64,000 nucleotides of DNA from Mobula hypostoma (lineage: Eukaryota): the NCBI RefSeq assembly GCF_963921235.1, contig NC_086099.1, positions 52,390,001-52,454,000 of the forward strand. The letters run 5' to 3'. Below the pieces are notes generated by a model. That model did not search any database. It was not told the DNA's origin and saw only the letters and a list, made by a program, of their open reading frames with translations. Below, in pieces: positions 1-64,000 of this stretch; the stretch's first letter is position 1; each line of letters opens with the position of its first letter. The translations under genes and the position numbers were made by a program.

Positions 1-51
1 TGAGGTGTGCACATATGACATGCTGACAGAATGACATATGCCATTCACATA

Positions 52-1012
52 CCTTACTGCACACAATTCTCTGACACTTCTGCCACCTCCAACGGATCCC
101 ACCACATTTTTCCCTACGTCCCCACCCCCCCAGTTCCTGCTTTCTGCAGGAATCGCTCCCTGCACGACTACCTCGTCCATTCATCCCTAAGCATTAATCT
201 TCCTCCTGGCACTTATCCTTGCAAGCAGACAAGTGCTGCGCCTGCCCCTACACCTCCTCACTCACTACCATTCAGGGCCCTAAACAGTCCTTCCAGGTGA
301 GAAGACATTTCACCTGTGAGTCTGCTGGGGTCATATACTGTGTTCAGTGCTCACAGTGTGGCCTCTTGTATATCGGTGAGACCCAACGTAGATTGGGAGA
401 CCGCTTCATCGAGCACCTACACTCCATCCTCCAGAAAAAGCAGGATCCCCCAGTGGCCAACGTTTTTATTTCCACTTCCCATTCCCATTCCAAAATATCT
501 ATCCATGGCGTTCTCCACTGTCGTAATGAGGCCACACGTAGGTTGGAGGAACAATACCTTGTATTCTGTTTGGGTAGCCTCCAACTTTATAGCATGAATG
601 GTGATTTCTCAAATTTCCAGTAATGACCTCCACCCCCTCTCCTTCACCATTTCTCATCCCCTTTTCCGTCTCTCACCTGATCTTCTTGCCCGCCCACTGC
701 CTCCCTCTGGTACTCCTCCCCCACCCCCGTTCTTTCTTCCATGGCCTCTGTCTCTTCCACCAATCAAGTTCCCAGCTCTTTACTTCATCCCTCCCCTTCA
801 GATTTCATCTATCACCTGGTGTTTATCTCTCCTCTCCCCCTCCCCCACCTTTTTAAATCTACTCCCTAGCTTTGTTCTCCAGTCCTACTGAAGGCTTTTG
901 GCCCGAAACATCGAGTGTACTCTTTCCGTGGATGCTGCCTGGCCTGCTGAGTTCCTCCAGCATTTTGTGTGTGTATTGTTCGGATTTGCAGCATCTACAG
1001 AATTTCTCTCGT
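52..1012 (+). mobile_element. Penelope-like element 3' part (GIY-YIG endonuclease remnant plus 3' terminal repeat with degenerate hammerhead)
   Basis: ORF 219..623 reads VIYCVQCSQCGLLYIGETQRRLGDRFIEH (PLE GIY-YIG). It is followed by a pyrimidine-rich tract and the terminal motif agtcctactgaagg...cccgaaacatcga...gatgctgcctggcctgctgagttcctccagca. Confidence 0.9.
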
Positions 1013-2724
1013 TTGTACTTTTACATATAATGCATAATGAATTATATAGACAATAAAGAATGCTTAATCAAGCAATATATTTACAATATTACTGAAATAT
1101 TAAATACATATTAGTGAGTTCTGTGCCAATTTACATTACAGGCTTATTTTCATTTTTATCACACTTATAATTGTTAATATAATTTTGTTAATGTCAGGGC
1201 ATTGTTCTTTAATTTTTCCCATGTTCATGTACAACTTGCATGTAAATGCAGCTACAAATGCACCATTGTCCTAACTTTTCATGTCATTATTTGAATACAA
1301 CTATCATTTTCCAAACTGCTTCAGTTTTCATAAAAACAAGATCAGGAGTGAAGATTAAAATCTTACAATGAAGATGACTGATAAAATAGCCAAAGCTGTT
1401 TCTGGGGAATATCTTGTTATAGGACACCAATTCTCTTATAGGATCAGAGAGGCACAGAGAGAATTTGTATTTGCCAACAAGTAAATTTTATTGTTTCAAC
1501 TAAAAAGCACATGGGTTCACAAACTAACTAACTATATGCACACCCACTAGAATTCCCTGACCTTCCATGAGCAGTCAATGGAGGGAAAGGTATTAGCTAG
1601 GAAAGAAGCCTGCACTGGCCAGATATTCCCTGTGGTCCCGATCATGTGTTTGCGATGGTTGGTCTCTGGTTGCTGGAGAGTTATCAACGCTATAGATTTG
1701 GATCTCCTAACTCTTAAAGTGTTCTTCATCAGTTGAACTGGTGGATCTCCACCCCATTGGTTCAAGGTCACCTGACCTACTTGGGTCACCTTCCTGACTC
1801 TAGTCCAGGGTTACAACCAACAGTCTTGTGTATTTGCTCCTTTCAACTCTGACAGGTCCAAATCAGCAAACTAGGTGATCCAGACACAAAGTTTAGTGAG
1901 ATTACAGATCACTGGTCAGATTTATTAGAGGCATTATATAATATATAGCTACTCATCTGAAAATAGTCTCAGGTTTAGCAGGTCATTCACTGTAGTTCTT
2001 TGTATCCACGTTGAATTGCTCTGATTAAATTGTCCTAGAGAAAGAATCAGTTCAGATTTCACACAATGGGGGACGGATGGACAAAGACTATTGATTTGTA
2101 GGGTTCCCCTGTTCTTGATTCATCTGAATCCACTAATTTGTAGACTTCATTTCTTTTTGTCTACTTCCCCTGTCCTTGCCTCATTCAAATCCACTAATAT
2201 GAAGACTGTAGTTGCTTCTAGACAATAATCTTTTCATATAATGATTGGCTAGGATCTAGCATCCATTACCAGGGAAACAGTGAATGCAGATTCAACCAAT
2301 GACTTTCTGAAAAAAACTAGATAAGTATTTGAAAGGAAAATAAAACAGGAATATGAGGGGAGGCTGTGAGTGTGAGACAAGCTAGATTACTCTTCCATAA
2401 AATGTATAGACTTGATGAACCAAAATATTCACTCCATGATTTGTAACCATCTCAGTTGTATATTGGCAAGCTTATTAATTCTATTTGTGGGCCTAATTCT
2501 TGTACCGAAAACTGCCAGTTGTCCAACCCAAACCTAGCAAAGGAACCTCCTCAACCTGCTCATATTTTTCATTGGAGAATAATACGTCACACAACCAGGT
2601 ACAACAAAAACTTATCAGAGGTGAACAGGCCCACTTTGTGCCCAATCCTTGGAAATTATATAATACAGTAGCTTTATAAGGAAGGCCATTTATATACATA
2701 AATATTATTACAAGGACAAAGCAT

Positions 2725-2826
2725 TTGCAATACACACAAATGCTGAAGGAACTCAGCAGGTTAGGCAGCATCTATGGAAAGCAATAAACAGTTGATGTTT
2801 TGAGTGAGACCATTCATCAGGACTTG
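2725..2826 (-). mobile_element. Penelope-like 3' terminal fragment
   Basis: Reverse complement matches the PLE terminal motif (aaatgctgaaggaactcagcagg...ttcatcaggact). Confidence 0.75.
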
Positions 2827-2995
2827 CCCAGTCTCTGCCCACAAAGATTCTACATTGAGGGTTTCAGAGGGCAGAAATAAGTCTAGTTGTCGATAATAAA
2901 GAGAAGGCGCTTGGGAAGGTGAAAGGTCTGAAGGTAGATGAGGCACTTGGATCAAATGGACTGGGTTCTGACAGAGGGAGCTGAACAGATTGTGG

Positions 2996-3956
2996 TAGTG
3001 GTAGCATCCGTTAGTCTCGCGAGACCATGGATCTGCGCCTGGAAGGTCTTGCTTCAGTCTGTGTTAGAGCAGCGTCTGTTGTGGCTGTAGAGGTCCACAC
3101 GGGAGTGACAGTCTCGGCTGCAGCGACTGCACTTGAAGGCATTGTCCTCCAGTGTTGTCTTGGTGCTGTTTTTCTGATGAGTGTGCTTCTCTTCAGCAGC
3201 AAGCCTCAGCTTCTCTTCTCTTTTTAGACCTCTGCGTAGTACCAGCCTCCAGTGAGAGTGATCATTTACGATGTCCTCCCACCTCTCGATGTTCATTTTC
3301 AGTGACTTCATGTCTCTCTTGCAAACGTCTTTGAAACGAAGATGGGGCCGCCCTTGTGCTCTCTTGCCTGAGGCCAGTTCCCCGTACAGCAGGTCTTTCG
3401 GGATCTTCCCGTCTGACATGCGGTGTACGTGGCCCAGCCAGCGGAGACGGCATTGTTGGAGCAGGGTAAAGAGACTGGGTATCTGGGCACGGGCCAGGAC
3501 CTCATTGTTGGTGACTCGGTCAGTCTATGTGATGTCCAGGATGCGTCTCCGGCTGCAAAGGTGGAAGGCGTTGAGACGCCGCTCTTGTCTGTAGTAGAGG
3601 CTCCAGGTCTCGCTGCCGTAAAGCAGTGTGCTGAGGACGCAGGCCCTGTAGACTGCAACTTTGGTGTGTATCATCAGCTTTCTGTTCTCCCAGACTCTCT
3701 TTGTCAGCCTGGCGAAAGTTGAGGCTGCTCGTCCGATCCGTCTATTTATCATGGAGGAACTTGATGAATTGCTGACTGCCGAAGAGCTGGGTAAAGCCAT
3801 CGACAGCCTGCCCACTGGGAAGGCACCAGGATTGGATGGCATTCCACCAGAGGCCATCAAATGTGCAAAGGGCGTCCTGCTAAACCACCTGCACGAACTA
3901 CTGTGCCAGTGCTGGATAGAGGGAGCAGTGCCTCAAGACATGAGAGACTGCAACAT
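2996..3956 (-). mobile_element. RTE-clade LINE, 5'-truncated with 5' inversion, inserted in a CR1 fragment
   Basis: Minus ORFs give LLYGSETW and IPKDLLYGEL (RTE C-terminus). The inverted + segment ~3747-3956 gives GKAPGLDGIPPE...VPQDMRD. Perfect 14-bp TSD tgaacagattgtgg at 2982-2995 and 3957-3970. Confidence 0.9.
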
Positions 3957-3970
3957 TGAACAGATTGTGG

Positions 3971-4320
3971 AGGTATTAATAATGATCTTTCAAGAATCAT
4001 TAGATTCTGGAATGGTTCCAGAGGACTGCAAAACTACAAATGTCACTCCACTCTTTAAGAAGGGAGGGAGGCAGAAAAAAGGAAATTGTAGGCCAGTTAG
4101 CCTGACCTTGGTTGTTGGGAAGATTTTTGGAGTCCACTATTGAGGATGAAGTTTCAGAGTACTTGGAGACATGTGATAAATTAAGCCAAAGATAGCATGG
4201 TTTCCTTAAGGAGAAATTTTACCTGACAAATCTGTTGGAATTCTTTAGGGAAATAACAAGCAACATAGTCAAAGGAGAGTCAGTGGATGTTGTTTATTTG
4301 GATTTTCAGAAAGTCTTTCA
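3971..4320 (+). mobile_element. CR1 LINE ORF2 (RT) fragment; its upstream part lies at ~2890-2995
   Basis: Translates IFQESLDSGMVPED...TPLFKKGGRQKKGNCRPVSLT, then a VDVVYLDFQK-like motif. Confidence 0.85.
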
Positions 4321-5594
4321 TTAAAGTACAAGAATGAGTCCATAATGCGAAATTGCATACTTTTGACTTTGACCAAATCAATGATCTGTGCAGTTTATTT
4401 CAAAAAATTACTGAAAGTCTACAATATTGTGCCACAAAACTATTACTAACATAAATTATATATGAGGTTGTATTGATCAAACAACCTTTAAAAAGTTTAG
4501 AACTTCATCTCAAATACAGTTTTCTGTTCCTACCATAGGCTTACAGGAAGATTTACAAAGCAATTGGCTGTTAGAAAGTTTTAATCCATCCAACCCATCT
4601 ATCTTCTGTATTCCATTGGCACAGAGATGAAACATTTTAGTTTGAAAAAAACAGGGGCTGGAAATGTATTGAAAGCTGTGTCTACCTCACTGCCATAAAC
4701 AAAATATTCATCACCATTTGCAAGAAATCTTTCAATTATTGAAACATAACAGATTGTGCAACTCTATGGATGAGAAAAAGAGATGATTAGAGGATTTTGT
4801 TTACTGAAGCTACACCATATCTATATATCATGCTTGGAGAATAAAGTTGACAACAACTGTCCTTTTACTGTCCTTAGCTATGGATTGTCAAATTAACCCA
4901 GACCGGCCACTCATTTCCTCATATCTTCGAAACACACTAAAATGACGCCAAACACATTCAGGTATATAATTTATACCATAATGATGGCCACAGAAACTTG
5001 CAGGCAATTCACTATGCATGTTATAATGATTCCAGACAACTTGCATGCTTTTGCCTCCTACAAGCTATAATGATGTATTTGTCTATGGATACCTGTTTGT
5101 GAACATCAGTCATGTCTTCCCTTGATTCAATCTAATCAAATCCACTTCCCTATCCAAACAAAAACAAATTTCCAAACCTTATAGCTGTCATTATTTTCTC
5201 CTATGAATCATTTGGGCATGCACTCTTTGAGAACTGCGTCATTTTTGCCATTCACTGGCAGGAAATGCACTGATTGTGGCACACCACCACATTGTTGATG
5301 ACTTAGTGGTATCAAATTTTATTTGCGCCCTTGGGCAAGCATTCCTCCTATTGTACTTTCTCACTCTCAGTTGTTTTTTCAACAAAACCTTTAAGAACAA
5401 CATAAAAACAACACAACAGAACTCAGAAAAGTCTACAATCTGGTATCTTTTAAGCAAATAATGAAATAATGAAGATGGAAATTCTGCTTTGGCATCACAC
5501 ATTGCTTTGTTGAACGCTGTTAAATATAGCCTGTTTATTAAGTGTTTTTTTTTCATTTAATATAAAGTCATTGGTTCATCAATGTTGCTATAGC

Positions 5595-6185
5595 TGGAGG
5601 TGGTAGTGGGGATAAGTTCCCATCACCTATTAAATATTCCTAAGGGTGTGCGTCTCAAATAGCCTCTGACAACCAAGTCCAGCTCCTGGCCTTCATATAT
5701 GGCTTAGCTGATATGCCCAGCGGAACCATTTCCACTGACAGGAGATGGGGAAAACTCAGGTTACTGGCACCTTAAAATTAGTCAGTTTAGGCAGATGAGG
5801 CCTGGCAGCCATGGTTGGCAGCTCACCTAGGTGAAGGACAGCTCCGATCTTAAACCTTCACTGCCTTGCAACTATGCCCATTCATAGGGAAGGCTTCAGG
5901 AGTAAAACCTGAGAGAAATATCTGGAGCTGGAGTCCCTAAGGCAGTCCCACATTGAGTTCAACGCTGACTGGCAACTCCTGCAATGCCACTGGTGCCAAA
6001 CTGTATCGGTCTCTACTTTTCCTTTGGATTCATCAGGTGCATGGACTGGGGGAGCCTGCTACACAGGCAGCAGGTTTGTCCTCATATCGTACTGCCCAAG
6101 CTTGCATACAGGTTTGCGTATCTTGCAGACAGCTGGGTAGCAACATCCATGTTAAACCCCCGACTGACAGGGTGCCTCAAGGATA
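5595..6185 (+). mobile_element. Probable non-autonomous retroelement resembling an RTE-type 5' UTR
   Basis: GC-richer block in AT-rich flanks with motifs typical of RTE-derived SINE-like elements (ctcaaatagcctctgacaaccaagtccagc, ggcagctcacctaggtgaagg). No ORF. Confidence 0.4.
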
Positions 6186-6409
6186 AAGTGACAGAAATAT
6201 AAATAAATGCTTTCTTAAACAAAGCAATAATTAGCTGGCACTAACTAGAAATAATTTCAGGATTAAGCGGATTAATGAATCTAGTAATATAAAATGAATT
6301 AATAAACCAATACACAATAATTCAGGTTTATTATGGAACTGTAAGTAAGTGAGACGGAGTGCCAAGCTCTGGTTCTTTTTAATCTCTCATTTATTCTTTC
6401 CACAGAAAG

Positions 6410-7210
6410 CCTTCCACTAGTTAAATAAGAGGAAGGACTGCAGACTAAATATCTGGAAGACAAAGGTCTTCATCGACTACTTTGCCACACAATATCACTC
6501 CCCAGTAATTAAATACTATGATGAAACCCTGATCAAGTTGGATCACTTCTCATTATTCAGGAGCCACCTCTCAACAAGGGCACACGTATATGTCGAGATC
6601 AAATCAAATCCATCAATGCATCTGTCAGCCAAACACTGAAAAGGAGCATAGGATAACCAAGACATCAAACCTAGCACCGAGCTCAAGGTCTGCCAATCCA
6701 CACTGAGTTCCACCTTCTTGCATTCATCAGATATCAAAGTCTCTCCTGTAGCCAAACTAAACCAACTGTGCCTCTGAAAAACCCTCTGTATCTTGTCCGT
6801 GGTGAACACATTCAGCAATGATACACTGATCACCCTCAGCCTGCCCTGGTGGGGCACCATATTCTCCATTACAGAGCCAGAGAAGACATTAGCAGTTGGA
6901 CAGGGCGCACTTCAAGGACAGCCTCAGAGTGCCTTTTAAGAAATATGACATCCTCACAAACACATGGTAGGCCCTAACCCAATATCATTCAAACCAGCAG
7001 GGAAATTTACAGTAAGGCACCAACCATCTCGGATCTAACAGTGTACATGAAGTCCAAGCACAGTGGAAGAAGCCCTCAATCCAACTATCTATCTACCTGC
7101 CTCATTAAGCTACACGTGTCCCACCAGTGACAGAGTTTGTGGAACCCCCATTTTTGCAAATGGAAGCAAGTTATCCTCAGCTCCAAGGGATTACTTAGGA
7201 AGATGAAGAT
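6410..7210 (+). mobile_element. Highly decayed RTE LINE 3' portion
   Basis: Remnants of GLxLNIxKTKV and KRFKDxL motifs, plus an RTE-like tail ggaagcaagttatcctc...aggaagatgaaga. Confidence 0.55.
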
Positions 7211-7506
7211 TCCATCACTTTGAAAGAACACAACAGAAACTTATTTGTGTATTCCAGTGAAACTGTACTTTAGCAGAAATAGTTCTAACCTCTTATTTCA
7301 GTACTGTGAGGCCTCAAAGCTGCTAATTGTTATTTCCTAACAATTTGCATAAAGAAAGATATCACAGCTGTGCCTGCCTGCTGAAATTGTTAGTTGTAAA
7401 AATAGATAGAATTATAATAGTCAGGTCTTGCAATATAAATTACATTTTGCTTGAAATCTGGAAAATGTAATTAATTAACAATGTCCTCAAACATCTAATA
7501 TAACGT

Positions 7507-7543
7507 AACACTCATCAAAGTTGCTGGTGAACGCCGCGGGCGT
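7507..7543 (-). mobile_element. 37-bp Penelope-terminus insertion with fold-back end
   Basis: catcaaagttgctggtgaacgc is identical to the left arm of the element at 17644. Flanked by a perfect 13-bp TSD tctaatataacgt (7494-7506, 7544-7556). Confidence 0.8.
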
Positions 7544-7587
7544 TCTAATATAACGTTCTATTTTTAATGAATGTCCTGAAAATGTAT

Positions 7588-7924
7588 TGTGGTGTTCCGG
7601 GGGCATGGTCGATAGCCTGCTCCAGCATTCCTAGTGACCAGTTCTATTTATTGTTCTCGATTTAAAATGGGATTATGATGGGATGTTCAAGTTCATTTAT
7701 TGTTAGATTTTAGCATGGGATATACAGTTATTCTTGTGTGTTTGTGGGTCACCCTGACTGTAACCAGGATGTGTGATCATCACCTCCTCCTTCTGTATGT
7801 GACTGAATGGGTTCTCTTACTGGGTCATAGCACCCAGTCTGTTTTTGTGTTTGTTGCAGTAAAGACATTAGTTGAGATGAACAAGCTTTTCCTGTCTGTC
7901 ATCATGGACTGAGTGCTCGCCACA
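7588..7924 (+). repeat. 5' LTR of Gypsy element 1
   Basis: tgtgg...gccaca; clear homology to 10815-11124 (gtgtgtttgtgggtcaccctgactgta, tctgtcatcatggac). Confidence 0.85.
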
Positions 7925-7925
7925 T

Positions 7926-7943
7926 TGGTGTCAGGAGTGAGAT
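7926..7943 (+). promoter_or_regulatory. Primer-binding site, tRNA-Leu(CAG)-like
   Basis: tggtgtcaggagtgagat lies directly after the LTR and is complementary to the tRNA-Leu 3' end with one mismatch. Confidence 0.85.
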
Positions 7944-10814
7944 CGGAAATTGACGGCGAAATCGAGGAGCTACAATGTCAGATGGAACATCTTAAGACCT
8001 GGGGAATAAGTTAGGGACTGAGCAGTATGCCTCACCTGCACACCTGAGCTGGGCTCTGAAAGACGGGTCATCGACCAGGAGGGAGGGCCTGTGCATTCCC
8101 AGTGGACCCCGACCGGGCCAGCGTACTCAGGCCCCCAACCCAGGAGACACAGCAGAGTGCATCACCTGCCACTCTCGTGGCCCGGCCTGGGGAACCCAAG
8201 ACGCCGCAGCCATGGCAGGATGAGCAACGCGGGAAGCACCACCAATTCCGCTGAAGAAAGAGGAGGACCAAGGGGCTCCAGAAACTAATGCCACAAGGTC
8301 CACCCTGAAGCTCCCCAAATGCAAAGGTACTAGCTGCCTGGAACCTTACCTGGTGCAAGTCCAACTTGCCGCATAGCACAATGGGTGGAGCCCCACGAGA
8401 TGGCAGAGCACCTTGCCTTGACACTGGAGGGGGTTGCCCTGCGGGCCCTGATTGACCAATTGCTGGCTAAGCAGGGCTCTCACAGTGGCGCTGGAGCAAT
8501 GTTTCGAGCTGAGGTCACTGGAGGAAGCAATGAGCGAAGAACTGGACAGCAGATGGCACTGAGTGGGAAAAGCTTGGTGACATTTGCAGCAGATCTCTGC
8601 TACTGTGCTCAGCACATCTACCCCCAGTTCCCTTCCATGGCCCAGGAAGAGCTTGCCCTTCACATCTTTGTTAAGGTGCTGCCCCAAAGCGCCTTCAGCG
8701 GCACATTCGCCTGACATCACCGTCATTGCTAGCCAAGGTGCTGGCAGAGGTGGAGAGGGCAGAAGCAGTTTTAGCCACCTGGCCCTAAAGGCATTCCAGT
8801 GTTGCCCAAGATCTCCAGCAGTATTCCTCCGTTGTTGCCTCCCTGGGTGGGCCATCTGGGTGAAGAGCAAGGCTTGTACGTGGATTGCATGGTGGAGGGC
8901 ATCAGATGCAGTGCGTTGGTGGACACGGGGTCAACCATCACCATCATCTGTCCGCGTGTCCTCCCCTACACGGAACAGCCAACCCCACCGGGGTAGACAA
9001 CGATGGCAGTCCAGCTGGCTACCATGAGAGGGAAGAGGTGGCTGCGCATGACGGCAGAGCATGAGGTGTGGCTCGCCAACGTGCGCGACTCCTGCAACAC
9101 TGGACAGGACCTGCTGCCTCACCGGGGGGCCGGTGCGGATGTGCCGGGGGCAACACTCTACCCCAGCACTGAAGCCGTGGCTTTGCGGCAGGGCAGCTTC
9201 GGGACAGATCGGCTGATGGTTCCCGCTTCACACAGACCACGCATTACCGACCTGCCTATTGGGCTTTGCGCGGAGCCTCTAGCACAGCATTGTAAGCTCT
9301 CCAGGACTACGAGCCTGAGATACAACAACATGCCGAAAGGCCGACGCCTTCTCTCACTCTCCCTGTGAGGCCACCGAGTGTCGCTACTGTTGCCCCTTCG
9401 AGGAGCCGAGCCAGGGGCAAGCAGCGGTGGTGGTGACAGCCGGCAGCGACGCCCCCCTCCCCCACCGTGGACCTGCAACAGCTGCGCAGCGAGCAGGTGA
9501 GCGATCCCCTGCTGCCCAGGTGAGGGGATGGCTAAGAGTGGGACGACGGGCAGCGAGTTCTCTGCAATGGATCCAGAGACCAAAGCCCTGTGCTCTCAGT
9601 GGGCGCGCTGAAGGTGCACGACTGGTTGCTGTTCTGGTGGTGGCAGTTTCCCGGCGGCAACGGACATCTCCTGCAGCTGGCGGTCCCCCGGGAGCTCCGC
9701 ACCACGGTGCTGTGGTTGGTGCACGAGCTGGTGGGGGGCAGCCATTTCGGGATTGCAAAGTCATTAGACAAGCTGCAGGAGCGCTTCTATTGGCCTGGGT
9801 GCAGGCAGGACGTGGAGCTGTCCGTGCATTGCTGCAATGCTTCCACGAACCAGAAGCAGCCGGGCAGCCAGTGAAGGGCACCTTGTGGGGGCCCAAATGG
9901 AGCACATACGGGTTGACATTGTGTGTCCTTTCCCCTGCATAGGTGCTGAGAATTGCTATGTCCTCATAGCCAAGGATCACTTCAGAAAGTGGCCAGAGTT
10001 ATACAGGGTGCCTGCCCACCACTGAGAGACCCATGGGGGAGTTCTTCTACCATTCCAGTGCCTCTGAGTCTGCCAGCAGCTGGGAATCAACAAAACGTGG
10101 ACCACCCCTTTTCCCCCACAAAGTGACAGGCTGGTGCAGTGTTTTGACTGCATCCTGGCATCAACGCAATTTGCATTACCACTCACTCTAGTATTGTGGA
10201 CATACCACATGGCAATTCAGGAGAGCACCAGGTGTACGCCGGCTGTGCTCATGTTTGGGTGGGAGCAGCACACACCGGTAGATCTGTTATTTGCCCCCGA
10301 CTCCTGAGCTAAGGATTCCTGGGGAGGCTGGGTTGGAGTATCTGCAGCACCTGTGGGCTGCTCATGATGCGGCTCGGCAGAACCAAAGCACAGCCAGCGG
10401 CTGCTAAAAATGGGCTTATGATGCCCGCAGCCAGGACAGGACTTTACTGGGGGTGGACAGATTTGGGTCTACTGCCCCTCCTGGAGGAAAGGACAACTTC
10501 CCAAGCTGGAAAGCCACTGGAAGGGGCCGGGAGATCAGCTCAACCTCATCTCCAATGTGGTACAACTGGTGTGGTTGCCTGAGCGGAAGGCAGTCGTGCT
10601 GCACTGGGATCAGCTAGCTCAGTGTCAGCCCTTGGCCACCACCTACTAAGGAGCATGAAGGAAGGAAGTGACGGTCCGAATGCCCCACCTTGTGCCTCAC
10701 CAAACAGTGCCTCTCCACCCTCTCCCCCCCCGTGGTGACCACCACCATGATTCTTGGATTTTGTTGTGGACTCTTAGGGCTTCCAGGGATGGGTGACCCC
10801 TCAGGTGGGGGCAG

Positions 10815-11124
10815 TTTGGCGCCCCAGAGGCATGGTGGACAGCTGGCCCTAGTTATTTATTGTTCTTGGGATTATGGTGAGATGTTCAAGCTCATTTATT
10901 GTTACGTTTTCGCTTGGGTTATACAGTAATTTACTGGTGTGTTTGTGGGTCACCCTGACTGTAGCTAGGGTGTGTAATAATCACCTGTCCCATCTGTATG
11001 TGACTGAGTGGGTTCCCTCGCTGGGATATTGTGCCTGGTATATTTTTGTGCTTGTCACAGTAAAGATGTCAGATGAGATGAATGAGCTTTTCTCATCTGT
11101 CATCATGGACCGAATGCTCACCAC
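10815..11124 (+). repeat. 3' LTR of Gypsy element 1
   Basis: Follows the polypurine tract; homologous to 7588-7924. Confidence 0.85.
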
Positions 11125-11889
11125 TGTACTTATACAGGAAAGCACATGTGAGGCTGTATTTACACACCCAATGAATTTTGTGTGAGAGTAAGAGGTCAGC
11201 AAAATTCTGCAAACCGTCAATTCCTGAAGAATTTGTGCCTTAACTTTCTTTAAATTTTGCAACCTTGAGATGCACCACCAATGATGTTCATGTGGCAAGC
11301 AGTGCATTAGGTTTAAAGTTTATTATAGAGAATTGTGATATTAGATTTTTAAAAAATCTCTTTAGTTCAGCTACTACCTTTCCCACCCCACTGAAGCTTT
11401 TGATAATACTTCAAAGGATCTCTTTTGAAAATGTTCATGAAGCAAATTACATGCATTGATAAGTTACTTCTCTGTAGAACATAAATATGTGGATATAAAA
11501 TCCGTTGTGTGCCATTTTTAAAATGTTAACTCATATATATTAATTTCATGACTGAGCTACTTTTAATATCTCATTATCCAGTAAACAAATTAAAAACTTT
11601 TATATCAGTACCATTTTGATTCAGATTTTAAGGCACTGGCACTGCTCTCCATCATTAATTTTTCATTCCCTTTATCCCTGCAGTAGACACAGAGAGAAGT
11701 TCCAGATAACACCAGTCAAAGTCACAAATGTCCTCCCACTGGGAGCTTAATTTGGCTCTCACCAGCTATGATCCTTATGCCACAAACAAGAGAACCTCTT
11801 CTGAATTTACATCTGCTCCATGACAATATTCCTGAATATTACCTTGATGACAACTATGACATCTTATTCAAAGTTGAAGCATTCCAAAG

Positions 11890-12452
11890 GCAGAGGCCAG
11901 CAATGCCCAAGGATGAAGACCTGAGGCTTATGAGGCCCCAAGAAAATGGCAGGTGATTCACAAGATCAGTGAGTCCTGGGGTTGGAGCTCTGAGGTCAGC
12001 GGGTCCTGAAACTGGAGGGCACTGATTGGTCAGTGGTTTTGAGGTCAGATGTCCATGATTGGCGAGTCTTGGATTATAGCTCAGAGTTCCTCTAGTTTGG
12101 AGGCTGAAGCCACTGGGTCAGCAAATCCAGTGATAGGAGACCCAATTTCAGTAAGTTCTGGCCCATAATATGAAGTTCAGAGACCTGGAGGTGGTGTCTC
12201 CTCAGGGTGGATGTCTGTGCATATGGGTTGGGGGGGGGGTGTGGGAGACGGTTGTTCTATTGTTTTTGCTTGTATGTCGGGTGAGCGTTGTTCTGATGAA
12301 CATTGTAGGCATGCTAAGTTGGAGCCAGAAAATGTGGCAACACTTCTGGGCCGCCCTCAGCACATCCACAAACTATGCTGCTTGTTAAATGCAAAGAACG
12401 CATGTCACTGAATGTTTTGATATACATGTGATTAATAAATAAATCTAAATCT
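11890..12452 (+). mobile_element. Non-autonomous retroelement with Rex1-like 3' tail
   Basis: Ends aataaatctaaatct and shares blocks with 40540-41200 (ttgttctg..gagcat..g.gcatgcta, tgtggcaacactt). Confidence 0.5.
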
Positions 12453-12454
12453 AC

Positions 12455-13650
12455 CGTGGGAGATTGATTTTCTTACAGACATTTATAGAAAAAGAAGAAA
12501 TACAATAGAATTTTTTGAAAAACTACATAAATGGGCCAAGACTGACAAACACCAATAGCATAATATGACAATCTACAAATAAAAATAAAACTGAGAATGT
12601 AAGTTGTAAAGAATCCTTGAAAGTGAGCCTATAGATCGTAGAATCAGTTCAGAGTATTGGTGAATGAAGTTACCCACACTGGTTCAAGAGCCTGATGGTT
12701 GTACGATACCAACTGTTACTGCACCAAGGCTTCTGTATCTCCTGCCCAATGGTATAGAGAGAACAGCATGGATAGTGGGGGTCTTTGATTATGAATTCTG
12801 CTTCTCGTGGCAGTGCTCCATGTAAATATACCCAATAGTGGGGAGTACTTTGCCGGTGATGGAGTGGGCTGTACCTACCACTTTGTGTTGCCTTTACCCT
12901 TCCTGGGCATTGGTGTTTCCATACCAGGCTTTGATGCAGTCAAAATAGATACTCTCCACTGAGCATCTATGGAAATTGGTCAAAGTTTTTGCTGGATTGC
13001 CCAATCTACGCAAACTTCTAAGAAAGTAGAGACACTGCCGTGTCTCCTTTGTGGTAATACTTAAGTACTGGTCCAAGGACAATCCTCTGTTATGTTGATA
13101 GCTAGGAAGTTAAAGCTACTGGCCATTCCCACTTCTGTTTGCAGAATGAGGGCCGGCTCATGGACCTCCAGCTTCTTCCTGTAGTCTATAATCAGCTCTT
13201 TAGTCTTGCTGACATTGAGTGAAAGATTGTTGTTGTGGCACCTCTCAACCAGATTTTCAATCTCCCTTTTATATGTAGAATCATTATCCTTGATGCAGCC
13301 TACAAAAGTGGTGTCCTGAGCAGACTTAAAGACTGCATTGGAGCTATTATCATAAGTATAAAATAAGCAGATCCAGGGGCTGAGCCCTCTAGTGCACCTG
13401 TGCTGATAACCAGTGTGGAAGAAATTTTATTGCCAATCTGTACTAACGGGGAAATAGAGGATCCAGTTACTCAGGGAGGTTCTGAGGTCCAGGTATTGGA
13501 GCTTAGTGATGAGTCAGGAGGATGATAGTGTTAAATGCTGAGCTATAGTCAATGAAGAACATCCTGACTTATGCATCTTCATTATCTAGGTGTTCCAGAA
13601 CTGAGTGGAAAAAACAATAAAATTGTATCTTCTGTGGACTGTTGTAACGA
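12455..13650 (-). mobile_element. Decayed Rex1/Babar LINE RT 3' part
   Basis: Minus ORF 12894..13082 reads RQCLYFLRSLRRLG...TLTNFHRCSVESI...WYGN. Confidence 0.8.
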
Positions 13651-13666
13651 CAATTTGGACAATTTG

Positions 13667-14790
13667 AATAAACTGTTGACATTTTAAGCTGAGAACATAA
13701 CATCAGCACTGGAATGGAAGGGGAAGAAGCCAGAATAAGAAAGTGGGAGAAGGGGAAGGAGTACAAGCTCGAAGGCGATAAGTGAATCCAGGTAGGTGGG
13801 GGAGGGGCTATGAAGTAACAAGCTGGGGGGGTAGTGATAGGTGGAAAAGGTAAAGGGCTGGAGAAGAAAGAATCTGATAAGGGGAGGAGAATGGGACATG
13901 GCAGAAAGGAAAGGTGGAGGGGCACCAGAGGGAGGGGATGACAAGAGAATGGAGTACAGAGAGTGGAATTAAGTAGAGGGAATGGGGAGTGGGATGAATT
14001 ACTGGAAGTTGGAGAAATCGATGTTCATGCCATCAGGTTGCAGGATGCCCAAAAGGAAAGTGAAGTGTTTCTCCTCCAATATGAAAGTGGCCTGATCGTG
14101 GCAGTAGAGGAGGCCATGGATGACATGGCAGAACGAGAATGGGGATTGGAATTAAAATGGTTGGCCACCAGGAGATCCTACTATTTGCAGATAGAGCAAA
14201 GCAATCCCCTAATATACCGAGACCTCACCAATGTAGGGAAGGCTGCGTCGGGATCATCGGATACAGTAGACTATCCCAACAGATTCGCAGTGTTGTCTCA
14301 TCTGAAAGGATTGTTTGGGGCCCTGAATGGGGGTGAGGGAGGAGGTGAATGGGCAGGTGTAGCACTTCTTCCACTTGCAGGAAAATGTGCCAGGAGAGAA
14401 TAAGTGTGGAGAGTTGAATGGACAAGGTAATCACAAAAGGAGTGATCCTTGCTGAAAGTGGAGAGCGGGGGAAGACATGGTCAGTGAGGACAAGGGGAAT
14501 TGTATCCCTATTAAGGCAGCGGAAAGATGGGATGAGTGCTGATATCCAGGAAATAAAGCAGACATGGATAAGGGCAGTATCAATGGTGGAGGAAAGGAAA
14601 CCCCATTGTTTGAAGAAGGTGGACATCTCTGATAGAAAGGAAAGTCTCATCCTGGGAATACATACGGTGGAGACAAAGAAATTCTGAAAAGGGAATGGCA
14701 TTTTTTTAGTAGACAAGGTGGGAAGTGGTATAGTCAAGACAGCCATTCAAGTTGGTAGCTTTACAAAAGGTATAGGTGGACAGTTTGTTT
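13667..14790 (-). mobile_element. Penelope-like element 3' half (inverted copy)
   Basis: Reverse complement aligns with the RT C-terminus, GIY-YIG and 3' tract of the + copies at 19700-20900 and 52183-53203. Confidence 0.85.
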
Positions 14791-14866
14791 CTGCTTGTTC
14801 CTGCACTACTGAATTCATGTCTGCATACCTCGACTCCATTTTATTCCCCACCTGTTCTTTCCCACC

Positions 14867-15009
14867 AGTAATATTGATGTGATTCAAATACCGCTGTAGA
14901 TTGAACAACCACGTTTATTCAACAGACTTCCATTTTTTACTTTTTTATTTCTCTACGTCCTGACGTCATATGCACTCTGACGCTACGAATACTCACACAA
15001 TACATTACA
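14867..15009 (-). repeat. 3' LTR of Gypsy element 2
   Basis: Direct repeat of 19135-19269; adjacent to the PPT. Confidence 0.9.
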
Positions 15010-15352
15010 TCCCCCTTCTCAAGATTTTTTTTACAACACTGTGAATTACCAAAACAATGCCTCTAGGTATGCCCTTCTTACAGTGCAACAACTATGACAT
15101 AAACTAAAAAAAAATCTTAACTTCTTGTATTGTATTCTGCATTGTATCTTAACACTAACAGCAGAGTATTTTATTTTATTAACATAGACTAATAAACCTT
15201 TTATTTCACACCTTGGAGTTATAACATGTGTGACTTTGCCTCAAACTGTGTGAGACTGTATGTATGTCTAGTCTCTGTATCTAGCTGGAAGTTTGACTTG
15301 TCTCCCAGACCGTGTGTGATACAACTGTGACTGTGCTTGTCCTTCATCAGTG

Positions 15353-17640
15353 TCAGTCTCTCTGTATTCTGACATTTTCATCTGTATGCAGATCTGGCAA
15401 CTGTCCTGTATGTCTGTCATAGTAGCTCTTTTGCTTTATTTGTTTGTACTTTTGCTTGTCATGTAGTTGGGCATTACCTCCAGGAGTCAGTAGAGTTGTG
15501 GATGTTGGCAGTTTGGACTTCAGACGACGTCCCATCAACAGCTGCGCAGGAGAGAACCCCACACCCTCAGTCGGTGTGTTGCGGTATTCAAGCAGAGCAA
15601 TGTAAGGGTCACCGTTGCTGCTTTGTGCCTTCTTGAGCATGTTCTTGACAGTTTGTACAGTTCTCTCTGCTTGTCCATTAGACTGAGCGTGCTCTGCACT
15701 GGAAATAACATGTTGAAATTCCCAGCTTTCTGAGAACCCTCTGAACTCACCACTGGTATATTGTGGACCATTGTCACTAACGACAATATCTGGAATACCA
15801 TGTCTTGCGAATGTCGACTTCATCGCAATAATGACACCTCGAATGGACGTATCATTTAACTTGGTGAACTCTGGATATTTTGAATAGTAGTCCACACAAA
15901 GCAGATATTCTTTACCATTGTAGTGAAAGAGATCTGTGCCAATCTTCTCCCATGGTTTTCCTGGTAGTGGATGGGGAAGCAGAGGCTCTCTTGGATTGCT
16001 GTTTTTGTTTTCATTACAGACAGCACACTGAGACATATGTCCTCTATCTGAGTTAACATGCCTGGCCAATAGAGAATGTCCCTTGCTGTTTCTTTACATT
16101 TCACTATCCCCAGGTGTGACTCATGAATTCTGTTAAGCATTTCCTGTCTCATTTGGTTTGGTATGATGAGTTTTGCCTTTTTGTACATTAGTCCTGATGC
16201 ACAGCTGATTTCCTCTTTAAATGTCCAGTATTTCTGCATTTCCTTTGGAACATCTTTTTTCTTTCTGTTGGCCATCCATTCATTGTAATGTCTCTTAGCA
16301 TTTGCATTTCAGGATGATCTGCAGTCGCTTTCTGAACATGTTCAACTTCTCCTCAGAGATGGGTAGCTGAGGTATAACCCAGTTGACCTCCAGCTTTCTT
16401 CCTAGCAACTCTTCCTTTTGGTCTTTGAGGTAAGCACGGCTCAAAGCATCAGCGATGTACAGTTCTTTTCCTGGCTTATAGGTAACTATGAGAGTGTACC
16501 TCTGTAGCCTGAGAAGCATCCTTTGCAGCCTCATAGGAGCTTGGTGGAGTGGCTTTTTGAAGATGCTCTCAAGTGGTTTGTGATCACTCTCAATCTGGAT
16601 TTCTTTGCCATAGACATATTGGTGGAACTTCTCACACCCATAAACTATGGCGAGTAATTCCTTCTCAATTTGAGCATATCGGCTCGTGATCCATACCCCA
16701 CAGGCCTCCCATCCTGCAGTATAACAGCTCCTATTCCCTCCGAACTGGCATCCACAGACATCGTCACCGGTTTATTGACATCATAGAACTTGAGTGCTGG
16801 TGCATTGGTAACCAACTGCTTCAATGTATCAAAACTTTTCTTTTGTTCGTCTTCCCAATGCTATTCAGTGTTGCTCTCTAGTAGCTTTCGGAGTGGAGCG
16901 CTGACCTCTGATAAGTTGGGAATGAATTTGGCAGGATACTGTATCATGCCCATGAACCTCAATAGTTCTTGCTTGTCTTCGGGTGATGGTAGCTGTAACA
17001 CAGCTCTGACCTTTTCATCATCTGGTTTTAGCCCATCAGCACTGAGTACATGACCTATGTATTTGATCTCTGTAGTTCTGACCTTACATTTACTTTTGTT
17101 CAGTTTTAAGTTGTACTCACGTGCTCTCTCCAGGAGCTTCCTCAATCTCTGATCATGTTCCTCAATTGTGTCACCCCATATCAGCAAATCATCAATGATG
17201 TTAACCACCCCATCCAGGCCTTCAATCATTTGTGCCACGGATCTCTGGAATACCTCTAATGTAGAAGAAATCCCAAACGATAGACTCAGGAAATAAAAAG
17301 TATTTCGCATTAGGCACGCGGGAGACAACCTTTTCAACCGTGAGCAGTGGATAGTGCTCTCTTTTGATGGCTTGGTTGAGATCTTGTGGATCCATGCAAA
17401 TCTTCGTCTTTTTTTCTGTGATCACTGTCACCATACTATTCACCCAGTCAGCTGGTTCTATTTGTCTTGTTATTGCTCCCATCTGTTCCATTCTGTGTAG
17501 CTCCTCCACTACGTGATCCCTGTGAGCTACTGGAATCTTTCTCGGGGCATGCACGACTGGTGCAATAGTTGGATCAATCTGGATATGGTGTTTCCCTGGT
17601 AAACATCCAAATCCAGGAAACAAGTCATCAAAGTCTTTGA
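15353..17640 (-). pseudogene. Gypsy pol (RT, RNase H, integrase), frameshifted
   Basis: ORF pieces 17222..17647, 16861..17337, 16295..16534, 15856..16275 and 15353..16069 carry HYPLLT, IIDDLL, ADALSR, HLGIVKCK, VDYYSKYPE, SDNGPQY and SNGQAERTVQ. Confidence 0.9.
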
Positions 17641-17703
17641 GAAACATACATCAAAGTTGCTGGTGAACGCAGCAGGCCAAGCAGCATCTATAGGAAGAGG
17701 CGC

Positions 17704-17739
17704 AGTCGACATTTCAGGCCCAGACCCTTCGTCAGGACT
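17704..17739 (-). ncRNA. Minimal type I hammerhead ribozyme, antisense copy
   Basis: Reverse complement reads AGUC-CUGACGA-AGGGUCUGGGCCU-GAAAU-GUC-GACU. Confidence 0.75.
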
Positions 17740-17744
17740 AAGTT

Positions 17745-17780
17745 AGTCCTGACGAAGGGTCTCGGCCTGAAACGTCGACT
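17745..17780 (+). ncRNA. Minimal type I hammerhead ribozyme (PLE-type)
   Basis: AGUC-CUGACGA-AGGGUCUCGGCCU-GAAAC-GUC-GACU: stem I AGUC/GACU, conserved CUGANGA and GAAA boxes, GUC cleavage triplet, palindromic ACGU at stem III. Confidence 0.85.
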
Positions 17781-17898
17781 GCGCCTCTTCCTATAGATGC
17801 TGCTTGGCCTGCTGCGTTCACCAGCAACTTTGATGTATGTTGCTTGAATTTCCAGCATCTGCAGAATTCCTGTTGTTTGCGTTTAAAGTCTTTGAGAA

Positions 17899-19085
17899 TG
17901 TCATTTTCTTTTTCAACACCATAGATTTGCTTCACCAGGCCTAGCTTTGTGTATGTTGCTTTGCTCAGTATTGCTGGAACATGTTGCTGTACTATTTCAA
18001 ACTCTATCTTGTGTTTTTGTCCTTTGTACACACAGGGGAGTGCTTTTTTGCCCAGTGGCGCCATCTTGTGGTCGAAATATGCAACAAGCTTGCAGGTGGA
18101 TTTTCTCAGTTTTCCTCTGATGTCCAGTGAGTTGAATGTTTCTGCTGACATTACATTGCACTTTGCCCCAGTGTCAAGCTTAAATGTCACATTCCTCCTG
18201 TTTATTATCAGATCTTGGGTCCAATCATCTTCATCCTCCATCTCTGCATTGTCAATATTCTTGATGCATACCTCCTGTCCCACTTCAACTGTGCCAATGA
18301 ACATGTCACTGTTGCCCTCACTCTGTCCCACAGCGTGCATTTTCCTTGCGTGCTCCTTCGATTTGCACATCTTTGCAAAGTGATTTCTTTTCTGGCATAA
18401 CTTGCATGTCTGACCAAAGGCTGGACATTTTCTGTATCCATGTTTATAACCACATCTGTTGCAGTTAACTTCCTTTTGATCATCCTGTGGAGCTGGCTTT
18501 GTCCTGCTCTTGTCAGTTTTCACAGATTTATTTTGTGCACTTCAATCTCTTCATTGAGCACTTTAACCTGACTTGACATTATCTCACTGGCACGGCAAAC
18601 ATCAATTGCCTTTTCTAATGTAAGATCCACCTCTCTCAATAGCCTGCCTCTCACTTGATCACCTCGTATGCCGCATACAATCCTGTCACGTATTACAGAG
18701 TCACACAGTTGACCGAACTCACAGTCTTTTACCTTGCTCTTCAAATCTGTTACACAGGCGTCTATGGTCTCTATTGGTCCTTGAGCCCTTGTGAAAAACC
18801 TGTGTCGGATGTACGGTAGTTTTTTCTCAGTTCGCAGTAATCTCGAAACTTTTTCTTCAACACTTCAATTTTATCTTGCTCATCATCTTGGAAGACAAAC
18901 ATGTTGCAAACCTTTATTGCCTCTTCCCCCGCCACATACAGAAACGTAGCACATTGCACTTTCTCCGTCTTTTCAGCTACGCCGCTAGCAGTGCAAAACA
19001 GCTCAAACTTCTGGATCCATATTTTCCAGTTCTCAGCAAGATTACCTTGTAGGCTTAAACTTGACGCTGGCAGTAACTGTGACAT
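17899..19085 (-). pseudogene. Gypsy gag and protease, frameshifted
   Basis: ORFs 18771..19085 (NLAENWKIWIQKFELF), 18520..18744 (IRDRIVCG) and 17738..18523 (CKLCQKRNHFAKMC; FKLDTGAKCNV). Confidence 0.9.
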
Positions 19086-19134
19086 CCTTTATGTGTCTTC
19101 TCTTCCTTTTTTTTCGCGATTTCTTTTGACACCA

Positions 19135-19269
19135 TGTAATATTAATGTGACTCGGACACCACTGTAGATTGAACAACCATGTTTATTCAACAGACTTCCA
19201 TTCTTTACTTCTGTACATCCTGATGTCATACGCACTCTGACGCTATGAATACTCACACAATACATTACA
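19135..19269 (-). repeat. 5' LTR of Gypsy element 2
   Basis: tgtaat...attaca with the PBS immediately internal. Confidence 0.9.
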
Positions 19270-19274
19270 CCACC

Positions 19275-20975
19275 TACATCCTCAACACTTCACATGCTCT
19301 CCATCTCCTCAACAATTTTCACTTCCCTGGCCCTGATCACCTTCTTTTTAGAGAGCAGACCTAACAGTTTCCCTCCAGCATCGCCCTCTTCCATTGGTCC
19401 TCAGCCTCAACATTTTTTTCAGCTTCTCCCACTTTCTCTAAACTCAGGGGGTAGCTATGAGCACCAACATTGGCCTACTTTTCATTGGCTACATGGAACA
19501 GTCCATGTTCCAAGCCTTCCCTGGTAATGCCCCCAATTCTTTCTGCACTACATTGACAACTGCGTTGGCGCTGCTTCATGCACTCATGCTGAGCTTGTCA
19601 ATTTCATCAACTTTGACTCCAACTTCCACCCTGCCCTTAAATTCACTTGGTCCATTTCTGACTCCTCTCTCCACTTTCTCGATCCCTGTCTCCATCTCTA
19701 GAGACAAACTGTTTACCACCATTTTTGATATATCTACCCACTTCCATGGCTATCTTGACTATTCCTCTTCCCACCCGTTCTCCTGTTGAAACGGCATTCC
19801 CTTTATTCAGTTCCTTCATCTCCACTGCATCTGTTCGCAGGGTGAGGCTTTACTTTCCTGGACAACAGAGGTGACCTCCTCCTTCAAAGAATGCTATTTT
19901 CTTTCCTCCACCATTGCTGCCCTCTCCCATATCTCCTTCATTTCTTGAGTATCCATCTTCATGACATCTTCCCACTGCCTTAACAGGGACAGAGTCTCTC
20001 TTGTCATCAACTAGCATCCCATGAGCCTCCGCATCCAGCACATTATTCTCCGCAATTTCTGCCATCTTCAGTGGAACCCTACCACCATACACATCTTTAC
20101 CTCTCCACTCTGTGCTTTCTACATGGATCACTTCCTGTGTGATTCCCTCATCCATTCATCCCTCTCTTCTAATCTCCCTCCTGGCACTTATCACTGCAAG
20201 TGGAAGAAGTGCTACACCTGCCTATTTACCTCCTACCTCACCTCCATTTAGAGCACCAAGCAGTCCTTCCAGATGAGGCCACAGTTCACCTGTGAGACTC
20301 TAGTGTATCCAGTTCTTCCGATGGTGCTTCCTCTACATTGGAGAGATCCAACATAGATTGGGGGACCGTTTTGTTGAGCACCTTCGCTCCATCCACAAAA
20401 GGCAGGATTTCCCAGTGGCCAACCATTTTAATTTCAATCCCCTTTCCCATTGTGACATGTTGGACCATGGTCTCTTCTACTGCCATAATGAGCCTACTCT
20501 CTGGTTAGAGGAGCAATACCTCTTATTCCTTTGGGTTTCTTCCAACTTGACAGCATGAATGTTGACTTCTCCAACTTTCAGTAATTTTCCCCTCCTCCCC
20601 TCCTCTTCAATTCCCCACTCTGCTCCACCACTTACCTCTTCTCCTCCTCATATGCCTATCATCTCCCCCTGGTGCCCTCCTCCTTCCCTTTCTCCCATGG
20701 ACAACTCCCCTCTACTATCAGATTCCTTCTTCTCCAGCCCTTTACCTTTTCCACATATCATCTACCAGCTTCTTTCTTCATAGACCCTCCCCCACCCACC
20801 TTGCTTCACCTATCACTTTTTAATTTGTACTTCTTTACCTCACCTTCTTATTCTGGCTTCTTCTCCCTTCTTTCTGAGTCCTGATGCAGGGTCTCGGCCC
20901 GAAACATTCTCAGTATATGCATTTCCATAAACGTTGCCTGATCTGCTCATTTCCTCCAGCATTTTGTGTCTGTTG
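19275..20975 (+). mobile_element. Penelope-like element (RT, GIY-YIG, hammerhead terminus); begins at ~14791-14866 and is interrupted by Gypsy 2
   Basis: RT-like LFIGYMEQSMF and HGYLDYSSSHP; GIY-YIG GDRFVEHLRSI; terminal agtcctgatgcagggtctcggcccgaaac at ~20877. Confidence 0.85.
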
Positions 20976-21202
20976 TCATTTACGTATCTTGGTTTTGCTT
21001 TGTAGGAGGTGATGGCATTCAAGCCCTGCCACAGCTGTCAAATATTCCTCTGTGATTCAAGTTTTGCCCAGAATTGCCACTTTGCATATGTAATTACTCT
21101 TTAAAGGTCCTTCCTCGTCCACCAGTTCTTTTTCACTTTGCCAGTACTGAACACCACCAATCTATCCCTCAGCAGAATTCAAATATCTTGGTTCATCTAG
21201 GG

Positions 21203-21282
21203 GAGGGGTTCTCAACCTGGTGTCCACAGATGCTTTGCTTAATGGTATTGGCCCATGGCATAACAAAATATGGGAACTTCTG
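21203..21282. mobile_element. 80-bp hAT/Charlie-like MITE
   Basis: Imperfect TIRs (g)aggggttctcaa / tgggaacttctg; 8-bp TSD atctaggg/atctacgg resembling the NTCTAGAN target. Confidence 0.6.
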
Positions 21283-21469
21283 ATCTACGGCTTCTGGTTA
21301 GGGCAGAACGTTGTGTTGCCTGTCTGGTGATAGGCTTAAGAACATCACTTCTACACAGGAGAAGGACTTGGATGGGAAGGGGAGGATCCAGTAGCCATGG
21401 TCCACATAAATATTATATCATAGCTAGTCATACTATGATAGGGCAGGTTATTGGATGAAAATGAAAATA

Positions 21470-22745
21470 TGCCAAACAAAACAAAACACAGCTAAGGTGA
21501 GTGGGAAGACGGATGATTGGGAAATTTTTAAGGAGCAACAGAACTTAACTAAAAAGGCAATACGGGGAGAAAAAAATGAGGTATGAACGCAAGCTAGCTA
21601 GGAATATAAAAGAGGATAGCAAAAGTTTTTTTAGGTATGTGAAGAGAAGGAAGATAAGAACAATGTTGGGCCCTTGAAGAATGAATTGGGAGAAATTGTT
21701 ATGGGAAACAGAGAAATGGCAGATGAATTTAATAAGTACTTTGGATCTGTCTTCACTAGGGAAGACACAAGCAATCTCCCAGATGTATGGATGGGCCAAG
21801 GACATGGGGTAACAGAGGAACTGAAACAGATTGACATTAGGAAGGAAACGGTGACAAGTAGACTGATGGGACTGAAGGCTAACAAATCCCCAGATCCAGA
21901 TGGTCTGCATCCTAGGGTACTATAGGAGGTGGCTCTGGAAACTGCGGATGCATTGGTGATCATTTTCCAATGTTCCTTAGATTCAGAATCAGTTCCTGAG
22001 GATTGGCGAATGGCTAATATTATCCCACCTTTTAAGAAAGGAGGGAGGGAGAAAACAGTGAACTATCACCCTGTTAGCCTAACATCAGTAGTGGGGAAGA
22101 TGCTAGAGTCCATTATTAAAGTTGGGCCAAGCCAGCATGGATTTACCAAGGGCAAATCATGCTTGACTAATCTATTGGAGTTTTTCGAGGATGTAACCAG
22201 GAAGATAGACGCGGGAGATCCAGTGGATGTGGTGTACCTTGACTTTCAGAAGGCATTCGATAAGGTACCACATAAAAGATTGGTGGGTAAAATCAGAGCT
22301 CATGGCATTGGGGGGAGGATATTGACATGGATAGAAAACTGGTTGGCAGATAGAAAGCAAAGGGTAGCAGTGAATGGGTGTTTCTCGGAATGGCAGGTGG
22401 TGACTAGTGGGGTGCCACAGGGCTCGGTATTGGGACCACAGCTGTTTACCATTTACGTCAATGATCTAGAGGAAGGCATTGTGAATAACATCAGCAAGTT
22501 TGCTGATGATACTAAACTGGGTGGCAGTGTGACATGTGATGAGGATGTTAGGAGAATTCAAGGTGACTTGGATAGGCTGGGTGAGTGGGCAGAAACTTAG
22601 CAGATGGCGTTTAATGTGAATAAGTGTGAGGTTATTCACTTTGGGAGCAAGAACAGGAAGATGATCAGCCATTATCTCAGACTGGTGGTGCAGGCTCGAA
22701 GGGCCGAATGGTCTACTTCTGCACCTATTGTCTATTGTCTATTGT
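21470..22745 (+). mobile_element. CR1 LINE, 5'-truncated with internal deletion
   Basis: ORF 21929..22600 is RT (VYLDFQKAFDKV, GVPQGSVLGP, KFADDTKL). Tail gaagggccgaatgg...(ctattgt)n. Confidence 0.95.
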
Positions 22746-22774
22746 AATCCAGAGTTGCACTAAATGTAAAAATT

Positions 22775-24450
22775 CAAGGGTTAATGTTTTTTATATGAAT
22801 GCACATAGCATTTGCAACAAGATAGATGAGGTGGTAGTACAGCAGCAGCATGTACGTATGTTGTTTATAATTACTCAGAAGTGTGGTTAAGGGTAGCCAA
22901 GACTGGTTACTCAATCAACACTGTTCCAAAAAGCAAGCAAAATGTGAAAGGAGGTAGGGTGACATTGTTAATCAAGGCTGGTACCAAGCAGTGCTGAGTC
23001 GTGATATAAAGCAGTGGATTGTACTATGGAGTCAGTTTGTATTGAAATCATTAATAGCAGGGGAAGACACGGGTGGGTGAAGACTATAGACTCCCAAAGT
23101 GTAAGCTCCCTATAGGTTCAAGTATAATTAAGCAAATATCAAGAATACGTTAGAAGGGAACAGCAGTTACCATCGGAGATTTTAATCAAGATCATTGGAT
23201 GAACCAAACTGGCAAGGGTAACTTGGAAGAGGAATTTGTAGCATGAATCAGGAATTGCTTTTGTAGGGGAGCACGTTGTGGAGGCAACCCAAGAACAGGA
23301 TATTTTAGAGTTGGTCTTCTGGAATGAGGAAGGATCTATCGGGGTTTTGTGGTTTAGGATACCCTAGGGAGCAACAGCACCCAACAGAATAGAATTCTAA
23401 ATGTAGTTTGAGGGTGAACACCAAAGGACCTGTGCCTTCAATTTATATTTAATTATAATGGTGTATGGGAGAAGTTGTTTAAGTTGGACTGGGCAAACAA
23501 GCTAAGAGATAGGCCAGGAGAAAAACAGTGGTATGTTCAAATAACAGGTCTGTAATGTTTAGCATGAGTTTATCCCAATCAAAAAGGGAAATTACATGAG
23601 AAAGTATTGGAATTGGTTTATTGTTGTCACATGTACTGAGATACGGTGAAAAAGCTTGTCTTGCACACTGTTTATACAGGTAAGATCATTACACAACGCA
23701 CTTAGATAGCATAAGGTAAAGCAATAACAGAATGAAGAATAAAGTGTAATCTGTAAATAGCGAAGGAGGTAAATGACATTGTTAAATTGGAAAGCAGTGT
23801 GTATAAAATGGCAAGAGTTAGTGGTAGACCAGAGGACTGCAGAGTTTTTAGGATCCAGCATCCATAGACTGAAAAGCAAATAAGAAGAGAGAAAATAAAT
23901 TCTGAGAGAAAAGTTGCATGTAATATAAAAGCAAACAGTAAAAAGTTCTACGTTAGGAAGAGAAACTAAGGTAAATGTGCACCATTTAGTGAATGATACC
24001 GGTGAAATGACAACAGCAAACAAGGACATTGCAGATACATTGAATAATTATTTTGCATCAGGAAAATGGTTATAATCAGGTATAGTTAATATTCCTAAGA
24101 TATCAATTAGGATCATTTCAGAAAACTTGGTAGGACTTACACAATTCCCTTTAACAAGAGATGGCTGAAATTGAACAAGTCTCCACAACCTGATGGACTG
24201 TAAGTTAGGGATTTAAAAGATTACAGGGGTAGTGGACCCATTGATTGAAACTTTTCATAATTTGCTGTACTCCAGGAGGATGGCAGAAGATTGGAAAAAA
24301 AGCAATGAAACTCCCTTGTTAAAACGAAAGAGAGAGATAGGAGGCTGGGAACTGTAAGCCAGTTAGTTTAAGATGCTAGAGACAATAATCAAAGAAGAAA
24401 CAGCTGATTAATTAGGAAAGGTGAAAAAAGTAAACTTAGTCACATGGTTT
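22775..24450 (+). mobile_element. Old CR1 LINE (endonuclease to RT start), heavily decayed
   Basis: Remnants of YMNAHSICNKIDE, GDFN, ILELV and TPLLK motifs. Confidence 0.65.
23605..23750 (-). mobile_element. Rex1-like 3' tail fragment
   Basis: attggtttattgttgtcacatgtactgagatacggtgaaaagctt is the reverse of an aataaaccaat-type tail. Confidence 0.5.
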
Positions 24451-24534
24451 AACCAGCTCAGAGATCATCCAGCTCAACTTCAGAATTCCTCTCTCCTATC
24501 CAAACCTTACCTTCCCTGAACACACTTCCCTCTA

Positions 24535-25137
24535 CTCTGGCCCACTGAACTCATGTCAGGATAACTCGACTCCATTTTATCCCTCATGGTTCAGTCCCTT
24601 CCCACCTGCAGTACATCCGCAACATTTCACAGGCTCTTGATCTCCTCAACAAATTTTAAATCCATGACCCTAATCGCCTCATTTTTACCGTGGATGTCCA
24701 GTCCCTATGCTCTTCCATCCCCCATCAAGAAGGCCTTAGAGTTTTCTGCTTCTTTCTTGATAAAAAAAAAACAATCCCCCAGCCCACCCGCTACCCTCCT
24801 CCGTTTGGCAGAACTGGTCCTCACCCTGAACAATTTCTCTTTCAGATCTTCCCACAATCTTCAACTCTATGTGTAACTACAGGCCCTCACATGAACCCCA
24901 GCTATGCCTACCTTTTTGTTGGCTACTTGAAACAGCCCATATTCCCTGGTAATGCTCCCCAACTCTTTCTGTGCTACACTGAATACTGCTTTGATGCTGC
25001 TTTATGTACCCATGCTGAGCTCATCTATTTCATCAGCCTTGCCTCCAACTTCCATTCTGTGCTTCAATCCACTTGGTCCACTTCTAACACCTCTCTCCCT
25101 TTTCTTGATCTCTCTGCTTCCATCACTGGAGACAAAT
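24535..25137 (+). mobile_element. Penelope-like RT fragment
   Basis: Translates DVQSLCSSIPHQEGL, LAELVLTLNNFSF, GPHMNPSYAYLFVG and LPFLDLS. Confidence 0.85.
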
Positions 25138-28100
25138 TTGAAGTAGTCTGGCTTTGGCTCAACAGGTTTAGGCAAGAACAGGCTTGGACGAGCACAGCTG
25201 GAGGTTCTAAGTCGGAAAGTTTCTAGGAAGTATTTTTTCTGTTAGTACATAGCTAGTGCTCAGAGCAAAGAGTAAGTAGCCTCATGCCATTTACATTCAC
25301 CTTGCCAATACCATGCCTACCTAGCACTCCACTCCATATCCTGTTTTGTTCTGTCTCACCTTAGCATTGAAGTCCCAAAGCAAAAGGATCTTATCATTCT
25401 TAGGGATCTGGCAAAGAGCTTCATCCAATGTCTGATAAAAGCCTTCCTTGGCCTCATTCTCAGATGGCAAATTTGGTGCATAGGCACTGAGAAACGTAGC
25501 AGAACGTTTCTTTGCCGGGGGATAGGAGGGTCATTAGTCTTTCACTAATGCCAACAGGTGTTTCTGTGAGACTTGGTAGAAAGGTGTTCTTGATGGCCAA
25601 GCCTACTCTGTGGAGATGTTGTCCACCTGGGGGGAAATCTTTCCAGAAGAAGGTGTAATCCATCCCTTCCTCTGTTAAAGAGCCTTCATCCAGGAGCCTG
25701 GTCTCACTCAGGGCAGCATTGTCGATGTTGTAGCACCCCAGCTCAGCAGCGATCAAGGCTGTTCTCCGGTGAGGTACAGAGGGTACATGTGTATGCGCAC
25801 CCTCTACCAGTACATCTCCAAGGCCTGGACTGATGAGAACATCCCACAGCAATGGAGAAATGCAAACATCGTTGTCATTTATAAGAACAAGGGTGACAAG
25901 GCCATCTGCAGCAATAGTATGGGCATATCACTCCTTTCTGTTGCTGGAAAGGTCCCGGCTAAGGTGGTGCTTCAGAGACTCATTAGTGACATCACCCAGT
26001 CAATGCTGCCTGAATCGCAGTGTGGACTTAGGAAGAACAGGAGCACGATCGACACGATCTTCACAGCCTGGCAGCTTCAGGAAAAGTGCCGGGAGCAACA
26101 TCAGGACCTGTTTATGGCCTTTGTCGACCTCTCCAAAACATTCAACACTGTGCAAAGAGAGCTCTTATGGGATGTCCTCCTCAGGTTTGGCTGTCCCAAT
26201 ACATTTGTTAATATCCTCCACCAGTTCCATGATGGGATGACTGCTTGGGTGACCATAGGAGGACAAGAGTCCAAGCCCTTCCTTGTACACACAGGGGTGA
26301 GGCAGGGGTGTGTGCTAGCGCCGGTGCTCTTTAACATCTTCCTCTTGTGTGTTACCAAGCTTCTCCACAATGACATTGAAGACAGCAGCGGTGTGGCAGT
26401 GGACGTCAGATTAGATGGCAACCTCTTTGACATCAGGAGGCTCCACACAACCACCAAACTCCGTAGAGAGTGGGTCCAGAAGCTGCAGTATGCAGACCGT
26501 GCTCTTGTGGCCCATACTCCGGAGGATCTTCAGATTGTCCTTGCTGTGGTGGTGAGAGCGTACAGCAGGATGGGGCTGACTGTCAATACCATCAAGACAG
26601 AAGTGGTTTGCCAATGGAGTACCAGTGTCCCACCCACTCTACCTGCCTTCACTGTTGGTAATGAAAAGCTGTCAGTAATGCCATCTTTGAAATATCTGGG
26701 GAGTATTCTGTCTGAGGATAGCAGCATTGACAACGACATCCAGAGCCGCATTAAACAGGCATCAGCCGCCTTTGGGAGACTTCGGCGTAGAGTCTTTCAG
26801 AACAGGAACAGAGACTTCATCCCTCCACAAAGGTCGCCATATACCAAGCTGTCTGTGTCACCACCCTCCTTTATAGCTGTGAAGCTTGGGTAACCTATAG
26901 CCGTCACATCAAGTCCTTGGAGCATTTCCACTAAACTGCCTCCAGCGCATCCTGGGAACTACCTGGCGTGAGCGGGTGCCTCACACTTAAATATTTGTAA
27001 AGACCAACTGCAGAAGTATTGAGGCCATGATCACCCAGCATCAGCTGCAGTGGCTGGGGCATGTGATAAGGATGCCCCCATGTCGGCTACCCCACAGAGT
27101 GTTATATGGCCAGCTACATCATGGTCGACGTTCAGCTGGAGGGCCGAAGAAGCGCTATAAGGATCAGATGAAGAATGCTTTAAGAAAGTGCAAGATCAGA
27201 CCCGAGGACCTGGAGGAGGTTGCTGCTGACCATACCACTTGGCGACAGCTGTGTAGGGACGGGGTTCGTATTCTGGAGATGGAAAGAACAACCAGAAGAC
27301 AGCAGAAGAGAGCCAGGAGAAATGCAGCCACAGTTGCCACCAGTACCACATATACATGTCCCACCTGCAATAAAGCTTGTGGGTCCAGGATAGGACTGTA
27401 TAGTCATCAGTGATCTCACCGTTAAAGGAGTGGACATTGTCATCGGATTTCGACGGACAACCGAAGAAAAAGAACATGGCTAGTGCACTGAGAATGGATC
27501 TAGAGATGTTATTATGTTATTATAGTCCTTGCGTGAAATGTGGGAAATCTGGGAGGTCTCCAGTCTCCCTGATAACTACATCTACGTGAAGTGCATCATG
27601 CAGCAGCTCCTTAAAGACCATATTAAGCTGCAGTTCGATGATATTTGGCTCATACGGGAGCATGAGAAGGTGATACATAGGAGCCACCAGGCAAAAGTCA
27701 CCCCTAAATTGCATGAGGTGGGCCCTTGGGTGACTGTAAGGAGAGGGAAAGGGAATAGGCAGCCAGTGTATAGTAGTCCTGTGGCTGTCCTCCTTATTAG
27801 TAAGTATATCGGTTTGAGTACTGTTGGGGGGGTGGAAATGAACTACCAGGAGAAACTGCAGCAACCAGGTCTCCGGCACTGAGTTTGGCTCTGTGGCTCA
27901 GAGGCGAAAGGGGTGGGAGGAAGAAGAGAAATGCAGTAGTGATAGGGAATTCCATAATTAGAGATGCAAAGGTAGATTCTGTGCACGTGAAAGAGACAGA
28001 GGGTATGTTGCCTCCCAAGTGTCAGAGATGTCTCAGAACAAGTCCACGGCACTCTAAAGGAGGAAGGTGATAAACCAGAAGTCCTGCTACGTTTTGGTAC

Positions 28101-28478
28101 CAATGACATAGGTAGGAAAAGGGAAGGAGGTGCTGAAGAGAGAATCTAGAGAGCTAGGTAGAAAGCTGAAAAAGAGGACTTCCATGATAGTAATCTCCGG
28201 GTTGCAGCCTGTGCCACGTGCCAGTGAGAGTAAGAATAGCATGCTGTGGCAGATGAATGCATGGCTGAGGAATTGGTGTAGTGGGCAGGGTTTCAGATTT
28301 CAGGATTATTGGGATCTCTTCAGGGGAATGTATGGCATGTACAAAAAGGATGGGTTACATCTGAACCAAAGGGGGAACCAGTATCCTTTCCCGTAGTGCA
28401 GTTGAGGAAGGTTTAAATTCACTTGGCAGGGAGGTGAACCGGAGTGAAAGGGCTGAGGATGGGGCAGTTGGTATACAA
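25138..28478 (+). mobile_element. CR1 5' UTR and ORF1 (zinc finger plus SGNH esterase), interrupted by an RTE
   Basis: After the RTE: MWEIWEVSSLPDNYI.VKC, AVVIGNSIIR, GTNDIG and DGLHLN, which are CR1 ORF1 esterase blocks. Confidence 0.8.
25260..27473 (+). mobile_element. RTE LINE with inverted endonuclease fragment at its 5' side
   Basis: ORF 25769..26893 is RT (GVRQGCVLAPVLF, LQYAD) with C-terminal CPTC and an RTE tail. Minus ~25260-25778 gives RRTALIAAEL...AALSETR (endonuclease). TSD acatagctagtgc / acatggctagtgc at 25247-25259 and 27474-27486. Confidence 0.92.
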
Positions 28479-28479
28479 C

Positions 28480-29404
28480 TAAAGCAACACACACAAAATG
28501 CTGGAGGAACTCTGCAGGTCAGGCAACATCTGTGGAAAAGAGTAAACAGTTGACTTGTCTGACTTGTCGGGCTGAGATTTTTCTTCAAGACTGGCGGGGG
28601 GGGGAATGCCAGAATTAAACAGTAAACAGTGGGTGGGGGGAAAAGAAGCTGGCTGGAAGGCAATAGGTGAAGCCAGGTGGGTGGGAACTTCAAGGGCTAG
28701 AGAAGAAAGAATCAGATAGGAGAGAAAGCGGTCTCTAAGGGAAGAAGGGAACGAGGAGGGGACCCGGGGGGAAGTAATAGGCAAGTGAGAAGAGGCAAAA
28801 GGTCACAGTGGTAAATAGAGGAAGAGGGGTGGAAATGTTGTACACTTGAAAGTGGAATCAATATTCATACCATCAGGTTGGAGGGTACTTCTCCTCCACC
28901 CTGAGGGTGGCCTCATCTTGGCATAAGAGGAGGCCATGTATTAACATATCAGAACAGGAATGGGAATCGGAATTAAAATGTTTGACTACTAGGAAGTCCC
29001 ACTAGTGACAGATGGTACGGAAGTGTTCGACAAAGCAGTCCCCCAATTTATGATGGGTCTCACCAATGTAGAGGAGACTGCATCAGGAGCACCGGACCCA
29101 ATAGACGGCCCTGGCAATTTCGCAGGTGAAGCCTCACGTGGAAGAATCATTCGGGGCCCTGAATGGAGGTGAGTGAGGAGGTGTTTACGCTGCTCACAAG
29201 GATAAGTGCCTGGAGAGGGGTAGGTGGGGAAGAATGAATGGACAAAGGAATCGTGGAAGGAGCATTCCCTGCAAGAAGTAGAGGTGGGAGGGAGGGAGAG
29301 ATGTGTTCCATGCTATGGGCCCTTTGGAGATGGTGGAAGTTGCAGAGAACAAGAGGGATTCTTATCACTATTACAACAGTGGGAAGATGGGCTGAGTGCA
29401 GATC
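28480..29404 (-). mobile_element. Penelope-like 3' half (inverted copy)
   Basis: Starts aaagcaacacacacaaaatgctggagg; reverse of the GIY-YIG region. Confidence 0.85.
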
Positions 29405-30160
29405 ACATGCCCTTACCTACCAACACATCCGGCTCTGCTTCCAACACATTATCCTCCACTTCTCATGTGAATCTGCAGTGAATTGTCAATAGTTTGGAGC
29501 CCCTTTTCTATGAAAAAATGTGCTGGTATTGGAGAGAGAGAGGAGGTTCACGAGAATGATCCCAAGAAAGGATTAACTCGTGAGGAGCAATTGATGCCAA
29601 TGGGCCTGTACTCACTGGAGTTTAGAAGAATGAGAAACCTATTGAAACCTATCGAATATAGAAAGGTCTGGATTGAATGGGTGTGGAGAGGATGTTTTAT
29701 ATAATGGGGGAGTCTAGGACCAGAGGGCACATCCTCAGAATTGAAAGACATCCTATGTATTAAGGTCTTATGATCTCTATCCCCACCCCTTTCCCTCTTC
29801 ATCATTTCCCCACCCACTCTAGTCTCTTACCTCTTTTCCCCCTCTGCCTTCACCTCCCCCTTTGCCTTCACCTCCCCCCTTCCTTCCCTTTCTCCCCTGA
29901 TCCACTCTCCTCCCCTATCACTTTCCTTCTTCTTCAGCCCTTTACCTTTTCCACTTATCACCACCCAGCTCTTTATTTCATCCCCTCTTCTCCACCTATC
30001 TGGCATCACCTATCACTTTCTAGATTGTCCTCATCCCCTATCCACCCCCTCCCTCACCCCACCTTCTTATACTGGCATCTTCTCCCTTCCTTTCCATTCC
30101 TGATGATGGATCATCGCCATAGATTCTGCCTGACTTCCTGCATTTTATGTGTGTGTTGCA
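29405..30160 (+). mobile_element. Penelope-like 3' fragments with an embedded CR1 3' fragment (~29490-29760)
   Basis: PLE pyrimidine tract and terminus; CR1 GLYSLEFRRMR motif in the middle. Confidence 0.65.
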
Positions 30161-30164
30161 ACGG

Positions 30165-30660
30165 TTTAATGAAGGTAAGTTCTGATTAAATTCTTTGAGG
30201 ATATAATAGGAGGAATTGATAGTAAGAAACTTGATGTAGTATATTTATTTTTCAATAGGCATTGACAAGATGCTATATAAAAAGACTGCTACAAATATTA
30301 AAAGCCCATATTATCAGCAGAAGTCTGTTGAATTGGATTAAAAACTGATGATTGATAAACAAAACAGAGTGTTTGAATCAATAGGTCCTTTTCAGACCAG
30401 AAGGAGGTAACCAGTGAAACATTGCCAGGATCAGCTCTTGTCCCACAATTGTTTACACTAATGACCTGGAGGAGAAGCAGTACACAAGGTTTCCAACTTC
30501 GGCAATGATATAAAGATAGTTCACTTTTCAAGGACACTTTAGCATAAGGATTCTGGCAAATGGTGTTTAACGTGGGGAAGTGTGAAATCATACACTTCAG
30601 TAAGGCAAATCAAATGGCAGATTATTATCAAAATAGAGAGGGATTGCAAATGAGTGTTTA
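30165..30660 (+). mobile_element. Old CR1 RT fragment
   Basis: Decayed LDVVY..FQ.A.DK and WQMVFNVGKCEIIHF motifs. Confidence 0.65.
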
Positions 30661-30882
30661 AAATCAGGGTTTTGTACTGTGGTAGAGAAATGGCTATAAT
30701 TTTATTTCAGAAATAGTTTGAGCATAATAACACACATGAAGGACATCGGACAATATGTATTCCTTTTCCTCAGTTGAAAGTGTTCCCTCTGCAGCTGTAA
30801 TAGTCACCTGTCCCATCATCCCCTATAAAATGTCCTACTCTACTCACGTCAAAGTGTTCTGATTATACAGTACTGTGGCTTG

Positions 30883-32169
30883 TCTGGCATTCTGACCTGG
30901 CTTGGGCTTTCAGCAGGAGGGTGTAGACGCTGCAGAGCCCAGCTCGTTCCAGGATTTCCATGTCGGGGACTTTGTCCTGCCACCTGATGTGGAGGAGTCT
31001 GCGGGGACAGCTCAGGTGAAAGTGGTTGAGCTGTTTGGCGTGTCTGCTGTAGACAGTCCAGGTCTCGCTGGCGTAAAGGAGGGTGGTAAGGACCACTGCA
31101 CAGTAGACCTTCAGCTTGGTGGTAAGGCTGAGTCCTCTCCGCTCCCAGCCGTTCTCACGGAGTCTCCCAAAGGCGGTGCTGGCTTTGGCAATCCTGTTGT
31201 TGACCTCAGCGTCTATATTCACTGCGCGAGAGAGTATGCTGCCCAGGTAGGTGAAGTTGTCGACTGCCTGGAGGTTCTGGCCCTTCACCGTGATGCGCGG
31301 CTCCTGGTATGGCTTTCCTGGGGCAGGTTGGTACATAACTTCGGTCTTTTCGGTGCTGATAGTGAGACCGAAGTTGTCGCAGGCTTGTGAGAAGCAGTCC
31401 ATTTCACGCTGCATCTCCTGCTCTGTGCTGGCGTTGAGTGAGCAGTCATCAGCAAACAAGAAGGCTCTGATGACAGTCTCTCGCACCTTTGTAACTGCCT
31501 GCAGGTGCCTAAGGTTGAACAACCTGCCGTCAGTCCTGTACCTGACGTGGATTCCTTCATCGTAGTTACGGAAGGCATCTGTCAGCATGGCAGAGAATAC
31601 CATACTGAACAGAGTCGGGGCAAGAACGCAGCCTTGTTTGACGCCATTTGTCACTGGGAAGGCCTTCAATTCGTCGCCGTCATCCAGAACTTTCACCCTC
31701 CTGCTGAAAGCCCAAGCCAGGTGGGCTGGACATCTGGCCAGAATGCCAGACAGCCGATTGCCTAAGCAGCTGCTGTACGGAGAACTGTGTCAGGGCAAGC
31801 GCTCAGTCAGGGGGCAAAAGAAACGTTACAAAGACTGCCTCAAAGTGTCCCTCAAAGGCCTGGGTGTCGACATCAACACGTGGGAGACGCTTGCCCTCGA
31901 CCATCCAGCTTGGCGCAGCAAGATCACCACAGGAGCCCGTGCAGCTGAAGTCAGGCGCATCATCGAGGCGCAATGAAAGCGTGCTGTGCGCAAGGCCCGA
32001 GCAGCATCCACTGCCACGACAGCACCCACCCACTTGTGTCCCACATGTGGGCGAGCCTTCAGGGCCCGGATTGGCCTCATCAGTCACCTCCGGACCCACA
32101 GCCACCAGTCTCCCATTTGACTTTGAAGCCATGGTCATCTTCGACTATGAAGGACGAACAACAACAACA
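30883..32169 (+). mobile_element. RTE LINE, 5'-inverted (twin-priming-like)
   Basis: Minus ORF 30863..31696 is RT (GVKQGCVLAPTLF, FLFADD). + 31694-32169 continues KAQARWAGH...CPTC...(aca)n. TSD actgtggcttg / actgcggcttg at 30872-30882 and 32170-32180. Confidence 0.93.
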
Positions 32170-32229
32170 ACTGCGGCTTGGCAAGCTGCAGTGGAGGACT
32201 TATTCAGTATACAGCGTTTTCTGCTGATC

Positions 32230-32592
32230 AATAAGACCAGAAGATACACGAGCAGAATTAGGCCATTCAGCCCATCGAGTCTGCTCCGCCATTCTATCAT
32301 GGCTGATTCTGGATCCCACTCAACCCCATACACCTGCCTTCTCGCCATATCCTTTGATGCCCTGACAGATCAGGAAACAATTAACTTCCACCTTAAATGT
32401 ATGCACGAACTTGGCCTCCACCGCAGTCAGTGGCTGAGCATTCCACAGATTCACTATTCTCTGGCTAAAAAAAAAATCCTCCTCACCTCTGTTTAAAGGG
32501 TCGCCCCTCTATTTTGAGGCTGTGCCCTCTAGTTCTGGATACTCCCACCACAGGAAACATCCTCTCCACATCCACGCTGTCTAGTCCTTTCC
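32230..32592 (-). mobile_element. CR1 3' end
   Basis: Minus ORF gives ERMFPVVGVSRTRGHSLKI; reversed CR1 tail. Confidence 0.85.
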
Positions 32593-32639
32593 TGTATCTC
32601 CCCACAGTGAGTACAAGGTTAATGCTAGAATTATTAGCA

Positions 32640-33343
32640 GAATGGAGGTACAGAGGGATCTTGGGGTCCACGTTCACAGCTCCCTCAAAGCTGCAGAGAA
32701 AGTTGAAGGTGGGGTCAAGAATGTGTATAGTGAGTTGGCCTACTTTAGTTGGGGGATTGAATCCAAGAGCCACGAGATAATGTTCAGTTCTATAAAACTA
32801 GTTAGACAACATTTGGAGTATTATGTTCAGTTCTGGTCACCTCATGATAGGAAGGATGTGGTAGTTTTGGCACAGGTGCAGAACAGATTTACTAAGATGC
32901 TGCCTGGATTAGAAAGCATGTCTTATAAGAATAGGTTGAGGGAGCTTGGGCTCTTTTCCTTTGGAGTGAAAGGGGAGGAGAGGTGACTAGATAGTAATGT
33001 GCAAGGTTATATAAGGCATTGATGGAGAGTACAGCCAGCATCTTTTTCCCAGGGTGGTGATGGCTAATACAAGAGGACATCATTTTAAGGTGAGTGGAAG
33101 AAAGATTGGGACAGACATCAGAGGAAGCTCTTTCACACAGAGATTGGTGAGTGCATGAAATGCCCTGCCGGGGGTAGTGGTAGAGACAATACATTCGGGA
33201 TACTTAAGAGAATTTTAGATAGGCACTTGGACGAAAGAAAAATGGAGGGCTATGGGCTATGTAGGAGGGAAGCTTTAGATGGAGCACAGAATAGGTTTAA
33301 ATAGTTTCGGCTGTCCTGTGCTGTACTGTTCTATGTTCTATGT
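32640..33343 (+). mobile_element. CR1 3' portion
   Basis: QRDLGVHVH and LEYYVQFWSPH; tail gtactgttctatgttctatg. Confidence 0.88.
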
Positions 33344-33564
33344 TTTATACCCAGGAAATACTTTGTATCAAACAGAACAAGCAGAAGTGATCTAGAGTTA
33401 ATTTCATATCCAAACATTTCCTCAGAATGTTGTACTCTTTCCTTGAACTGGAACTGTTAAAGTAGCTCATGAGTTCAAAAGCTAAAATGGGATTTTAAGA
33501 CCATAGCCTCTAGAATCAGAAGCAAGCTAGCATAAAGAAAAACTGTGATTACCAACTATAAAAC

Positions 33565-33677
33565 TTAGAACATAGAACAGGTCAGCACAGGAATAGGCCA
33601 GCTGGCTCAAACTGTTGAGACAAACCAGCTAAAAAGCAAATCAAAAACACAAGAACACAAATCCGATCTACCTACAC
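33565..33677 (-). mobile_element. CR1-type 3' tail fragment
   Basis: tagaacatagaacaggtcagcacaggaataggcc is the reversed CR1 tail. Confidence 0.6.
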
Positions 33678-33863
33678 TGTTAGGTTTGTTCTTAATAAAG
33701 CAAAACCTGGTGTGGGTTTAATGTTAAAACTTTTTACTTACAGAACATTGTTCAACACTGAGTGTGTGAGGCCAGCCTACCAACATCATTTCCAGTTCCC
33801 AGTGAACTACCTGCATTGCCCACTGGGAATTGTAGTACTTTATTATGTACACCCATAATAACA
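33678..33863 (-). repeat. Probable 3' LTR of an LTR retrotransposon, with adjacent PPT
   Basis: Termini tgtta...taaca; purine tract aaagggggaaggta on the minus strand at 33864-33877. Confidence 0.6.
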
Positions 33864-33952
33864 TACCTTCCCCCTTTAAAGAAAAACAAACACAATGCTA
33901 TGTCCTCATAAACCTGCAAGGAACAATAATTCTTTCCAATAAAGATATATTG

Positions 33953-34140
33953 AAAACACAAAATACTCTGCAGATGCTGGGGTCAAAGCAACACTCACAA
34001 CATGCTGGAGGGACTCAGCAGGTCGGGCAGCATCCGTGGAAACGATCAGCCAACATTTCAGGCTGGAACCCTTCGTCAGGACTGAAGAGGGAAGGGGCAG
34101 AGGCCCTATAAAGAAGGTGGGGGATGGTGGGAAGGAGAGG
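33953..34140 (-). mobile_element. Penelope-like 3' terminus with hammerhead motif
   Basis: Reverse complement of 34049-34083 reads agtcctgacgaagggttccagcctgaaatgttggc. Confidence 0.85.
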
Positions 34141-35971
34141 GGGGCAGGAGAAGGCCTTGGCAAGTAGGGTAAAGGAAACCCCTAAGGCATTATTCAATTA
34201 TGTGAAGAACAAAAGGATGACTGGAGAGAAGGTAGGACTGATTAGAGATAAAGATGGGAAGATGTGCCTGGAGGCTGTGGAAGTGAGCGAGGTCCTTAGT
34301 GAATATTTCTCTTTGGTATTCACCAATGAGAGGGAAATTGATGATGGTGAAGACAATATGAGTGAGGTTGATGTTCTGGAGCATGTTGATATTAAGGGAG
34401 AGGAAAGGGAGTTGTTAAAATACATTAGGATGGATAAGTCCCCGGGGCCTGATGGAATATTCCCCAGGCTGCTCCATGAGGCAAGAGAAGATATTGCTAA
34501 GCCTCTGGCTAGGATCCTTACGGGAATGGTACTGGAGAATTGCAGGAAGGCGAATGATGTCCCCTTGTTCAAAAAAGGTAGTAGGGATAGTCCGGGTAAT
34601 TATAGACCAGTGAGCCTTACGTCTGTGGTGGGAAAGCTGTTGGAAAAGATTCTTAGAGATAGGATCAATGGGCATTTAGAGAATCATTGTCTGATTAGGG
34701 ACAGTCAGCATGGCTTTGTGAAGGGCAGATTGTGTCTAACAAGCCTGATAGAGTTCTTTGAGGAGGTGACCAAGCTTATAGATGAGGGTAGTGCAGTGGA
34801 TGTGATCTACATGGATTTTAGTAAGGCATTTGACAAGATTCCATATGGTGGGCTTATTCAGAAAGTCAGAAGGCATGGGATCCCGGGAAGTTTAGCCAGG
34901 TGGATTCAGAATTGGCTTGCCTGCAGAAAGCAGAGGGTCGTGGTGGAGGGAGTACATTTGGATTGGAGGGTTGTGACTAGTGGTGTCCCACAAGGATCGG
35001 TTCTGGGACCTCTACTTTTTGTGATTTTTATTAACGACCTGGATGTAGGGGTAGAAGGGTGGGTTGGCAAGTTTTCAGACGACACAAAGGTTGATGGTGT
35101 TGTAGATAGTGTAGAGGATTGTCGAAAATTGCAGAGAGACATTGATAGGATGCAGAGGTGGACTGAGAAGTGGCAGATGGAGCTCAACCCAGGGAAGTGT
35201 GAGGTGGTACACTTTGGAAGGACAAATTCCAAGGCAGAGTACAAAGTAAATGGCAGGATACTTGGTAGTGTGGAGGAGCAGGGGGATCTCGGGGTACATG
35301 TCCACAGATCCCTGAAAGTTGCCTCATAGGTAGATAGGTTAGTTAAGAAAGCTTATGAAGTGTTAGCTTTCATAAATTGAGGGATAGAGTTCAAGAGCCG
35401 TGGGGTAATGATGCAGCTCTTTAAAACTCTGGTTAGGCCATACTTGGAGTACTGTGCCCCGTTCTGGTCGCCTCACTATAGGAAGGGTGTGGAAGCATTG
35501 GAAAGGGTACAGAGGAGATTTACCAGGATACCGCCTGGTTTAGAGAGTATGCATTATGATCAGAGATTAAGGGAACTAGGGCTTTACTCTTTGGAGAGAA
35601 GGAGGATGTGAGGAGACATGATAGAGGTGTACACGGTATTAAGAGGAATAGATAAGAGTGGATAGCCAGCGCCTCTTCCCCAGGGCACCACTGCTCAATA
35701 CAAGGGGACATGGCTTTAAGGTAAGGGGTGGGAAGTTCAAAGGGGATATTAGAGGAAGGTTTTTTACCCAGAGAGTGATTGGTGTGTGGAATGCACTGCC
35801 TGAGTCAGTGGTAGAGGCAGATACACTAGTGAAATTTAAGAGACTACTAGACAGGTATATGGAGGAATTTAAGGTGGGGGTTTATATGGGAGGCAGGGTT
35901 TAAGGGTCGGCACAACATTGTGGGCCGAAGGGCCTGTACTGTGCTGTACTATTCTATGCTCTATGTTCTAT
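34141..35971 (+). mobile_element. CR1 LINE, 5'-truncated, relatively young
   Basis: 401-aa ORF 34124..35329 with a complete RT core (YRPVSLTS, MDFSKAFDKI, GVPQGSVLGP, FSDD); tail ggccgaagggcctgtactgtgc...ttctat. Confidence 0.95.
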
Positions 35972-35974
35972 ATA

Positions 35975-36640
35975 GCCAATCCCTTATTCACTCATCAACT
36001 TCAATCAGTCTCTGAGGTGGTTTGACGAGCTTTTATGATAAGCTATTTGTTTCCACAGATGTACTGCTTTCATTTGTTGTGTTAATATTCATTTTTTTTA
36101 GTACTCTGCTCAATATGTTCATTTTTTTCACATCCTTGTGTCAAGATCCTATCTGTTCATCTGTTTTTGTTCTCGCTGTGTGACCATAGTTTGCTCCACC
36201 GGCCTGATAATGGAGCCCTGGACTGCATCCATGCGATCAGTGAATCTTTGCACAACTTCCAACAGATTCTGTCACAGAGCTCCCTATGTTGGCTGCGTAT
36301 CATAGATAGCAACTCCCCGCTGGTTTGTGTTGAACTGTGACTGTTGTTCTGACCTTGGTGACTGTGTGGTCTCCACATCTTCCTTTTTATTTTTCCTGTT
36401 CAACCACAGAGCGGATCCTGGAGATTGTCTTGATTTATTTTCTTTAACTGGAAGTTGACGAGAGGCAGATATTGAACCAAAGCTGCATGATGTGGAAGCA
36501 ATACTGGTGACTCCATCGTGATCTCTCTGTTCAGCAGTGCCATCCTGACTCTCATGCTGGTGCAACTGGTATGGATGCCTATGGAAGTTGATGTTTAAAT
36601 ACCCTCCACATGTCCGATGTGGACGTACCAGTGAAAAGGT
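35975..36640 (-). mobile_element. Possible decayed Gypsy integrase C-terminal region belonging to the LTR at 33678
   Basis: Minus strand reads VKPPQRLIEVDE* near 35985-36028, plus weak SPRS / IRSQHREL motifs typical of Gypsy integrase tails. Confidence 0.35.
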
Positions 36641-36644
36641 GTTC

Positions 36645-37350
36645 TCAGCTAACGCTTCTTAGTTCCAGCCCAATGCCCTTGTGATTAGCCCTACTCCAAT
36701 TTAAAACTCTCCCACAAGGACCATACTTATCCTTATCTATAGCTATCCTGAAAGTCAGGGAGTTGTGGTCACTGTTCCCTAACTGTTCACCCACTGAAAA
36801 GGCAGTCACCTGGCCAGGCTCATTTTCCAACGTCAGCTCCAGTATGGCCCCTCCTGTCATTGGACCATTCACATATTGATATAAGAAACCTTCCTGGAAA
36901 CACGTAATAAATCCTGCCCCATCTAAGCCCCTTACACTAAGAAGGTCCTAGTTTATGTTAGGGAACTAGAAATCCCCCATGACAACAACCCTGTTATTTT
37001 TATACATTTCCATAGTCTGATTAAATGCCTGTTCCTCAATGTCTAAGTGGCTATTAAGGGTCTGTAGTACAATCCCAACAGTGTGATTGTATCCTTCCAA
37101 TTCCTGAATTCCACCCAAATTGACTCAGTGTCTTAGCTGCTTTATGTCTCCTCTGAGTGTAATTGTGATATTGTCCCTGATTAGTAGTGCACCCCCCCCC
37201 CCCCGCAAACTCCTCTACTCCTCTAACTTCTCCAAAACTTTAAAAATCTGGTACAATACTCACCCATTCTTACCACTCTCTCAACCACATTTCAGTAATG
37301 GCTACAACATCGTAGTTCCATGTATTGATCTGTGATCTAAGTTCATCTCT
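36645..37350 (-). mobile_element. CR1 endonuclease fragment
   Basis: AILELTLENEPGQV...LGNSDHNSL and VVVMGDF. Confidence 0.85.
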
Positions 37351-38389
37351 GCCTATTTCAGGTTGTCCCAGAGAACAGGTTTAAGCACTCAAACAATGAT
37401 GCAAGCACCACAAGAAACTGGTGATATGTAATTATGCATCTGCACCAGCTGTGAGTCAAGCTAACTTTAGATGAGGTGCCGGAGCCACTGGGTATGATGT
37501 GTACTGAGGTTTTCTGAAGGCAAATTAGGTCACGCTGGAGCCTGTGAGTCCATCACAGACAGTGAAATTTCCAAATAATAGCTGCTTGTAGTACTTTGGC
37601 ACCAACAGTTGTTATCTTCTGGTAAAATCTAACATGATGTGAATGTTCCTTTATGAAGATTTTCTAGTTTGGAATATATTGCCAATTGCATTGATGGAAA
37701 TGGTCCTTCTGGAAAAATGCCATTTGAAGTCAAATAGAAAAAATGTTAGTCAGTAATTTTAACAGAAAATAACAGGTCCCTATATCAACATCTTTTCATG
37801 CCAACTACATTTAACCTTATAAATGTCTTTCAACACAAAACATAGTTATTGTTAAAATGCTTGTCTACAAGTTGGCAGTATCTTAAAAATTAAAAAGGCC
37901 TTTTTGAACCAAGCAGTATAAATGACAGATTTAATTCTTCTAAATTTTCAGGTTAGTCATCTTGCTAAATAAAAGCACATTAAAAGTAACAACATGTAAT
38001 GTGAAATTTATTCATTTAAATATGAAGACTGCTACAGAGTTTTGAAAATTAACAACTACAGTAGATTAGTGATGGCACTACATATTAATAATAGATGTTT
38101 AAACTGATAGTAAAAGGTATATATGAGAAAGAGATTATTTAGATGGCACAGTCTGCCTTATAAATTCTCAACTTACCTTCTTTGCACATTCTCCTGTAGA
38201 ATCCATTAGCATTATGGATAGGGGAACTATCAGTGTAGATTGCATACATGTACTTGTAGCATGCTGGTGATAAGGTTCCACTGGAGATTATTTGCAAAAG
38301 TGAATACATGTAGAACTTAAAGTATTCATTTGACATGAGCGGGTAATTGGTTCAGAGCTAAGAGAAAGTGAGAAGAAAATAATTTATTT

Positions 38390-39250
38390 TCTGATTGTTG
38401 GTTGTGATTAGTGGTACTCCTGAGGATTTGTACATTATTTTACCAATATATATTTGTCCGTAGACATAGAGAGCTTTTCATCCAAAATTAAAAAGATGCC
38501 ATTGGTTTTGCAGCCACTCTAGATTGCAGAAGGAACAACAAGTTAGAATGGACACAAACAGACTAGGTAAGGGGGGGGGCAAAAATGAAAGTGAGTGGAA
38601 AAAACTATCGTAAGGAAGATAAATGTGAACAACAAGTAGAAGTTAAGGGAGGTAAATAGGAATCTTTTCTTAGTGGTACAAGTTCAGACACTGTGGAAGA
38701 GCAAAAATATGTAATTATTCATGTACACAAAACATGCAAGTTAGATTGCAGATATTTTAAAAAGCTAGACAGATGGGTAAGGGATTTTTTTTTCCAAGAG
38801 ATTGGAACACAAGTAAGGAATAGATGCTAAACTTGTCCAAAGCCTTGGTCCAAAGATATTGTGAATACTATGATCACTTTGCCAATCTCAGTAAAAAAAA
38901 TCTATGGGTATTACAAAGTGCAGAGTACAGATCTCTCAAAATATTTCTCGAAAAGAATCATAATTGATTAATGTATGAATCAAAACTGCATAACCATGGC
39001 ATGCAAAAAGAGGTGTGATCTAAAATTATAACAGGAATTGCTTGTGTGCAGAGTAATAATTTCATCTGATGACTGAAACCAGATCAAGAGTGCAATTCAT
39101 AACTAAGGCACTCTGAAGTAAAATCATGACATGTGCTTAAACAATTTATGATGGAAAGTTGGAGCTCTTTTCCCAGTCTGAAATATTAAAGTTTGACTTT
39201 AGTAGATTTTAGTTAAGCTAGTGTGTCAAGGAATCTGGAACAAGGAACAA
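38390..39250 (+). mobile_element. Very old CR1 RT / 3' remnant
   Basis: Faint VISGTPE (GVPQG-like) and LNL.KALV remnants, and CR1-like 3' end. Confidence 0.45.
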
Positions 39251-39449
39251 TACTGATATTTGGGTAACAATTTCAAAATGTGCTAAAAATAATAATTAAA
39301 GTTGTCTGATCCATACTTTCATCTCTATCTGAGGTATGAGCATCAGTGTAATAACAGGAAATATTAAGAAATCTGGTGTGAAAGAATAATCACAGAATTT
39401 CCTAGCCATTATAGGAGAAGTGTGTATGAACCCAGTCTGCATTTATCAG

Positions 39450-39850
39450 GAGCATTGTGGACAAAAGGCCCGAAACTTTGTAGAGGCTCCCGACCGTCCT
39501 TCCCACAATCTCTTTGACTAGCTACCATCAGGAAGGAGGTACGGGAGCATCAGGACTAGGACAGAATGGGTAAGAATCTCTTCCCCCAGGCTGTGAGACT
39601 AATGAATACCCTGGCGCCATTAGGTCTTGTCACTACGTCAGTGAGCTGTTTACTATACTTACTATCTGTTTACTGTATGTCTGTGCTGCACATCACAAGC
39701 ATTATTAACTTGTTTATGGTAATATTTTGTTTTACGTGCTGTGTGTGGTATATGTTTTGTGGGTGGACCGCGGTGCAGAGAAGCAGTGTTTTGTTTGGTT
39801 GTATATACTGTGTGTACAGTCAGGTGACAACAAACTTGAACTTGAGCTTG
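39450..39850 (+). mobile_element. Rex1-like 3' end
   Basis: LPSGRRY.SI and NLFPQAVRLMN; tail (aacttg)n. Confidence 0.75.
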
Positions 39851-39884
39851 AAAAGCAAACACCATCAAAATCAACAACAACAAT

Positions 39885-40055
39885 AAACACAAAAGATTCT
39901 GTAAATGCCGGAAATCTTGAGCAACACACACAAAGTGCTGGAGAAACTGAGTAAGTCTATGGAGGGGAATAAACAGTCAACATTTTGGGCGAAGATCCTT
40001 CATCAGAAGAGGAAAGGAAAGAGGAAGAAGCCAGAATAAAAGAGGTGAGGAGGGG
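39885..40055 (-). mobile_element. Penelope-like 3' terminus
   Basis: aaacacaaaagattctg...caaagtgctggagaaactgag...ccttcatcag. Confidence 0.75.
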
Positions 40056-40539
40056 TGCAATCTGGCACATAGAAGTTGCTGGTAAAGACATGACAGCGAT
40101 TAGAACTGGGGCTCAAGTAAGGTAAAGCATCTGAGGGGTCAGGAGGGGAAGGTTGGGGTGTCAGGGAAAGTCGGATGAGAGAAAGATGGGGCTCAAGGTA
40201 AATTGAAGTTACTTAGAATTTGTCACCTTAAGGTGCTTTCCAGGTGTGTAATTAAACCTGAGAATGAGAATTTTAAATTGTAATGATTAGGAACTGGAAG
40301 TTAACATCAGTTATTGACATTGGGGAGTTCAAGTTCAAGTTTTAATGGTCATTCAACCATTAATAATTATCCATGAATACAGCCAAATGAAACAGTATTC
40401 TTCCAAGGCCAATGTGTAAAACACAGTACCAGCAGATATTAGATACAGTTAGAGAACAGGTTAGGGTTTAGAGACAGGGATGCGGGGGAACTAGAGGCTA
40501 GTCCTGAGTCTAGGCTTGCACTCTGCTTTCAGGATGTGC

Positions 40540-41200
40540 TTGGATGTTGGGCCAGCAGACCAGCGAAGAGAAAGGCTGGAGCCATCAAACTGTTCAGGAA
40601 TCTGTGTTCCATTTCTGTAGGAGGATCAAGGGCCAGTAACACCATAGGTATCTAATCATGAGAAGATGAGGCCCTAGTGTTTGGCGCCAAGATCAGCAAG
40701 TAAGGAATTCGGAGCAAGGATTTTGGGTCCTCATCCAGGATTGTCATTTGTCATCATCGGCATGTCCTGGGTCAGCACTGAAGGGTCAAATTCCAAAGGA
40801 TGCTTGGAAGTCCAGAAGTTGATGCCCAATGACCAAAGCCCCAAGTCAACAGATCTCTGCAGTCCACTGGAGAGGTCAAAACTGCGATGCCTGTGAATCT
40901 ATAAGTCCACTGGAGGCTGGAGGCCTAAGAAGATGGCCTGCCCTGGGTTTAGAGGACTATGTATGTGTGTGAGTGGGAGAGGAGTAGGGCTTGTTTTGGT
41001 GGTGTTGCTTAGGCACTTGGTACAGTATGTTCTGTTTTGTCATGTTCTATGTTGTTCTGCTGAGCATGGTGAGCATGCTATGTGGCAACACTTGCAGCCT
41101 GACCCCAGCCCATTCTTGGCGGTATTCATCATTTAGCAAATGGCACATTTCACTGTATGTTTCAATGTACATGTGATAAATAAATCTGAATCTAATCTAA
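40540..41200 (+). mobile_element. Non-autonomous retroelement with Rex1-like tail
   Basis: Ends aataaatctgaatctaatct; similar to 11890-12452. Confidence 0.5.
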
Positions 41201-41304
41201 CTCAGTCAATAATGAGAAAAGTGATGGTGAGCAGAACTTTGGATGGCAAAGATCTAAATAACTTGGAGCAGCTCAGTGGGTCAGAGTGCAGCTATAGAGG
41301 GACA

Positions 41305-42643
41305 TACGACACATCTGGATAGCAGTAACAGGATTGGTCCGAGTCAGCATGGATTTATGAAGGGGAAATCGTGCTTGACTAATCTTCTGGAATTTTTTGA
41401 GGATGCAACTATGAAAATGGACAAGGGAGAGCCAGTGGATGTAGTGTACCTGGACTTTCAGAAAGCCTTTGATAAAGTCCCATATAGGAGATTAGTGGGC
41501 AAAATTAGGGCACATGGTATTGGGGGCAGAGTACTGACATGGATTGAAAATTGGCTGGCTGACAGAAAACAAAGAATAGCGATTAACGGGTCCCTTTCGG
41601 AATGGCAGGCGGTGACCAGTGGGGTACCGGAGGGTTCAGTGCTGGGACCACAGCTGTTTACAATATATATTAATGATTTAGATGAGGGAATTAAAAGTAA
41701 CATTAGCAAATTTGCCAATGAGACAAAGCTGGGTGGCAGTGTGAAATGTGAGGAGGATGTTATGAGAATGCAGGGTGACTTGGACAGGCTGGGTGAGTGG
41801 GCGGATGAATGGCAGATGCAGTTTAATGTGGATGAATGTGAGGTTATCCACTTTGGTGGTAAGAACGGGAAGGCAGATTATTATCTAAATGGAGTCAAGT
41901 TATGAAAAGGGGAAGCACAACGAGATCTAGGTATTCTTGTACATCAGTCACTGAAAGCAAGCATGCAAGTACAGCAGGCAGTGAAGAAAGTTAATGGCAT
42001 GCTGGCCTTCATAACAAGGGGAATTGAGTATAAGAGCAGAGAGGTCCTTTTGCAGCTGTACAGGGCCCTGGTGAGACCACACCTGGAGTACTGAGTGCAG
42101 TTTTGGTCTCCAAATTTGAGGAAGGACATTCTTGCTATTGAGGGAGTGCAGCGCAGGTTCACAAGGTTAATTCCCGGGATGGTGGGACTGTCATATGTCG
42201 AAAGATTGGAGCAACTGGGCTTGTATACTCTGGAATTTAGAAGGCTGGGACGGGATCTTATTGAAACATATAAGATTATTAAGGGATTGGACACGCTGGA
42301 GGCAGGAAGCATGTTCCCGCTGATGGGTGAGTCCAGAACCAGAGGCCACAGTTTAAGAATTAGGGGTAGGCCATTTAGAGCAGAGTTGAGGAAAAACTTT
42401 TTCACCCAGAGAGTGGTGGATATATGGAATGCTCTGCCCCCGAAGGCTGTGGAGGCCAAGTCTCTGGATGCTTTCGAGAAACAGGTGGATAGAGCTCTTA
42501 AAGATAGCGGAATCAAAGGTTATGGGGATAAGGCGGGAACTGGATACTGATTGTGGATGATCGGCCATGATCACAGTGAATGGTGGTGCTGGCTCGAAGG
42601 GCCGAATAGCCTACTCCTGCATCTATTGTCTATTGTCTATTGT
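41305..42643 (+). mobile_element. CR1 LINE, 5'-truncated, young
   Basis: ORFs 41276..41905 and 42095..42550 (RT and C-terminus); (ctattgt)n tail. It splits an older PLE terminus. Confidence 0.95.
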
Positions 42644-42732
42644 CATAGAGAGTCAACATTTCAGGTCAAGCCTCTTCTTCAGAACTTGTCCAGATAAATA
42701 CAGATGAAGTGTCTTCACCTAAACGGTACCAT

Positions 42733-42915
42733 GGCACGTTGGCAAAGTGGTTAGAAAAATGCTCTTACAGTGCCAGAAATTGGAGTTTAATTCCGCCACT
42801 GTTTGTTAGGAATTTGTGCATTTTCCCCATGGCTGCATGGGTTTACTCCAGTTTCCTCCAATATTGTAAAAACATACGGGGTAGTAGGTTATGGTCACAT
42901 GGGTGTAAGTGGGCA
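42733..42915 (+). mobile_element. tRNA-derived V-SINE (HE1-like)
   Basis: A-box-like tggcaaagtggttag, B-box-like gagtttaattcc, V-domain ccccatggctgcatgggttt...tccagtttcctcc. Confidence 0.65.
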
Positions 42916-42954
42916 ACTTGTGTTCATTGAGAATGGATGAATTTTTTAAAAATG

Positions 42955-43985
42955 TCCAGAAGGAGGAGCTCAGGAGAACGATGGCATCTAACGATGACTC
43001 CTTCGCTTGCATCTTTGGAAACAGCTCTATTTCTATCCTTAATATACACAGAAAAGTTGCTGGTGAACACAGCAGGCCAGGCAGCATCTCTAGGAAGAGG
43101 TACAGTCGACGTTTCAGGTTGAGACCAACTGACCCGAAACGTCAACTGTACCTCTTCCTAGAGATGTTGCCTGGCCTGGTGCATTCCACCAGCAATTTTT
43201 ATGTGTGTTGCTTGAAATTCCAGCATCTGCAGCTTTCCTTGTGTCTATCTTTAATATCTCCATTTTTCTCTTTCAGGGTTCTTTTGAAGACCCTGGCCTA
43301 GAGTTACACATTGACATCGTTCTTTGCAGGAACCGGACCCACTCTCAGGGTCTCATGACGGCTGCTGTTTGATATGTCAAGGACGCGGCCTAGAAGACTA
43401 GCGTACCTTCAGGTTTCTGGGATTTTGTGGCCAGGAGGTGGGCGAACTGGAGGTCAATGCCGTTGCAGGAAACTGGTGTCTCATGGGAGATGGAAGATTG
43501 AAAGCAGAAAGCTGGCTGCTGGCTGTGTGCCCAGAGACCCGAGTTCTCTGGGTACAGAGCTCGGAAAAAGCGACACAACATCATAAATCACCAAATTGTT
43601 TGTTATGTCTCTCCTCTCGCTGTGAAGTGGAGATACCCCATTTTCCCTTATTAGGGAGAGAGGGAGAGCCTGTGGTATGTTGAAATACTGGATGAATGAG
43701 TAGTCTTTGGAGTACTGCAAGTCTGTGTCTTTACTGATGCTTTGCTGCACGCTTGAGTGCTTGGTGGGGGTGGGTGATGCTTTTTTGCTGGTGGGGGAGG
43801 GGGTTTGTTGCTTTGCTGCTGCTTGTGAGTGGGTGGAGGGAGCTGGGGGGGCTTTGGGGTTCTAACATGTAACTGTCATTCAATCTTTGGGGCACTCCTC
43901 TGTTTTTGTGGACGGTTGCAAAGAAAAAGAATTTCAGAATGTATATTGTATGCATTTCTCTGACATTAAATGTACCCTTGAAACC
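42955..43985 (+). mobile_element. Non-autonomous retroelement (Rex1-like 5' UTR plus tail)
   Basis: Starts ...ggagaacgatggc and ends ctgacattaaatgtacccttgaaacc. Approximate flanking duplication tgtgttcatt(g/a)ag. Confidence 0.55.
43046..43243. mobile_element. Palindromic Penelope-terminus insertion with collapsed hammerhead core
   Basis: Inverted arms (aagttgctggtgaac...gacgtttc / gaaacgtc...ccagcaatt); 14-bp TSD tctatc(c/t)ttaatat at 43032-43045 and 43244-43257. Confidence 0.9.
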
Positions 43986-44164
43986 TTTAAAAAATAAAAT
44001 GTGTTCATTAAGTATGGAATTCGGAGCAAGGATTTTGGTCATTAAGTAAAATGTTATCTGTCAATTTCCATGTATGGATGCTGCCTGACCCATTGAATTT
44101 CTCCAGCATCTTGTATGTTGCTCCAGATTCTCAAGTTGATTGTCATCTGACTGTACATACTGTA

Positions 44165-44632
44165 TATGGTAGTTGTCCATTGTATCCGCTGATGTCAGGA
44201 AACCTGTGTGGGAGAGTTTTTAAAGCAGAAAAGCTGTTGCACTGGGATAGTTCCACATTCTTGACCTCGGAAGTTGAGATTCAGTGGTAGGAATGGCCAT
44301 CACAGCTGGGGTCTTCCTTGATTGCAGTGTATGACCATGACTCATTTGGGCCATGACATGCCCTTCACTCTCCACGGAGCATTGCAGAATCGCAGTTGGA
44401 TCTCACTGTAGTTTTCATCCACCCAGTCCACTACAGCTGGATTTGCAAGCCCCTGTCAGGTATGTCCCCATCTCACCAGGGTATGAGACCTGCCATCTAA
44501 CGTCACCTGGTCTAGCCCACCTGTAGCAGGGTGTGGCCACTATCGCATGCAAACAACAACTTGGAGCCACAGGGGAGAGCTGATAGTCCAGCGGGGACCA
44601 AAGTTAAGTGAGCTGTCCCAGATTGGACACAG
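44165..44632 (-). mobile_element. Bipartite non-autonomous RTE-derived element
   Basis: Reversed RTE-type tail gtagttgtcc...gatg at the left; RTE 5'-UTR-like cttggagccacagg at the right. Confidence 0.45.
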
Positions 44633-46310
44633 CAATCAGAATCACTGGCATATGTCTGAGATTTGTCGTATTGCAGCAGCAGTACATTGTAATACATGAT
44701 AATGTTTAAACTATAATATACAATTAGAAATATATACAGTATAAAAATAAAATTAATTAGTGCAAAAAGAGAGCAAAAAATAGCGAGGTAGTATTAATGG
44801 GTTTATTGTGCATTCATAAATCTGATGGCAGAGGAGAAGAAGCTGTTCTCCTCGCTGACGATCAACACTGGCGCACCTCAGGGGTGTGTGCTTAGCCCAC
44901 TGCTCTGCTCTCTGTATACACATGACTGTGTGGCTAGGCATAGCTCAAACACCATCTATAAATTTGCCAATGATACAACCGTTGATGGTAGAATCTCAGG
45001 TGGTGATGAGAGGGCGTACAGGAGTGAGATATGCCAACTAGTGGAGTGGTGCCACAGCAACAACCTGGCACTCAATGTCAGTAAGACGAAAGAGCTGATT
45101 GTACACTTCAGGAAGGGTAAGATGAAGGAGCACATACCAATCCTCACAGAGGGATCAGAAGTGGAGAGAGTGAGCAGCTTCAAGTTCCTGAATGTCAGGA
45201 TCTCTGAGGATCTAACCTGGTCCCAACATGTCGATGTAGTTTAAAGAAGGCAAGACAGCGGCTATACTTTATTAGGAGTTTGAAGAGATTTGGCATGTCA
45301 ACAAATACACTCAAAAACTTCTATAGTTATACCATGGAGAGCATTCTGACAGGCTGCATCACTGTCTGGTATGGAGGGGCTACTGCACAGGACCGAAAGA
45401 AGCTGCAGAAGGTTGTAAATCTAGTCAGCACTAGCCTACAAAGTACCCGGGACATCCTTAGAGAGCGGTGTCTCAGAAAGGCAGCATCCATTATTAAGGA
45501 CGTCCAGCACCCAGGGCGTGACCTTTTCTCACTCTTTCCATCAGGTAGGAGGTACAGAAGCCTGAAGGCACACACTCAGCGATTCAGGAACAGCTTCTTC
45601 CCCTCTGCCATCCGATTCCTAAATGGACATTAAATCTTTGGACTACCTCACTTTTTTGTTAATATACAGTACATTTTTAATCTATTCAATATACATAATT
45701 GATTTACTTATTATTATTATTTTTATTTTTTTTCCCTTACTAGATTATGTATTGCATTAAACTGCTGCTGCTAAGTTAACAAATAGCACGTCACATGCCA
45801 GTGATAATAAACCTGATTCTGATTATGTTCCTGAAACACTGAGTGTGTGTCATCACGCTTCAGTACCTCCTCTGTGATTGTAGCAATGAGAAGAGAGCAT
45901 GCCCTGTGAGATGGGGATCCTTAATGATGGATGCTGCCTCCTTGAGGCACCGCCATATGAAGAAGTCCTCGAAGCTGGGGAAGCTTGTCCTCATGATGGA
46001 GCTGGCTGAGTTTACAATTTTCTGCAGCTTTTTCCAATCCTATGCTGTGACCCCTCCATGCCAGATGGTGATGCAAACAGTTAGGATGCTCTCGCAGTAT
46101 ATCTGTAGAAAGTTGCAAGAGTCATTGATGACACTGGAAGTCTCCTCAAACCCTAATACTGCAGTTGTTGTGCTTCCTTCGTAATTACATCAATATACTG
46201 AAACAAGGATAGGTCTTCCGAGATAATGACACCCAGGAACTTGAAACTGCTCACCCTTTCCACTGCTGATCCCTCAATGAGAACTGGTATGTGCTCCCCA
46301 ACTTCCCCTT
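44633..46310 (-). mobile_element. Older Rex1 LINE (44633-44848 and 45826-46310) interrupted by a younger Rex1
   Basis: Reversed aatcagaatc tail; minus ORF AVERVSSFKFLGVIISEDLS. Confidence 0.8.
44849..45823 (+). mobile_element. Rex1/Babar LINE RT 3' part
   Basis: NTGAPQGCVLSPLL...YTHDC, KFANDTTV, ESILTGCITVWYG; tail aataaacctgattctgatt. Confidence 0.93.
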
Positions 46311-46344
46311 CAACAAAGGTGCTACCCCTCCCTGAACACCCCTT

Positions 46345-47205
46345 ACTACTACTACATTGTCTCAGGCCTAGGGGGCCAGCGTCGGGCACGATGATGGACT
46401 CTCCACTTCTCCCTCTCCCTCATCAGTGTGTTCAGTTCATCTACATTAGCCGCGCCGCTGTCTTCTAGGAGCGTGTTGACCATAGTCTTGGGAGGACGCC
46501 CAGGGTTCATCCTCCCGTACTTGGGCTCCCATATGATGACTAGGCTGGCAGGTAGCTCGGGGTGGCGTAGACAGTGCCCCACTAGTTGCAGTCTTCTCGC
46601 CTCGATTTTAGTGGTGAGCATCGGTAGGTCATCATAGAGCTCAACGTTTGTCATGTGCTTTTGCCAACTCACGTCAAGAGCCATCCGGAGCATTCGTGTA
46701 TAGCAACCATCTAGAGACTTTCACATAGTCTTGGTGAGTGTCCACGTCTCGCATCCGTACATGAGAATGGACTCTATGACTGCTATGAAAATCCTCTTTT
46801 TAAGCCCTCTGGTCAGGTTTGACTTCCAGATTTCCTTCATGTCATTCATAGGCCTCCACGCCAGCACCTTCCGTATCTTTATGTCCTTCTCCGAACTCAT
46901 CATTCTTGACCTGAGGTACTTGAAGTCAAAGACTTTCTTAATGGTATCATTCTTTACGGTCTTGAGAGTACCTTCATCACAGTTAAACACCATGTGCTCT
47001 GCCTTTTTAGCGTTTAGGTGAAGTCCAACTTTATTGCACTCAATTTCCACTTTTGTCAGTAGCTGCTGTGCTTCCTCCATATGGTCGGAGAGCAGGACTA
47101 TGTCATCTGCAAAATCGAGATCTGTGAGCGTAACTGGTCTGACCCTTTTGGTTTGTCCTGGTTTTATGGTAAAACCAAGCTTGTCATGATTGTTGGTAGC
47201 TTGAC
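46345..47205 (-). mobile_element. RTE-clade LINE 3' part
   Basis: LDFADDIVLL, VGLHLNAKK, YGCETWTLT, MLRMAL.VSW; (tag)n tail. Confidence 0.85.
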
Positions 47206-47254
47206 CAAATCATAAATAAGGCATTATGATGACAGACAACCCAACCCTTATATT

Positions 47255-47960
47255 GTACATATATACAACCAAACATTCCTCTGGACCATGGTGTATCCAT
47301 TATAAATATATCTCACATACCACATAAAACAGAATATTACCACAAATAAGTTAATGAAACATAATTCAAAATGCACATGAAGAGAACAGCACTGGTAAAC
47401 AGTAAACAGCTCACTGTCCTAGTGGTGAGATCTCAATAGTGGCAGGGTATTCATTAGTCTTACAGCCTGGGTGAAGAAGCTGTTATCTATTCTGGCAGTT
47501 GTAGTCCTGATGCTCCTGTATCTCCTCTTCCTGATAGTAGTGGGGCAAAGAGGGATGGGTGGTCGGGATCCACAAACATGCTTCATTACTATCCTCTATA
47601 GGGTCTTGCTAGAATGGGGACAGAGAACCTTGAACACCTTAGTCTCCTCAGAAAGTATAGAAGCTGTTGTAGCTTTTTAACTAATGAGGAGGTGCTGTGG
47701 GTCAAAATTGGATCATCCATTATGTGTACACCAAGGAACTTTGTGCTCTTTACTCTCTCCACAGCAGAGCAATTGATGTGCAATGGAACTGGTCGATCTG
47801 GAGACCACAATCATCTCTTTTGTCTTGCCCACATTGAGACTCCAGCTGTTTTCCTCATACTATATGACAAGCCTCCTAAATTTTCCCTATATTCATCATT
47901 GTTGCCGATAAGGCCAACCACTATTGTATCATCAGTGAACCCGATGATGCGGATCTGGGC
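47255..47960 (-). mobile_element. Rex1-like LINE remnant
   Basis: AVERVKSTKFLGVHI and QLLYFLRRL. Confidence 0.8.
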
Positions 47961-50499
47961 ATCTGCAGTCTTTTGTGTTTCAAAGCTTTAAGATAAATAG
48001 TATTTTTGGAAGTTGCAGGGTAGTACGCTGTCCAGGAAAGAACTGGATTAATAAAACCCAGAGATGTCCATGGCGATTTGAACATGAAAATGGACAATGT
48101 ATTAGAGATGGAACTAAGTATTTTTGCCAAGGAAAGAATATGAAGAAACATCAGTCAAGGTTGAACAGTTTTCAATACAATGTGGTACAGCTTGAGACAA
48201 TGACTGTCTAAGGATATAGCACTATTCACATATTTACTGAGAAGCTGGGGAACGTGCAAAGTTATAAATTCCCAACCCACATAACCCACATATTCTTGAT
48301 TTCTTGAGAAGCTTTTGCAGTTGGGTAGCAGGTTCAGTGGGAATTAAACACAATAGCCCCCTAAAACAGGCATTACCCAGTTAACACTGACCTGCTAACT
48401 GCAATGCAGGTAGATTGCCAACTTCATGATGCCTGTTCATTAAAGCTACTTCAGCACAAAGCCAGCACTAAGCAGACAGTGGATTTGGTAGATGTATCAC
48501 CAGACAGCCAATATTGTAATTGGCTAGCATACGTTAAAGATGATGTGTATAAACCTTAAAGCTGTCTTTCACTCTGAAAGAGGAATTGTTCTGGGTCTGG
48601 AGTATGTGTTGCTGTGCACCTGGGAAAGGCAAAATATGGGAAAAAGCAGATCCCAGTGCTTTCAGTTCTGCACTGTAGGACTTGCTGGGGGAAGACAAGA
48701 AAAGCAGGAGAGATGCAAAGGCAGGAGTCTGACAACATAACTGTTCAAAAGCAAGTAAGATCAGGTAAGACTTGAGCTCAAACACAAAGATTTCAACAAT
48801 TCCTACATAAGGGTTTGAAGTCAGTAATTGGATATTCAAATCCCATTTTTATTCATCCGTTGAATAAAATCACCACCCAGGACAACTTTTCAGAACTATC
48901 CTAAATGCATTTAGGAGGGTGGTGGTGAACCATCTTCTTGAACTCTGGCAGTTTTTGGATTGAAGGACTTTCATAGTGCTGTTTGCAAGAGATTTCCAAG
49001 ATTCAGGTTTACTGATGATGAATGTGCAGCAAAGTATTTCCAGTACAGCCTACCATGTGGGCCTTGTCAAAGGCCCTGCTAAAATCCACTGCCTTATCCT
49101 CATCTACCCTTTTGGTTATGTTTCCAAAAACTCTAAAAGATTCATAAAGCATGTCTTTCCACACACAAAGCCATGCTGACTCTGAATCACACTTTGTCTA
49201 CCCATTGCAGGTATATTGTGAAGTATGACTCATTGAATGCGGAGGTTAGTTGGGTGGAAGGTGAAAAGCCGGGGTATCCTAGTTTGGGTAGAATGATGGT
49301 AAGGGCAGAGATGCCAGTCAGTTCTGGCCACAAGTTTCTCAATCTGTAGTATTAACTCAATTTTTTCTCTCTCCACAGTCATGGACTTAGGCAGCTACAG
49401 AACTCTCTTTTAGTTTTAGTTCAGTTATACCTCACCCAGAGGAGCTTGTTTGTAGTTTTTAACAGTTAATGATTGTCTCAGCAGGATATCACAGCAATAT
49501 CCTTCATCCAGCTATCTGCAGTGCTTTGTCATAGGACCAGAAGATGCTTACTGACAATTGAACAATGTTTAATTCCTTTCATCCTTACTCTGTCAAAGGT
49601 GGTCTCTCATTCTTACATTCATAAGACCTTGGTAATATTCAGGCTTGGGGTGATAAGCAGCAAGTAATAAAGGCACCTCCTTCACATCATGATTGTATCA
49701 GCGTACCATTGATTAGACCCTAAATGAACGAGTCAATAAAGGTCATAAGCAGGCTTTCCTGCATTCTCTAAAGTCTTTGCACCATCTACAAGGCACAGGT
49801 CAAGAGTATGATAGAATATTTCCCACTTATTTGAACAAGTTCAATTTCATTAACATTTAAGAATCATATTTGGATTAGTTTATCATCATATATACCTGGG
49901 TGCAATGAAATCCCTTGATCATGTGCAGCTCACAGATTAAACAGTGCAGATAGCTTTACTAAAGATAATAGTTAACATGATGGGTGCAAAACATCAAAAT
50001 AATGCAAAATAGTAAGGCAGTCTGAAAAGTGCAAAAAAAGTAAATGCTAAAGTGCCAATAATGGAAAGAATGACAGTGGTGGAATTAAGAGTCCAAGGAT
50101 GTAATGACATCACTGGGAAGAGAATATGAAAGGTATGATTGGCTTATAAAAAACCACCCAGAAGAAAGCAACCCTCATTTACTCTCCACTCAACAGCCTA
50201 CTGATCATCTGCCTCCACCATAGCACACAGGGTACCACCAGCAGTTACTTACCAACACTTTCCCAATAGCACCTCGTCATAATCCTTCAACTCCAAAATT
50301 GCATCAGCTTCTTAGCAGACACTGTCTGAGCAGTCCTAATGAAAGGTCTTGGCACAAATGTCAACTGTTCATTTCCCTCTGCAGATGCTGCCTGGCCTGT
50401 GGAATTCCTCCAGCACTCATTTTTTAAATAGAATCAGACTAGATTGGTGAAGGCATTAGAGTGAATTCTCTTTGCTGGAAGCATAGAGGTCAACAATCA

Positions 50500-50753
50500 T
50501 CTAGCAAACACGTGCCGTGAAGCACGGAAAGGGCACCCCTTTCATCGAAGCTTGGTCTGGCCACTCACTGCAACAGAACTTCCCCCAGCCGTCTTGGACC
50601 CCACTGTGCTGCTGGATCCGGAAGGGGATGTCGAGAGGGTGGGTCTGAACCTGTGCAACCTCCTACTCACCTAAAATCCATTCACGCACACGCTGTTCCT
50701 TCCTGAGGAGTGGGGTCAACCCCACTAACTGACTGAAAGGAACCATCATCATC
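50500..50753 (+). mobile_element. Probable RTE-derived SINE-like element
   Basis: CpG-retaining GC-rich block ending in an (atc)n tail. Confidence 0.4.
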
Positions 50754-52182
50754 CTATGGGATGGATAGCCAGAGAAAGAGAGAGAGAGAGAGATCATACA
50801 GGTCATAATGCCAGTCTATTTACAACACACTTTGTCATGACTTTAAGTTGTGTGTTCAAACAGAAGTGATGGCACAAGCACTGGAGAACCTCGAGCTGAT
50901 CGCATGACTATGAGAGGGTTGCATCTGTCAGTAATCCCTTTATAATACTGAATAAGCAGAGGACCCAGAGAACAGGATATGCTGTTGGAAGAGGTGGATG
51001 AGGAGGAAAAGATATGCTTACAGTTGGAAAACTTGGTAATTAAGCAACCCCAAACTACCTGCACACCTGCAAAGAGAGAATCACTAAAATCTGCATCTAG
51101 TGCAGGCTGTCCACAACTGAGCAGAATGAGGAGAGCTTTTCCAGTGATGCTCAAGGTTAATATGGTTGCCTAATTCATTTCCAGCTGAAGCTAGAGATAT
51201 TTTCAGTATCATGGAGACTGTTGTTTCTTTTGTGTAAGGGAGGATTCTCTGTGTCTCTGTTCAGAAAGAGCTAATTACTTTTCATTTTTATTTGCCAGTG
51301 ACCAGCAGATGAAAGAGATATATGACATTGCTGGGGCTGAAGGGATCTCCACGAACTACTGGATAATGGGTGCCGCGCCATTTCTTTCTTACTTTGGAAG
51401 AGCAGGCAATTCCACTCTGTCACCAATCAGTTGGTGGATTATGCAGACCGATGTAGGATATTTGGCAGCAGTCACCAAGGCTTTATTCCACAGCTGCCCA
51501 CTGTGCCAACAGTATCTGAGCCATCCTGGAAACCATTTACACAAAGCTAATATTCCCTGTGTGCTATCTTTGCGTAAAACAAATGCCAACTGCTCACATG
51601 AGGAGGCATAAACATCAGTGCATTTAAACATTTCTTTAACTAACTGGATTGTTCTTATGGGACTCTAGGAATATCTAGCAAGGTTGACTTAAGATTTCTT
51701 AAATTATCCAACATAACGTCGTCATTCTGAAAACACATGCAGTTTAGAAACTGTAGGTGAACTCACATAGGTAATGTTTGTTTAAGTATATTTAAGCGTG
51801 CTGTTTTCTTTGTATCCATGTGAGCATTTGTATTGTAATGATATTGAACAACAGAGACATATGGTCCTTTCGATGCTCAATTTGTGTAAATGTTTCAGAG
51901 ATGTTCATTTTACACCATGGACTTTAGGGATTTAACATGTAATTAGTTTAGAGATATATTTTTGCCACGTCTAAATGCATTCTGAAGACAACATTCAAAA
52001 ATGCATACTAACAATCAAAATTTATCATCTAAAGTTGCACAGATCCCAGGAGAGGACCATAACAGTAATCCGACATCTTTCCATGCAAAATAAAAATTCA
52101 GAAGTGCTGATTTAGTTGCAATATAGACAGAGAATGATGTTCCAGTATTTACACTTCCTCAGACAATCAAAAGTAGACAGTC

Positions 52183-53203
52183 CACCCCACTAGGAATAGG
52201 GTTCCCCTTGTCCTCACCTACCACGCCACCACCCTCCGGGTCCAACATATTATTCTCCATCACTTCCGCCACCTCCAACAGGATTCCACCACTAAGCACA
52301 TCTTCCCCACCCCCCCACACTTTCTGCTTTCTGCAGGGATCACTCCCTTGTCCATTCGTCCCCCCAATCCCTTCCCACCGATCTCCCTCCCGGCACTTAT
52401 CCTTGAAAGTGGAACAAGTGCTACACCTGCCCTTACACTTCCTCCCTCACTACCATTCAGGGCCCCAGACAGTCCTTCCAGGTGAGGCGACACTTCACCT
52501 GTGAGTCGGCTAGGGTGATATACTGCATCTGGTGCACCCGATGCGGCCTTCTATATATTGGCGAGACCCGACACAGGCTGGGAGACCGTTTCACTGAAGA
52601 CCTATGCTCTGTCCATCAGAGAAAGCAGGATCTCCCAGTGGCCACACATTTTAATTCCACATTCCATTCCCATTCTGACATGTCTATCCACGGCCTCCTC
52701 TACTGTCAAGATGAATCCACACTCTGGTTGGAGGAACAACACCTTATATTCCGTCTGGGTAGCCTCCAACCTGATGGCATGAACATTGACTTATCTAACT
52801 TCCATTAATGCCCCACCTCCCCTTCGTACCCCATCCCTTATTTATTTATTTATTTTCCCCCTTCTTCCCCTTTCTTTTTTCTCCCTCTGTCCCTCTCATT
52901 GCCCATCCTCCGGGTTTCCCCCCTCCCCCTTTCTTTCTCCCAGGCCTCCCATCCCATGATCCTCTTCCTTCTCCAGCCTTGTATCCCTTTTGCCAATCAC
53001 CTGTCCAGCTCTTGGCTCCATCCCTCCCCCTCCTGTCTTCTCCTATCATTTTGGATCTCCCCCTCTCCCTCCCACTTTCAAATCTCTTACTATCTCTTCT
53101 TTCAGTTAGTCCTGACGAAGCGTCTCGGCCCGAAACCGACTGTACCTCTTCCTAGAGGTGTTGCCTGGCCCGCTGCATTCACCAGCAATTTTTGTGTGTG
53201 TTG
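52183..53203 (+). mobile_element. Penelope-like 3' part (GIY-YIG plus hammerhead terminus)
   Basis: ORF 52482..52808 reads VIYCIWCTRCGLLYIGET. Terminal agtcctgacgaagcgtctcggcccgaaaccgact at ~53108-53141, with the cleavage triplet damaged. Confidence 0.92.
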
Positions 53204-53619
53204 CAGTCCTATTTGTATTCATATTTTAATAACATCCTCTCATTGTTACAAAGTAACCCAAGCTCAACAATTCTTTCAAGCATATTTTCTAACCATTACA
53301 AATTACTTACTTCGATAACAAAAGCCTCAAAAGAGCACATCAATTATTATACCATATTTTATATAACGTTTTCCTTTCATGGAGATAAAAATGAATTGTT
53401 CTGCTCTTCTTTGAATATAATTTTCTATTACATGCTAAAACTTGCAAAACTACCCAACAGGCCAGAATCCTCATGGATATTTATCAACTGAAAAGAGAAA
53501 TGTCCACTACATAGCCCTAAATAATCTGTATAGAATAGAGGTCACTTACAAAAAACATTGCAAAGTCAAAGGAAAATTAAGGAGTTGATAAAGGGGAAAG
53601 AAATAATCCGCCTGTGTCT

Positions 53620-54050
53620 TTGTGCCTGTTACGCTGCTGGTGTTTAGGGCAGCAATGAAGGTCCATCATTTCTGGCGGTGTTTAGGGTTTCCTTCATCAT
53701 GTCAGTAGCTTCTTCTGGGATTTCACTACTGTCAGTCGTGCAACTCACGGATGGAGACTCAGGAACACCGTTGCACACAGATGTAGAAGGATCCTTCATT
53801 GCTGTGTCTGTAACAACTTTTTTTCACCAGTCAGGGTTGTTAACCCTGAGCTAAACCCCTGAACCAAACCCCTGAACCTGGAGAGCCAGTGGACTACTCT
53901 TAGTCTGACCTCTACCCTTTGACCTGCTTGGCATGAGTGTCCCTACCCAGAGGCAAAATACCTACCCTGACTCAGCCAACATAGATATCTGGGTCAATGA
54001 GGCACGCAAGCCTCCAAACCACGACAAGGTAGTGGTCCTCTTGGAGGAAT
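53620..54050 (-). mobile_element. Bipartite non-autonomous RTE-derived element (Bov-A-like architecture)
   Basis: Minus 5' end gaccactaccttgtcgtgg...gcttgcgtgcctca resembles RTE/BovB 5' ends; the 3' end encodes TFIAALN, an RTE C-terminus. Confidence 0.65.
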
Positions 54051-54564
54051 CTGTCTGTCAAAGAAAAATAAATAATCAGATGCACAGACAAAATAAATTA
54101 GTCAGGCTTTAAGAGTTCTTTGTCTGAGGTAAGGTTTTCCCAGATGTGTCCAGTCCATCACTTTGGTCACATTGCACAGTATCAATAAATGAAGTCATGA
54201 ATTTTAGACAGTAATTATGTGTTTTCTTTCTAACTTCTGTCTGTCCAGCCAGATTATCCCGTTTCTGTTGTAGAGAATGCAAATGCTGATATGAAGATTC
54301 CTTAATTAATTTTAAAGGGGTTTATTTGAATTTTGCTTCATTTGGTGAAACTGTAGATGTCAAATTGCAACTGACATTGTAAGGGTTATAACGTGATAGT
54401 CATGTTAATTTTGATTTAATTTTTCAACTGAAAATCACATTTATTCTAAGTGATAAAGTGCTTAATTTTTCCAAGTTCCAACTATATTGTTCCAGTTGGG
54501 ATATTTGTTTAATCCTGAAACCAACCAGAATCTTCCAGAATTTTAACTAAGTTTCAAGAAATAT

Positions 54565-54735
54565 ATTTATTTATTTACTGAGCTACTGTGTGGGAAAGGC
54601 CTTTCCCAGCCTTTCAAGCTGCATCAGCCTGCAACCCCTGATTTAACCCCAGCCTCATCACAGGGCAATTTACAATGTCCTTGGACTGAGGGAGTAAACT
54701 GGAGCACCAGGAGAAAACCCACGTGTTCCCCAGGA
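54565..54735 (-). mobile_element. V-SINE fragment
   Basis: aaactggagcaccaggagaaaacccacg is the reversed V-domain. Confidence 0.55.
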
Positions 54736-55074
54736 AGTACTATCATGGCTTTGCCTTGATGCATATGATTCATAGAGATCCTGTGGGAGAGGTTAAAAAT
54801 AAATTGCTCTGCCCTTCATGAAATGCCATGCGTCATGGATCATTGCAGTTTCTGGGGATTTCCCACTATTTAAAGAATATGTTTTTGCACTGTCGTACAC
54901 TATCACTTTATGCTTTCAGGGAATCATCCTCAAAAGATATTTTTCTGAATATCTTCCCTAAGGGAAGGTTGAGGAAACTCTCAAGCAACATTTAAAAACT
55001 AATAGAAACTCTCTTGGAATTTTAATATTACTTTTGAACCCAAGTCTAGTGAATGCCTACATTAGTGCTCAATG

Positions 55075-55360
55075 ATTCTTACAAAGGCGTAGAGTATTCC
55101 ATTCCTCCCTGTGACCCCTACGTTTTCTCTGGGGTGCTCCAGTTTCCTTCCTCATCTCAACATGTGGGGCTTGGGAGGTTAACTGGTTGCTATAGATTAT
55201 CCCGTGTACAGGTGGGTGGTAGAATCTGGGGGAGCTGACAGCAATGTGGGGAGAATGAAAAATTGTGTTGGGGTAGAATTAGTGTCCATGGGTGCTTACC
55301 TGTCAGCATGGGTAGTGGCCGAACGGCTTGTTTCCCTGCTGCATCCTTCTATGACACTAT
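55075..55360 (+). mobile_element. V-SINE (HE1-like) with CR1-derived tail
   Basis: gttttctctggggtgctccagtttcc, followed by a ggccgaacggcttgtttccctgctg...ctatg tail. Confidence 0.65.
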
Positions 55361-56357
55361 GGCCCTAGGCTTTTCCATAAATCGCTCCACATCCCTGCAC
55401 TCCCTAAAACCTAATTCTTTAACCAAGTTTTTGACCATTTGTCTCAGTATTACTTTATGTGGCCTGGTGACACATTTTGTTTGACAATGCTTCTGTGAAG
55501 TACATTAAGATACTTAATCACATTAGAACCACAATATAAAGATGCCGTACATGCTGATTTCCATCTAGGTTAAAATTATTCTAGTTGGTAATGACTGCTG
55601 ACTATGTTAAATATATTTTCATTACAGCCATTTACAAATTAATGCTGGCAGAAAGGAGCTTTGTTTGCCAGGAACATACATCATGGAGGTCATAGGCCCC
55701 ACAAGGTTTAGGATATAAAATTGCTGGTCCCCACTAAGCTCCTTGTTTAAGTTCCTACTGTGTGCTTTGGATGCTCACAGGAATTACCCAGAGTCAGACA
55801 ATCCACTGCCCTGAGTAAAGCAAACACCTCAGAAGAAGCTGCACGCCCACAGTACGAACAACTGTGCTGCTATCATGCCAGCCGCAACCTCTGCCACCTC
55901 AAACATGGGCAGAATGCCTGCTGCAGTTGTTATTGAATGGGGTCACCCAAGTTTCCTCATGCTTCTGTATTAGCACTAACTAACCAACGCACTTAGCACA
56001 AACAGCTCAGCTTTCAAACGATCTCCGTCTTATTTTCATGGCTTTTACACATGTTACTAGGCTTTGGAAGGGAGTTGATATTCTCCCTCAACTATATTTA
56101 ACAGAATCCTTCAGCTGGTCAGGAACTGGGTGTAATTAGACAGCTCTTTCAAAGAGCCAAAGAAGTCACAATGGACTTAATGAACCCCTACTGTGTTGTA
56201 TACGTCTTTCACCCTACTAATTAATATCTGCTGCCAGAAATGATATAACACCCATGATCCACATTACTACTAATCACATCAGTCCCTTCCAATACTGAAA
56301 TTATATCCTAAATAACATTACTTCAAGCACAAATTCAATTGCCAGTGCATTTCATTT

Positions 56358-57030
56358 GGGAGGAGAAGATGGCGGTGCGACACAGTACGCGCCACCTCTG
56401 TGGTGAATGATATCTGTAATCTGTCAAGTAGGGGACCGTGCACAATCCTGATTTGATGGAGACAGACGTGAGAGCATGGAGGAACATCCGGAGAAACTTC
56501 TGAAATGCCCGCTTCGCTGCCGCTGTTACTGTGTGATCCAGAATCTCCGGAGGAGAAGGCCCCGAATCCTCGTTTTTGCTTGTTTCGGCAGCCGAGGCCA
56601 GGTCGAAGGCACTCGGCAGAGGATGGCGCTCGGGAGGCTGTATCGGAGAGGGGCTGGTCGGAGGCTCGAAGTTTTCGGATGGACGGACTCGGTGTCGGCT
56701 GCTTCCAAGGCATCGGCAGTTGTCGGTGCCTTGGAGGTTTATGGCAGGGAGTTTCTCTCTTTTGCCGCCTGCTATCTGGGACTCGGGAGTCAATTGACTT
56801 GGGACTTTGAGACTTTTTTTTACCGTGCCCATGGTCTGCTCTTCATCAAATTATGGTATTGTTTTCCACTGCTGTAACTATATGTTATAATTATGTGGTT
56901 CTGTCAGTGTTAGTCTTTGGTTTGTCCTGTTTTCTGTGATATCACTCTGGAGGAACATTGTATCATTTCTTAATGCATGTATGCATTTCTAAATGACAAT
57001 AAAAGAGGACTGAGTGTTCTCATAATCTAA
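56358..57030 (+). mobile_element. Young CpG-rich non-autonomous retroelement (aagatggcgg 5' end, Rex1-like tail)
   Basis: Starts gggaggagaagatggcgg, high CpG content, ends aaatgacaataaa...aatctaa. No credible ORF. Confidence 0.6.
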
Positions 57031-57089
57031 TATATTTTGTGCATTTATTAGCACACCAACAGTGGCATTTCAATACTTGGAAAGTTTAC

Positions 57090-57183
57090 CATTATATTAT
57101 ATTGTTCCAAATTATCAGTCAATATAGTACAATCTATAATATCTTAATATCCTGAGTCTTAAATAGTCTCTATGGCAAACCAT
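57090..57183 (+). repeat. 94-bp direct repeat, copy 1
   Basis: Matches 59007-59100 with 8 substitutions and no gaps. Confidence 0.9.
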
Positions 57184-57754
57184 TACAGCCACATCAGAGG
57201 CAGTGGAAAGAAACAGTCAGTGGCTTTGGATCAGATAAAAAGACCTCTCTTGGGCTCCGAGATAGCATCAAGAGCGTGGGAAGACACAACAGGGGGTGAC
57301 TGTGGGACACCAGAAGTCATCGTCAATCCTGCTGAAAATGTAGTGGGCTAATCAATGAAACATCAAGGAAAGAGGGTGCCCACTTGAAAGCACCTACGTG
57401 TCAACCCTGTGCCATCCCCAACATCAAGTCAGTCTCAGTCAAGTGCTCACGATCCATTGGCACAAGGAATATTAACATCTTATCCTGTGCTTTTTGATTT
57501 CTGTATCTTAGTTTGTTTTTCAGTCAATGATGTTTAATTAATTTTCATTGCCACAAATTTAACATCAGAGGCTAAACACTTTCATATCTGGCCCCCGTCC
57601 TGCATCCTATCAAACTTAGGCTTGGCAAAGAGACCAAGCTACAAACTGTTTCTTCTTCTGAGCAATCTATGAGTAAAGTTGATGTGCTGTGGCGAAGATC
57701 TTGCAAAAGGAATGTTGCAGTTAAAATTCTAATTATCTTAAGCATTGTTTGATA

Positions 57755-59006
57755 TTTGGTCCATCAGTTAATCAGGGCAGCCACTTATTTGGGACAACTT
57801 TTAAAGAGCAAAAATGAATCAAGAAAATAGCTGGGATTCCCTTTCTTTATTTGGGACACCATGCCACTTAATAGGGACTGAAGTCTTGCTGTTTTTTGAG
57901 TGAACAGTTTTTAAGTAGTGTCAGTTGAGCCTGCTTGTGTTCAAAAATCAATCACTTTTGTCACTGATAGTGGGCGAGGAATAAACAGTAAGACAACTGT
58001 TTTGCTCACTGCAGTTTCAAGCATTCAGGCTTGGAGATGCCAGAAACAGCCAGGAGTGAAAATAAAACAATTTCACTCCTTCACAAGTTAGAAACTACAA
58101 AGAATTTCAAGGTTTTCAATTCTTTGCAGTTTTCACTTTGAAGGTAACGTATTGAATGTTACAAAGAAAATGAAGATTTGGAGAATGCAATTGTTGACAA
58201 CATTGTATGAAGGCAGACCATTATCTACATTAAATGTTTGTGCTGATTTTGTTCATTCATAGTCTAAAGAACATGAGACAGATGAATAAAAACACAAAAT
58301 ACTCTACAGATGCTGGGGTCAAAGCAATACTCACAACACGCTGGAGGAACTCAGTAGGTCAGGCAGCATCCATGGAAATGATCAGTCAATGTTTCGGGCC
58401 AGAACCCTGCATCAGGACCGAAGAGGGAAGGGGCAGACGCCCTATAAAGAAGGTGAGGGGAGGGTGGGAAGGAGAAGGCTGGTAGGTGCCAGATGGAAAA
58501 CCAGTAAGGGGAAAGATCAAGGGGTGGGGGAGGGGAAGCAGGGAGGGGATAGGTAGGAAAGGTGAAGAAGGAATAGGGGAAAGCACAATAGATAGTAGAA
58601 GGAGGTGGAACCATGTGGGAGGTGATAGGCAGCTGGAGGAGGGGGCAGAGTGAAACTGGGATGGGGGAAGGGAGGGGGAGGGAATTACCGGAAGTTGGAT
58701 AATTCACTGTTCATGCCCAGAGTCTGGAGACTACCCAGACGGTATATGAGGTGTTGCTTCTCCAATTTGAGTTTAGCCTCACAGATGAATTCCTCCATCA
58801 ATAAGTATTAGGAACTAATACACAGTCTTATAGTACTATAGTAGTAGTGGTAATGTTCTAATTTGTTCTGTATTTCATTTAAATATATAATTTGTTACTC
58901 AGTTTGTTTCTTTTATACGTTTTTATCTATTTCCTTGAAACTTCGGCTAATTGGGGCAGCTGTTCAACTGGGCCAAAACGTACTGGCCCCAATGTGTCCC
59001 CATTAA
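57755..59006. mobile_element. Tigger/pogo-like non-autonomous DNA transposon with eroded ends
   Basis: Subterminal motifs gttaatcagggcagccacttatttgggac and gctaattggggcagc...tgtccccattaac; interrupted by a PLE. Confidence 0.55.
58288..58780 (-). mobile_element. Penelope-like 3' end with hammerhead motif, 10-bp TSD
   Basis: TSD acagatgaat at 58278-58287 and 58781-58790; reverse complement ggtcctgatgcagggttctggcccgaaacattgact. Confidence 0.9.
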
Positions 59007-59100
59007 CATTATATTATATTGTTCCAAATTATCAGCAAATAAAGTTCAATCTATAATATCTTAATATCCTGTATCTTACATAATCTCTATGGCAAACCAT
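59007..59100 (+). repeat. 94-bp direct repeat, copy 2
   Basis: Matches 57090-57183. Confidence 0.9.
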
Positions 59101-59532
59101 CATGATAATACAGAGTTTTTTTGCCCAACCAAATGATAGAAAGTTTCTTATTAAGAATGTTGGGCTCAATCATTTACAACAATTTGAACTAACTTTCAAA
59201 TCTCACAGATTTTTTTAAAAAATCTACAGATGCTGGAAATCTAAAGTAAAACAGAACATGCTATAAACAGCTTAGGTAGCTTGTATAGAGTGAGAAGCAG
59301 AGTTAGATTTCAGGTCCAAGACTCTACAATGGAACTAATCTAGCATGAGTAAAGATAACACATTACAATAAAAACTACTGAAAATATTTAGCAGTGCAGG
59401 ATTTATCTGGGTGAAAGGTCATCAAGCTGTTCTTTCCCGACATATTCTGCCTGACGAATTGGATATTTCCAATATTTTCTATTTCCAGAATCATTGTTTT
59501 TTGTTTTATATTTATGCACTATCAGAAAATTA

Positions 59533-60120
59533 CGAGGGGTGATTGATAAGTTTGTGGCCTAAGGTAGAAGGAGTCAATTTTAGAAAACCTAGCACATTTA
59601 TTTTTCCTACATTTACACACTTAGCCCAGCAGTCGTGGAGCATGCGAATCCCTTCTTTGTAGAAGTCGGCGTCTTGGACCTCCAGGAAGTGGTCCACAGC
59701 AAGGGTGATTGATAAGTTTGTGGCCTAAGATAGAAGGAGATGAGTTATTAACTTCACACTTTCTGCATTTTCACTCAGAGTTGAACTGCACGTGTATGTA
59801 ACGAGAGCTGTATAACTCATCGCCTTCTACCTTAGGCCACAAACTTATCAATCACCCCTGCTGTGGACCACCTGGAGGTCCCAGACGCTCTCGTTACATG
59901 CACGTGCAGTTCAACTCTTTGAGTGATAACGCAGAAAGGTTGAAGTTAATAACTCATCCCCTGCTGTGGACCATTTCTACAAAGAAGGGATCCGTATGCT
60001 CCACAACCGCTGGACTAAGTGTGTACATGTAGAAGGGGACTATGTTGAAAAATAAACGTGCTAGGTTTTCTAAAATTGACTCCTTCTACCTTAGGCTACA
60101 AACTTATCAATCACCCCTCG
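59533..60120. mobile_element. Mariner-type MITE with nested internal TIR copies
   Basis: TA|cgaggggtgattgataagtttgtggcctaaggtagaagg ... ccttctaccttaggctacaaacttatcaatcacccctcg|TA. Confidence 0.92.
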
Positions 60121-63024
60121 TATTAAAGAAAACCTGGTGAAGCAACGTAAGAATATACAAAGCAGAAGTCGCCCAGTTTGATTAAAGAAGATAGGTACAA
60201 AGGAGTGCCTCAGGACAGGAAAGGGAAGTAGAGGGTAGGTAAAGTTTTGGAAGGGATTCTTGCAATATAGACTCAGCAGTGAAAGACACAAATTCAAAAG
60301 AAAAGAACTATTAAATGCAAGCTAGGCCTTAAAGCCAGAAGTGGAGGATCCAGGTATTTTAACAAATTATTAGAGATGAATGACATTCCAGAGACAGAAA
60401 GGGGGAGAACATTGGGGATTTGAAAAATAAAGAGAAATGTTAAATCTGTTTTTTCCCTAATTATAATCAAAGTAGATTACCAAGCACAGGCATAGTGGGC
60501 AACTGAACTTTAGGGTGAGGTCAGCAGTTCTGAATGACAGAGTTAATACAAGCCTGAAGGTGTTGGAATAATGAAATCTAGAAACAACAAGGGCTTGGAT
60601 GAGGGGATATCTATGGCAAAGGTAAAGTTGAGCAATCTATCAAGGGTCGAAATACACAGTCAGTGATGTTGCCATAACCTGGTCCAACGCTCATCATGGA
60701 GTCAAATAAGGTAACAAGGATGCATACAATCTAGTTTAATTTCATCGGGTTGTTATTTGATGGAGTCAATTTGACTGGCAGGTATATTATGATGAAAAAA
60801 AAAACACTTTCAATTTCAGAATAATATATAAATAAAGAAATTTCTACACACCTTGCTGTACACATCTGATAAATTATAAACATCAGGAGTTTGGTGGGAT
60901 AGGGTGACGGACACTATCGATGTACTTGTGCAAGTTCATATTAGGCTTTTGGGTGATTGCCCAGAGGATAGCAAGGGTATGAGGGCTAGGAGGAGGACAG
61001 AGATGTGCCTGGGAGACTCCTGCTGCATTCAGTGAAGCTAGAATAAAGAATAAAATAAGACTAAAATTAAAGCACAAGAATAGACAATAAATAATACCCA
61101 TTCCTTTTATTAATTTGTGGGATTGTTGAGCAGCAATGATTTCATAAGAATATCTATCTGAACAACAAGATTTATTTTGCTATATTAAAAAAAAGACTTA
61201 CAAGTACTGAAATACTCAGCAATACAAGCAATATCACTGGAAAAATAAACAGAGTTAGTGTTTCAGGTCAATATTCTCCACAGATGCTACCTGACCTGCT
61301 AGGAATCTACATTCTCTGCTTTTATTTCAGGTGACTAGTATCTGAGGGCTTTCTTTCAATTTACCATGGAAAAGGAGTCCCAACATCCATTGAAACACAA
61401 CATGACTAAAGGCCTTTTAATTCATCTTGCAAACACTGATGGAAGTTCACCAGTCTAAAATGTTAACTCCATCTCTCCCTCCACAGCTTCTGCCTGACTT
61501 CCATCACCTGTAGCTTTGCTCCCTGCATTTAGGTGGCTTCTTTGCTGGAGGCATTGTAAAGACTGTTCTTATATAAAATCAGGCCACCTTTTCAGTATTA
61601 GCAAAGATCAGCTACTTTCTGATATTCAGCAACTGAAGAAATAAATTAAAAAGCTCCTGGGCAGACCAACCTCTCCCCAAAGCCTTATTCTGTTACAGCT
61701 GAAGCAGAGTTTATCTCAAACACTAATTTAGAATTTAATCTTTATGACTTTAATTCTGCATCAATATGAAGCCAAAACTAGTTTGAAGAAATACAAACTA
61801 TATAGTATAATTGGCCTTTTAATTGCTACAAACCAATTTACCAGCTTGGAATGAATTCACAAGTGCTCCCATATTTCAAACAGATTGAATTGTCATGATG
61901 TTTTAAAGGTTGCTGTCAACCTTGCATCCTGCTTATATTGCTAGGGTCATTTAGTGAATTTTCTTTCTCCAAGCTGTTGAAGCAGAATTGGTAATCCAAT
62001 TTTACACTGAGTACATATGTTCGTTTGTACAAGTGCAGATGGTTTAAACTAATCCAGCTACATTTCTGTTAGAGCAAAGAATGATTTGCATATAAAATTA
62101 GCTTCTTATTTGAACAATATTATTTCATAATCACAACACTCTGTCTTCTGGACATTTTCTTTTCTTCCAAATTAAAACAAACACAGTGCTAAATGTCACA
62201 CTCAAACTGACAGTTTATTCATGACTCAGCAGTATTCATGAAGAATGCAGTATGGATTTCAAACAAGGATTAGAGTATTTATTATTCATTAAATGTATTT
62301 GTGAAATTTATTAGAGTGATATTCATTTGAAAGAGGGAACTAAAAGAAAAATGGAAAATTCCATTTAAACAGAACAATGCTTTTAGCATTTAAATTAAAT
62401 CATCTACAAGGCAAGCTGTTACAATAAAATTACATCTGTTAGATATTATATAGAATAATAGCAGAGCTGGAATGGATTATTCTTATATTCTATGTACAGC
62501 GGTAGGAGTATTGATTTGAAGGAAGATAATGGATCAATGTAAGGTAAGTCATTCTCTAGATGTGGATAACAGGCATGGTACCAAATATTGAAAGGTCATT
62601 TTCAGCAAGATTTAAAAGTGCTGCATTTATTGGGTTAGCTTGAAAATAAATCTTCATTATTACGTTAGCACAAAAATATGAACTTCCATCAGCTGGTACT
62701 GGATTTCAGTTTTAGAGTATTTAGGGATTTTCAACGAGTTTTCCTTCTGAAATGTTGTGGTTACATAATAACTTATATTGTGCAGTGATGTACAGATATT
62801 TTCAGAATAAAATACAAATTTTTACATATTCATCAGAACCTTAAATTATACTTTCCATGTATAACAACTAATGAAATGTAGTGATCCAATTTGAATATAA
62901 GGTTTCATATACAGCAATGATTACACTGTGTGCCATCTGTAGAACACAGTACAGTTATTCACGTAGGCTACTTCAACGGTACCTCCCAGAACTGTGACCT
63001 CACCAGTTGAGCAGGGCAAAGCAC

Positions 63025-63215
63025 CAGTGTAGGTGGCTGTAAGCTTTGGAGATTCTACCATCCTGACACGGAAATTTATCTCAATTTCTTCCTTGTTACT
63101 CGGTCTAAATGCAGGAGCTCTACCAGCATCGTGGCTGAGTTCCTCCAACAGATTGCAGCAATTCAAGAAGGTGGCTCACCACCACCTTTCCAAGGCAATT
63201 AGGGACACAAATTAA
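63025..63215 (+). mobile_element. Old CR1/L2-group LINE 3' end
   Basis: gattgcagcaattcaagaaggtggctcaccaccacctt...aggcaattaggga; a reversed relative lies at ~48910-48945. Confidence 0.55.
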
Positions 63216-63282
63216 GTAAATAATTAGCCAGGTAAACTGTTTTCAATGCTAGGAGAGATATGAATGCTGAACTCAAGGAAAT

Positions 63283-63518
63283 CATTCCTGCTCTTCTTTG
63301 AATTATACCATGTAAAGACTCTTTGAATTTTTACATCCAACTGAAGGAGTAGGTAAGGACTTTAGTTTAATATATCTAAAAGGATGAGTTTGAACAGTGC
63401 AACATCACTCAGTACTGTTCTGCAGTAACAGAGATTATGTGCTTAAATTATAGAGTGAGCCTTGAACCCATGAGTGTTTAAGACAAAGGCATGAGTTCTA
63501 TTTAGCAAGCCAAAGCTA
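63283..63518 (-). mobile_element. Ancient Deu-domain SINE (SacSINE1/AmnSINE-like), decayed
   Basis: Blocks ttttacatcca, acagtgcaacatcactcagtactg, gattatgtgct and a reversed B-box cttgaaccc. Confidence 0.6.
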
Positions 63519-63615
63519 TATTTGGTTATGTGTATTTTTTTAAGTTGTTGCATTATTAACAATCATGTATCTTTCACTAACCACTGCCCGAAATTTATTA
63601 ATTTAGGATACCCAT

Positions 63616-64000
63616 CTTCTTCGATTGTCCATCGATTTCGATGTTCTCTGTATCCACGCCTTGCACGGTAATAAGACAGACAGTGTCATGCCCCCACCAT
63701 ACAGTCTCTCTGGGCATCCAAATCTGATGCTAAGTGGTACACAGGAGTGTAACAGACTTCGCGGATAAGGAAGCTGCCCCGCAGTGACAACTAACTAGTC
63801 CAGTGATACCATCTGTTGACCAGCGCTCTGCTTCCTCCGCATGCCACCGGGGTGGCTGTACCATTGACCCTTTTGTGTTCATCTGTCACAGACACCATCA
63901 GACACTCTGCCGCCGGCGTCCTCGTTGGGTGCAGCCTTTGCCGGAAGAGGCATAACCTACAAAGTAGCAAAGGCATGCTTACCTCCTTGACTTAGCTAGC
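63616..64000 (-). mobile_element. Non-autonomous RTE-derived element, running off the window end
   Basis: tcttcttcgattgtccatcgatttcgatg resembles the reverse of the RTE tail at 27440-27470 and is joined directly to non-coding CpG-rich sequence. Confidence 0.55.

What the first reader, a model, noticed from the sequence alone, without database searches (positions are those of the whole stretch)
17630..17898. Miniature palindromic mobile unit encoding a hammerhead ribozyme on both strands
Seen: a 241-bp insertion with a perfect 14-bp TSD (aaagtctttgagaa) sits between the protease and RT of a Gypsy pol. It consists of two ~100-bp inverted arms (2 mismatches, 1-nt centre at 17742) plus a 43-nt one-sided extension. 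Each arm carries a minimal type I hammerhead (AGUC CUGACGA stemII GAAA[C/U] GUC GACU), placed back to back. Known: Penelope-like elements carry such minimal hammerheads in their terminal repeats and often have an inverted upstream copy. Inference: this is either the smallest possible fold-back PLE insertion or a self-contained non-coding, retrozyme/MITE-like family mobilised by PLE RT/GIY-YIG. Transcription from either direction would give a ribozyme sequence and an ~100-bp hairpin that could mask it or feed small-RNA pathways.
Basis: partly seen in the sequence, partly recalled or inferred. Interest (0 to 1): 0.85.

Follow-up and report, generated by a model that had tools for sequence, protein, structure and literature searches.

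The report
Mini fold-back Penelope retrotransposon insertion
The 241-base palindrome is real, but it is the dead product of one Penelope-like retrotransposon insertion with the class's known shape (two inverted 3' ends, a one-sided tail, a 14-base target duplication), not a new self-propagating ribozyme element.

Summary
A 241-bp insertion (17644-17884) sits between exact 14-bp target-site duplications inside a decayed Gypsy pol. Two 98-nt inverted arms differ at 2 positions, and one side carries a 43-44-nt extension. Each strand has an intact minimal hammerhead (HHR) core.

It is the 3' end of a Penelope-like element (PLE) family that fills this window, with about 18-20 arms in 64 kb. Six GIY-YIG endonuclease remnants are present, and five have a recognised HHR 260-300 bp downstream.

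The one-sided extension is the published PLE "tail". Family copies end either at about 17838-17844 or about 17877-17884, and the two outer ends of this palindrome fall on those two sites.

A second fold-back at 43046-43244 has the same one-tailed shape but a different fold-back point. Contigs from three related organisms show precise empty sites. Only low-depth contigs carry a junction like this one, while arm depth is 10^6-10^7.

So this is a one-off insertion by-product of a published kind (Craig 2021; Frangieh 2024; Cervera & De la Peña 2014), not an amplifying MITE- or retrozyme-like family.

As RNA it folds into a -202 kcal/mol hairpin that buries the ribozyme.

Unchecked first-reader notes of this scan list many similar fold-backs elsewhere in the same genome.

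The parts
17630..17643 (.). Left copy of the 14-bp target-site duplication AAAGTCTTTGAGAA
   Evidence: Exact direct repeat. Empty-site contigs keep a single copy (joint 17629->17885, both=14).
17644..17741 (-). Left arm: tail-less PLE 3' end in antisense orientation. Its outer end is at the proximal (tail-less) 3'-end site. It carries the minus-strand minimal hammerhead: core 17735-17729, cleavage after 17708.
   Evidence: Its outer end corresponds to the 3' ends of the independent tail-less copies at 7507, 53206, 20976 and 2726.
17742..17742 (.). Single unpaired centre base (G) of the palindrome
17743..17840 (+). Right arm: PLE 3' end in sense orientation, beginning 1 nt before helix I of the hammerhead
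   Evidence: 98/98 aligned to the left arm with 2 mismatches.
17744..17781 (+). Plus-strand minimal type I hammerhead: helix I (5 bp), CUGACGA, bulged A, helix II (4 bp, G.U in place of G10.1-C11.1), GAAA, palindromic ACGU in place of helix III, GUC cleavage site after 17776
   Evidence: The features match the PLE min-HHR description in PMC4209133. No Rfam hit.
17841..17884 (+). PLE tail: a 43-44-nt extension on one arm only, ending at the distal 3'-end site
   Evidence: The same tail is on copies at 881-1015, 33963-34083(-), 58299-58418(-) and 43203-43244. Genome-wide contig ends cluster at 17843-17848 and at 17878-17884. Literature.
17885..17898 (.). Right copy of the 14-bp target-site duplication
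43046..43244 (+). Second, older fold-back insertion of the same family. A tail-less antisense arm and a tailed sense arm, folded inside helix II of the hammerhead, with a 13-bp TSD at 43033-43045 and 43245-43257 (12/13).
52482..53206 (+). Longer 5'-truncated copy of the closest subfamily: GIY-YIG endonuclease C-terminus (52482-52805), about 300 bp of 3' UTR, a hammerhead with a 2-nt deletion (53108-), and a tail-less end
7507..7543 (-). 37-nt simple insertion of the same PLE 3' end, ending at the tail-less site, with an exact 13-bp TSD at 7494-7506 and 7544-7556

Best explanation
The unit is the by-product of one integration event of an endonuclease-bearing Penelope-like element (PLE). It is not an element in its own right.

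Two very short copies of the PLE 3' end were laid down at one staggered break (14-bp stagger) with their 3' ends pointing outward.
- The sense copy starts at the distal reverse-transcription start site, so it carries the 43-44-nt tail.
- The inverted copy starts at the proximal site, so it has no tail.
- Both copies stop about 100 nt in, just 5' of the hammerhead, and are joined at one base.

The hammerheads are passengers. The PLE min-HHR lies 65-100 nt from the tail-less end, so any arm of about 100 nt includes it.

The insertion has no ORF and no known promoter. As RNA it would be a ~98-bp hairpin. It is best read as dead on arrival.

**Shown here:** the insertion boundaries and TSD, family membership of the arms, the two classes of 3' end, a second fold-back with a different junction, and the lack of an amplified shared junction.

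**Inferred:** the molecular route.
- About 45%: target-primed reverse transcription on both DNA strands from two template copies, as the purified Anolis Poseidon protein PAc does in vitro.
- About 35%: one cDNA that switches template or snaps back, followed by endonuclease resolution at the tail boundary.
- The rest: other routes.
For: **1. PLE identity.**
- There are about 18-20 related arms in the window.
- Six GIY-YIG remnants are present. Five have a recognised HHR 260-300 bp downstream, and the sixth (14005-14301, minus strand) has none.
- The Pfam GIY-YIG match has E=5.4e-4 for 297-620 and E=0.022 for 52482-52808.
- ESM Atlas places the ORF with eukaryotic GIY-YIG clusters at score 0.95.
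- The cysteines lie between the GIY and YIG motifs, with HxxH downstream, as PMC8557442 describes for PLE endonucleases.

**2. The tail.**
- In-window copies end either at about 17838-17844 or at about 17877-17884.
- Contig ends with unrelated flanks cluster at the same two places.
- The literature describes an optional 30-40 bp tail, often at one end only. It corresponds to the stretch between two RT start sites.

**3. A single event.** One exact TSD pair encloses both arms, with no inner TSD. Precise empty sites occur in three organisms' contigs.

**4. No shared junction.**
- Fold-back B folds 15-23 nt further in.
- Other joints lie at 17716->17758, 17717->17754 and 17719->17755, with depth 10-14.
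- Contigs across 17742 have depth 12-34, against 10^6-10^7 for the arm.

**5. Two templates.**
- The Anolis PLE protein PAc cleaves and extends both DNA strands.
- Of the 9 differences between B's arms, 4 are the variants that separate the C53-like and A-like subfamilies. This hints at two templates.

**6. Prior report.** Dual min-HHRs on opposite strands, 100-700 bp apart, were already reported for truncated PLEs.
Against: - No PLE reverse transcriptase of this family lies in the window. All copies are 5'-truncated, so the PLE assignment rests on the endonuclease, the hammerhead, the tail and the architecture.
- Both Pfam GIY-YIG scores are below the curated cut-off.
- The inner ends of the two arms are perfectly symmetrical. 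Two independent cDNAs do not predict that; snap-back does.
- Both fold-backs here have exactly one tail, and scan notes describe the same for others. In vitro, both start sites are used on both strands, so independent choice would also give two-tailed and tail-less palindromes.
- The junction census rests on short Logan contigs whose depth is only a rough copy-number guide. Most contigs were not listed, so a small family (a few copies) sharing this junction is not excluded.
- The two-template hint rests on 4 sites, two of them CpG sites prone to parallel mutation.
Confidence: 0.85

Rival explanations
1. A self-contained non-autonomous fold-back family (MITE- or retrozyme-like). A master palindrome would be transcribed and copied as a unit by PLE RT/EN acting in trans.
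For: - Unchecked first-reader notes of this scan report recurrent 200-280-bp fold-backs "inverted at the hammerhead" in other windows of this genome.
- A few short contigs in organisms A and B bridge a junction within 1-3 differences of this one (records 9, 10, 17).
Against: - The only other clear fold-back in the window has a different junction, and its arms look like two different subfamilies.
- Other joints fall at other positions, each at single-copy-like depth.
- A unit copied from a master RNA has no reason to end on its left side exactly at the family's tail-less 3'-end site.
- The recurrence near the hammerhead follows from geometry. The motif lies 65-100 nt from the end, and most insertions are very short.
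- Retrozymes need direct tandem hammerheads to be cut out and circularised. Here each strand has one hammerhead plus its own antisense.
- A -202 kcal/mol hairpin is a poor RT template.
Confidence: 0.07
2. The same one-off PLE event, but made from a single cDNA. Reverse transcription starts at the distal (tailed) site and runs about 142 nt. The cDNA 3' end folds back or switches template and copies itself. The endonuclease, which recognises the tail, then resolves the intermediate at the arm/tail boundary.
For: - The inner ends are perfectly symmetrical, with a 1-nt centre (3-nt loop AGT).
- The arms are 98% identical.
- The tail is always one-sided.
- Craig et al. attribute the tail to EN-mediated resolution.
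- Frangieh et al. cite evidence that the tail is needed for EN recognition.
Against: - In fold-back B the tail-less arm reaches about 8 nt further into the hammerhead than the tailed arm. Four of the nine arm differences are subfamily-diagnostic. Copying one arm from the other cannot produce either feature. B is old, though, so a later deletion at the centre and parallel CpG changes are possible.
- The other joints are also asymmetric.
Confidence: 0.3
3. Two independent PLE insertions that landed head to head at the same spot.
For: The family is extremely abundant, at about one arm per 3.5 kb here.
Against: - A single exact 14-bp TSD encloses the composite, and no TSD flanks either arm alone.
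- The empty site lacks both arms together.
- The same composite architecture recurs at 43046-43244.
Confidence: 0.02
4. The unit is functionally retained: an active ribozyme pair or a hairpin source of small RNAs silencing the PLE family.
For: - The catalytic cores are intact on both strands.
- The hairpin is long and nearly perfect.
- Inverted transposon copies are a classic source of small RNAs (general knowledge).
Against: - Each transcript holds only one hammerhead. PLE min-HHRs need a dimer and are barely active even then.
- The hairpin sequesters the core.
- The single-arm fold is no better than shuffled sequence.
- There is no covariation in 11 in-window copies.
- No RNA run was shown to hold the junction.
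- The site lies inside a dead Gypsy copy.
Confidence: 0.05

Closest known systems
Canonical EN+ Penelope-like element insertions (Penelope/Poseidon, Neptune, Nematis clades) as described by Evgen'ev & Arkhipova 2005 and Craig et al. 2021 (PMC8557442)
   Same: Heavy 5' truncation. An inverted 5'-truncated copy abutting the sense copy. A 30-40 bp tail on one end only. Variable-length TSDs (13-14 bp here). A hammerhead in the terminal repeat region. A C-terminal GIY-YIG endonuclease with cysteines between GIY and YIG.
   Different: It is an extreme miniature. Both copies are only about 100-140 nt, so nothing but the hammerhead-bearing end is present. No RT, pLTR pair or full-length copy of the family lies in the window. 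The clade was not determined.
PAc (Poseidon of Anolis carolinensis) in vitro insertion reaction, Frangieh et al. 2024 (PMC11167929)
   Same: PAc uses two adjacent internal RT start sites whose spacing equals the genomic tail, and it cleaves and extends both target strands. The two outer ends of this palindrome fall on the family's two 3'-end classes, 35-45 nt apart. The hammerhead lies about 65-100 nt upstream of the start sites, a geometry similar to PAc.
   Different: This is a genomic footprint in a ray, not an assay. In vitro both start sites were used on both strands, whereas the fold-backs here always have exactly one tail.
Minimal hammerheads (min-HHR) of metazoan PLEs, Cervera & De la Peña 2014 (PMC4209133)
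   Same: Type I topology. Short helix I (5 bp). An extra base between positions 9 and 10.1. No helix III, but a palindromic ACGU that would pair in a dimer. Dual motifs on opposite strands near each other were already noted.
   Different: Helix II is 4 bp, against 7-8 bp in Schistosoma. This copy has G.U where the family consensus has G10.1-C11.1. The two motifs are back to back, with 7 nt (17738-17744) between the outermost helix I bases and 13 nt between the two CUGACGA cores, not 100-700 bp apart.
Animal non-LTR retrozymes (tandem hammerhead repeats giving circular RNAs; Li, Clavereau & Pollet 2026 bioRxiv 10.64898/2026.07.22.740005)
   Same: Non-coding, hammerhead-bearing, derived from PLE pLTR sequence.
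   Different: Retrozymes are direct tandem repeats, so two hammerheads on one transcript can excise a monomer. Here the copies are inverted, and each strand has one ribozyme plus its antisense.
L1 twin priming; MITE and Foldback DNA transposons
   Same: Twin priming also uses the second target strand as a primer and gives an inversion inside one TSD pair. MITEs and Foldback elements are small palindromic units with TSDs.
   Different: Twin priming inverts a more 5' part of the same RNA; it does not duplicate the 3' end. MITEs have symmetric ends recognised by a transposase and short TSDs of fixed length. Here the ends are retroelement 3' ends, asymmetric by one tail, with 13-14 bp TSDs.

Membership tests
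Penelope-like element (EN+) | GIY-YIG endonuclease with CCHH arrangement (cysteines between GIY and YIG) | tested here: met
   Six remnants are in the window, five with a recognised HHR 260-300 bp downstream. An example is 297-620: VIYCVQCSQCGLLYIGET…EHLH. Pfam GIY-YIG gives E=5.4e-4 and E=0.022, both under the curated cut-off. ESM Atlas gives 0.95 to eukaryotic GIY-YIG clusters.
Penelope-like element (EN+) | PLE/telomerase-like reverse transcriptase upstream of the endonuclease | tested here: inconclusive
   Every copy in the window is 5'-truncated before the RT. ORFs upstream of the EN remnants gave no Pfam match. The only RT in the area belongs to the Gypsy host.
Penelope-like element (EN+) | Insertion architecture: 5' truncation, adjacent inverted 5'-truncated copy, optional 30-40 bp tail at one end, variable TSD | tested here: met
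   Shown at 17630-17898 and at 43033-43257. The two 3'-end classes are seen in the window and in genomic contigs. The definition is from PMC8557442.
Penelope-like element (EN+) | Hammerhead motif in the terminal (pLTR) region | tested here: met
   The motif lies 65-100 nt from the tail-less end in all reasonably preserved copies.
Hammerhead ribozyme (minimal type I, PLE type) | Conserved core CUGANGA … GAAA … UH, with helices I and II | tested here: met
   Both strands. 3 hits against 0 in 200 shuffles.
Hammerhead ribozyme (minimal type I, PLE type) | Extra base between positions 9 and 10.1, G10.1-C11.1 pair, palindromic 15.2-16.2 | tested here: inconclusive
   The bulged A and the palindromic ACGU are present. 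The family consensus has G-C at 10.1/11.1, but both arms here have G.U. The left arm has AUGU, a wobble palindrome.
Hammerhead ribozyme (minimal type I, PLE type) | Match to a curated covariance model, or covariation support | tested here: not met
   No Rfam hammerhead match at gathering threshold or at E<=10. There were 0 compensatory changes in 11 in-window copies. I expected this for helix-III-less motifs and decayed copies.
Hammerhead ribozyme (minimal type I, PLE type) | Self-cleavage | not testable with these tools
   Published PLE min-HHRs show no cleavage as monomers and low cleavage as dimers.
Non-LTR retrozyme | Direct tandem repeats of a hammerhead unit, allowing excision and circularisation | tested here: not met
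   The copies are inverted, with one hammerhead per strand. No tandem array of the unit was found by the repeat searches in the window.
MITE / independently amplifying fold-back family | Many copies with the same internal junction and ends but different flanks | tested here: not met
   There is no second copy of this junction in the window. The junctions of other fold-backs differ. Junction contigs have depth 12-34, against an arm depth of 10^6-10^7. The test is limited by the short contigs.

The most novel reading that the evidence does not exclude
The mini fold-backs are in vivo footprints of a coupled two-strand priming reaction by a PLE dimer. One strand always primes at the distal RT start site and the other at the proximal one, which would explain why exactly one arm has the tail.

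The recurrent inner end at the 5' edge of helix I would mark the true 5' end of the template RNA.
- The sequence there, YYAGTCC, fits an initiator-like start.
- It follows a branch-point-like CTTACTAAC, a pyrimidine tract and an AG.
- In Drosophila virilis Penelope the intron end also maps to the 5' end of helix I.

On this reading the roughly 100-nt arms are full run-off copies made from the 5'-proximal pLTR start site of a full-length transcript, not random truncations.
Probability: 0.15. Interest if true: 0.55.

Novelty: new member of a known kind. Interest (0 to 1): 0.3.

Why it matters
On its own this is one more dead copy of an abundant repeat, and it should be masked as such. Its value is as a very clean natural example. 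Because both arms are so short, one 269-bp stretch shows every landmark of PLE integration: the stagger (TSD), both alternative 3' ends, the tail and the inversion.

A genome-wide set of such miniatures in this ray could test in vivo what has so far been seen only in vitro with one lizard element. The questions are whether both DNA strands prime, whether two templates are used, and why the tail is one-sided.

It also warns annotators that hammerhead searches in PLE-rich genomes will return many back-to-back motif pairs that are insertion scars, not ribozyme genes.

Tried and rejected
- **Rfam, whole window at gathering and 17500-18000 at E<=10.** No hammerhead family matched. The only hits were spurious ones caused by the long hairpin (SSRC8_2, mir-2131, UnaL2).
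- **Covariation in the hammerhead.** The 11 in-window copies are 81% paired, but with no compensatory change and no better than shuffles.
- **Single-arm RNA folds.** The lowest-energy fold is a rod in which GACG pairs with CGUC. It is not the hammerhead, and it is no better than shuffled sequence.
- **Search for the family's RT.** Pfam scans of ORFs upstream of the EN remnants found nothing.
- **PDB sequence search with the EN.** No match.
- **RNA-run search for the junction.** Only 4 sampled words were available, and no run on record as RNA holds the junction. This is uninformative about expression.
- **Raw reads of organism E (X21).** Nothing was laid, so there was no test.
- **A 5'-end hot-spot at 17745/17746.** The loose ends suggested one. 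Most of those ends are pyrimidine-rich and match the upstream 3' UTRs of other subfamilies. A smaller heterogeneous set remains. I therefore keep the hot-spot idea only as the novel case.
- **Possible third fold-back at 61213-61301.** Too decayed to score.
- **Inverted structure at 45127-46297.** It reads like a head-to-head pair of LINE-type 3' coding regions with no match to the PLE profile or tail motif. It is unrelated.
- **Pyatkov 2004 (PMC522041).** Not held in the paper library, so it is cited only through Frangieh 2024.
- **Paper search on Penelope in Chondrichthyes.** It added nothing specific to PLEs in rays.
Full report
**1. What is there**

- AAAGTCTTTGAGAA occurs at 17630-17643 and again at 17885-17898.
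- Between the two copies lie 241 bases: an antisense arm (17644-17741), one centre base (17742), a sense arm (17743-17840) and a further 43-44 bases (17841-17884).
- The arms differ at only two mirrored positions, 17721/17763 and 17711/17773. The second is a CpG-to-TpG change on the sense strand.

Each strand reads as a minimal type I hammerhead. On the + strand:
- helix I is UAGUC (17744-17748) with GACUG (17777-17781);
- the core CUGACGA is at 17749-17755, followed by a bulged A;
- helix II is GGGU/GCCU around loop CUCG;
- GAAA follows, then the palindrome ACGU where helix III would be, and GUC with the scissile bond after 17776.

A strict pattern for this motif hits three times in the 64 kb, all in this repeat family, and never in 200 shuffled windows.

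Rfam does not recognise it at any threshold tried. I expected this for motifs that lack helix III, but the call therefore rests on the motif and the literature, not on a model score.

**2. It is an insertion**

The host is a decayed Gypsy-type pol on the minus strand, with the protease upstream and the RT and integrase downstream of the site. The two flanking ORF fragments share a frame, and 241+14 = 255 is a multiple of three.

Logan contigs of three related organisms contain the empty site. They run from 17629 straight to 17885 with a single copy of the 14 bases. One example is a 449-nt contig about 5% diverged from the flanks, presumably from paralogous Gypsy copies.

**3. What the arms are**

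BLAST and a profile search find about 18-20 related arms in the window.

Six GIY-YIG endonuclease remnants lie in the window, at 297-620, 14005-14301(-), 20304-20581, 28857-29130(-), 52482-52805 and 58694-58780(-). Five of them have a recognised hammerhead 260-300 bp downstream. The one at 14005-14301 has none.
- Pfam GIY-YIG gives E=5.4e-4 and E=0.022, both under the curated cut-off.
- ESM Atlas places the ORF with eukaryotic GIY-YIG clusters at 0.95.
- The sequence shows VIY-C-xx-C-xx-C-…-YIGET…HxxH. This is the cysteines-between-GIY-and-YIG arrangement that Craig et al. give as the mark of PLE endonucleases.

The arms are therefore the 3' end of an EN+ Penelope-like element family. No RT of the family is in the window, because every copy is 5'-truncated.

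An earlier scan note says the genome is a devil ray. I did not check that.

**4. The one-sided extension is the PLE tail**

Aligned copies end in one of two places.
- **Tail-less,** at positions equivalent to 17838-17844: left arm A, left arm B, and the copies ending at 53206, 7507, 20976 and 2726.
- **Tailed,** 35-45 nt further on at 17877-17884: right arm A, right arm B, and the copies at 881-1015, 33963-34083 and 58299-58418.

Genomic contigs that leave the family sequence into unrelated flanks do so at 17843-17848 and at 17878, 17879 and 17884.

[quoted passage not shown] Frangieh et al. show that the tail equals the stretch between two adjacent internal RT start sites of the Anolis element PAc. 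They also show that the protein cleaves and extends both target strands.

The 241-bp unit fits this exactly. It has 3' ends outward, one outer end on each start-site class, and one TSD pair around the whole.

**5. Family or one-off**

They do not.
- The second fold-back in the window (43046-43244, 13-bp TSD, 12/13) has the same shape, with a tail-less antisense arm and a tailed sense arm. It folds inside helix II, and its arms end 8 nt apart.
- In contigs of organism A, antisense-to-sense joints occur at 17716->17758, 17717->17754 and 17719->17755, each at depth 10-14.
- The only contigs crossing 17742 are 52-54 nt long and differ at 1-3 positions. Their depth is about 34 in organism A and 12 in organism B, against a summed arm depth of 10^6-10^7.
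- Most genomic copies that reach 17741 continue into the family's 3' UTR (consensus …CTCTTACTAACTCTTCCTTC, as in copy 52482-53206) and do not fold back.

The census is limited by short contigs, so a handful of copies sharing this junction cannot be excluded. A large family can.

Unchecked notes of this scan list fold-backs from about 220 bp to 5 kb elsewhere in the genome. That also argues for a mechanism, not a master copy. The many examples "inverted at the hammerhead" follow from geometry. The motif lies 65-100 nt from the end, and most insertions are very short. The window even has a 37-nt one with a perfect 13-bp TSD (7507-7543).

**6. Mechanism**

Two routes fit.

*(i) Both nicked target strands prime reverse transcription on separate template copies, one at each start site, and the two short cDNAs are joined.*
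- In favour: the in vitro behaviour of PAc.
- In favour: the unequal inner ends of fold-back B and of the other joints.
- In favour: 4 of the 9 differences between B's arms are exactly the variants that separate the two closest subfamilies. Two of those four are CpG sites.

*(ii) One cDNA from the distal site snaps back or switches template, and the endonuclease resolves the intermediate at the tail boundary.*
- In favour: the perfect symmetry and 98% identity of the arms at 17742.
- In favour: the tail is one-sided in both fold-backs of this window, and unchecked scan notes describe the same elsewhere in the genome. Free choice between two start sites on both strands would not predict that.

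I put these at roughly 45% and 35%.

**7. Function**

As RNA, either strand folds into a 98-bp hairpin (-202.5 kcal/mol, z = -27) that pairs each catalytic core with its antisense.

A single arm folds no better than shuffled sequence, and not into the hammerhead. Each transcript has only one ribozyme. Published PLE min-HHRs are inactive as monomers and weak as dimers. Nothing shows transcription of this locus.

The hairpin could in principle feed small-RNA pathways, but that is untested.

**8. Verdict**

The architecture, the tail, the minimal hammerhead and even paired motifs on opposite strands are all published (PMC8557442, PMC11167929, PMC4209133). This is a new instance of a known kind in a genome where it is very common. 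It is of modest interest as an unusually compact record of PLE integration.

Noticed in passing
window 7494-7556: A 37-nt insertion consisting only of the last bases of the PLE 3' end (minus strand, 7507-7543). It ends at the tail-less site and is flanked by an exact 13-bp TSD (ACGTTATATTAGA in element orientation). It is the shortest PLE insertion in the window.
   Followed up: yes
window 43033-43257: A second, older fold-back PLE insertion (199 bp, 13-bp TSD with one mismatch). Its two arms look like different subfamilies: the tailed arm shares 4 variants with copy 53108-53206, and the tail-less arm shares them with the 17644-17884 type.
   Followed up: yes
window 53058-53112, and the genome-wide contig consensus before 17741: Directly upstream of helix I the family has a branch-point-like CTTACTA[A/T]C, a pyrimidine tract and AG. 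This looks like a 3' splice site. YYAGTCC also fits an initiator-like start. In Drosophila virilis Penelope the intron end maps to the 5' end of helix I (PMC4209133). Three old copies (2824, 42686, 50332) also begin exactly at AGTCC/AGTTC.
   Followed up: partly
window 297-620, 14005-14301(-), 20304-20581, 28857-29130(-), 52482-52805, 58694-58780(-): Six decayed GIY-YIG endonuclease C-termini of Penelope-like elements, all 5'-truncated before the RT. The one at 14005-14301 has no recognisable hammerhead downstream.
   Followed up: partly
window 61213-61301: A possible third PLE fold-back, very decayed. An antisense arm reaching the hammerhead abuts a sense arm that starts about 33 nt further in. 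It is too degraded to score.
   Followed up: partly
window 45127-46297: A roughly 1.2-kb inverted structure with arms about 72-79% complementary. It reads like a head-to-head pair of LINE-type 3' coding regions, with no match to the PLE profile or tail motif.
   Followed up: no
window 59531-60122: A nest of near-perfect inverted repeats (95-100% complementary, arms 32-76 nt) containing GGGTGATTGATAAGTTTGTGGCCTAAG. It is young, palindromic and unidentified.
   Followed up: no
window 42600-42650: A GACAATA microsatellite (GACAATAGACAATAGACAATAG) interrupts an old PLE end right after its hammerhead.
   Followed up: no
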